Source of the DNA: Thermoproteus sp.
Lineage (GTDB): Archaea > Thermoproteota > Thermoprotei > Thermoproteales > Thermoproteaceae
Length of the DNA stretch: 40,333 bases
NCBI GenBank assembly: GCA_049976425.1
Contig: JBMFIG010000013.1
Location: forward strand, 1 to 40,333
Direction of reading: 5' to 3'
Shown here in pieces: positions 1-40,333 of this stretch (the first letter of the stretch is position 1; every line of letters begins with the position of its first letter). Made by a program: the position numbers and the translations under genes. The notes under the pieces are model-generated. The model was not told where the DNA came from, ran no database searches, and was given only the letters and a program-made list of their open reading frames with translations.

Positions 1-272
1 CAAGCTGGCTACATGCTCGGCGCTCCTCAACATGCCGTCGTCCAGCGTGCATACGGGGATGCAGGAGGCGCTTGCGGGGGACAGATACCCGCCGCGGGTA
101 CTCCCCGCTGATCCCCGAATGATGGGAAGCACTGAAAGAAACGCAGACATGACACCGCCGAAAGCCTCTAGCGTGCCGACCGCCCCGAGGCTGGGGCGCC
201 TCCGGCGCCCTATATGCATAACGGGTCGGGATAATCTAAACGCTTCGGCCCGGCGCGCCCGCTTCTCTGCCG

Positions 273-755
273 TCAGTCCGCCTCTGCGCAGTCCACGGGG
301 GTCTTCGCGGCCTTCTCGACGACTTCCCTGATGCCGCGCCAGTGGGAGCCTTCCCAGTAGACCGAGCCGCAGTTGGGGCAGGCCCAGCATCTGTCGGAGC
401 GTATCGGGTGGCCGGCCCTCCTCTCGGCCTCTGCGCAGGGTATCTCCTCGAGCTCGGCGTTGCACTTGGGGCATCTGGTCTTCTCGAAGGGCTTTACGCC
501 GAGGGTGCGCATCAACGCCGATATCCAGACCACGTGGTCGTCTGTGATGAGCAGGACGGCGGGCCCTCTGCGCCTTCTGAAGAGCTCTCTGTCTCTGGTG
601 ACCAAGAGGCACGGCGTCTCGGCGAGCTCCTCGTCCGACTGCTCTCCGTACCTGGCGTCTACCCCGAGGATCCTCAACCATCTGGCTAGCCAACCGAGCA
701 TGGCGTCGACGGCGACACAACTGGGGGCCGCCCCGCCTTTGCGGAGGCAGGTCAC
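273..755 (-). CDS. Mut7-C (DUF82) PIN-like RNase with C-terminal Zn ribbon
   Basis: C-terminal half of ORF 273..1373: VDAMLGWLARWLRILGVD, LLVTRDREL, RCPKCN, CPNCGSVYWEGSHW. Likely GTG start at 755 overlaps the upstream stop (GTGA). Confidence 0.88.
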   Translation of the reverse strand: MTCLRKGGAAPSCVAVDAMLGWLARWLRILGVDARYGEQSDEELAETPCLLVTRDRELFRRRRGPAVLLITDDHVVWISALMRTLGVKPFEKTRCPKCNAELEEIPCAEAERRAGHPIRSDRCWACPNCGSVYWEGSHWRGIREVVEKAAKTPVDCAEAD

Positions 756-2623
756 CACGTGGAGAAGGCGGCCTTTATCTCGTCCCAGCCCATGGGCTGT
801 CCCGAGCCCCACTCGCCGATTGTCGACGGGCCTGGCAACGCGGCGATTATCTCGTCGATCAGTTGCTCGGCCTTCCACCTCCTCGCGATCTCCTTGGCGA
901 CTCTGCTCTTCTCGCCAGAGCCCGGCGTGACGACCACGTACCTCTCCGCCAACGCGGCTATGGACTTGGGCGGCGCCGCGACGATCCGCCTCACGCCTCC
1001 GTCGTCCCTCATCCCGACGGCCAGCTCCAGCCTCACGTGCCGTATGTAGTTCTTTGAGCCATATATCATGAAGCTCCCCCTTGCCAGGTACTCCCCAGAC
1101 GGCGGCTGTTTGCTGACCTGCCTCCCGGGGACGTAGAACACGTCGACCGCGTGTATCCCGGCCCTCCAAGCCCTGCTGTAGGAAGCCGCGAACTGGGCCA
1201 GCTCGAGCAGAGCCGCCTCGTCTTGCGTCGGCTTGGCCACCACGGCGGAGGCCCCAGGCACGTCTGCGTGGAAGAACAGGTAGTCGTCTTTCAGGTATCG
1301 GCGCACCGCCGCCTCGTTCTGCGACGCGTCTCTCCCCCCTATGGCGGGCACGCGGCCGAGGGCGAGGAACCACCTGAACTTCTCGAACCAGGCCCTCTCG
1401 GCGGCTTTCCTCACGCGCTCCGCCACGGCCCTCTCGGCCTCGGCGCGCTCGCCCTCGACCTGCGCCAGCTCCTCCTCCAGCCTCTTGAGCGCCTCCTCGG
1501 CCTTGGCGGCCCTCCTGGCGTAGTCCTTCGCCTCCTCGAACACCTCCTCTATCTGTCTGCCCACAGGCCGGTCCAGCCTCAGCTTGAACCTCAAGCCGGA
1601 GTGTTCGAGGACCGCCTCCTTGTTCGCCCTGTTTACGTCTAGTATACGTATACTTGCCCCCACCTCCTCGTTGCGCAATATTGCCCGTATCGCCTCCTCC
1701 AGCTCGTACTTCAGCGAGAGCATGGTCTTGGCCAACGAGTACAGCTCCTCGCTCCTCTTCCTATACTCCTGTATCTCCCCCCTCAGCTTGGCGATGGACT
1801 GCTCCAGCTTGGCCTTCTTGGCCTTGAGCTCGGCCGTCTTGAGCTCCACGGCTTTCCTGAGCTCGACGTCGGCGAAATATCTGTCCAACGCCTTCCAGAA
1901 CGCGTCGTATTCCTCCTCCGACTCGGCCCTCACCGATATGTACTTGACGGGGGTGACCGTGACGGGGACGCCGCCGGCCATATACACTGTGGGCCTCAAC
2001 TGCCCGCCGGAGACCTCCTCGACGAGGTCCCTAAGAGCCCTCAGGGCAGCCTCGGCGTCGCCTGAGGACCTGGCGTAGATCTCCTCGGCGACTTCCGGGC
2101 CTAGGCCCAGCTCCCTCGACAACGCCTTCTTGACGTCCTGCGCCCTTCTCAAGACCTCGGCCGCCTCCTCGGCTCTGGCCAACGGGTCCACGTAGGGCAT
2201 GGGGGGAGGCGTGTAGGGCGCGCCCGCCTTGACCTCGCGGTCCTTGCCTCTGTAGTAGTGGTCGAGCCAGATCACCTTGCCGTCCCTCACCGCTATCAGG
2301 TTGAAGGGTCTCAGAAGCTCCGCCACCAGCTCAACGTCGCCGAATTTGAGGACCAGCAACTTGTCGAACCTCGGCAGGTAGACGTCGGTGAGCCTCTCGT
2401 CGCGTATGAGTCCCCTTAAAGTCTCGGCGCCTCTGTAGTCGCGCTCGCCGACGGTTCCCGTTAGCGAGGCCCTAGCCTCGTTCACCGTCAGGTAGACGCC
2501 TCCGGAGAACTTGAATAGATATCCAGAGGATGTTGTATATATATTCTCGACTCGCCTCCCCACTAGGCTTTTGATCTCCCTCGCCGAGGCGTATAGATCT
2601 ACGACCGTCAACGAGGTCTTCAC
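752..2623 (-). CDS. rqcH: Ribosome quality control factor Rqc2/RqcH (NEMF/NFACT family)
   Basis: NFACT-N start (VENIY, RFDK), coiled coil, WFEKFRWF, GGRDASQNE, FFHADVPGAS, QVSKQPPSGEYLARGSFMIYG. Confidence 0.93.
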   Translation of the reverse strand: MKTSLTVVDLYASAREIKSLVGRRVENIYTTSSGYLFKFSGGVYLTVNEARASLTGTVGERDYRGAETLRGLIRDERLTDVYLPRFDKLLVLKFGDVELVAELLRPFNLIAVRDGKVIWLDHYYRGKDREVKAGAPYTPPPMPYVDPLARAEEAAEVLRRAQDVKKALSRELGLGPEVAEEIYARSSGDAEAALRALRDLVEEVSGGQLRPTVYMAGGVPVTVTPVKYISVRAESEEEYDAFWKALDRYFADVELRKAVELKTAELKAKKAKLEQSIAKLRGEIQEYRKRSEELYSLAKTMLSLKYELEEAIRAILRNEEVGASIRILDVNRANKEAVLEHSGLRFKLRLDRPVGRQIEEVFEEAKDYARRAAKAEEALKRLEEELAQVEGERAEAERAVAERVRKAAERAWFEKFRWFLALGRVPAIGGRDASQNEAAVRRYLKDDYLFFHADVPGASAVVAKPTQDEAALLELAQFAASYSRAWRAGIHAVDVFYVPGRQVSKQPPSGEYLARGSFMIYGSKNYIRHVRLELAVGMRDDGGVRRIVAAPPKSIAALAERYVVVTPGSGEKSRVAKEIARRWKAEQLIDEIIAALPGPSTIGEWGSGQPMGWDEIKAAFSTW

Positions 2624-3456
2624 TAGACGAGCCTTACGCCGTGTTTTTCAAGGATTTCCTTCATGAGGAGGGCGTCTTGATCCAGCAGAGGCGACTCGCA
2701 GATGAGCGTTATCGCCATGTCCCTCTTGCTCAGCTCCTCGGCCAGCGGCTCGAAGGGAGGCATGTTGGCCGATATCGGCTCGTGCTCGTCGACGTATCTG
2801 CCGTTCCTGTACTTGACCGAGGTGAAGTGCGTGTGCATGTGCTCGTCGCCGAAGGTCGTGCGCCAGAGGTCCAACACGCTTCCGTAGTCTATAGTCCCGC
2901 CGTTTCTGGCGTAGAGGTGTCCCCAGTCCACCACGGGCCTCACCCTCTTGAGCTCCTTGGCTAGCCCGAACGCCTCCTCCACGCTGCCGAACTGGTTGTT
3001 CCTGGCCGTTATCTCGACGCCTATGAACACGTCGTCTATCCCCTCGTCTAGCATCTTGTCGGTCAGCTCGCCTAAACGCTCCTTCACCGCATCGTAGCAC
3101 TTGTCGGGCCCCAGCTTGCCGTAATACGCGGCGTGGACCACGACGATCCAAGCCCCCATTCTGTGGGCCCTATCTACGGAGTCCCAGAGCCTCTTGATAG
3201 AGGCCTCGACCTTCTCGGCCTCGTCGGAGCAGAGGTTTATGAAGTAGGGCGCGTGGACCGAGAGCTTGACGCCCAACTCCCTCGCGGCCTCGCCGGCCCT
3301 CTCGGCGGCCTCCACGCCCATCCTAACGCCTTGGACGAACTCGACCTCCATGGCGTTTAGGCCCAGCTCCTTGACGGCTCTGATGCCCTCGACGGTGTCC
3401 TTGGCCCTCTTCGCGTACTTAGGGATCCCCGCGGGGCCTAGCCAGACCCTGGCCAC
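2623..3456 (-). CDS. nfo: Endonuclease IV / AP endonuclease family 2 (TIM barrel)
   Basis: LGPAGIP, MEVEFVQG, SVHAPYFINL, VVHAAYYG, DWGHLYAR, HTHFT, ICESP. Confidence 0.9.
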   Translation of the reverse strand: MARVWLGPAGIPKYAKRAKDTVEGIRAVKELGLNAMEVEFVQGVRMGVEAAERAGEAARELGVKLSVHAPYFINLCSDEAEKVEASIKRLWDSVDRAHRMGAWIVVVHAAYYGKLGPDKCYDAVKERLGELTDKMLDEGIDDVFIGVEITARNNQFGSVEEAFGLAKELKRVRPVVDWGHLYARNGGTIDYGSVLDLWRTTFGDEHMHTHFTSVKYRNGRYVDEHEPISANMPPFEPLAEELSKRDMAITLICESPLLDQDALLMKEILEKHGVRLV

Positions 3457-3475
3457 GGATATTCCGGAATTTGTT

Positions 3476-3751
3476 TTAAATAAACGGATCGTTGTCGATG
3501 GGATTATCCCTCGACGACTTGATCATGACAGCTCCGCCGTATAGCACGGCCATGCCTATTATGAGCGCAGGTGCCAGAATAGCGGACTCCTCCAGGGACT
3601 TGCTGAGCCGTAATCGCATACACAGACGTTCTCTGAGAAACATGCTTAGGAGAAAGGCTATGCCTACGGCGATGTATCCCGCCGCATTGCTGAGAGGCTT
3701 CGAACCGTCGACGACGCCTATGCCGTTATTTAAAACTGTCCGGAGGTCCAA
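3476..3751 (-). CDS. Possible small membrane protein or gene fragment
   Basis: 91-aa ORF with two hydrophobic segments filling the gap between nfo and truD. TTG start, no recognised family. Confidence 0.3.
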   Translation of the reverse strand: MDLRTVLNNGIGVVDGSKPLSNAAGYIAVGIAFLLSMFLRERLCMRLRLSKSLEESAILAPALIIGMAVLYGGAVMIKSSRDNPIDNDPFI

Positions 3752-3856
3752 TCGCCGTGATGCCGCGAGTTGAGGAAAACCGCCGAACGGCCTCTATATA
3801 TAGGATGTGCGTAGACGCCTCGCTGTCGGGCTATATAGTTAGGCGGAGGGACTGCC

Positions 3857-5092
3857 ATGAGGAAGGCGCCTAGCTTCGACGTATCTTTAGGTCTGGAGTG
3901 GTACATCACGGACACGCGCCCTTGCGGCGGCGTTATAAAGAGGGCGCCGGAGGACTTCGTAGTCGAGGAGATACTGGAGGGGGGTCTAGTGGTCTCCGTA
4001 TCTGGCTTCGGCGGGATTGGAGGGAGGCCGGGGCCCTGGCTTTGGGTGCATGTGGTGAAGCGCGATGTGGATACTCTGAAGCTTGTGGAGGCCCTGAGGA
4101 GGTCTCTGGGGCTGAGGAGGGGCGATATAGGCATAGGCGGGATAAAGGACGCGAGGGCAGTCGCGTCGCAGATAATATCGCTGTTCGGGATCAAGCCTGA
4201 GGATCTGCCGAAGATACCAGGCGTGGAATATAAAGGCTTTTGGTACGCGGACTCGCCAATATCGCCGTCGAGGATAGCAGGGAATAGGTTCACCTTGGTC
4301 CTGCGCGGCGCGGACATCGGATGTGTCGCCGAGGCCTTGAGGGCCTTAAAGGCGAGCCCTCTGCCGAACTACTACGGCTACCAGAGGTTCGGCACCGTGA
4401 GGCCCGTCTCCCACCTGTTGGGGAGAGCCTTAGTGCGGAGGGACCCCAACGAGTTTATCGAGGTCATGTTCTGCCGGGTCTTCGAGGCCGAGTCGCCAGC
4501 GGCCAGGGAGGCGCGCGAGCTGGCGTGTAGGGGCGACTACTCGGCCGCGTTGTCCAAGATGCCCAAGTCTCTCCTGGAGGAGAGGCGTCTGCTCAAGGCG
4601 CTCGCCTCGGGCGAGAATCCATGGAACGCGATAATGGCAGTGCCCTACAATATCTTGAAGATATTCGTGGAGGCGTACCAAGCCTACCTCTTCAACAAGA
4701 TGTTGAGCCTCAGGCTTGCCGACGGTCCCCTCGGAGCCGCCGACGATGACTTGGTCCTCGAGGGGGGCTATCCGGTCCTCGCCGCGAAGGCCAGCGATAG
4801 ACAGCCGGTGTTGCCGGTGCCGGGCTCGGGGCTTATAATACCCGAGAGCAGGGCCAGAGATTACCTGAGGAGGGTTTTGGGCGAGGAGGGGCTCGAGTTG
4901 AGGGACTTCGCCCTGTCCAGGGTAGGCGTCGTCGGGTCATATAGGCGCGTCTTCGTGTCGCCTGTCTGGATCTCCGAGGATCTCTCTGACGGCGTCGCCA
5001 AGCTCTCCTTCGACATGCCTAGGGGAAGCTACGCCACCGTCGTGCTGAGGGAGATAGTGAAGCCGGAGCTCCCGTATCGCCACGGCTTCTGA
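3857..5092 (+). CDS. truD: tRNA pseudouridine(13) synthase TruD
   Basis: PEDFVVEE, GIKDARAVASQ (catalytic Asp), GNRFTLVLR, PNYYGYQRFG, AYQAYLFN, GSYATVVLRE. Confidence 0.96.
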   Translation: MRKAPSFDVSLGLEWYITDTRPCGGVIKRAPEDFVVEEILEGGLVVSVSGFGGIGGRPGPWLWVHVVKRDVDTLKLVEALRRSLGLRRGDIGIGGIKDARAVASQIISLFGIKPEDLPKIPGVEYKGFWYADSPISPSRIAGNRFTLVLRGADIGCVAEALRALKASPLPNYYGYQRFGTVRPVSHLLGRALVRRDPNEFIEVMFCRVFEAESPAAREARELACRGDYSAALSKMPKSLLEERRLLKALASGENPWNAIMAVPYNILKIFVEAYQAYLFNKMLSLRLADGPLGAADDDLVLEGGYPVLAAKASDRQPVLPVPGSGLIIPESRARDYLRRVLGEEGLELRDFALSRVGVVGSYRRVFVSPVWISEDLSDGVAKLSFDMPRGSYATVVLREIVKPELPYRHGF

Positions 5093-5124
5093 AAATAGAT
5101 ATATTTAGGGGGGTCTTAGGTTTC

Positions 5125-5925
5125 GTGATAACGGCTCTAGGGCCAGATGCGCTCCCTGAGATAGAGAGAAAGGACGCGTTGATATTGTTGGCGGTCCACA
5201 GTTACATCCCGGTCCCCTCCAATCCCCGCCCCGAGATGATCGAGGCTATCTTGGAGAGGTTGCAGGGACGCGACATAACTATAACTTTCTCTATGTCTAA
5301 AAGTTATTTCGAAAAGGCAGTTAAGATATTGGGTTTAGAAAAGCTTGCGAGCAAATATAAAGCAAAAATAATACAAGTCCAAGGGAACGCCAAGGAGAAG
5401 ATAGAACTCATCTCGCCGACTGGGCGTAAGGTCCAAGTCAAGGCTCTGCCGCAAGCCTTCGACGAGTCCTTGATGAAGATAGCGTTGGCGATGCCGGTCA
5501 GCCACTCCCAAGTGATCCTCTACCTCAGCATGCCCACGGCGGCGCTCAACATCGTAGATCCCAAGGACTCGCAGAACCTCTACGAGGGCTTTAGGCCGCT
5601 CTACAAATACATAGCGGACATATACAAGATGGAGAGGAACTTCGTGTGCGTGATAGACGGCAAGTTCGTGGTCGAGGGAGACGGCCCCGTCAAGGGCTTC
5701 CAGAGATACTGGGGCTTGACCATATACGGCGACAACTGCGGCGAGGTCGACTACGCCACGTCGTGGGGTCTAGGCGTGCCGCCTTTCGATTTGGGCTATC
5801 TATATTTCTACTTCGACGGGAAGGAGCCCGCCGTGGACATACCGAAGATGTTGAGCGACAGCAAGACCAAGATAAAGCTGTCCTCCAACGTGGGGATACA
5901 GCTCAGTTGGAAACGCCAGCTCTAG
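5125..5925 (+). CDS. Divergent DUF362-like protein
   Basis: VIDGKFVVEGDGPVKG and VDYATSWGLG resemble the DUF362 C-terminal motifs. N-terminal motifs are degenerate. Confidence 0.6.
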   Translation: MITALGPDALPEIERKDALILLAVHSYIPVPSNPRPEMIEAILERLQGRDITITFSMSKSYFEKAVKILGLEKLASKYKAKIIQVQGNAKEKIELISPTGRKVQVKALPQAFDESLMKIALAMPVSHSQVILYLSMPTAALNIVDPKDSQNLYEGFRPLYKYIADIYKMERNFVCVIDGKFVVEGDGPVKGFQRYWGLTIYGDNCGEVDYATSWGLGVPPFDLGYLYFYFDGKEPAVDIPKMLSDSKTKIKLSSNVGIQLSWKRQL

Positions 5926-5926
5926 C

Positions 5927-5982
5927 GCGTCAGCCCGTCCGTCGTATATCACCGCTCAGACACCAACGCGTCGCATCATCGT
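5927..5982 (-). ncRNA. Box C/D methylation guide sRNA
   Basis: Minus strand: C ATGATGC (5979-5973), 13-nt guide, D' CTGA (5959-5956), C' GTGATAT (5952-5946), 12-nt guide, D CTGA (5933-5930). Intergenic, with an AT-rich promoter-like stretch near 5995-6009. Confidence 0.8.
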
Positions 5983-6028
5983 ATGATCCCACTGAAATAA
6001 ATTAAAAAACTCTCGGATCGGGCTCCTT

Positions 6029-6463
6029 ATGGCTAAGAGAGGCGGAAAGAGGCAGGTAGGCGCTGGCTACCGATTCCACGTCACTCCGGGCGTCTTCCTC
6101 AACAGCATGGTCTCCGTCGCCGACAACTCAGGCGCCAAGCTAGTCAAGGTCATAGGGGTGGTGGGCCACATAGCCAAGGGCACCCACAGGAGGGTCAAGG
6201 GCGCCGGCGTCGGCGATATGGTCGTCGTGGTAGTCAAGGAGGGCAAGCCGGAGCTGAGGAGGCAAGTCTTCAGAGCTGTCGTCGTGAGGCAGAGGAGGCC
6301 CTTCAGGAGGCCCGATGGGACTTGGGTCGCCTTCGAGGACAACGCTGTGGTTCTGATGACGCCTGAGGGCGATCCGAAGGGCACGGAGATAAGAGGCCCT
6401 GTGGCCATGGAGGCGGCTCTTAGATGGCCGAGCGTGGCCAATCTGGCCAGCATAGTCGTCTAG
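6029..6463 (+). CDS. rpl14: 50S ribosomal protein uL14
   Basis: [45 protein letters not shown]. Confidence 0.98.
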
Positions 6464-6470
6464 CCGGAAG

Positions 6471-7781
6471 ATGGAGCACAAGGTCAAGGATCTAACTCTG
6501 GCGCCTAGAGGCAAGCAGCAGATCTACTGGGCTGAGCGGAACATGCCGGTTTTGATGAGGATACGCGCCAGATTTGAACGCGAGAAGCCGCTGGCCGGAT
6601 TGACGGTCGCCGCGTCGTTGCACGTGACCAAGGAGACGGCGGTATTGGTGAGGACCCTGGCGGCTGGAGGCGCGCAAGTTATCCTGATACCCTCGAACCC
6701 GCTCTCGACCCAAGACGACGTGGCGGCCGCCCTAGCCGAGGAGGGGATAGGCGTATATGCTTGGAGGGGCATGAACGAGCGCGAGTACTACAACGCCATA
6801 GGCTTCGCCATATCCCACAACCCCGATCTGACGATGGACGACGGGGCCGACCTAACCGTGTCCTTGCACAAGCTGGCTCACGGCATCGCCGACAAGACTC
6901 TGGACTATGTGACCGAGGCGGCCAAAGGGGCCGACTTCATGAAGGTGGCGAAGAAGATAAGAGGAGGCACCGAGGAGACCACCACGGGGGTGATAAGGTT
7001 GAGGGCTTTACATAGGGAGGGGAGGCTGTTGTACCCGATAATAGCCGTCAACGAATCGTATACCAAACATCTATTCGACAACAGATACGGCACGGGCCAG
7101 TCGACGTGGGACGGCATAATGAGAGCCACCAACGCGCTTATAGCGGGCAAGGTCGTCGTCGTCGCAGGCTACGGCTGGGTGGGGAGAGGCATCGCCGCGA
7201 GGGCCAGAGGGCTGGGAGCCCGGAGGGTCATAGTCACCGAGGTTAACCCCATTAGGGCCCTCGAGGCCGTGTTCGACGGCTTCGAGGTCATGCCGATATC
7301 CCAAGCTGCGGAGATCGGCGACGTGTTCATAACGGCGACCGGCGACATACGCGTGATAGACCTAGACGACATATTGAGGATGAAGGACGGCGCGATTTTG
7401 GCTAATGCGGGCCATTTCAACGTAGAGATAGACGTCGAGGGCCTCGAAAGGATCGCCAAGTCCAAGAGGACTATAAGGCCCTATTTGGACGAGTACGAGC
7501 TACCCAGCGGCAAGAGGGTGTACCTAATAGGCGAGGGGAGGCTCGTCAACTTGGTGGCGGCGGAGGGCCACCCGAGCGAGGTCATGGACATGTCCTTCGC
7601 CAACCAAGCTCTTGCGGCCGAATATTTGGCCAAGAACAAGCTGGAGATCGGCGTCTACAAGCTACCCGACGAGCTGGATGCAGAGGTGGCGCGGCTGAAG
7701 CTCGAGGCCATGGGTATCAAGATTGACGAGCTGACCGAGGAGCAGAGAAAGTATATATCCAGCTGGGAGCTAGGCACTTGA
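6471..7781 (+). CDS. ahcY: S-adenosylhomocysteine hydrolase
   Basis: [58 protein letters not shown]. Confidence 0.97.
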
Positions 7782-7828
7782 TGAGCGGATTCTATCTCTG
7801 AGGGCTGATGTCACTGACCTGCGGCGAG
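7778..7828 (+). ncRNA. Box C/D sRNA overlapping the ahcY stop codon
   Basis: C TTGATGA (7778-7784, contains the ahcY TGA), guide GCGGATTCTATCT, D' CTGA (7798-7801), C' CTGATGT (7805-7811), guide with ACTGACCTGC, variant D GCGA (7824-7827). Confidence 0.65.
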
Positions 7829-8163
7829 CACCTCTTCAAGATGTCTCTGTAGAATCTGGCGAGGCGCCTCGCCTCTTGCATCCTCCTCACTAACGTAGTT
7901 AGGTCCGAGGGCGACACGCCACCGGAGCGCAATTCACCGTATAGACTCCTCAGCCTGGCGAGCTCGGAGGTGTAGTAGTCTAGAAACGCCTTGGCCTTAA
8001 GGCACTCGGTCGACTCCTCATCTCCGACATCGAGTTGATCTAGCCCTAAAACTCTCTTGACAGCCTCGCCCGAGTCGTCTCTACGTAGCGAGTCCAAGAC
8101 CCTTTCCACGGATATTCCGCCTAGGTATCTGCCGTATTTGGATACTATGAACTCTAGCTCCAT
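7792..8163 (-). CDS. Hypothetical helical protein
   Basis: 123-aa ATG ORF with host-like codon use, overlapping the upstream ORF. Confidence 0.7.
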   Translation of the reverse strand: MELEFIVSKYGRYLGGISVERVLDSLRRDDSGEAVKRVLGLDQLDVGDEESTECLKAKAFLDYYTSELARLRSLYGELRSGGVSPSDLTTLVRRMQEARRLARFYRDILKRCSPQVSDISPQR

Positions 8164-8399
8164 GGCGCGACTCTCTTGATAATCGCCTCGCCTAGATATT
8201 CCTCCTCCACCACCTCCACGGACTCCTCGGACTGCTCTACACTATCCTCAACATCCTCCTCTAGGTCCTCAACAAGCTCCTCGTCCTCCGCAACGGCCCA
8301 CCTGCCCCTACGGTCAACCGAAGTCGCGGGGATGTTGGCTAGCCGTGCGGCCTCCCTCGCCGCATCTATCCCCGACTCTAGGTATATCAGAGCTATCAA
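8154..8399 (-). CDS. Hypothetical small acidic protein
   Basis: 3' part of ORF 8154..8651. Probable TTG start near 8399 (uncertain). Long D/E-rich tract. Confidence 0.55.
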   Translation of the reverse strand: MIALIYLESGIDAAREAARLANIPATSVDRRGRWAVAEDEELVEDLEEDVEDSVEQSEESVEVVEEEYLGEAIIKRVAPWS

Positions 8400-8534
8400 T
8401 CTCAGCCTCTCGGCTAGTGACAAGTCTGCCAGCTTATGAAGATGAGCGACCAACCGCGCCTTGGCCTCCACAGAACGTAGAGGACCTCCGGATATAAGCG
8501 AAATAATTAAGAAATATTCGGTGGACTTTCCTAA

Positions 8535-8586
8535 AAGTGATGAGGACTTCAAGGGCTCTCGATGGCCGGCTATCGCCGCACTGAAA
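8535..8586 (+). ncRNA. Candidate box C/D sRNA
   Basis: Perfect C GTGATGA (8537-8543) and D CTGA (8581-8584). Internal D'/C' are degenerate. AT-rich TATA-like AATAATTAAG near 8502-8511. Confidence 0.55.
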
Positions 8587-8613
8587 GATAAAAGTCCGGC
8601 GTTGATCACCACT

Positions 8614-9273
8614 ATGGATATCAAAAATCTGGTTTCCGATGCGGGCGTCAAGGTGGCGTATCAGACCGTGCGGGGAATAAACAACGCGATAAGGCCCAAG
8701 GAGTTAGACGCTCTTATAAAATCTGCCGAGGAAGAAGTTAGAAATAAATATAAGATAGAAGACTTAAAAAATAATAAAATCATTAGAATATATAGAGATT
8801 TTTATTGGAAAGTTATAAAGATAGATCCGACCAAGCAACGTCCAGCTCAGGAGGCGTTGTTGCGTAGAGTGCTCCGCGGAGAGCCTCTGCCGAGGATAAA
8901 CCCGGCGGTGGATATAGGCAACGTAGCGTCGATAAAGTGGCTCCTTCCAGTGGGGCTCTACGACATAGACAAGATCGGTAGCGAGTCGTTGGAGCTTAGA
9001 TGGTCCAAGGGCGAGCTCTTCAGACCGATAGGAGGCAAGCCGGTTCAAGTAAACGGCCAGATAATACTCGCCGCTGGGGACGTGGTGTTGCATGTATATC
9101 CCTATAGGGATAGCGAGCTCACCAAGGTCGACGAAAGCACTAAAAACATATTGATAGTGGTTGCTGGGCTAAAAGAAATAGAGAACAACTCGCTTATCGA
9201 ATGCGCTAAATTTATTTCTACTAATTTCGAACAATTATTGGGAGGTAAAGCTGGTGAATTAAAAATTATTTGA
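8614..9273 (+). CDS. Stand-alone B3/B4 (PheRS-beta editing-like) domain protein
   Basis: YRDFYW, IDPTKQRPAQEALLRRVLRG, PRINPAVDIGN, GLYDIDKI, YPYRDS. ATG 8614 preferred over TTG 8461. Confidence 0.88.
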   Translation: MDIKNLVSDAGVKVAYQTVRGINNAIRPKELDALIKSAEEEVRNKYKIEDLKNNKIIRIYRDFYWKVIKIDPTKQRPAQEALLRRVLRGEPLPRINPAVDIGNVASIKWLLPVGLYDIDKIGSESLELRWSKGELFRPIGGKPVQVNGQIILAAGDVVLHVYPYRDSELTKVDESTKNILIVVAGLKEIENNSLIECAKFISTNFEQLLGGKAGELKII

Positions 9274-10582
9274 CCTTCTCAAGGAACATATCTATGATCT
9301 CTTTAATAGAAGGCCCTTCAAGTATTTTTAGATCCCATTTAACCCTAACAATAGGTTTAGCTATCTTTATGACCTCCTCTATCCTTGCCGGCGTCCCTAT
9401 GACGACGACATCGACATCGGCTCTGGCGATGGTCTCTTCGAGATCTCTCTTCTGCTCATCGGTGTAGCCCAAGCTGGGCAACACGGGCCCCATATGGCCG
9501 TATTTGGCGTACAATTCCTTTATGGATCCCACGGCGAAGGGCCTGGGATCGACCACCTTGGCCCCGTACTTCTGCGCGGCGATGTACCCGGCGCCGTAGG
9601 GCAAGCCTCCGTGGGTGACCGTCGGCGCGTCTTCGATAACTAGGGCACGCTTGCCGTTGACGGCGTCCGGCCTCTCGACGGAGACCTCCAGATCGGCCTT
9701 AGCCACTACAGCTTTCGGGTTGTTGCGCCTCACGTTCTCCTCCACTACCTTCACCTTATCCGGCCCGGCGTCGCTCACCTTGGTGATTATAACGACGTCT
9801 GCCATGCGTAGATTGACCTCGCCGGGGAACGACCCCACCTCGTGGCCGGGCCTCCTGGCATCTGCGACCACCACGGCGAAGTCCGGCCTGAAGAACGGGA
9901 AGTCGTTGTTTCCCCCATCCCACAGAACGACGTCGCCCAGCTCCTCGGCCTTATTCAAGATCCTCCCGTAGTCCACGCCGGCGAGCACCGGAATCCCCAT
10001 ATCCACGTACTGCTCGTACTCCTCCCGTTCCTCGAAGGTTATCTTGGCGAGATCCTCCTTGGTCCTATACAGCTCGACCGCGCTGGCCACCAGATCTCTA
10101 TAGGGCATGGGGTGCCTGACAGCCACCACTCTCAATCCCCTGGCCGCAATCTCTCTGACTAGGGCCCGACTGACGGTGGACTTGCCGGCGCCGGTCCTGG
10201 TGGCCAACACGGCCAGCACCGGCTTGATCGAGTTTAGGTAGGTATCGTTGGGCCCCAATATCCTGAACGACGCGCCGGCGCTCAACGCCGATGATATTAT
10301 GTGGCCCACGTCCTCGTACAACAAGTCGCTGTACGCCAACACCACCTCGTCGACGCGGAGACTACGTATCAACTCGGCGAGTTTGTTGTAGTCGCTCCAC
10401 GTATATATGGGGATCCCGTTGGGATAGAGATCGCCCGCAAGCTCTTTCGGGTATCGTCGGCCCGGTATGGGTATCTGGGTCATTAAAAAAGCCACCACCT
10501 CGTACTCCCTATTGTCTCTGAAGAACGTGTTGAACACGTGGAAGTCCCTACCTGCGGCCCCCACTATCGCCACCCTCCGCAT
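9266..10582 (-). CDS. P-loop protein of the COG2403 (arginine synthetase ArcE / cDPG synthetase-like) family
   Basis: GAAGRDFH, TQIP, RTGAGKST, RHPMPY, EEREEYE, WDGGNNDFPF, GEVNLRMAD, EDAPTVTHGG. Confidence 0.75.
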   Translation of the reverse strand: MRRVAIVGAAGRDFHVFNTFFRDNREYEVVAFLMTQIPIPGRRYPKELAGDLYPNGIPIYTWSDYNKLAELIRSLRVDEVVLAYSDLLYEDVGHIISSALSAGASFRILGPNDTYLNSIKPVLAVLATRTGAGKSTVSRALVREIAARGLRVVAVRHPMPYRDLVASAVELYRTKEDLAKITFEEREEYEQYVDMGIPVLAGVDYGRILNKAEELGDVVLWDGGNNDFPFFRPDFAVVVADARRPGHEVGSFPGEVNLRMADVVIITKVSDAGPDKVKVVEENVRRNNPKAVVAKADLEVSVERPDAVNGKRALVIEDAPTVTHGGLPYGAGYIAAQKYGAKVVDPRPFAVGSIKELYAKYGHMGPVLPSLGYTDEQKRDLEETIARADVDVVVIGTPARIEEVIKIAKPIVRVKWDLKILEGPSIKEIIDMFLEKVK

Positions 10583-10645
10583 AGTATATAGATATCAAAA
10601 GTTTATATAGATTGTAGTATTAAAAATGGGCGAAGGTGCGCCGCC

Positions 10646-11245
10646 ATGCTCGTGCTGTCGGACATACACATAGGCTCGCGGAGCTCGCTGATAGGGGAGC
10701 TCAGGAGGTGCCTATCGGGCGTCCAGGTAGACGTGTTGGCGATAGCGGGAGATCTCTTCGAGGACGAGCACCGCCGCGTCGGCAGGGATGAGGCAACCAG
10801 GCTGTTTAGGCGGCTGCTCGCGGTCTTATCGGTGAGGCCTAAGATGTTGGTGGCCTCCCTGAGCTCGTCCTCGCATGACCCCATCGTCGGCCACTACGCC
10901 GATACGATAGACGGAGTTGAGGTGTTTGCCTGCAACTGCCCCATAAGCCTTAACTACGGAGGCGAGCGAATGGTCATAACCCACGGCGATATAGCTGTAG
11001 GCGACGGAATTATAGCCTATATAATCGATCGCATAAGGCCTGGAACCGTCGGCAGGTGGGCCAAGAGGAAGCTCGGGCTTCCCAAGGACGTCTGGCTTAT
11101 CTACGGCCACAGCCACGTGCCGTATCTGAATACGGACGAACGTATATTGAACCCGGGCTCGTGGAAGATCTACGGGATTAGGAGGGCTAAAGGCGCGGTG
11201 TACGAGATGCCCTCAGCCAAGCCTTTCTGCGAGCCAGATCTTTAG
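10646..11245 (+). CDS. Calcineurin-like metallophosphoesterase
   Basis: SDIHIG, AGDLFE, SHD (instead of GNHD), THGD, GHSH, NPGSW. Confidence 0.85.
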   Translation: MLVLSDIHIGSRSSLIGELRRCLSGVQVDVLAIAGDLFEDEHRRVGRDEATRLFRRLLAVLSVRPKMLVASLSSSSHDPIVGHYADTIDGVEVFACNCPISLNYGGERMVITHGDIAVGDGIIAYIIDRIRPGTVGRWAKRKLGLPKDVWLIYGHSHVPYLNTDERILNPGSWKIYGIRRAKGAVYEMPSAKPFCEPDL

Positions 11246-11656
11246 CCTTTCCAATGCGTCGGGCAACGCGCCGAGGATCTCCACATCGCCCTCCCTCCGC
11301 CTAAGCCCGAGACACCTCCTCCAATCCAAGAGATACCTAGAGTTGGCCTCGGCCTCGCGCCTAAACTTATCGGGCCCCGGCTCTTCGGGATCGAGCAAGG
11401 CCCCCCTGCCTACGTAGGCCAGGGCGTGGGAATATTTGAGATAGATCGGCACGCCCTTGACGTTAGCCAAGGCCCTCTCCAAGGTGGACTCCCTACAGGT
11501 AGGAAGGTTCATTATCTGGACGGTGTACCCCCATCTAGCTATGGCCAAGCCCAAGCCCAGCCACCGCTCGGCCTCGCTAGGGGGCGGCGGGATTATCGAT
11601 ACGCGCCTTGGCCCGTTGCTCACGACTATATCCAGCAAGCCGTAGTCGATATCCAC
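11213..11656 (-). CDS. Hypothetical protein (possibly degenerate alpha/beta fold)
   Basis: 147-aa ORF with GTG start, convergent and overlapping with the phosphoesterase. Confidence 0.65.
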   Translation of the reverse strand: MDIDYGLLDIVVSNGPRRVSIIPPPPSEAERWLGLGLAIARWGYTVQIMNLPTCRESTLERALANVKGVPIYLKYSHALAYVGRGALLDPEEPGPDKFRREAEANSRYLLDWRRCLGLRRREGDVEILGALPDALERLKIWLAERLG

Positions 11657-11677
11657 GTAAATAACTATCCCTATTTA

Positions 11678-11732
11678 GTTGTGATGAGGATGGTCTTTGC
11701 CGACCGATGAGGAAGGGAACGAATGCTGATTC
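11678..11732 (+). ncRNA. Box C/D methylation guide sRNA
   Basis: C GTGATGA (11681-11687), 12-nt guide GGATGGTCTTTG, D' CCGA (11700-11703), C' ATGAGGA (11707-11713), 12-nt guide AGGGAACGAATG, D CTGA (11726-11729). Intergenic. Confidence 0.88.
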
Positions 11733-11822
11733 CTGAAATATGGGGGTGGGCAAAAAGTTTCATTCAACTCTACTCCGATTATCTTAAATATAAGAGACTA
11801 TATATGGAAATTGGGGGATGAT

Positions 11823-14800
11823 ATGGCTGTTAAGGTCATCAAGGCGTCTGGCGCCAAGGAGGACTTCTCGGAGGAGAAGCTACGCATATCTCTTGTTAGG
11901 GCGGCCGCCGACGTTGGCGTAAGCGTGGACGGGGAGGTGAAGATAAGGCCGACTTCCGATATAACCAGCGCTGAGCTGTCAGACTTAGTCGAGCTCGAGC
12001 TACTCCGCAAGGCCATAGACAAGCCAGAGCTAGCCGAGGCGGCCAAGTCGCACCTGTTGGGCAGGATATATAAGGAGGCCTTGGGCAAGGACTTTCTGAA
12101 AGATAAGTCCAAGTACGGCGAGAGGGTCTTCGCCTCGGTGGAGAGGCTGGTCGGCGCTGGTCTCCTCAAACAAGAGGCTCTCTCGGCCCTACGTTGGGTC
12201 GAGCTGAAGCCCGAGTTCGACCGCTCTCTGAGCTACAACGCGTTGAGGCTGTTCACTAATGGCAACTACGCCCTGCGCGGCCCCGACTTCAAGATAGCGG
12301 AGACGCCGGCCGCCGCGGCGGCGAGGGTAGCCACGGCGGTCGCCGGGAGCCCCGAGGCGGCCAGGCTGTACTACGACGCCATAACCTCGCTGAGGATAGT
12401 CCCGGCCTCGCCTTTCTGGTTCAACGCGTGGACCAAGAAGGAGATGTTCGCCTCCTGCTTCACTCTGGAGGTGGAGGACTGCCTCTCCTCCCTCACCCAT
12501 CCGGGGAGGTACTGCATATACGACGCCTTGGCCTACTCGGGCATAATACAGCAGTTGGGCGGCGGCGTCGGCTACGACTTCTCCCTACTCCGCCCCGAGG
12601 GCGACGTGGTGAGGGGGAGCGTAGGGGTTGCGTCGGGCCCCATCAGCTTCATGAAGCTCTTCGACGCCAACGTAGACGTCATAAAGCAAGGCGGCAAGCG
12701 CCGCGGGGCGCAGATGGGCACCCTCCACGTCTGGCACCCGGATATCCGCAAGTTCATCAAGGCCAAGACTGGCGAGTTGAAGGACGCGCATCTGCAGAAC
12801 TTCAACATATCGGTCTTCGTGGACGACACCTTCATGGAGAAGGCGCTCGGCGTGGATCAGAACTCGAAATACCCGTTGATAAACCCCCGCGTCTTCTACG
12901 ACAAGACGGGGGAGAAGGCCGTGGAGCACGTGGACGTATACAAGGAGGCCGAGATCCCCAGAGATGCCATATGGGGCGAGGTAGACGCCCGCCAGCTCTT
13001 CCGCGAGATATCGAACAGCGCTTGGGATTCCGGCGATCCGGGCCTTATATTTAAGGCCAATCTAAACGCCTCTAACCCGCTCTTGGGGGAAGAGATAGAG
13101 GTCGCTGGATATCGCTTTACATATATATGGAGATCTGTCAACCCATGTGTCACGGGCGATACGAAAGTGCTAACTAAGGAGGGCTATCTCAACATATCGG
13201 AAGTATACAGAAGGGCGAGGGAGAGGGGAGAGCTCGCGTTGATTACCGAGGGCGTTGAGGAGGACGGAGATCCCAGAGGGTTCGCCGCAGAGGTCGTGGT
13301 TCCTCATGTAGTGGTCACCGCGGATGGGAGAACCCAAGTGAAGTATGATGTTGTTAAGTCCGGCGTGATAAAAGTGGGGACGAAAAATGTCTACAGAGTT
13401 GTGACTAAGGAGGGCTTCGAGATAAAGGCTACGCCGGATCACCGTCTGCTAGTGGTGAAGGGAAGCAGAGACAGACCGAGCGGGTTTGAGTGGAGGCGCG
13501 TGGATCAGTTGAGGCCAGGGGATCTGTTAGTCATAGCGCCTGTGGATATCGAGGGCGAGGACATAGGCGAGGACACAATGCCCTTGTCTGTTGCCTATCT
13601 GCTGGGCCGCGTAGCGGGAGACGGCTCTATAATCGTGGACGGGTACAACAGGGCTCACATATTCATATACTTTGGCAAGGACGAGCTGGACGACGCGGTA
13701 AGCCTAGTCGAGATGTTGAAGGCGGAATACGGCTCCGACCTCAGCTACAGCCTTAGTGAGACGAAGAGCGAAATTAAGCTAGAGATATCTGGCACGTTAG
13801 GTAGGGCGATCGCCTCGCTGGTTCCGGAGCTGATACATGCCAAGAGTAGCGAAAGGAGGGTGCCGGAGATTATCTTTAGAAGCAAGCCGAAGATAATTAA
13901 GGCGTTCCTCAGAGGACTGTTCGACGCAGATGGCACAATTGACGCCGACAGCGCTATACGGCTTACTTCCCAGTCTCTGCAGTTGCTCAGAGACGTGCAA
14001 CAGCTATTGTTGCTGTTCGGGATATACTCAGTTATCTACACGCGCAAGCGTTCCGGGGGTGGGTTCACTTACGTTACCAAGAGCGGCGAGGTGAGGGAGT
14101 ACAGAGGCTCTAGCCAATACTACGAGTTGGTGATCAGGAACGAGTCGAGGTGCAGGTTCGTGGAGAAGATAGGGCTGACGCCGCGCAAGCTGGCGAAGGT
14201 CAGCACGAAGAAGTGCAAGCGGGAGAAGCCGTTCGCTACAGTGGAGAGGGTAGAGTATATAGGGAGGGAGGTGGTGTACGACTTCGGAGTTCCCCAACAC
14301 CACCGCTACATTGCCGAGGGAATTGTAAGCCACAACTGCGCCGAGACTGTTCAAAATCCGTTCGAAGTATGTAATCTTACCCATATAAATCTTGTAAAGT
14401 TTGTAAAGGATAACTGTGCCGGTAGTTCGTTCGAGGAGAAGCTGGCATGTATAGATTGGGAGGGCTTGGCCCAAGCCGCGAGGCTGGGGACGCGCTTCCT
14501 CGACAATGCGATAGACAGAAGCCGCACAGGTATAAAGATAGTGGACGAGATGAACTCTGCCACCAGGAAGAACGGGCTGGGCATCATGGGCTTCGCGGAG
14601 CTCCTCATAAAGCTCGGGATACCCTACGCGTCTTGGGAAGCCGTGGAGCTGATAAACCGCATCATGGGCTGGATATACGTCAACGCGCTGGACGCCTCGG
14701 CCGACCTCGCTAGGGAGAAAGGGCCGTTTAAGTATTTCGAGAAGTCGATATATGCCAGAGGCGAGTTGCCCGCTCTGAAGTTCCAGGACTTCGTCTGGTC

Positions 14801-15566
14801 GCGGTGGGAGCGGATCAAACACGTCTATCCGCCGGAGCTGAGGGATGCAGGCGATCGCCTCAAGGAGATCACGGAGAGGACTAGGCAGTGGCTTCTGCCG
14901 TATATAGAGAGGCTCAAGGAAAAGGTCAAGGGCGGCGTGAGGAACTCCGTGGTGCTCTCCATAGCTCCGACCGGCAGGACCAGCATATTGGCGGGCACCA
15001 CCAGCGGGATAGAGCCCGTGTTCGCGTTGGCCTTTCTCCGCAACGTCACGGTGGGCACGTTGGTGGAGTACTACGAGCCGGGGATAGAGTATCTCAAGGC
15101 GAGGGGCCTCTGGACGCCTGCGGTGAGGAAGGCGGTGGAGGAGACCGGCATGTTGAGGGACGCCCCCGTGCCCGAGGACGTCAAACACTTGCTGGCGACC
15201 GCCATGGAGATAGGCTGGCTCTGGCACGTCCTCATGCAGGCGAGCGCCCAGCAGTGGGTGGACCAAGGCATCTCCAAGACGATAAACATGCCCGCCAACG
15301 CGCCGAGCGACGACGTGTATTGGGCCTTCGCGTTGGCCTGGGCGCTGGGGGTCAAAGGCATAACCGTGTATAGGGATAAGTCGAAGTCAGTGCAGGTGAT
15401 ATACACGGGCTTGAAGCAGGAGATAAAGAAGAAGTTGGCCGAGGCCAAGATAACGGTGAGGCCTATATCGCTCGAGACGTCTATAGACGAGGCGGCTAAC
15501 GAGGTCAAGCTGAAGGCCTTGGAGGAGGGCAAGGATCCGTACTGCAAGACAGGCGAGTGTAGCTAA
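11823..15566 (+). CDS. nrdJ: Class II (adenosylcobalamin-dependent) ribonucleotide reductase, intein-containing
   Basis: N-terminal ATP-cone-like region, PASPFWFNA, ASCF, GGGVGYDFS, QGGKRRGAQM, GDPG, NP-[intein]-CAE, CNL, GLGIMG, SIAPTG, ISKTINMP, KGITVYRD, C-terminal Cys pair. ATG at 11823 follows a TATA box. Confidence 0.95.
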   Translation: MAVKVIKASGAKEDFSEEKLRISLVRAAADVGVSVDGEVKIRPTSDITSAELSDLVELELLRKAIDKPELAEAAKSHLLGRIYKEALGKDFLKDKSKYGERVFASVERLVGAGLLKQEALSALRWVELKPEFDRSLSYNALRLFTNGNYALRGPDFKIAETPAAAAARVATAVAGSPEAARLYYDAITSLRIVPASPFWFNAWTKKEMFASCFTLEVEDCLSSLTHPGRYCIYDALAYSGIIQQLGGGVGYDFSLLRPEGDVVRGSVGVASGPISFMKLFDANVDVIKQGGKRRGAQMGTLHVWHPDIRKFIKAKTGELKDAHLQNFNISVFVDDTFMEKALGVDQNSKYPLINPRVFYDKTGEKAVEHVDVYKEAEIPRDAIWGEVDARQLFREISNSAWDSGDPGLIFKANLNASNPLLGEEIEVAGYRFTYIWRSVNPCVTGDTKVLTKEGYLNISEVYRRARERGELALITEGVEEDGDPRGFAAEVVVPHVVVTADGRTQVKYDVVKSGVIKVGTKNVYRVVTKEGFEIKATPDHRLLVVKGSRDRPSGFEWRRVDQLRPGDLLVIAPVDIEGEDIGEDTMPLSVAYLLGRVAGDGSIIVDGYNRAHIFIYFGKDELDDAVSLVEMLKAEYGSDLSYSLSETKSEIKLEISGTLGRAIASLVPELIHAKSSERRVPEIIFRSKPKIIKAFLRGLFDADGTIDADSAIRLTSQSLQLLRDVQQLLLLFGIYSVIYTRKRSGGGFTYVTKSGEVREYRGSSQYYELVIRNESRCRFVEKIGLTPRKLAKVSTKKCKREKPFATVERVEYIGREVVYDFGVPQHHRYIAEGIVSHNCAETVQNPFEVCNLTHINLVKFVKDNCAGSSFEEKLACIDWEGLAQAARLGTRFLDNAIDRSRTGIKIVDEMNSATRKNGLGIMGFAELLIKLGIPYASWEAVELINRIMGWIYVNALDASADLAREKGPFKYFEKSIYARGELPALKFQDFVWSRWERIKHVYPPELRDAGDRLKEITERTRQWLLPYIERLKEKVKGGVRNSVVLSIAPTGRTSILAGTTSGIEPVFALAFLRNVTVGTLVEYYEPGIEYLKARGLWTPAVRKAVEETGMLRDAPVPEDVKHLLATAMEIGWLWHVLMQASAQQWVDQGISKTINMPANAPSDDVYWAFALAWALGVKGITVYRDKSKSVQVIYTGLKQEIKKKLAEAKITVRPISLETSIDEAANEVKLKALEEGKDPYCKTGECS
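13146..14336 (+). mobile_element. Intein (397 aa) with LAGLIDADG homing endonuclease, inserted before the RNR active-site Cys
   Basis: Starts CVTGDTKVL, has block B ATPDHRLL, LAGLIDADG motifs YLLGRVAGDGS and FLRGLFDADG, block F VYDFGV, and ends SHN followed by extein Cys (NP|CAE). Confidence 0.96.
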
Positions 15567-15601
15567 CTGTAGGTGACAAAAATCGCGGATCCGCGTACCA
15601 C

Positions 15602-16078
15602 ATGTTCGATCTAATAGTCAAGGCGGTGAGGATAGGCTTAATGGTGTTGCTGGGCTCAGTCATATATTCTGTGTTTTATCTTTGGTTCTATGGTTTGTTT
15701 GATGTTAGAATTATATTAATTGGAATATATACAATGACATTAATATCAATAATTCCATATATATTTATAAATATAATTCATAATATTAAGAATAGACATG
15801 ACGGACGTTGGATAATCTACATCGCGCTGTCCATATCGCTGTTGTCTTCCATATCGGTAGCATATGCTAGGTTGCTATCTCTGGAGAACTATATCCAGCC
15901 CGTATCTGTCCCCCAGTTGCGTTACGACGGCACTCTGGCGTTGTCCCTCGCCTTGTTGGGGCTGGCCTCCCTGCTCTATCTCGGCTCTGTGGTTCCTGAC
16001 ATAAGGAGGATCGCCGACAGGTTCGTTCTGGCGTTGAGGGAGGGGCGCGAAGAGGAGTACGAGGTGGAGATAGTTTAG
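15602..16078 (+). CDS. Hypothetical membrane protein (about 4 TM segments)
   Basis: Four hydrophobic stretches and an acidic tail. Confidence 0.75.
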   Translation: MFDLIVKAVRIGLMVLLGSVIYSVFYLWFYGLFDVRIILIGIYTMTLISIIPYIFINIIHNIKNRHDGRWIIYIALSISLLSSISVAYARLLSLENYIQPVSVPQLRYDGTLALSLALLGLASLLYLGSVVPDIRRIADRFVLALREGREEEYEVEIV

Positions 16079-16120
16079 CTTTTTATTTTGCGCAGATACT
16101 CCCACACGGTGAACGACTAC

Positions 16121-16378
16121 ATGGAGCTCGTGAGGTATCTGGAATCCCAAGAGTTCTACCGCCTGGTCGACGTCATAAAGTACAGAGGCGGCCGTCGCTA
16201 TATATTTAAGACTTCGATAAGGGACGGCGAGGTGTATATACACCTAGTTTTTTACAAAGATAGAGCATATCTGGAGCTGTGGCCCCAAAGCTTCGCCATA
16301 CCTATGGCCACCTACGATCTCGGCAAACAATCGCTATCCACGCCGTTGGCCTTAGTCAATATACTCCGGAGGACTTAA
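16121..16378 (+). CDS. Hypothetical protein
   Basis: ORF 16088..16378. Start at ATG 16121 or GTG 16109. Confidence 0.7.
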   Translation: MELVRYLESQEFYRLVDVIKYRGGRRYIFKTSIRDGEVYIHLVFYKDRAYLELWPQSFAIPMATYDLGKQSLSTPLALVNILRRT

Positions 16379-16417
16379 GGCGCGTTAGAATAAATAAGGA
16401 GGGCCTAAACGCTCTAT

Positions 16418-17779
16418 ATGTCTTGGAGCGTGCTGGAGGCGTTGCGCAACAGCCCGGATGTCGTCAGGAAGACGTTGGTCGCCCGGCGTATGGACGTCAC
16501 GTTGGTGGACAGATTTCTCGATCTTGACTCCAAGTGGAGGGAGTTGAAGAGGGAGATCGACGAGTTGAGACACCAACACAACGTGCTATCGAGGGAGGCC
16601 TCTAAGGCCCCGCCCCAAGATAGGAAGACAATAGCCGAGAAGGCGAAGGAGCTCATCGAGAAGATTAAGGGTCTAGAAGATCAGCTAAAGGCTGTTGAGA
16701 TGGAGCGGGAGAGGCTTCTGTTCTCCTTCCCCAATCTGATACATGAATCGGTCCCCGTATGCCCTGAAGGCGTCGACTCGATCCCGGTGAGGTATTGGGG
16801 CACTATAAAGGTCGCTAAGGAAGATCTGGAGAAGGTCATGCGTCTAGATCCCCGACCTGAGTACGTGGTGGTGGATAAGGCGCCGGTGGGACATGCCGAC
16901 GAGGCCGAGAACGTGCTCAAGATGGTCGATACGTTGAAGGCGGGCGAAGTGGCGGGTAGCAGGTTCTACTATATGCTGGACGATTTGGTGTGGTTGGACT
17001 TCGCGCTGTCCCTCTACGCCCTAGAGCACTTGACCTCGAAAGGCTTCAGGCCTATAGTGCCTCCCTACATGTTGAAATACGACGTAATCAGACGCGTGAT
17101 AGATCTGGACACCTTCAAGGACGCCATATACAAGCTAGAGAACGAGGATCTGTACCTAATAGCCACGGCGGAACACGGAATCGCGGCGTACCTCTACGGG
17201 CGCGACCTCCTCGAGGAGGAGTTGCCCCAGCTCTATGTAGGATGGTCGCCTTGTTTCAGAAGAGAGGCCGGGGCCGGCAATAGGGACATAAAGGGGATCT
17301 TCAGAGTCCATATATTCCATAAGGTGGAGCAGTTCGTCTTCTCGCTGGCCGAGGAGTCCTGGACGTGGCACGAGGAGATAACGAAGAACACAGAGGAGCT
17401 TATGCAGGGACTCGGTCTGCCGTATAGGGTGGTCAACATATGCGCCCACGATCTCGGCGCTCCGGCCGCCAAGAAGTACGACCTAGAGGTATGGTATCCG
17501 GCCCAGGGGACCTATAGGGAGCTCGCCAGCTGCTCCAACGTGACGGACTGGCAGTCGTATCGCTTGGGCATTAGGGTCACGAGGAGGGGCATGAAGCGCG
17601 AGTATGTCCACACGCTTAACTGTACAGGTCTAGCGACTACCAGGACCATCACGGCGATTTTGGAGAACTACCAGAGGGAGGACGGGGCCGTCGAGATACC
17701 CAAGGTCTTGAGGAAGTACCTAGAGCCCATAGCGACGGCCCCCAAGGATTATATAATGCCTAAAAACGCCCGTAGATGA
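16418..17779 (+). CDS. serS: Seryl-tRNA synthetase
   Basis: N-terminal coiled coil, PNLIHESVP, GSRFYY, LIATAEH, CFRREAGA, IFRVHIFHKVEQF, ELASCSN, HTLNCT. Confidence 0.98.
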   Translation: MSWSVLEALRNSPDVVRKTLVARRMDVTLVDRFLDLDSKWRELKREIDELRHQHNVLSREASKAPPQDRKTIAEKAKELIEKIKGLEDQLKAVEMERERLLFSFPNLIHESVPVCPEGVDSIPVRYWGTIKVAKEDLEKVMRLDPRPEYVVVDKAPVGHADEAENVLKMVDTLKAGEVAGSRFYYMLDDLVWLDFALSLYALEHLTSKGFRPIVPPYMLKYDVIRRVIDLDTFKDAIYKLENEDLYLIATAEHGIAAYLYGRDLLEEELPQLYVGWSPCFRREAGAGNRDIKGIFRVHIFHKVEQFVFSLAEESWTWHEEITKNTEELMQGLGLPYRVVNICAHDLGAPAAKKYDLEVWYPAQGTYRELASCSNVTDWQSYRLGIRVTRRGMKREYVHTLNCTGLATTRTITAILENYQREDGAVEIPKVLRKYLEPIATAPKDYIMPKNARR

Positions 17780-17829
17780 AGCCGGCGATGCGCTCCGCCG
17801 TCCTTTTTAAATAGACTTCTTGGCGATAG

Positions 17830-17887
17830 TCGGTGATGAGGTAGCTCGCGGCCTAGCCCGGTGACGAAGAGGCATACTGCCTGACTT
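17830..17887 (+). ncRNA. Box C/D double-guide sRNA (probable 16S rRNA targets)
   Basis: C GTGATGA (17833-17839), guide GGTAGCTCGCGG, D' CCTA (17852-17855), C' GTGACGA (17861-17867), guide AGAGGCATACTGC, D CTGA (17881-17884). TATA-like TTTTTAAATA near 17804-17813. Confidence 0.9.
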
Positions 17888-17915
17888 GTTTAAAAACACG
17901 TGGCGACACGGCCTT

Positions 17916-18425
17916 GTGAGGGTGGCGTTTATAGGGCGGTTCCAGCCGCTCCACTTGGGCCACGTCAAGGTGTTGGAGTGGCTCTCGGAACGATACGACG
18001 ACGTTGTGGTAGTCATAGGCTCTGCCGATAAGGGCATTACTAGGGACAACCCGTTCACTGTAGGCGAGAGGATCGAGATGTTCCTGCGCACCTTCGACAA
18101 GCGGTTCGTCCTATGCGCGGTGCCCGACACCAACGGCGGCTCCAGCCTATGGGGGGCCTACGTGAGGCACTGGTGTCCCCGCTTCGAGGTGGCCTTCTCC
18201 AACAACGGCTATGTGAAGGCCGCGTTGCGGTACGCTGGCGTAGACGTCAGAGAGCACCCTCTCTTCAATAGGGGGATCCTCTCCGGCAAGCATATAAGGG
18301 AGATGATAGCCTTGGGCGATCAGAAATGGCGCGAGTTGGTCCCGCGTAGTGTATCCGACCTCATAGACGAGGTGGACGGCGTTAGGAGGATAAGGGACCT
18401 ATACGAGGAGGTTAGGTTTATATAG
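17916..18425 (+). CDS. nadM: Nicotinamide-nucleotide adenylyltransferase
   Basis: FIGRFQPLHLGH, IGSA, NPFTVGERIEM, SGKHIRE. GTG 17916 follows TTTAAAAA. Confidence 0.93.
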   Translation: MRVAFIGRFQPLHLGHVKVLEWLSERYDDVVVVIGSADKGITRDNPFTVGERIEMFLRTFDKRFVLCAVPDTNGGSSLWGAYVRHWCPRFEVAFSNNGYVKAALRYAGVDVREHPLFNRGILSGKHIREMIALGDQKWRELVPRSVSDLIDEVDGVRRIRDLYEEVRFI

Positions 18426-18443
18426 CGGGCTGTCCTGGTCGGC

Positions 18444-18650
18444 ATGGGCGAGGAGGGCGCGGAGGAGGTAAATCTCGGCGAGGCCGCCGGCGCCTCCGGC
18501 GAGCGGAAGATCTACATGTGTATGAGGTGCGGCCGTACCTTCTCCAGGAGCGAGATGGAAATACTGCCTGGCATACGCTGTCCTTACTGCAACTACAAGA
18601 TAATACTTAAGGTGAGATCTCCGATGGTTAAACGGATCCCCGCGATCTGA
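18444..18650 (+). CDS. rpoP: RNA polymerase subunit Rpo12 (P)
   Basis: YMCMRCG...[15 protein letters not shown]. Confidence 0.95.
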
Positions 18651-19449
18651 CCGCGTCGAGTATCCTCGTCGCGGTCAACATAAGTCTGACCACCTTGGTA
18701 GCGCCTACATCTGTGGGGTCGTTGACGGGGGAGTACTCCACTATGTCCACGGCCAACGGCCTGGCGGCTAGTAGCACGTCTATGTAGATGCCTTCCAACT
18801 CTCTGAAGCTAAGCCCTCCAGCCTCGGGCGTCCCCACGGCGGGGAACTCCGACGGATCCATGACGTCTAGGTCGAGGGACACATAGACAGGCCCCGTCGA
18901 CGTCGACAAGGCGTCTAGGATCTGGCTTCTGGAGATCCTCCTATTGCCGTCGACTATGTAGAACCCGTTTGACTTGGCATATCTAAGCTCCTCGTCGTCG
19001 AAGGCCCTTACAGCTATATATATTACATAAAGGCCGAGCTCCTCGGCGGCGCGTCTCACGAAGGTCGCGTGGGATAGCTTCTGGCCAGGCGGCCACTCGT
19101 CCCTTGTGTCCATGTGGGCGTCTATGTGCACGTAGGTCTTCGGCCGGGCTGCTCTGAGGGCCGCCAAGGTTGCTGTGTGCTCGCCGCCTATCATCACCCA
19201 AGGCGGTCCCAGATCCCTCAAAACGCGTTCTATATTTGCCAGGTTCTCGGCGGGGGCTCCCCGTAGTAGCTCCACATCGCCAACATCGCAGGGACTTTCG
19301 GCGTTGCCGAAGACCGTGTTGTACTCTAGGTAGGGCAATATCTGCCTTATCTTAGCCGGCGCGAATCTCGTGCCTGGCTTGAAGCTCAACGTATCCTCCA
19401 TGGGCACTCCGACCATTTTGACAGCATCGCTCCTACACGCCCGGATCAC
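18628..19449 (-). CDS. speB: Agmatinase (ureohydrolase family)
   Basis: [43 protein letters not shown]. Confidence 0.9.
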
Positions 19450-19501
19450 GCCGCCACGCCCGTCGGGCCTTAAATTAATTTAGCAGGCTCTTCTAGGGGC
19501 T

Positions 19502-21268
19502 ATGCAGAGGAGCGAGTTGGTCGCCGACATAGCTGTCAGAAGGGGATTCTACTGGCCTTCGTTTGAGATCTACGGCGGCGTGGGGGGTTTCTACGACTAC
19601 GGCCCCTTGGGGACTCTCACCCGCCGCAACATAGTCGAGAAATGGCGTAAGACCTTCATACTGCCGTACCAAGACATCATGATAGAGATAGAGACGCCTG
19701 TGATAATGCCGGAAGCCGTCTTCGAGGCGTCCGGACATCTTGAGCATTTTACCGACTACATAGTCACCTGCCAGAAATGCGGCAGGAAGTTCAGAACGGA
19801 TCACTTGATAGAGGAGGTGCTCTCGCAGAAGGGGATAAGGCTAAGTCTAGAGGGCCTCTCCGGAGAGCAACTTGACGAGATAATAGCTAGGTACGATATA
19901 AGGTGTCCCGCGTGCGGAGGCCCTCTCGGCAAGTCGGAGAAGTTCAACCTACTGTTCAAGACAAACATAGGGCCCTACGCCAACGAGTACGGCTATCTCA
20001 GGCCGGAGACCGCGCAAGGCATGTTCGTGGCGTTTCCTCGACTCGCCGACTATATGGGCAGAAAGGTCCCCTTCGGCGTGGCGCAGATAGGCAGGGTGGG
20101 GAGGAACGAGATCTCGCCTAGACAAGGCTTGATCAGGCTCAGGGAGTTCTCGCAGATGGAGATAGAGCTTTTCTTCGATCCCCAGAACCCCCACTGCCCG
20201 TACTTCGCCGAGGTCGAGGACATGGAGGTGCCCATAGTCCCCGAGGAGGAGGTGGCCAGAGGCAACACGGAGCCCCAATTCCTCACGGCGAGGGAGATAG
20301 TGGCCAGAGGCCACGCCAACGAGTGGATGGCTTTCTTCATGGCTCTTTCTGCCAAGTTCTTGAAGGAGCTGGGCGTGCCCCTCGAGAGGCAGAAGTTCTT
20401 GGGGAAGTTGCCGCAAGAGAGGGCGCACTACAGCGCGAAGTCCTACGACCAGATGGTCCTCACCGAGAGGTTCGGCTGGGTAGAGGTCTCGGGCCACGCA
20501 TATAGGACAGACTACGATCTGTCTAGGCACAGCAAATACAGCGGCCACGAGATGTATCTGGAGCGTAGGTTGAAGGAGGCGAGAGAGATAGAGGAGGTCA
20601 GAGTGTATCCGAACCCGAATGCGTTGAGGGAGAGATACGGCGATAGGATCGGCGAAGTGATCAAGGCAATACAGAAAAACTCGCAGACGATCGCCGCATC
20701 GTTTTCAAGCGGCGCCGAGAGAGTAGAGGTAGAGGGCTACGAGATAACGCGGGATATGGTTTTTCTGAAACGCGAGGTGAGGCGCACCGATGTGGAGAAG
20801 TTCATACCGCACGTGGTGGAGCCCTCCTTCGGGCTCGACAGGATCCTCTACGTTGTATTGGAGAGCGCGGCCGTTGTGGAGGACGATAGGAAATACCTGA
20901 GGCTCCCGCCCGACATAGCGCCGATAACCGCGTGCGTCCTGCCCATAGTCAAACGGCGTGATTATGTGGCGATAGGCGCCGATCTGGCGAGGAGGCTCTG
21001 GCGCGCCGGGATAACTGCGTTGTACGACGACGAGGGCACCATAGGTAGCAGATATGCCGAATGTGACGAGATAGGGACTCCCATAGCCGTGACCATAGAC
21101 GAGATGACCCCGAAAGACAATACTGTGACTATTAGAGATAGGGACTCACGGAGACAGATCAGAATAGATATAGGCAAGGTGGTCGACTTCGCTGTTGGGA
21201 TCAAGGCGGGGGGATCCTTCGACGAGATATCTAGGCGTCTAGGCGGCGTTCTCTTCAAAAACGCTTAA
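19502..21268 (+). CDS. glyS: Glycyl-tRNA synthetase (alpha2 type)
   Basis: IYGGVGGFYDYGPLG, ASGHLEHFTD, YLRPETAQG, RNEISPRQG, RAHYS, PHVVEPSFGLDR. Confidence 0.98.
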   Translation: MQRSELVADIAVRRGFYWPSFEIYGGVGGFYDYGPLGTLTRRNIVEKWRKTFILPYQDIMIEIETPVIMPEAVFEASGHLEHFTDYIVTCQKCGRKFRTDHLIEEVLSQKGIRLSLEGLSGEQLDEIIARYDIRCPACGGPLGKSEKFNLLFKTNIGPYANEYGYLRPETAQGMFVAFPRLADYMGRKVPFGVAQIGRVGRNEISPRQGLIRLREFSQMEIELFFDPQNPHCPYFAEVEDMEVPIVPEEEVARGNTEPQFLTAREIVARGHANEWMAFFMALSAKFLKELGVPLERQKFLGKLPQERAHYSAKSYDQMVLTERFGWVEVSGHAYRTDYDLSRHSKYSGHEMYLERRLKEAREIEEVRVYPNPNALRERYGDRIGEVIKAIQKNSQTIAASFSSGAERVEVEGYEITRDMVFLKREVRRTDVEKFIPHVVEPSFGLDRILYVVLESAAVVEDDRKYLRLPPDIAPITACVLPIVKRRDYVAIGADLARRLWRAGITALYDDEGTIGSRYAECDEIGTPIAVTIDEMTPKDNTVTIRDRDSRRQIRIDIGKVVDFAVGIKAGGSFDEISRRLGGVLFKNA

Positions 21269-21293
21269 ATAAGCGCTGGGCTATCCGTACTAT

Positions 21294-21623
21294 ATGGGCG
21301 AGATAGAGAGGGGCCGTAAGGTCCTAGTTCCGCCGTTCTTGAAGCCGCAGAAGGAGGAGAAGAAAACCCTCCGTGAGGAAAGACGGCTGAGGGCAAAGGC
21401 TACCGACGAGGTCGAGAAAGGCAGCGTCAAGATCAACAAGTCTGTTGCTGAGGAATACGGACAGCTCGAAGAGGTCGAGATAGTAGGAGGAGAGAGGAGA
21501 AGAACGTTTAAGGCGCTCGCGGACGAGAAGATCCCTCAGCAAGAGGTTTGGCTGAACCCCGAGGATCTGAGATCGCTCGGGATCGCCGAAGGCACTATAG
21601 TCACCGTGCGGAAGGCTAAATGA
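21294..21623 (+). CDS. Stand-alone double-psi beta-barrel (CDC48/VAT N-domain-like) protein
   Basis: Two internal repeats: [23 protein letters not shown] and [28 protein letters not shown]. Confidence 0.7.
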
Positions 21624-22168
21624 GAGGTCGCCTAAGGGGCTTAGCCGTTGTCGTAGAGGACGTCGAGGAGGCACGTAGGCTCTACAAGAGCGGGTTCTAC
21701 GGAAAGTTCTTGCTCAAGGACAAGGTGAAGCTGGAGGAGGTGGATAAGATAGAGTCGCCGTTAGTCCTATCGCTGTACGAGGCCCTATATCTCGCCGAGA
21801 GGGGCTTGCTCGATGTCTACGACGATGAGAGGAGGATAGATATTGATGAACTTAGAAAAATTGGCGAAAATAATCTAAAAAATTTTAATGAAATTTATTT
21901 AATTTATAAATATTTCAGGGATTTAGGATATATAGTTAAATCAGGTTTAAAATTCGGAGCCCTATTTTCTGTCTACGAGAAGGGACCTGGGATAGACCAC
22001 GCGCCTATGGTCGTAGTGTTTCTAGAGCCCGACCGCGGCATCAGCGCTACCGATATAGCTAGAGGCGGCCGGCTTTCCCATTCAGTCAAAAAGACGTTTA
22101 CCCTTGCGACAGTGTTAAAACCTAGCAACGAGGTGGCGTTGATAGGGTTTAGGTGGGCTAAGCTCTAG
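21620..22168 (+). CDS. endA: tRNA-intron endonuclease, catalytic alpha subunit
   Basis: GFYGK...[13 protein letters not shown] (crenarchaeal-specific loop), KSGLKFG, catalytic Y/H/K in [11 protein letters not shown] and RLSHSVKK. Confidence 0.96.
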
Positions 22169-22548
22169 TCTATCTTCAACTCGGCGGTCCCCACCTCCCC
22201 AGCCTTTATCGCGGATATCTGGAGCACGCCGTCTTTATATATAGCCCTTGCGCTGTCCACCCTTAGCCTAAACGGCAGCTCTATACGTCTCTGTACGGGG
22301 AAGTTGGCCACCCTCTCCCTAACGACGGCGCGGCCAGGTATGTCGGAGTTGGGCAAGGCCGTTATCTCAACGGCGTGTTCGAATAGCTTGACCTTTATCG
22401 AGTCTTTCCGGAAGCCGGGTAAGTCTATCATTATCAGTAGGTTCTCGCCTTGTTCGTATATATCGATATCGGGCTCGCGCTCTATCTTGCCTACGTTAGT
22501 TGCGTAGAGCTCTTTCAACCCTTCTTCTATCTTTTTTATAGGTTCCAT
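22165..22548 (-). CDS. Small heat shock protein (Hsp20/alpha-crystallin)
   Basis: [29 protein letters not shown]. Confidence 0.92.
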
Positions 22549-22617
22549 ATAGATTTAAGGGAGATCCTCTAAATTGGACCCTTTAAGCAATCGAGATATT
22601 TGAAAAGTATCCCTGTA

Positions 22618-22860
22618 TTATTTCTTCTGCTTCTGCGGCTTCACCTCGCCCACGATTTGGCCGTACATGTTTATCGGAAATTGATATCCGCATTTGGGAC
22701 ACGCTATGCTGAAGCCCATGTTGTACCAACTCTCCCCTATCTCTACCTCGAATACGTGCCCGCATTTGGGACATTTCGCCTTGACCTTCAAGGTGCGCTC
22801 AGGTACGCCGCCCGCATACTCCCAATCCTCAGGGAAATTCCACTCTTCTCCCTCCGACAT
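22618..22860 (-). CDS. Small Zn-ribbon protein
   Basis: Two CPKCG motifs. ATG 22860 lies about 20 nt after TTTAAAAA. Confidence 0.8.
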   Translation of the reverse strand: MSEGEEWNFPEDWEYAGGVPERTLKVKAKCPKCGHVFEVEIGESWYNMGFSIACPKCGYQFPINMYGQIVGEVKPQKQKK

Positions 22861-22930
22861 GGCAAACCCCCTAGACATGTTTTTTAAAGGTTATCGGACG
22901 ACGGGTTTTAATAGAGGACGAAGAGGGCAC

Positions 22931-24202
22931 GTGTCGCTTTCTAGCTACGTGGAGGGGCTGGAGGACCTTCGGACGTACGACCCGCCGTATGAGGGATTCC
23001 GGATAGCGCGGATACTTAAGGAGACGGAGGGCTCGGCAACGCCGTATTTCAAGGAGGTGGGGCCCGGCATGGACGGCGTCGGCAATCTGGTCGATAGGAG
23101 ATCTAAACTTTTGAAGATCCTAGGCGCCCGCGACGACGAGGAGGCGTACAAGGCCCTCCTCTCCGCCGAGGACGCCCCGGGCAAGCTCGACGTGGTCGGC
23201 GCTTGGGTCGACGAATATAGGACTATCGACACGTTGCGCAAGCTTCCTCTGGTAAAGTACTACGAAAAAGAAGCCGCTCCGTACATCACCTCTGCGGTTA
23301 TCATAGCTAGAGCGCCAGATGGGGCCTACAACGCCTCTATACATAGATTCACTCCTATAGGCGACGACAAAGCCGTCGTTAGGCTGGTCCCGCGACACTT
23401 ATACACCATATACCACAAATGGCGCGATATGGGGAAGGACACCCCTGTGGCTGTGGTATGGGGGACGCACCCAGCGGTCTTGTTGTCGGCGGCATCGTCG
23501 CCCCCCTACGGCGTCTTCGAGCTCGCCGTGGCCGCCCGCCTTATGAACGGCTTAAAGGTCGTCGAATTGGACAACGGGACGTATGCCCCATATCTGGCGA
23601 CGGTGATCATGGAGGGCTATATAACGGGCCAACTAGCCGATGAGGGGCCCTATGTGGATGTCGTGGGCACTTATGACGTAGTCAGAAAACAGCCCGTGAT
23701 AAAGATAGAGCGTATATACGTTCTCAGGAGCTCGCCTATAGTTAACTATCTACTGCCGGCCGGCCTGGAGCACCAGCTGTTGATGGGCTTCGAGAGGGAG
23801 GCCAAGATATGGCGTGCTGTATCCTCGGTGGTCCCCAAGGTTGTCAAGGTAAGGCTTACGCGAGGCGGCTTCGGCTGGATGCATGCGGTGATCTCCATAA
23901 AGAAGAACGTGGAAGGCGACGCCAAGAACGCCGCCCTCGCGGCGTTCGCGGCGCACCCCAGCTTGAAACACGTGGTGGTGGTCGACGAGGATATAGATCC
24001 GGACGATCCGCGAGACGTGGAGTGGGCCTTGGCCACGCGCTTCCGCGCAGACAGGGGGCTGTTCGTGATACCCTATGCGCGCGGCTCCACGCTCGATCCG
24101 ATGGCCCTCAACGAGGAGGGCTTGACCTACAAGGTAGGCGTCGACGCCACGCGGCCGCTGGACAAAGATCCGCGTATGTTCGAGAAGGCGAGAATACCAT
24201 GA
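22931..24202 (+). CDS. UbiD-family decarboxylase, probably anhydromevalonate phosphate decarboxylase
   Basis: YNASIHR, VPRHL, DEGPY, KHVVVVDEDID, VEWALATRF, GSTLDP, KVGVDAT. Operonic with both aconitase X subunits. Confidence 0.88.
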   Translation: MSLSSYVEGLEDLRTYDPPYEGFRIARILKETEGSATPYFKEVGPGMDGVGNLVDRRSKLLKILGARDDEEAYKALLSAEDAPGKLDVVGAWVDEYRTIDTLRKLPLVKYYEKEAAPYITSAVIIARAPDGAYNASIHRFTPIGDDKAVVRLVPRHLYTIYHKWRDMGKDTPVAVVWGTHPAVLLSAASSPPYGVFELAVAARLMNGLKVVELDNGTYAPYLATVIMEGYITGQLADEGPYVDVVGTYDVVRKQPVIKIERIYVLRSSPIVNYLLPAGLEHQLLMGFEREAKIWRAVSSVVPKVVKVRLTRGGFGWMHAVISIKKNVEGDAKNAALAAFAAHPSLKHVVVVDEDIDPDDPRDVEWALATRFRADRGLFVIPYARGSTLDPMALNEEGLTYKVGVDATRPLDKDPRMFEKARIP

Positions 24203-25311
24203 TAGAGGCCGCGGAGGCCGTCCGCAAGATAGCGGATGCGGTCTCAGGAGGCGAGGTCGTCGACGTTGAGACAGCGCACGTGTCGGGCGTATCCTATCTC
24301 ACCTTGGGCGAGTACGGCGTGAGGTTCATAGAGGAGCTGGCCGCGTCGGGAGCCAGAGTCAAGGTCTTCACCACGTCGAATCCCCCCGGAATTGATCTGC
24401 ACTCGTTGCTGGAGGTGCCGCGCGAGTTCGTGACGGGCCAGCGGAGGGTTATAGACGCTTTCCTCAAGATGGGCATTTCGCCTATCTCTACATGCGCGCC
24501 CTACGAGTTCTTGAGGGTTAGGCCGGGCACCGTCCACGCGTGGGCTGAGTCGAACGCCATAACGTACATCAACACGTTTAGGGATGCTTGGTCGGACAAG
24601 AACCCCGGCCCGCTTGCCTTGTTGTCGGCTATAGCGGGCTTCGTGCCTAAGACCGAGATGTATACCTTAGAGGGCAGGCGCCCGACGGCGGAAGTGCGCG
24701 CGGAGGTTACGGCAGATCCCCTGAAAGCCGGCCTAATAGGGGCCTTCATAGGCGAAACGCTGGGCTCGGGCATCCCGTACATCTCGGGCCTGGCGCTAGA
24801 CGGCGAGGAGGCCCGCCGTGAGTTCGCCGCCGCTCTCTCTACCTACTCCTCCATAATCTTCGCCGTGCTGGAAGGCATCACGCCGAACTGGAGGCTGTAT
24901 CTAGCTGAGGCCGACTTCAGAGATAAGATAGCCATAGCCGAGGAGGATTTATCGAAATATCTTAAAGATATGGATAATCCAGATGTGATATATCTAGGTT
25001 GTCCTCATTTAGATATAGATACTTTACTTAAATTATCTAAGATAATATTTGAAAGAGGTCGGGCAAAGAGGCCCGTCTACATATCGACATCGCCTGGCGT
25101 GTACGGCGCCCTGAAGGATCTAGTGAATAGACTGAAGGAGTATAACGTGTACGTCTTTGCAGGCTCTTGCCTCGTCGTATCCCCCTATACGAGGAAATTT
25201 AGAGCCGTGGCGACAGACTCCATGAAGTCCATCTACTACATACCGAGGCTTCACGGGGTGAAGACAATACCTTGCGAGACCATCAAGTGCCTCGACTATG
25301 CCTACGCTTAG
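24199..25311 (+). CDS. Aconitase X subunit 1 / phosphomevalonate dehydratase large subunit
   Basis: AHVSGVSY, TSNP, TCAPY, AWAESNA, YLGCPH, SCLVVSP, ATDS.K. ATGA overlap with the UbiD gene. Confidence 0.9.
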   Translation: MIEAAEAVRKIADAVSGGEVVDVETAHVSGVSYLTLGEYGVRFIEELAASGARVKVFTTSNPPGIDLHSLLEVPREFVTGQRRVIDAFLKMGISPISTCAPYEFLRVRPGTVHAWAESNAITYINTFRDAWSDKNPGPLALLSAIAGFVPKTEMYTLEGRRPTAEVRAEVTADPLKAGLIGAFIGETLGSGIPYISGLALDGEEARREFAAALSTYSSIIFAVLEGITPNWRLYLAEADFRDKIAIAEEDLSKYLKDMDNPDVIYLGCPHLDIDTLLKLSKIIFERGRAKRPVYISTSPGVYGALKDLVNRLKEYNVYVFAGSCLVVSPYTRKFRAVATDSMKSIYYIPRLHGVKTIPCETIKCLDYAYA

Positions 25312-25654
25312 GCCGATAGTGAAAGGGGCTGGAGTCGTACGGACCGAGGTGGTGAGGCTTGGCCCTATATCGTTCCTCGGCGATCTGAACCCAGAAAGCG
25401 GCGAGATCTCGGGCGTCAAGATCTCGGGCAAGATCCTCGCTGTGCCCTACGTGAGGGGCTCCACCGTCGGGCCCTACGTGCTCTGGCATGCGGCGGCTAG
25501 AGGCAATGCGCCGCTCGCCATAGTGGCGAAGTCCGTAGATTTGATGCTGATAACTGCGTCGGTTCTGGCAGACGTGCCGCTGTTCCAGGGCGAGTTGTCC
25601 GAGGAATGTATCGAGATAGATCTCTCGACAGGCCGCTATGAGCGCTGTCGATAG
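25298..25654 (+). CDS. Aconitase X swivel subunit / phosphomevalonate dehydratase small subunit (DUF126)
   Basis: PISFLGDLNPESG, RGSTVGPYVL, GNAPLAIV. Confidence 0.9.
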   Translation: MPTLRPIVKGAGVVRTEVVRLGPISFLGDLNPESGEISGVKISGKILAVPYVRGSTVGPYVLWHAAARGNAPLAIVAKSVDLMLITASVLADVPLFQGELSEECIEIDLSTGRYERCR

Positions 25655-25934
25655 GAAAAAGCTGTTGTCCGAAATAGCGCTTTATATATTGGAGGAGCTG
25701 GCGCTCAGAGGAGGTAGGGCCAGGGCTAAATATCTGCGCTCCTATAGGGCACTAGAGTTCTGGGCGGGAGAGGACGTAGCGCACGACGTAGTTAAGAGGC
25801 TTGCCGAAGGGGGATATATAAAACTAGAACAAGGCGATGTTATAGTATTAACAAAAGAGATATCAACAAAAAGAACTATTAAAGAAATAGAGAGATTATC
25901 GTTATCTATTGCAAAATCTCTTTATAAAATCTAG
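25638..25934 (+). CDS. Winged-helix-like small protein
   Basis: DVVKRLAEGGYIKLEQGDVIVLT recognition helix and wing pattern. Confidence 0.65.
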   Translation: MSAVDRKKLLSEIALYILEELALRGGRARAKYLRSYRALEFWAGEDVAHDVVKRLAEGGYIKLEQGDVIVLTKEISTKRTIKEIERLSLSIAKSLYKI

Positions 25935-26645
25935 GAATTCCTTCGGGACGGCGTAGGATCTGTCCCCATACAGCACGACCCTTCCGGCCAGCCAGAGCAA
26001 CGTATCTATATGGAGCGGCGGCACGCCGCTTCTCTCCGCTATCTCGCTCCAGATTCTCTGGATCTCTTCCCGTCTTCTCAAAGCCTCCTCCGGGCCAGCC
26101 TTTATTAGGCCGAGGCACGCAGTTAGCCTAGCTACTCTGTAGTCCACGGGGATAGGTATATCGTTGGGCAGAGCCCTATCAACGCCTCTGCAACACATAT
26201 AGACATAGTTCAACATCTTCACCGTAAATACGACCGTCTTGGCCTCGCCGTCAGATCCCAGCAGGCGGGCTAGATCTCTCCACGTCTTGGAGAGATCGAT
26301 TATATCGGGGTCGTAGTTACATACCTTTCTTATTCTCTTAATTCTAATATCTCTACCTATTGCTAAATAGGGACTTGTCTTTATATATTGTATGAATTCT
26401 TCGCAGATATCGTTTCCTTTTCTTCTGGAGAAGAAATCTGCGAAATAATGCCAGTGCTCCTCTCCTTTGCCTGTGAGCCTATAGCTGATCAGGGCATTCA
26501 TCATGACGAGCCGCGCCGTATCTGGCTCGCCCCTATTGCCGCAGAGACGGCATACTGACTTATACTGGGGATCCTCTTTCTCCAGATCGAGGATAGCCTT
26601 AAGCCCTATTTTCCTCAACAGCAGCGCTATCTCTTCTGCGGCCAT
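25902..26645 (-). CDS. Archaeal 8-oxoguanine N-glycosylase/DNA lyase (AGOG)
   Basis: DPQY, NALISYRLTGKGEEHW, KTVVFTVKM, IPIPVDYRV, PPLHIDTLLW. Confidence 0.93.
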   Translation of the reverse strand: MAAEEIALLLRKIGLKAILDLEKEDPQYKSVCRLCGNRGEPDTARLVMMNALISYRLTGKGEEHWHYFADFFSRRKGNDICEEFIQYIKTSPYLAIGRDIRIKRIRKVCNYDPDIIDLSKTWRDLARLLGSDGEAKTVVFTVKMLNYVYMCCRGVDRALPNDIPIPVDYRVARLTACLGLIKAGPEEALRRREEIQRIWSEIAERSGVPPLHIDTLLWLAGRVVLYGDRSYAVPKEFLDFIKRFCNR

Positions 26646-27648
26646 ATTGTACCGGGTTCTTCACTCCGCATCCCAGGTTGGTAGGGCAGAGGCCCCAGGA
26701 GTTCATGGTCTCGCAACTGGGCACCGAGTACTCCTTCCTGCCGCCGGCCTGCCCCGCTATATGTTGCACCTGGTACCGCGTGATCTTCTCGTTGAAGTCG
26801 GGGACCGATCTAAAGAGGTCGACTATGCGGTCGACGTCCCACCCTCGTTTTAACAAATAGGTGGTTATCGCGAAACGAGCCACGTGCGGGAGGTTCTCGC
26901 CGCGTCTCAACGCTTCAAGAATAGCGGCCATACAAGGCGGCGTCTCGCCCGTGGGCGAGGCCTTGACGGCGATGGGCCTATAGGATCTCAACTTTTCTAG
27001 GAGGGCAGATATCTTATCCACCTTGCTTAGGACGCCCGCTATATACCCGACGTCCTCCCTGGAGGCGAGCCTCAGTATTTTCGCCTCGTACGCCTCTTCC
27101 AAGATCCTCTCGAAATCGTCTATACGTAGAAGGACCCAGCCCCTCACCACGGGCCTATTTATCATAGACCAATCGGGATCTTGTGGCGCATATCTCAGGT
27201 AGTAGATCCATTTAATCGCTAGGGGGTGAGTTACGGCGAGTACAGAGCCCTTGATTATGTTATGTGTGAGGGCGGTCTCCACGCCCAGATCGGCGGCTAT
27301 TTCGGCTTTACATTCAAACGATTGGATGCCCGGCGTGTTCCTGATCCTGAAAGTGAATATCTTGCTTTGGGAGTCCGCGAATCTCCTCAACACGTACGAG
27401 TTTGTCGAGGCCGCGACGATGTAGACTGCCAGTCTAGCCGCGGCTGCCTCAAGTTCTTGGTTCGAGGAGCACGGAGCGGGCTTACCCTTGCGAAGAGAGT
27501 TCTCGACTATTTGTATAGCTCTCTCCGTAATAGCCTCAGACGCCAAGGCGTTCTCGAGCGTGAGTCCGCGAGAGTATAAATACTCCCCCGACTTGTCAAG
27601 GTAGGGGAAGAGACACGCGAGCTCCTGCGATGTGGCGTGACAAGACAC
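26599..27648 (-). CDS. priL: DNA primase large subunit
   Basis: LFPYL, PPCM, GENLPHVARF, PDFNEKITRYQVQHIAG, YSVPSC, GLCP..C..KNP (Fe-S Cys). Confidence 0.95.
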   Translation of the reverse strand: MSCHATSQELACLFPYLDKSGEYLYSRGLTLENALASEAITERAIQIVENSLRKGKPAPCSSNQELEAAAARLAVYIVAASTNSYVLRRFADSQSKIFTFRIRNTPGIQSFECKAEIAADLGVETALTHNIIKGSVLAVTHPLAIKWIYYLRYAPQDPDWSMINRPVVRGWVLLRIDDFERILEEAYEAKILRLASREDVGYIAGVLSKVDKISALLEKLRSYRPIAVKASPTGETPPCMAAILEALRRGENLPHVARFAITTYLLKRGWDVDRIVDLFRSVPDFNEKITRYQVQHIAGQAGGRKEYSVPSCETMNSWGLCPTNLGCGVKNPVQYGRRRDSAAVEENRA

Positions 27649-27745
27649 TGAAATGTACGCTTCTCAAAAATAAAAAACTGAGGGCCAGCCGACCCGCTCT
27701 TGGGCATAGGCCTTAAGGCTAAAAAGACGATGTACCGTATATTAC

Positions 27746-29059
27746 GTGAGGACTTACTCCATGGAGCCAGGCGATATCTTCAGGGTTGAGGGCCCTGCGA
27801 AGATAGATGTATTGGAAGGCGCCATATACGCGGTCGGGGCGCTCTACACGAGCGGGAGTCACTTCACAGTATTGAGGGCCAGAAGACTTGCATTTAAGGC
27901 TGTTGACAAGGCCAAGATAAGCGTCGTGTTGGGCCCCAACGCGGTCTTGGAGCGCGCAAGGCCCGAGGAGGAGGTTCTCGACGAGTGGGAATCTGCGGCG
28001 TCTAGCGTGGATCTAAACGGCGTCACTGTGGTTATTGGCGCCATCGACGTGGGTAAGTCGACGATGACTGCTGTGTTGGCCAATAAGGCCCTCTCGCGCG
28101 GCCTCAGAGTAGCCGTAATCGATGCCGACGTCGGCCAGAACGACATAGGCCCTCCAACTACCATATCTGCCAGTAGAATCATCAAGCCCATCACGAGTCT
28201 GAGGCAGATCCAAGCCGAGAAGTCTGTGTTCATGCAGTCGACGAGCCTCGAGAGGATATGGCCGCGGGCGGTGGAGGCCATAGGCAAGTTAGTGCTCTAC
28301 GCGCGCCAGGCGTGGTCGGCCGACGCTGTTATAGTAAACACAGACGGCTGGATCTCCGGCGAGGAGGCCGAGGAGTACAAGAAAACCCTATTGGCGAAGA
28401 TCAAACCCAATAACGTAGTCGCCATCAAGATCGGCAACGAGCTCGACGGAATATTGGCGAATTTCTCGAACGTGGTGTTCGTGAGGCCCCCGCCTGCCGT
28501 TGGGACTAGGACAAAGGAGGATAGGAAGATACATAGAGAGATGAGCTACGCGCGGTTTATATTCCCCGTGAGGGAGGTGTCGGTCGATTTGAACAAAACG
28601 CCCTTATGTAACATAGGCCTCTTCAAGGGGCTCGACCTAGAGGGCGAGTTCAAGGCCATGCTGTCGCGTGCCATCAATGCGAAGATTACCTACGCCAACC
28701 AATTAGGCTCGGCATTGTACGTTATAGCGGATCAGTGGATCACTAGGAAACTCAACTCGTTTAAGGTCTTCGGCTTCCCCGAAGGTTTTGAGAAAGGGTT
28801 GCTTGTCGGCGTTGAGGATCGCGACGGGTTCCTGATAGGGTTAGGAGTTCTTAAGAAGATATATTACGATAGAAAGAAGGCGGTGGTGTACATGTCGTCG
28901 AGGACCGAGAAGGCTTTACAGAGAGCCGCATGTATCCGCGTCGGGTTCATACGGCTTAACGACAACTTCGAGGAGGCCGAAAGAGTGGTTCAGCTGTTGA
29001 GATATGATTTATATACATATGCTCAGAACGGCACGATGAGGGGAGCGGGCAGCGCCTGA
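27746..29059 (+). CDS. Clp1/Grc3-family polynucleotide 5'-OH kinase
   Basis: GAIDVGKST, DADVGQNDIGPP, NTDGW, R..HRE lid motif. Confidence 0.92.
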   Translation: MRTYSMEPGDIFRVEGPAKIDVLEGAIYAVGALYTSGSHFTVLRARRLAFKAVDKAKISVVLGPNAVLERARPEEEVLDEWESAASSVDLNGVTVVIGAIDVGKSTMTAVLANKALSRGLRVAVIDADVGQNDIGPPTTISASRIIKPITSLRQIQAEKSVFMQSTSLERIWPRAVEAIGKLVLYARQAWSADAVIVNTDGWISGEEAEEYKKTLLAKIKPNNVVAIKIGNELDGILANFSNVVFVRPPPAVGTRTKEDRKIHREMSYARFIFPVREVSVDLNKTPLCNIGLFKGLDLEGEFKAMLSRAINAKITYANQLGSALYVIADQWITRKLNSFKVFGFPEGFEKGLLVGVEDRDGFLIGLGVLKKIYYDRKKAVVYMSSRTEKALQRAACIRVGFIRLNDNFEEAERVVQLLRYDLYTYAQNGTMRGAGSA

Positions 29060-29060
29060 T

Positions 29061-29876
29061 CTATGATGTCACCATCTCAAGCCGAGAGCTCTCCTCTCCG
29101 CCTCTCTCCTTAAGGAAGAGATCCAGAGTCCCAAGGAACGTGAAGTCTGTCAGATAAACTTCGGCGAGTTCCGGCCTCAAGTCCACATATCTTAGGATAG
29201 TCCTATCGTCGGTGGTCAGTTGCGGCAGATTGGCTATGTCGAAGCCCGTTATTAGGGGGTGCGAGGCTGGAAGAATAACGATTCTGATATCTTCATCCAA
29301 ATCATATTGTTTATTATACATCTTCTCCATTAAAGCATCTTTATTCTGTTTTATCTTAATTATAGCATGTTCTCTAGTGACGTACCCTATCTCGTCCACT
29401 ATTGAGACTGAGGGGTGCGTGTGGCCCATGACCAAGACCTCGGCTCTTGCCAAGTCCTCGGGACGGGGCTTGGCGTGTCCATGTAATAGTAAGGTAGGCT
29501 TGACGCCGTCGAGCAGTACCCCTCTGCTGTCGGCTAAGTAGACGCCCTCTATGCCTTGCGAGATCTCGTCGAGCAAGCCGTCGTGGTTTCCCGGAATTAA
29601 TATAACCCTCTCGTATAGCTTCGCGAGATCCTTTAGGAACTGTCTGACCTCAGCGGCGGTCTCCCGCGGGGTAGGCAGCTCGTGTTTCACGTCGCCGAGT
29701 ATCGCCAGAGTGTTGGCCCCCGCCTCCTCGCCCCACTGTTTCAGGTTATTGAGAAGCCTGCTCGTCTGGCTAACGGCCCGTATTCCTCTGAGCCTAAGCT
29801 CGGCTTCGTAGCCGACGTGGGTATCGGCTACAAGCAATATGTTATCGCCATCGGCCTTGAAGACAATGCCCCTCAC
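29061..29876 (-). CDS. Metallophosphoesterase (ICC-like)
   Basis: ADTHVG, LGDVKH, PGNHDG, HGH, GHTHP. Confidence 0.88.
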   Translation of the reverse strand: MRGIVFKADGDNILLVADTHVGYEAELRLRGIRAVSQTSRLLNNLKQWGEEAGANTLAILGDVKHELPTPRETAAEVRQFLKDLAKLYERVILIPGNHDGLLDEISQGIEGVYLADSRGVLLDGVKPTLLLHGHAKPRPEDLARAEVLVMGHTHPSVSIVDEIGYVTREHAIIKIKQNKDALMEKMYNKQYDLDEDIRIVILPASHPLITGFDIANLPQLTTDDRTILRYVDLRPELAEVYLTDFTFLGTLDLFLKERGGEESSRLEMVTS

Positions 29877-29891
29877 ACGTTACTCTGGTTC

Positions 29892-30434
29892 TTAACTATT
29901 TAATTTTCTTGCTATATCCACAGCTACCTTGACCATCTTGGCGACTCCCACGCTCCTTAACCTGATAGGATCAACGCCATTAGCCCTATATATACGCAAT
30001 TGTTCATCGAAAGGAATTAAATAGATTTTACTATATTTACTATATAATACTATATATCTTAATTTAGGTCTTCCAATTATCATGTTAATCAATATACCTA
30101 GTTTCCGCCCTCGGGCGAGTTTCAAGAAGGTTCTGGCAGACTCCAAGGTGTGCGGGTCCTCGTCGGCCACGAATACAATATTTCTACAGGAAAGATAGAG
30201 GGAGAGCAGATCTCTATCGCTTAAGTGAAAAGCAGGGAAATCGTAGATCCTTATATCTCCATCTACTATGTCCGTCTCGATATCTATATCGGTTTTTATT
30301 TTGTATGGAATTTTAGAAAGATTAATTATAACAATATTTTTTTGATAGATATATTTCAGAACATGTGCCATAATTATGCTGAAAGTGGTCTTGCCGGTTC
30401 CGCCTCTAGAACCCGATGTGATGCAGATATCCAC
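29892..30434 (-). CDS. Minimal MinD/ParA-like ATPase
   Basis: Deviant Walker A SRGGTGKTT, switch II DFPA, ILINM, IPFDEQL. Confidence 0.8.
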   Translation of the reverse strand: MDICITSGSRGGTGKTTFSIIMAHVLKYIYQKNIVIINLSKIPYKIKTDIDIETDIVDGDIRIYDFPAFHLSDRDLLSLYLSCRNIVFVADEDPHTLESARTFLKLARGRKLGILINMIIGRPKLRYIVLYSKYSKIYLIPFDEQLRIYRANGVDPIRLRSVGVAKMVKVAVDIARKLNS

Positions 30435-30485
30435 AAGCTGTTTGGATCGTTAAAAGCTACGTTGCTTTTTAGGCTGTCAAAAACC

Positions 30486-30629
30486 GTGGATAGCCTAGTC
30501 GAATACCTCTACATATCAGGAGAAATTTCGTTAAAGGAATTTATAGATCTTTTATATAACTATAATTTACTTAAAAGAATTATAGTAACTATGAAAATAT
30601 ATTATAGAAAGAAAATAAATTATTTATGA
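30486..30629 (+). CDS. 47-aa microprotein with SHOCT-like motif
   Basis: GTG start gives MDSLVEYLYISGEISLKEFIDLLYNYNLLKRIIVTMKIYYRKKINYL. Divergent from the MinD-like gene. Confidence 0.5.
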   Translation: MDSLVEYLYISGEISLKEFIDLLYNYNLLKRIIVTMKIYYRKKINYL

Positions 30630-31087
30630 CAAAATATTTCGAAGTATTTTTTATCAGTCAGCTCCATTCTGTAGCCGTCCTCTCCATCACTGTAATAATT
30701 CTTAAGCGTTTCGACTATCTGAAAACCGGCCTTTCTGTATAAATCTATAGCTTCTTTATTGCTTATTCGAACTTCTAAATAGATTTTCTTAACAGTATTT
30801 GTTTTCAAAAGTTTTAAAGCGGTACAGAGAAGGGTCGACCCTATGCCTCTGCGTCTGGACTCCCTCCTCACGGCGATAGAGATTATATGGGCTGCCGGCC
30901 CCTCTATACAGGTAATAATATATCCGATAACTTTATTATTTTCAATATATATATATGAATTATCATAACAAAATGAGCAGAGGAATTTAAGTAAATCGAT
31001 ACTATATACATCTTCTTTCTTAAACGAGTCGAGCTCCACCTCATATACCTCGTTGAGCCTTTCGGCAGAACAGCGCTCCAAGGGCAC
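30620..31087 (-). CDS. rimI: N-terminal acetyltransferase (RimI/Ard1, GNAT)
   Basis: HIISIAV, RRRGIGS, YLEVRISN, LYRKAGF, YYSDGEDG. Confidence 0.92.
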   Translation of the reverse strand: MPLERCSAERLNEVYEVELDSFKKEDVYSIDLLKFLCSFCYDNSYIYIENNKVIGYIITCIEGPAAHIISIAVRRESRRRGIGSTLLCTALKLLKTNTVKKIYLEVRISNKEAIDLYRKAGFQIVETLKNYYSDGEDGYRMELTDKKYFEIFCHK

Positions 31088-31171
31088 TCTAGCCGATGGA
31101 TGCGGTGTTTATAGGCGTTGCGTAGCGCTTTTTGTCTATAGCTGATATATTGGCGTTAACGACGAATTGGC

Positions 31172-34012
31172 GTGCTTAATATTACAGACTCGCCGTTCAA
31201 CCCATCAGGGGTCACCCATCTACATAGGCTACACCGCGCGCTTGGGTTCGATAAGGAGCTAGCCCAGATCGCCGATCTATTCGACCTAGTCGCAAAAACC
31301 AGAAGCAACGTGCTTGCAGTAGTCGTCGCGCCCTACGGCTACGGCAAGAGCGAGTTCCTAGATGAAGTGCAGAGGGAGGCGGATTCGAGAGGGCTCAGGA
31401 CTATACGGGTGGCTCTGACGCACACGTTCAAGGAGGACATACTGAGAAGTTTACAGGAGAAGCGTCAGGGCGAGCCGTTGTTAGTGCTGATCGATGAGGC
31501 CGACGAGCTGTCGAGAATAGCAGCTATGCACAGGCTAGGCGCTCTGTCCAACGACGAGTTCAGGCAGGCGGTGATGGATCTGGCATCCATAGTGCGGGCG
31601 TTGCTCGAGCCGAGGAACTACCCCCAAGTGCTCAAGAACCCCGAGAACTACGATAGGGTGTTGGTGATCGCCGCATTAACGCCGCAGGTCTACTACACTA
31701 TACTCAAAAACGTAGTGCCGGACGTCTTTGACCTAACCACCGGCCGGGTGTATAAGGAGATAGTCCTCGACACGCGATACCCGTTTTGGCTCTTCGTCGA
31801 AATGGTGGCGTCGAGGCTGGACGCGTATATCAGAGCCAAAAGGCCGGACAAGCTTTGGCCCTTCACCCTAGGCGAACTGGCCGCTCTATACAATATAGCC
31901 GTAAAGAAGGGCGAGGTCAGTCCGAGATATCTGTTGAAATTGGCGGCCCGCCTATTCGAGCTGAAGAATAAGGGGAAAGGGCTTGCCGAGCTCGCCGAAG
32001 AGGAAGGAATATATATTCAGAAAAAGGAACTTGTTGAATATATATTATCTGGTCTTCCTGCTATTAATATAGAAGAGAAATATATAGATATCTTTAAGAA
32101 AAAATATCTATATAGAATACCGTTTAGCGATAAGGAGGCGGTGGCCGCCGTCAATAGGTTCCTCAAGCTAAGAGGCGGGGAGATCAAGCCTACCGACGAG
32201 AGATCCGCCTCATACGAGCCGAATCTATACTACACGATAATGGAAAACGGCGAGTTGATGATATATTTCGTCCACGACGAGGTGCTGGAAGAACTGAGAG
32301 AATATCTGCTAGGCGAGGCCTATGTCGTGAGCGACGACGTAATTTCCGCGGCCGACAAGAGGGAGGATATGTATAGGATAAGTAAGGAGTTGCTCGCCAA
32401 GTTGCAGGACCCCCAGCAGTTCCTTAATGAAATAGAAAAAATACTTGATCTAAATGGAATAAAAATAAAAATATGTTGTGGAAAAGCTATATGGTATAAT
32501 AATTTAGGATTTAGAGAATTAATATTGTTAATATATCTAGATAAAGAAAACGATATAAATAACATTAGAGGCTTTATGAGTAAGATAATAGCAGAAGGAG
32601 CACTAGAGGAATATCCAATAGACTATATAATAGCATATATATTTTCAAATGTTTTATTAACCGATGAATTGGAGGCTTCTATCTCTCAATTGCTTAAGAT
32701 TAGTTGGAAAAATCTATATCTAGATAGCGCCGGTAAATATGTTTATTTAAATATATATGGTGCAGATAAATTAGATAGGCTGAAAACTGATATTGTCAAG
32801 TTCCAAATCGATAGAATACTGGGCAGAGATGCCGGGCCTCTGGAGATGCTGGAAAATCTCAAGCTGTATAGAGAGAAGGCGCGGGAGAACGTGCTTAAGT
32901 ACACGCTGGCGTTGCGGAGAGGTAAGGAAAGGAAGGAGCTTTCCTTGCTGAAAGTCGCCGAGCAGCTTATCTCGGGCGAAATACCTGAAGGAATGACCGC
33001 ATACCATAGAGTCGTCGACGTGCTCATCAGAGGTATAGAAAACGACATGCACGAAAAAGAGCTCAAGACGTTTATAGCCAGGCTCTTCCCGGTAAACCTC
33101 TGGAGAGATCTACGCGAGGACGACTTGGTGACTCTTATGATCTACACCGGCTATCTAATTCCCCGAGACGATAGGATCTATGTTAAATTTAATATGGAAG
33201 ACGCACGTAGATATCTAGAGGCTTTATCGAAAGAATTATATACCTATTCTGAGGTCACAGTCTCTTTCAAGAGCAAGATTTTCGGGGAAATAAAGCTCTC
33301 CAAAAAGCTCGACATCGAGAAGATACCCCTCGAGTTTAGAGACGCCAAGGAATATGCGGCGTTAGTCGTTCGCCTCAAGAAGGCGTTGCTAGCGGCACAA
33401 CAGGAGGCGGTCGCCGTGAGAGGCGAGTTGGAGCAAGAGCTTAGGGCCAAGAAAGACCTTGTAGGGATTTTGGAGAAGCTCGCCGAAAGGATGCCGCAGA
33501 GGATCAAGTACATGGCTCTCGACGAAAAGGTAGCTGAGAGGGAGTCCACCATCCTCAAGGCCGTGGACGAGATCATGGAGATCTGGAAGGGCCTGCATCC
33601 ATTGGCGCGTGAGCTCGGCAAGGCTATCTCCGTCGAAGCGGATCTCGGAATTCTTCTGAATCTGCCGGAGCCCTGGGTCGAGGACTATCTGGCCACGCTA
33701 AGGCTCTACTCGGTTAAGCTCAGGGAGGAGTACGAGGCGTACAGAAAGGATTCGGAACGCCGGAGGAGAGTTGCCGAATGGGTTAAGGTCCGCCTAGGCG
33801 CGTCAGACGGCGTGGACGAGGTCTTGAAGAAGAAATCGGAGGAGCTCCAGGTACCCTACCGGTTGCTGTACGCCATAGCGTCGCGGGGTCCCGGCGCCGA
33901 ACTGGACCCGGATGTGCTGGCCTCAGAGGCCTCTATGGAGGCCTGGCTGGTGTCCAAGTACCTGGACGTGTTGGCAGAGAAGGGGCTAGTCGCGAAGAAG
34001 TATGTCTCCTAG
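31172..34012 (+). CDS. Large AAA+-like P-loop ATPase with coiled coil and C-terminal winged helix
   Basis: Walker A APYGYGKS, Walker B LLVLIDEADE, lid-like WPF...SPRYLL, heptad-rich C-terminal third, terminal LASEASMEAWLVSKYLDVLAEKGLV (wHTH pattern). Confidence 0.85.
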   Translation: MLNITDSPFNPSGVTHLHRLHRALGFDKELAQIADLFDLVAKTRSNVLAVVVAPYGYGKSEFLDEVQREADSRGLRTIRVALTHTFKEDILRSLQEKRQGEPLLVLIDEADELSRIAAMHRLGALSNDEFRQAVMDLASIVRALLEPRNYPQVLKNPENYDRVLVIAALTPQVYYTILKNVVPDVFDLTTGRVYKEIVLDTRYPFWLFVEMVASRLDAYIRAKRPDKLWPFTLGELAALYNIAVKKGEVSPRYLLKLAARLFELKNKGKGLAELAEEEGIYIQKKELVEYILSGLPAINIEEKYIDIFKKKYLYRIPFSDKEAVAAVNRFLKLRGGEIKPTDERSASYEPNLYYTIMENGELMIYFVHDEVLEELREYLLGEAYVVSDDVISAADKREDMYRISKELLAKLQDPQQFLNEIEKILDLNGIKIKICCGKAIWYNNLGFRELILLIYLDKENDINNIRGFMSKIIAEGALEEYPIDYIIAYIFSNVLLTDELEASISQLLKISWKNLYLDSAGKYVYLNIYGADKLDRLKTDIVKFQIDRILGRDAGPLEMLENLKLYREKARENVLKYTLALRRGKERKELSLLKVAEQLISGEIPEGMTAYHRVVDVLIRGIENDMHEKELKTFIARLFPVNLWRDLREDDLVTLMIYTGYLIPRDDRIYVKFNMEDARRYLEALSKELYTYSEVTVSFKSKIFGEIKLSKKLDIEKIPLEFRDAKEYAALVVRLKKALLAAQQEAVAVRGELEQELRAKKDLVGILEKLAERMPQRIKYMALDEKVAERESTILKAVDEIMEIWKGLHPLARELGKAISVEADLGILLNLPEPWVEDYLATLRLYSVKLREEYEAYRKDSERRRRVAEWVKVRLGASDGVDEVLKKKSEELQVPYRLLYAIASRGPGAELDPDVLASEASMEAWLVSKYLDVLAEKGLVAKKYVS

Positions 34013-34502
34013 AGTAGTGGTCATAAAGGAGGGGGAGTTGAGGCTCGATGGCGATGTGGTGATAGACGCCCGGCCGCCCTACGATTTCTACGACGTAGTG
34101 ATACTGGAGGGGAAAGAGCTACGCTCTGTAGTGGCCGTGGGCGAGGCCAAGGGAGACGCGGTGGTTGGATGGGGCAAATACACCGGCAAGCCGGTCGCGG
34201 TCTTCCTCAAAGGCGTGTTGTACCTAAGGGCGGTTCCGTTGACGCTGTACCAAGAAATGGGCTATCTAGAACGCGAGTTCTCTACAAGAGAGGAGGTCGA
34301 CGTAAAGAAACTGGTGGAGAGGCTAAAGAAGATAGTGTTGGAGGAAAGACGGAAGTACAAGAAATCGTCTTCGTTGCTCGCCTTGCAGAAATTCGTGGAC
34401 GGCGATGCGCCGTTGCCGAGCTATCTAGCAGACGTCCTCGGCCCTATTGGCAAGGACGTTGCGGCTAAGGTGTTGGAAGCGCTCTACAGCGAAATATATT
34501 GA
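34002..34502 (+). CDS. Hypothetical protein (beta-rich N-terminus, helical C-terminus)
   Basis: Overlaps the ATPase stop by 11 nt and the next start (TGATG). Confidence 0.8.
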   Translation: MSPRVVVIKEGELRLDGDVVIDARPPYDFYDVVILEGKELRSVVAVGEAKGDAVVGWGKYTGKPVAVFLKGVLYLRAVPLTLYQEMGYLEREFSTREEVDVKKLVERLKKIVLEERRKYKKSSSLLALQKFVDGDAPLPSYLADVLGPIGKDVAAKVLEALYSEIY

Positions 34503-35284
34503 TGAGGCAGCTCATATCCGAGATACTGCGCCTTGCCGAGATGGAGATACCTAAATATAGAGATAAATTGATAGAACTAGCGAGAGATATAGATGAGTAT
34601 AAAAAGGAAGCGGTGGAGAGACCCCGATATGTAGATACGCCGGACTATATCGCGATAGACTCCGGATATGCCGTGATTCAGTATAGATATTTAAATATAG
34701 CTATAATAGTTGTAGTTATAATTGATAAATATATAAATAGTGAAACTATATTATTTAGTTTTAAAAGAAATGAGGATATAGATTTAAATAGTTATATAAG
34801 AAAGCAGGAACTTGCGCGTGCTGAAAAACACAGCGGATATGTTCTGTCCGACGGTCCGTTGTCGCCCTATATGAAAGAGCCTAGAGGTTTCATCATCGGC
34901 GTCTCGAAAGATCCGGTAGCTCCTAGGTATTGGAAAGGCATAGGCGGCCGTGTAGGCGAATGGCTTAGGGAGATATCCGGCTACGTATCAGAGCTGTACG
35001 GAGCCGAGCTTCTGCTTCGGGGCGAGCCGCCGGGCTCTATGCTGAAGCCCGTAAAGCTTGGCAAATATCTTGTTACATATATAAAGGGTGACTCTGTGTT
35101 TTATGTCGAATTTCCTGAGTATATACCCAAGGATATTGTCGCATCATTTTTTAGGTATGGATATCCAATCAAGCTTAGAATTGCGCATAGATATGCAAAG
35201 ATCACTCGGGAGTATTTGAGGACCGTTAGGACAATAGCGCCTAGGCTTTTAGATATATCGACAAAATATAGGGAGTATCTATAA
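34502..35284 (+). CDS. nurA: NurA-family nuclease
   Basis: IAIDSG, RKQE, SDGPL, GVSKD, GYPIKLRIAHRYAKIT. All NurA signature blocks present in order. Confidence 0.85.
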   Translation: MRQLISEILRLAEMEIPKYRDKLIELARDIDEYKKEAVERPRYVDTPDYIAIDSGYAVIQYRYLNIAIIVVVIIDKYINSETILFSFKRNEDIDLNSYIRKQELARAEKHSGYVLSDGPLSPYMKEPRGFIIGVSKDPVAPRYWKGIGGRVGEWLREISGYVSELYGAELLLRGEPPGSMLKPVKLGKYLVTYIKGDSVFYVEFPEYIPKDIVASFFRYGYPIKLRIAHRYAKITREYLRTVRTIAPRLLDISTKYREYL

Positions 35285-35416
35285 GCCTTTATAAATATAT
35301 ATTAAATTAGCTATGGCTAGGTTGACACAATCATCTAGGTCCAGTTCGTGTTTTTTACAGATCTCCTTGAGCGCCTTATATTCGGCGGGCTTAAGCGAGA
35401 TCACGACACGTTCCAT
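35279..35416 (-). CDS. 45-aa ribbon-helix-helix (CopG/MetJ-like) protein, below the ORF-track cutoff
   Basis: MERVVISLKPAEYKALKEICKKHELDLDDCVNLAIANLIYIYKGL: alternating beta strand then two helices. TATA-like TTTTAATATATA upstream. Confidence 0.72.
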   Translation of the reverse strand: MERVVISLKPAEYKALKEICKKHELDLDDCVNLAIANLIYIYKGL

Positions 35417-35466
35417 ACATCTACTGGTGTATATATTAAAAGAGGATTTGTTAAAAATGTATACGT

Positions 35467-36066
35467 CTACTTCAATAAGCTCGTTATCTGCTGGAGCTTG
35501 TTCTTGACCTCCTCAAGTTCTCTGCGTAACCTGTCGTTCTCGGCCCTAAGCCTCTCCACCTCCCTAGACAGCTCCTCCTTCTCTCTCCTCAACGCCTCAC
35601 AGTCGGGCGCCGCCTGTCCGCACCTATCGCTTCTGATCCAGTAGACAAGTTCCGTCTTGTCCTTGTTCCACGTTATCTCGCCGGTGTCGGGATCTACGAG
35701 GAGCTCCGTCGATATCATAAAGATGTCGCCGCGCTCCAGCTTATGTTTGGGCACAGCCTCCTCGAAGAACCACTTCTTCAATCCGTCGAAGAGCTCTCTG
35801 GAGGTCTCTCTAAATTTTTCCGAGTCCCTGATCCGCGCGAAGATATTCTCGCCATCGGGCCCGAACTGCTCCCTGAGCGAGCCTGCAATTGCTCCGAAGA
35901 GTAGCTTGAAGAACTCGGGCCGGCCGCCGGGGCCGTACCGTCCGAAGAGTCTGCCTGCCGAGGTCTTTCCGGTGCTCCATCTAATCAACAGAAGCTTCTT
36001 GCCCTCGCGGGTGACGAGCTCTGAACGGACTTCTCCCCTTTCTTCCTCTCTCACCTCCTCGCCCAT
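35467..36066 (-). CDS. ThermoDBP, Thermoproteales single-stranded DNA-binding protein with C-terminal leucine zipper
   Basis: IRWSTGKTSAGRLFGRYGPGGRPEFFKLLFGA...GDIFMISTEL...YWIRSDR matches the T. tenax ThermoDBP sequence as I recall it. Heptad C-terminal tail. Confidence 0.9.
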   Translation of the reverse strand: MGEEVREEERGEVRSELVTREGKKLLLIRWSTGKTSAGRLFGRYGPGGRPEFFKLLFGAIAGSLREQFGPDGENIFARIRDSEKFRETSRELFDGLKKWFFEEAVPKHKLERGDIFMISTELLVDPDTGEITWNKDKTELVYWIRSDRCGQAAPDCEALRREKEELSREVERLRAENDRLRRELEEVKNKLQQITSLLK

Positions 36067-36110
36067 GGAGTATATATGGAGTACGTTTTTAATATTGAGT
36101 CGGGATCGCG

Positions 36111-37022
36111 GTGGTGTATTATAATATATACAGCGGCCCCCTCGCCAAGGGATGCGATATGTGCCTAGTGGGCGCTAAGGCGGTTATATTCATCACAGGT
36201 CTGTGCAGATATAGGTGCTTCTATTGTCCGGTGGATAGGGAGAGGTTCGGCAAGGACGTCGTGTACGTCAACGACGTGAGAGTAGATACGACGGACGACG
36301 TGGTACGCGAAGTCGCCGCGTCGGGCGCTACGGGAGCCGCCATAACTGGCGGAGATCCTCTCGAGGTCCCCGACAGAGTGATGGAGATCGCGTCGGCGCT
36401 GAAACGCGCGTTTGGAAAAGAGTTCCACATACATCTGTACACCAGGCCAACTAGCTTGGACAACAAGACGACGAATGCCCTAATAAACTCCGGCGTGGAC
36501 GAGGTGAGGCTACACTTCTTGAGCTACGGCGAGGTGGCGGGGAGGTTGCACTACATCGCGGCGCTTAAGTACGCCGGGCTTTCCGTAGGCGTCGAGGTCC
36601 CCGCGATACCCGGCCTTGAGGCGAGCATGTCGGCGGCGATAAACGCGTTGGCCGCACGCGGATTGGTCGACTTCGTGAACATCAACGAGCTCGACGTGTC
36701 CGACAGCAACATAGATATGTTGAGGCGTCTAGGCTATAGGGTGGGCGACGGGTCGGCGTACGGTAGCTTTGAGGCGGCCAAGCGACTAATGGGGCTTGTC
36801 AGGGGAGTCCCGGTCAATCTGTGTAGGAGCAAGACGAAGGATCTGTACCAGATAGGGGCGAGGGTCTTCAGAGAGGCCATGTTCTCCGCGGCATCCTCAG
36901 AGCGCGTGCAGGACGACGGAACTATAGAGTATACGGAAGACGGCGTACATCCCGGCTATAGGCTCGCCAGGAGCGTTAAGGTGAAGATCAAACTTGGGGG
37001 GAAGTATCTGGAGATCGCGTAG
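36111..37022 (+). CDS. Radical SAM protein (COG2108-like)
   Basis: KGC..C, FITGLCRYRCFYCP, ITGGDP, HIHLYT, DEVRLH, NINEL. Confidence 0.88.
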   Translation: MVYYNIYSGPLAKGCDMCLVGAKAVIFITGLCRYRCFYCPVDRERFGKDVVYVNDVRVDTTDDVVREVAASGATGAAITGGDPLEVPDRVMEIASALKRAFGKEFHIHLYTRPTSLDNKTTNALINSGVDEVRLHFLSYGEVAGRLHYIAALKYAGLSVGVEVPAIPGLEASMSAAINALAARGLVDFVNINELDVSDSNIDMLRRLGYRVGDGSAYGSFEAAKRLMGLVRGVPVNLCRSKTKDLYQIGARVFREAMFSAASSERVQDDGTIEYTEDGVHPGYRLARSVKVKIKLGGKYLEIA

Positions 37023-37047
37023 GTGTTTTTAACCAGGAGCAGTTTAC

Positions 37048-37374
37048 ATGAAGCTGTACCTGGCGCTGATAGCTATAGCCGTCGGCGTCTACGCGTCAGC
37101 CGTTAACGGCACAAACGCCACAGCTCCCGTAGGGGTCCTAGACAATATAAATAATATAATAAATAATTGGTTAAATTTAGGTACAAACTTTCTAGTTAAT
37201 CTAGAATATACATTAAAGTATTATATTGTTAAAATATCGGAAGTAGCGGCCGTCATTATGGCTATGATAGGGGCATTTCTATATTTCACAAGGCTAAGCA
37301 AGTATACCGGGCGTAGTCTGCTCATAGGCGCCGTGTTGCTGTACCTCTTCGCAGAGATCCTAAAGGGCATCTGA
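37048..37374 (+). CDS. Signal-peptide-bearing helical-hairpin membrane protein, VirB2/CedA1/TedC-like pilin candidate
   Basis: N-terminal signal peptide (AVGVYA/SA), NGT/NAT sequons, amphipathic helix, then two TM helices joined by a short basic loop (TRLSKYTGR). Confidence 0.55.
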   Translation: MKLYLALIAIAVGVYASAVNGTNATAPVGVLDNINNIINNWLNLGTNFLVNLEYTLKYYIVKISEVAAVIMAMIGAFLYFTRLSKYTGRSLLIGAVLLYLFAEILKGI

Positions 37375-37415
37375 CGCCGCGTGGAGCTACGCCACGGCGG
37401 CCGTCCCAACGTAGT

Positions 37416-37431
37416 CGGAAAGCTTTAAAAG
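37416..37431 (+). promoter_or_regulatory. BRE/TATA promoter of tRNA-Lys
   Basis: CGGAAAG-C-TTTAAAAG about 20 nt upstream of the tRNA 5' end. Confidence 0.75.
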
Positions 37432-37451
37432 TATAGGGAATATACGTCAAG

Positions 37452-37569
37452 GGGCCCGTAGCTCAGCCCGGTAGAGCGGCGGTGGACCCGGCCAGATCCG
37501 CCGAGGCTTTTAACCCGTAGGTCGTGGGTTCGAAGGGGACGGCCCCCGAAACTCCCACCGGGCCCGCCA
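37452..37569 (+). tRNA. tRNA-Lys(UUU) with two non-canonical introns (30/31: 37483-37505; 59/60: 37535-37552), CCA encoded
   Basis: Spliced: GGGCCCG TA GCTC AGCCCGGTA GAGC G GCGGG CT TTT AA CCCGT AGGTC GTGGG TTCGAAT CCCAC CGGGCCC G CCA. Both introns fold into bulge-helix-bulge motifs. Confidence 0.95.
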
Positions 37570-37621
37570 GCGCGCCGTTTACGTAGACATCAAGCCTTTG
37601 TAGTCTGAAGTCTATATAAAA

Positions 37622-38158
37622 ATGACCGGTCTTGGCTTCGTGCAAGAGGCCTATTATCAAATAAATAGAGGAAAAGCTGTTGTGAGAAAACTCATCGCCG
37701 AGATGGCCTACATGGGACTTGTCGGCACCCTTGCTGTGCCTCCTTTCGGCGTTTTGAGAAGCCCGCTGGCCTCTATTATAACGCCGGAGATAGTCTCGGC
37801 GCTTGCCCTCGAGATCTTGAAAGACGACCCTAATGCCGTCCTCAACTCGAGATTGGGGCTGAGGCTGGGCGGGATCCCCGCTTGCGATATGTTGAAATAC
37901 CACGAGCTGTACGTCTTATGTAGGCTAGTTAAGGAGAACGGCGATAGGCCTCTGTACGCGGTCGTGGACGCGCTCGCGCCTCACCTGGGCGTGGCCCTAT
38001 CCAACCTGGGCTATAGGGAGGGCGATCTCTTGATAACAGCTCTCAGAGTCCTAAAGGGGGAGGCCAGCTCGGCGGAACAAGCCCAGCTGTTCAAGCTGTA
38101 CGACGAATGGGGCCTTTACGCGCACATCAACGTTCGACATAGCGGGCGGACGCTCTGA
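37622..38158 (+). CDS. Hypothetical protein
   Basis: 178-aa ATG ORF with host-like codon use, no family recognised. Confidence 0.7.
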   Translation: MTGLGFVQEAYYQINRGKAVVRKLIAEMAYMGLVGTLAVPPFGVLRSPLASIITPEIVSALALEILKDDPNAVLNSRLGLRLGGIPACDMLKYHELYVLCRLVKENGDRPLYAVVDALAPHLGVALSNLGYREGDLLITALRVLKGEASSAEQAQLFKLYDEWGLYAHINVRHSGRTL

Positions 38159-38750
38159 TGCGCCTCACGCCCTCGCGGACATCCTCGGCCAGGCGCCCCA
38201 ACGCCGAATAGCCCTCCCAGAAAGCCCTCTTGTAGTCCTCGCCCCTCTCGCCGTATGTATCCAGCACCCTCAACAGTACGTTGACGTCGCGCGCGAACTC
38301 CAGCACGGCCCTCCTGCCGGAGCCCTCTACGAAGTATCCGAGGCCCATATCGATGAAGTAGGGCCTAACGCCGCCTCGATAGATCACGTTGGTGAGGGCC
38401 AGATCCCCGTGGACTATGCCCGCCGCGTGTAGCCTCGCCACCATAGAGCCCACGTCGCCCAACACGTTCTTGCCGCTCTCCAGAAGATCCTTGGCCGTGG
38501 GGCCGTCGATATATTCCATGACTATGGCCGCCCGCTCCACGTCGAAGAAATACACGGCGGGCACGTCGACGCCGGCTTCGCGGGCCTTGGCCATAACCCT
38601 GACCTCGTTCAACGTCCTCCTAGACCTAATGGCCTTATCCAGCTCCGGATCCCTATAGCGCTTGGGCTTTCTGAGCTTCACGACGGCCCTCATGCCGAAC
38701 CAGTCCACCTCGTACAGATCGGCCTCGGCGCCTCTGGCTATGAGCCTCAT
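38127..38750 (-). CDS. bud32: KEOPS complex kinase/ATPase Bud32
   Basis: RGAEA, KLRKPKRYRDPELD, RTLNE, IVMEYIDG, VHGDLALTN, FIDMGL. ATG at 38750. Confidence 0.94.
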   Translation of the reverse strand: MRLIARGAEADLYEVDWFGMRAVVKLRKPKRYRDPELDKAIRSRRTLNEVRVMAKAREAGVDVPAVYFFDVERAAIVMEYIDGPTAKDLLESGKNVLGDVGSMVARLHAAGIVHGDLALTNVIYRGGVRPYFIDMGLGYFVEGSGRRAVLEFARDVNVLLRVLDTYGERGEDYKRAFWEGYSALGRLAEDVREGVRRIRASARYVER

Positions 38751-38783
38751 GAAAAACGAAAAAACCACAGCCCTAAGAACGTT

Positions 38784-39902
38784 GTGGCCTGGGCCCTCTA
38801 TAGGCCCGACGCGGTGGCCGTGTGGAGAGACGAGGTGGTGAGGGAGCGGCTTAGTTGGTACTACGCCGTGATGAGGGACAAGGCCCCGTCTAAGTTCCAC
38901 ATAGCGGCGCGCGTCGAGGCGCCGCGCGACTACGCCGAGCTCGACGACGAGAGGCTGTGGAGGCTCCACGAGGGGCTGGGCAGAGCCTTCGACGAGGAGT
39001 GGTCCGCCCAGAGGGAGAGGCCCGACGTGCGTCTGGTCGAGAAGAGCCTGCCAGAGGCCTCGTTCCTCGACGTCAAGATAGAGCTGGCGCGTAGGCAGCT
39101 GAGGCGGTGCAGCCTGTGCGAGAGGCGTTGCGGAGTGGACAGGACCAGGAGGAGGGGGGCCTGCCTGCTCGACGACAAGCCGAGGGTATCCAGCTGGTTC
39201 CTCCACATGGGCGAGGAGGCCCCGCTCGTCCCCTCGGGCACCGTCTTCTTCGCTGGTTGCAACTTCAGATGCGCCTTCTGCCAGAACTGGGACATATCGC
39301 AGAGGCCCGAAAACGGCGCGGAGGCCGCGCCGCGCCACCTCGCCCTAATACAGATCAAGCTGAGGGCTGAAGGGGCGCGGAACATAAATTGGGTGGGCGG
39401 CGAGCCTACCCCCAACATACCCTCCATACTCGAGTCCTTGAGGGAGCTCGCGGCGAGGAGGTTCAACGCGCCCCAGCTGTGGAACAGCAACATGTACCTA
39501 ACCCCCGAAGGCCTCTCGCTCATACTCCACGTGATGGACATCTGGCTCCCCGACTTCAAATATGGGAACAACGCCTGTGCTCTCCGGTACTCGGTAGTCC
39601 CCAGATACGTTGATGTGGTGGCCAGAAACCTCTCGACGATATGCAGGCGGGGCGAGGACGTGATAATCAGACACCTAGTGTTGCCGGGCCACGTGGACTG
39701 TTGCACCAAGCCGGTGCTCAAGTGGATTGCCGAGAACTGCCCGAGGGCCTTGGTGAACATAATGGACCAGTACCACCCCGACTATCTAGTCCCCACGATG
39801 GCCAAATACTCCGACATAAACCGGCTTGTGTCCGACGCAGAGATGAGAGAGGCATACCGCTACGCCGACGAGCTGGGCCTCGCCTGGCGCCAAGTCAGCT
39901 AG
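38784..39902 (+). CDS. Radical SAM protein, PflX-like (COG1313)
   Basis: CSLCERRCGVDR, HMGEE, SGTVFFAGCNFRCAFCQNWDISQ, NINWVGGEPTP, DIWLPDFKYG, IIRHLVLPG, NIMDQY.P. Confidence 0.9.
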   Translation: MAWALYRPDAVAVWRDEVVRERLSWYYAVMRDKAPSKFHIAARVEAPRDYAELDDERLWRLHEGLGRAFDEEWSAQRERPDVRLVEKSLPEASFLDVKIELARRQLRRCSLCERRCGVDRTRRRGACLLDDKPRVSSWFLHMGEEAPLVPSGTVFFAGCNFRCAFCQNWDISQRPENGAEAAPRHLALIQIKLRAEGARNINWVGGEPTPNIPSILESLRELAARRFNAPQLWNSNMYLTPEGLSLILHVMDIWLPDFKYGNNACALRYSVVPRYVDVVARNLSTICRRGEDVIIRHLVLPGHVDCCTKPVLKWIAENCPRALVNIMDQYHPDYLVPTMAKYSDINRLVSDAEMREAYRYADELGLAWRQVS

Positions 39903-39963
39903 GCTCTACAGAGCGTGAAGCCGGCACGTCTAAGATAGCCAAACCGCGATGGCGCGAGGTCGC

Positions 39964-40024
39964 TGGCGGGCCCGGTGGTATTCGAACCCACGACCTACAG
40001 GTTAAGAGCCGCGGCGGATCTGGC
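39964..40024 (-). pseudogene. 3'-half fragment of tRNA-Lys(CUU), including the 3' part of the 30/31 intron
   Basis: Minus strand GCCAGATCCGCCGCG|GCT-CTT-AACCTGTAGGTCGTGGGTTCGAATACCACCGGGCCCGCCA. No 5' exon upstream. C41T and C61A changes; the 59/60 intron is precisely absent. Confidence 0.85.
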
Positions 40025-40200
40025 TGACTTGGCATATGCCTAGGGCGGCGCATACGGCCCTAGGCGCATTAACGCGTCTAGGGCGCCGCCAGCGAGGCGT
40101 ATCTGCTTCTCCTCTCTCGCCCACGTCTCCACGCCCAGCGCCTTCAGCAAGGCGGCGATCCTCACGTAGTCCGCCTCGCGCCCTCTCTCGGTGTGTTGCA
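40025..40200 (-). pseudogene. Frameshifted C-terminal remnant resembling PaRep2b repeat-family proteins
   Basis: Minus strand EADYVRIAALLKALGVETWAREEKQIRLAGGALDALMRLGP, then a frameshift to VCAALGIC. Resembles PaRep2b C-termini as I recall them. Confidence 0.55.
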
Positions 40201-40333
40201 GACTTCGGCAAGCCGCTCCCGCCAGCGCCGAGCTTCTCGGCGTGTGGAAGCCACGCCGCTATACATCTCTATATACGGGGGAGTTTTTCAAAAGCCTCGG
40301 CGCGGCTGTGGAGGCGCCGTTTTAAAACAGTAG

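Follow-up and report, generated by a model that had tools for sequence, protein, structure and literature searches.

An operon linking an Orc/Cdc6-like ATPase, a small conserved protein and a minimal NurA-like nuclease in the Thermoproteus/Pyrobaculum order

Described systems and layout of the locus

Comparative genomics has described Orc/CDC6 ATPases that carry an inactive restriction endonuclease (REase) insert and a winged helix-turn-helix (wHTH) and are coupled to HerA/FtsK ATPases and nucleases (PMC10853773, NAR 2024). In these 'capture' systems the Orc/Cdc6 part is proposed to localize the apparatus on DNA; the main text of that paper contains no mention of NurA, Thermoprote* or Pyrobaculum. 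In archaea, HerA and NurA form the canonical end-resection complex with Mre11-Rad50 (PMC3300031, PMC3326311, PMC5715905, PMC12977600), and the domain map of Pf NurA extends to residue 441, with the M domain at 189-286 (PMC3300031). A BREX-related system, 'BRC', is described as PglZ, a DUF6079 Orc-like ATPase, STAND, DUF4007, HerA/FtsK, GNAT and TGT (PMC12839542).

The window analysed here is a 40,333 nt stretch of a Thermoproteus sp. assembly (contig JBMFIG010000013.1). Three overlapping genes, preceded by two ORFs on the minus strand, were called as follows.

31172..34012, + strand: ATPase gene (P0001), 946 aa, GTG start; Orc/Cdc6-like AAA+
34002..34502, + strand: protein X gene (P0002), 166 aa; no fold assigned
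34499..35284, + strand: NurA-like gene (P0003), 261 aa, TTG start called; minimal NurA-like nuclease
30620..31087, - strand: GNAT acetyltransferase, 155 aa, divergent, 84 nt upstream of the trio (Pfam Acetyltransf_1, 2.7e-18)
29061-29876, - strand: calcineurin-like phosphoesterase ORF, 271 aa

The ORFs and junction sequences bore out the three genes with 11-nt and TGATG overlaps proposed in an initial sequence-only reading. The first overlap runs from the ATG of X at 34002 to the end of the ATPase stop codon TAG at 34012. The second junction reads TTGATG, with the X stop TGA at 34500-34502, and the NurA-like gene could start at TTG 34499 (4-nt overlap) or ATG 34502 (1-nt overlap, giving TGATG); since its orthologues begin M-(M)RQL, ATG 34502 is the likely start. 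All motifs quoted initially were found in the translations, namely Walker A APYGYGKS and Walker B IDEADE in the ATPase and AIDSG, DGPL, SKD and GYPIKLRIAH in the NurA-like protein. HerA and Rad50 were, as first noted, absent near the trio: the contig contained no HerA (DUF87) match above cut-off, its sole DUF87 match being a 16-bit P-loop match at 10124-10216, and no Rad50-type AAA_23 match. The calcineurin-like phosphoesterase superfamily, represented by the ORF listed above, includes Mre11.

Predicted domains of the three proteins

The AF2 model of the ATPase (pLDDT 86.4) had an alpha/beta domain and its helical lid at the N-terminus, long helices between residues 725 and 875, and a small helical domain at the C-terminal end. 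The following regions were distinguished.

31172..32050, + strand: conserved PFxPSGV segment, AAA+ core and helical lid, residues ~1-293 (weak Pfam matches)
32054..33331, + strand: middle region, residues 295-720 (slice model)
33344..33796, + strand: long helical/coiled-coil segment, residues 725-875 (DSSP, profile matches)
33812..34009, + strand: C-terminal wHTH, residues 881-946 (Pfam MarR_2)

The best Foldseek matches were to archaeal Orc1/Cdc6, namely 1w5t_A (E 2.2e-6), 1fnn_A and 2qby_A (TMt 0.48), with query-normalised TM-scores of 0.20-0.21, which are low because ~650 further ATPase residues lack a counterpart. Residues G56, G58, K59, D108, E109, T170, R192 and R252 were invariant across 20 homologues. 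N-terminal Pfam matches among 20 family members were to AAA_16 (13/20), nSTAND_NTPase5 (10/20), AAA_22 (7/20) and BrxC_BrxD (5/20), all weak and below cut-off, and residues ~1-293 aligned to the distant protein P0086 (hhalign prob 99.4). The ATPase is an intact Orc/Cdc6-type AAA+ switch whose middle matches no known fold and is followed by a coiled-coil segment and, at the C-terminus, a winged helix. Foldseek searches upheld the earlier view of an uncharacterized middle but placed the AAA+ core in the Orc/Cdc6 type. As in the Orc1/Cdc6 initiators (1w5t, 1fnn, 2qby), an N-terminal AAA+ with lid is combined with a C-terminal winged helix; unlike them, the operon partners of the ATPase are a nuclease and uncharacterized proteins.

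In the slice model (pLDDT 88.4), the middle region runs from a small alpha/beta domain through an alpha-beta-beta-beta-alpha-beta module, in which no conserved D...ExK was found, to a helical/winged-helix-like part; R448, D484, W512, P640, W644 and D651 were invariant in the region. Foldseek returned 0 matches to the PDB at E<=1e-3 (best TMq 0.23), with weak leads to FokI (prob 0.72), EcoO109I (0.57), LmuA, Mus81-Eme1 and RuvB/RFC/ORC. Strand order and these sub-threshold matches suggest a restriction-endonuclease-like topology for the module. DSSP helices spanned 725-773, 785-814 and 836-875, and profile matches to residues 725-875 were designed and viral coiled coils. MarR_2 matched the window's ATPase at 896-942 (E 0.003); among 20 family members, MarR_2 matched somewhere along the protein in 7/20 and TrmB in 6/20 (best 1.6e-6). 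The ATPase was shown to carry two winged-helix-like modules.

Protein X had no match in Pfam, PADLOC or NCBIfam, no usable match in the structural Atlas and no significant PDB profile match. Its residues E115, R116, S122 and Y166 were invariant.

The identification of the third gene as NurA proved real, although the protein is divergent: the window's copy scored 17.0 bits against Pfam NurA (cut-off 21 bits), and 17/17 orthologues matched the family (best 2e-16). Orthologues are labelled 'DNA double-strand break repair nuclease NurA' by NCBI. D54, S55, G56, E104, D118, G119, K137, E204, Y222 and P223 were invariant, including the catalytic-type D54, E104 and D118. The spacing of D54, E104, D118 and H231 is similar to that of Pf Asp51, Glu105, Asp126 and His411 in the residues given by PMC3300031, and conserved residues show the predicted protein to be a short NurA retaining the D-E-D-(H/D) metal-binding set. 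Unlike Pf NurA, its 261 aa would leave no room for an M domain, judging by length against that map (PMC3300031). Three canonical NurA matches were found elsewhere in the genome (contigs C41, C4 and C15), so the NurA-like protein is not its only NurA, and a search for a separate herA-linked nurA gave HerA - Cas_APE2256 - NurA on C41. A NurA-like profile recovered 0/3 of these canonical NurAs at E<=1e-3 (hhalign prob 93.9 over 100 columns), while alignment to the NurA of a Heimdall cluster described below reached prob 98.8 over 257 columns. The NurA-like proteins are predicted to be a subfamily separate from canonical NurAs.

Distribution, descent and distant relatives

The ATPase was found in 58/62 genomes of the Thermoproteus/Pyrobaculum order, X in 54/62 and the NurA-like protein in 55/62, X and the NurA-like protein each occurring in 36-37/37 high-quality genomes; searches of 366 further genomes from the same phylum did not turn up a full-length ATPase. 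By coordinates, X adjoined the ATPase in 53/54 genomes and the trio was contiguous in 52/54 X-bearing genomes, with overlapping junctions retained in 52/54. Identical overlapping junctions were seen in 19/20 loci of two genera, and the trio with these junctions recurred in further genera (g3, g4, g6, g8 and g9, plus g7). The arrangement is far beyond chance: genes and junctions recur even where identity falls to 21-30%, between flanks that vary from genus to genus. Synteny in relatives, raised as a check in the sequence-only reading, thus extended across the order, and the trio is a conserved and presumably co-translated unit throughout it.

There was one ATPase copy per genome, and placing 9 genera on the ATPase tree took 8 label changes, the fewest that could be needed, with families grouping together. 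The trio operon marks the order: it occurs in single copy and has been passed down vertically. ATPase identity between sister genera was 43%, whereas a short HerA reached ~60% and the GNAT neighbour 57-62%; within one genus, the ATPase was 35% identical and the flanking ABC ATPase 76%.

The trio's neighbours included housekeeping genes (NFACT, TruD, AdoHcy hydrolase, RNR, SerRS and PriL). The GNAT gene occupied the same divergent position in 19/20 close loci (L012-L031, of which L012 is the window's own copy), being missing from L028, and was also found at L037, covering all three genera of the family; it was absent from all seven loci compared in the remaining two families (L032-L036, L038, L040). 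The gene is possibly associated with the trio. No match to the module was found in plasmid, phage and viral-contig collections, and PADLOC gave a partial mad8 match only (6.4e-5).

An exhaustive HMMER search with ATPase residues 1-720 over 1.84 billion representatives returned no more than 35 proteins at E<=1e-3, of which the first 30, family members and fragments, matched at 7e-12 or better over stretches along the whole profile; matches were confined to the N-terminal part for P0086-P0088 and P0090 and to profile positions 240-297 for P0089. The distant homology is full-length, with hhalign of A3 against A9 reaching prob 99.75 over 981 columns that span both proteins. Context could be viewed for two full-length distant homologues.

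L044, Ca. Heimdallarchaeum aukensis: U 252 aa - ATPase 1224 aa - 248 aa - NurA 374 aa (Pfam 1.5e-11) - HerA 533 aa (HAS-barrel, DUF87, HerA_C)
L047, metagenome contig: U 251 aa - ATPase 1227 aa - 310 aa - NurA 395 aa (Pfam 1.7e-18) - HerA 528 aa (HAS-barrel/DUF87)

X and the two small proteins between ATPase and NurA in these loci had no detectable similarity to one another. GmrSD and TGT-like genes were present in both, a DDE transposase fragment in L044, and QueT and DUF2400 in L047; the context is defence-island-like. The distant ATPase is sporadic in Heimdallarchaeum's phylum (1/301 genomes). Heimdall U resembled metagenome U (E 6e-7) and a gene overlapping the ATPase start in one genome of the order, G059 (E 3e-9). 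U (~235 aa) was found in 61/62 genomes of the order, adjoining the ATPase upstream in family f2 only and encoded elsewhere in the others (here at contig C1:167960-168664).

Both distant clusters place HerA directly after NurA, as in canonical HerA-NurA, which weakens the initial inference of a NurA working with no HerA. No HerA lay beside the trio in the genomes of the order examined, but the window's genome encodes a short stand-alone HerA (contig C12:2153-3766). Unlike the canonical complex, the NurA-like protein is linked to the Orc-like ATPase, X and U rather than to Mre11-Rad50, and a long HerA - 378 aa - Rad50-like cluster is encoded separately on contig C11 of the genome. In two g7 genomes, G070 and G074, X and the NurA-like gene were deleted in situ, and the ATPase is followed by an ABC-ATPase gene 74-76% identical to the one 3' of the NurA-like gene in G071. 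Short HerA was present in G071, G072 and G073 and was not found in G068, G069, G070 and G074; strong matches in a DUF87 family search of G074 were all of the long HerA type. Those g7 genomes without X and the NurA-like gene also lack the stand-alone short HerA; they are 69-94% complete, and the co-loss may be a single event among kin. In G114 (91% complete), the trio was present and short HerA was not matched. In g7's family a long NurA already partners long HerA, which here lies beside a Rad50-like gene, leaving short HerA and the NurA-like protein as the two orphans. Cluster HerAs scored better against short HerA (BLAST 2e-69) than long HerA (2e-27), which may only reflect the latter's long branch; the base of the HerA tree was unresolved, with no specific grouping of cluster HerAs with short HerA.

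Functional interpretation

The locus had initially been proposed as an undescribed complex. This no longer holds for the general kind, since the combination of Orc/CDC6 ATPase, HerA/FtsK and nuclease is already in PMC10853773. As in the 'capture' systems set out there, the ATPase is operon-coupled to a nuclease, together with a HerA/FtsK ATPase in L044 and L047, an extra fast-evolving small protein is present, and the distant loci are defence-island-like. Unlike in those systems, the effector is NurA, of RNase H/PIWI-like fold, rather than an enzyme of restriction-endonuclease fold, HerA lies outside the operon in this order, and an inactive-REase insert may be present. BREX BrxC/PglY share the Orc/Cdc6-like ATPase, with the BrxC_BrxD match (best 8e-5), although all such scores are under cut-off. 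BRC resembles the module in the HerA and TGT-like genes of the distant loci and the GNAT beside the trio in one family, but NurA is not among the components listed for it above (PMC12839542), and PglZ, methyltransferase and DUF4007 had no match in scanned ORFs of the window and distant loci.

We consider it an even prospect that the three genes form the operon core of a nuclease machine that consists of five proteins and targets DNA; by kind it would belong with the Orc/Cdc6-HerA/FtsK 'capture' anti-invader systems, with NurA as effector. The Orc-like ATPase would not be the translocating motor but an ATP-dependent switch for DNA recognition and assembly, with U as its working partner, and X would bridge it to a dimer of the minimal NurA. 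A HerA hexamer, cluster-encoded in distant relatives and in this order most likely the stand-alone short HerA, would feed DNA to NurA, and target DNA would then be degraded 5'->3'.

The strongest competitor, with perhaps half that weight, keeps the machine but changes its role: the module would have been domesticated in the order's ancestor to serve the chromosome, for example in end resection, fork/termination processing or chromosome resolution, and would no longer act against invaders. The single-copy ATPase in nearly all genomes, the small genes in almost every high-quality one, the agreement of the ATPase tree with taxonomy, a neighbourhood that includes the primase large subunit, and the dispersal of U and short HerA around the genome, a usual pattern in core genes, are all consistent with this, as is absence from mobile-element collections. 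Near-universal presence, strict vertical descent, housekeeping neighbours and the lack of plasmid, phage or viral matches also speak against the defence role in the preferred reading. Against domestication stand the sporadic distant homologues adjoining GmrSD, TGT-like and transposase genes, the fast evolution of the ATPase, and the loss of X and the NurA-like gene in g7.

The original proposal, in which the NurA paralogue does not depend on HerA and receives its DNA from the giant ATPase as a different motor, now appears improbable. It accords with the lack of HerA beside the trio and the conserved coupling of the three genes, and partner surfaces may differ in a NurA so much shorter than that of Pf (PMC3300031). 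The 'different motor', however, folds as an Orc/Cdc6-type AAA+. This clade is known for DNA-binding switches or loaders, not for translocases. Ring translocation has, however, been proposed for the related SspC (PMC10853773). HerA follows NurA in both distant clusters, and short HerA is missing where X and the NurA-like gene are missing.

A main role for the ATPase, with its two winged helices and coiled coil, in regulation by DNA binding or in chromatin organization, the nuclease being a dispensable accessory, is quite unlikely. ATPase and U remain intact in G070 and G074, where the nuclease and short HerA are gone; they must have an independent function or have had one, which also counts against the preferred reading, and the MarR_2 and TrmB matches would suit a regulator; yet the G074 branch is the longest in the ATPase tree (2.38 against a median of 0.28), as expected if constraint had relaxed or shifted and not if the main function had stayed the same, and the overlapping junctions are widely retained. 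That the genes are neighbours without shared function is very improbable: a complex predictor did not support an assembly of X and the NurA-like protein, a result weightless either way, while gene order and overlaps persist at low identity amid varying flanks and the order ATPase-small gene-NurA recurs in two far-removed loci.

Within the reading as a NurA-effector machine, a role against foreign DNA is slightly favoured over a domesticated chromosomal one. Unlike the mobile 'capture' systems of PMC10853773, the module is fixed and vertically inherited in the whole order, and would have been so from the order's ancestor.

Gene order, distribution and descent of the operon

The sequence-only reading had described three co-oriented genes with overlapping junctions, and open reading frames were found as follows.

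31172-34012, + strand, ATPase (P0001), 946 aa
34002-34502, + strand, protein X (P0002), 166 aa
34499-35284, + strand, NurA-like protein (P0003), 261 aa
30620-31087, - strand, GNAT acetyltransferase, divergent upstream neighbour of the trio across an 84-nt spacer

All the motifs quoted earlier are present in the three translations. The ATPase/X junction is an 11-nt overlap as described; the second junction reads TTGATG, and its TGATG overlap is present if the NurA-like gene starts at ATG 34502 on the TGA stop, a start that the orthologue N-termini (M-RQL) make more likely than TTG 34499.

Matches to the trio, to a proposed partner protein of about 235 aa (U) and to a stand-alone, short HerA were counted in 62 genomes of the order Thermoproteales, in which Pyrobaculum is the sister genus of Thermoproteus, the genus of the window.

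Table. Genomes of the order holding each component
Component; all genomes; high-quality genomes
ATPase; 58/62; –
X; 54/62; 36/37
NurA-like protein; 55/62; 36/37
U; 61/62; 37/37
Short HerA (E<=1e-40); 56/62; 35/37

The four genomes with no ATPase match were 54-88% complete. No ATPase match was obtained in 58 genomes from the class's remaining families. In a phylum sample, full-length matches were present in 35/35 genomes of the order (two of them split across contig ends), and 8 of the 366 other genomes had a match, none of which covered more than 171 of the 1021 profile positions. With residues 1-720 as query, exhaustive HMMER searching of 1.84 billion representatives yielded only 35 proteins at E<=1e-3, and collections of plasmids, phages and viral contigs held no match to the trio. 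Read from coordinates, the trio was contiguous in 52 of the 54 genomes holding X; the exceptions were G100, with the two small genes 3.8 kb upstream on the other strand, and G061, whose sole NurA-like match was weak and on another contig. The ATPase was single copy per genome, and its tree matched taxonomy with the minimum of label changes. This distribution, together with copy number and tree, indicates that the operon is a single-copy, vertically inherited signature of the order rather than a patchy island. The proposed coupling between a giant ATPase and a NurA paralogue is borne out and is conserved across the order.

The trio's flanking genes vary between genera. The GNAT gene keeps its divergent position throughout the family's three genera, at 57-97% identity in the two closest and 40% in the third, and was absent from that position in the order's other two families; it may be a plain housekeeping acetyltransferase. 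A Clp1-type P-loop polynucleotide-kinase-like gene (27746-29059, +) and the DNA primase large subunit (26599-27648, -) lie a few kb upstream, with no linkage to the trio conserved between genera. A 7-deazaguanine link for the window was set aside, as the radical-SAM gene 0.8 kb downstream (36111-37022) is in no neighbourhood conserved between genera. Elsewhere in the window, the ribonucleotide reductase large subunit (11811-15566, +, 1251 aa) carries an intein with a LAGLIDADG homing-endonuclease domain.

The region 30001-36000 is a low-GC patch: GC was 0.482 in the trio and 0.601 in the genome, which puts the trio at the 1st percentile among 1573 windows of 4.1 kb, and GC3 was 0.41 in the NurA-like gene and 0.61 and 0.69 in the other two. 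Recent horizontal acquisition was rejected as the sole explanation, because the gene tree is vertical and, in other genera, the trio and its flanks have equal GC.

Predicted domains of the ATPase, X and the NurA-like protein

Pfam P-loop matches of the ATPase were all sub-threshold (AAA_22, AAA_16, nSTAND_NTPase5 and BrxC_BrxD). An AF2 model built from 20 homologues had a pLDDT of 86.4, and its best Foldseek matches in the PDB were the archaeal Orc1/Cdc6 initiators 1w5t_A (E 2.2e-6), 1fnn_A and 2qby_A, with generic AAA+ proteins ranking next. The AAA+ core has Walker A and B motifs, sensor/arginine residues and a helical lid; G56, G58, K59, D108, E109, T170, R192 and R252 were unchanged across the 20 sequences, T170, R192 and R252 being candidates for the sensor and finger roles. 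Invariance of the Walker motifs and further polar residues predicts that the ATPase should be enzymatically active. Residues 725-875 were modelled as long helices and residues 881-946 form a C-terminal winged helix, with a Pfam MarR_2 match at 896-942; across the family, 7/20 members matched MarR_2 and 6/20 matched TrmB, in keeping with the Orc/Cdc6 clade. Where a 'different motor' had been proposed, the best matches of the model place the ATPase as a predicted switch-type Orc/Cdc6 protein.

The middle of the protein was modelled separately (residues 295-720, pLDDT 88.4) and had no Foldseek match in the PDB at E<=1e-3. It holds an alpha-beta-beta-beta-alpha-beta module (slice residues 120-198) followed by a winged-helix-like unit. 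Sub-threshold look-alikes of this module include REase folds (FokI, prob 0.72; EcoO109I, 0.57; LmuA; Mus81-Eme1), and the ATPase family alignment has no conserved D...ExK in it. A PDB sequence-profile search with the middle region gave nothing significant, and the Protein Atlas gave no usable match, the best scores for X and this region (0.84 and 0.81, one of them a Mrr-type fragment) being at chance level. Against PDB sequences the whole-ATPase profile drew mostly coiled-coil noise; a 59-aa match to an ESCRT-III winged helix (2xvc, E 0.0038) was weak and was set aside.

X had no match in Pfam, NCBIfam, PADLOC, the Protein Atlas or PDB sequences, despite which it is conserved across the order. 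Complex prediction for X (A4) with the NurA-like protein (A2) returned no answer (score 0.00), which weighs neither way.

The third protein scored 17.0 bits (E 0.0043) against Pfam PF09376, for which the gathering cut-off is 21 bits, and was not among the listed matches of a whole-genome PF09376 scan. All of its aligned orthologues (17/17) matched PF09376 at E<=0.1, the best at 2e-16, and NCBI already labels orthologues NurA. D54, E104 and D118 were unchanged in 17 sequences; genera g1 and g2 have H at the position after GYP..L..A (H231 here), where the remaining genera and the Heimdallarchaeum NurA have D. In PMC3300031, the metal-binding set of Pf NurA is given as Asp51, Glu105, Asp126 and His411, and the D54/E104/D118/H231 set has similar, RNase H-type spacing when mapped by motif order and spacing rather than by structural superposition. 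The Pf NurA domain map in the same source extends to residue 441, and from its far shorter length (261 aa) the NurA-like protein probably lacks the M domain. Judged from sequence, it is a divergent NurA with a subfamily of its own: at E<=1e-3 its profile recovered no canonical NurA of the genome, and hhalign aligned it with the canonical ones at prob 93.9 over 100 columns only. A PDB sequence-profile search found no NurA with it and is uninformative, since a canonical NurA of the same genome finds none either. In G110, a genome of the same genus, the NurA-like gene (contig C13, 46443-47221) is interrupted by two TAA stops inside the match, which is split in two; a sequencing error or loss of the gene's function (a pseudogene) may account for this.

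HerA, the proposed partner protein U and distant loci

Absence of HerA and Rad50 from the window had been noted; that holds at the level of HerA (DUF87) or Rad50-type matches above cut-off on the contig. A 271-aa calcineurin-like phosphoesterase is encoded 1.3 kb upstream of the trio on the opposite strand. No HerA was found beside the trio in the window or at loci of the nine genera examined. A separate herA-linked nurA, which was to be looked for in the genome, was found on contig C41 as part of a third HerA/NurA set (509-4437 of locus L041, -) of a HerA-like protein (532 aa), Cas_APE2256 (251 aa) and NurA (328 aa). Cas_APE2256 is presumably a CARF-type family, and the arrangement would suggest a CRISPR type III accessory module.

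The window genome has two principal HerAs, long and short. The long HerA, on contig C11, is followed by a 378-aa ORF and then a Rad50-like gene, and in another family the long-type HerA adjoins a long NurA. The other components of interest are dispersed.

C12:2153-3766, short HerA, stand-alone
C1:167960-168664, U of the window genome

Neighbours of the short HerA are not conserved, even within the genus. U adjoins the ATPase in family f2 only, where its gene overlaps the ATPase start; a PDB sequence-profile search with U gave nothing significant.

Distant ATPase relatives P0086-P0088, three of the 35 HMMER matches, led to two loci with full-length homologues. Order and distant ATPases (A3 against A9) aligned by hhalign at prob 99.75 over 981 columns.

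L044, Ca. Heimdallarchaeum aukensis: U (252 aa), ATPase (1224), a 248-aa protein, NurA (374), HerA (533)
L047, metagenome contig: U (251 aa), ATPase (1227), a 310-aa protein, NurA (395), HerA (528), TGT-like, PCNA-like, QueT, DUF2400

The two copies of U are homologous (E 6e-7), and the L044 copy matches the f2 gene that overlaps the ATPase start at E 3e-9. The L044 NurA matched Pfam at 1.5e-11 and the window's NurA-like subfamily at hhalign prob 98.8 over 257 columns. In both loci HerA lies directly 3' of the homologous NurA, and that of L044 has HAS-barrel, DUF87 and HerA_C domains. A GmrSD restriction gene is present in both, and L044 additionally has a TGT-like gene and a transposase fragment. 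The loci have gene content in common and may not be independent. L045 and L048 end at contig ends and showed no gene context, and a first metagenome scan with P0087 found nothing. The distant ATPase occurred in 1/301 genomes of its phylum and behaves like part of an accessory, island-borne system. The regions with TGT-like genes beside the clusters (L047, 15393-19648; L044, 4908-6140) may represent an island for 7-deazaguanine DNA modification that is paired with the nuclease module; L047 also carries the PCNA/Hus1-like, QueT and DUF2400 genes.

Within genus g7, the short HerA was not found in G068, G069, G070 and G074. In G070 and G074, X and the NurA-like gene are deleted in place: the gene after the ATPase is orthologous to the ABC-ATPase gene located after the NurA-like gene in G071; G071 and G072 keep X, the NurA-like gene and the short HerA. 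The losses coincide, both genes are orphans and the distant clusters include a HerA; taken together, this suggests that the short HerA is the partner of the NurA-like protein, encoded in trans. Against this stand the kinship and incompleteness of the g7 genomes and a HerA tree with no resolution at its base. The earlier picture of a NurA without HerA is correct for gene adjacency at the loci of the order that were examined, but the distant clusters and the g7 co-loss point to HerA as belonging to the wider module.

Precedents and proposed role

The complex had been taken as undescribed. This kind of system has a published computational precedent, however, in the Orc/CDC6-HerA/FtsK capture systems of PMC10853773, whose main text makes no mention of NurA or of the Thermoproteus/Pyrobaculum order. 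As described there, an inactive REase insert separates the AAA+ core of the capture-system ATPase from its C-terminal wHTH; a possible counterpart in the order is the module with sub-threshold REase look-alikes and no conserved D...ExK. Capture systems have HerA/FtsK in the same neighbourhood, as do L044 and L047 but not the order's trio; their effector is an active REase-fold protein, here replaced by a NurA-family protein; and they are mobile and sporadic, in contrast to the vertically inherited version of the order. Beyond this precedent, what is new here is the NurA effector, the order-wide fixation and the dispersed components.

For BREX (BrxC/PglY), P0001 scored 12.5 bits against the BrxC_BrxD cut-off of 22.2 bits, and neither PglZ nor a methyltransferase was among the scanned neighbours of the trio; PMC12839542 describes a BREX-like 'BRC' system that includes HerA, GNAT and TGT. 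PADLOC-DB 2.0 returned only mad8 (6.4e-5, ATPase residues 34-160) and nothing for X or the NurA-like protein. In PMC9905601, Rad50 and HerA-like genes lie near the Ted loci of Ted/Ced DNA import; no connection to the trio was seen.

In the proposed mechanism, the ATPase and U would act as an ATP-dependent DNA-recognition and assembly subunit, X as adaptor, the minimal NurA as nuclease and HerA as translocase, a division of labour that matches the capture-system logic drawn from comparative genomics in the main text of PMC10853773. The fixed version may have been domesticated for the chromosome, consistent with its universality in the order, vertical descent and housekeeping neighbours. Alternatively, it may still act against invaders; in favour of this are the defence-like surroundings of its distant relatives and the rapid evolution of the ATPase: identity is 43% between sister genera and, within g7, 35% beside a 76% identical flank. 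In the individual loci (G074 and G070 against G071) the ATPases were 35% identical and the adjacent ABC-ATPase gene 74-76%, and no branch of the tree is longer than that of the G074 ATPase (2.38).

A more far-reaching scenario, which we consider improbable, is that the order's ancestor took up an anti-invader capture system (U, Orc-like ATPase, X, NurA and HerA) that became a core chromosome-maintenance machine, with the ATPase and U gaining a nuclease-independent function that outlasted loss of NurA, X and the short HerA. Such a function could be the marking or organizing of specific chromosomal sites. To our knowledge, the order is without FtsZ division, ESCRT-type division and a canonical SSB.

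If the proposed module is correct, it would be the first case found of NurA wired to an Orc/Cdc6-type ATPase, and a rare example of a defence-type multi-gene system turned into a fixed signature that an entire archaeal order inherits vertically. U, the ATPase, X and the short HerA, all four uncharacterized and order-wide, would gain candidate partners, and the puzzle of several NurAs and several HerAs in these genomes would separate into three sets: a long pair linked to Rad50, a pair linked to CARF and the trio module. The g7 genomes lacking the nuclease half would then be a natural experiment separating the function of the ATPase from that of the nuclease.
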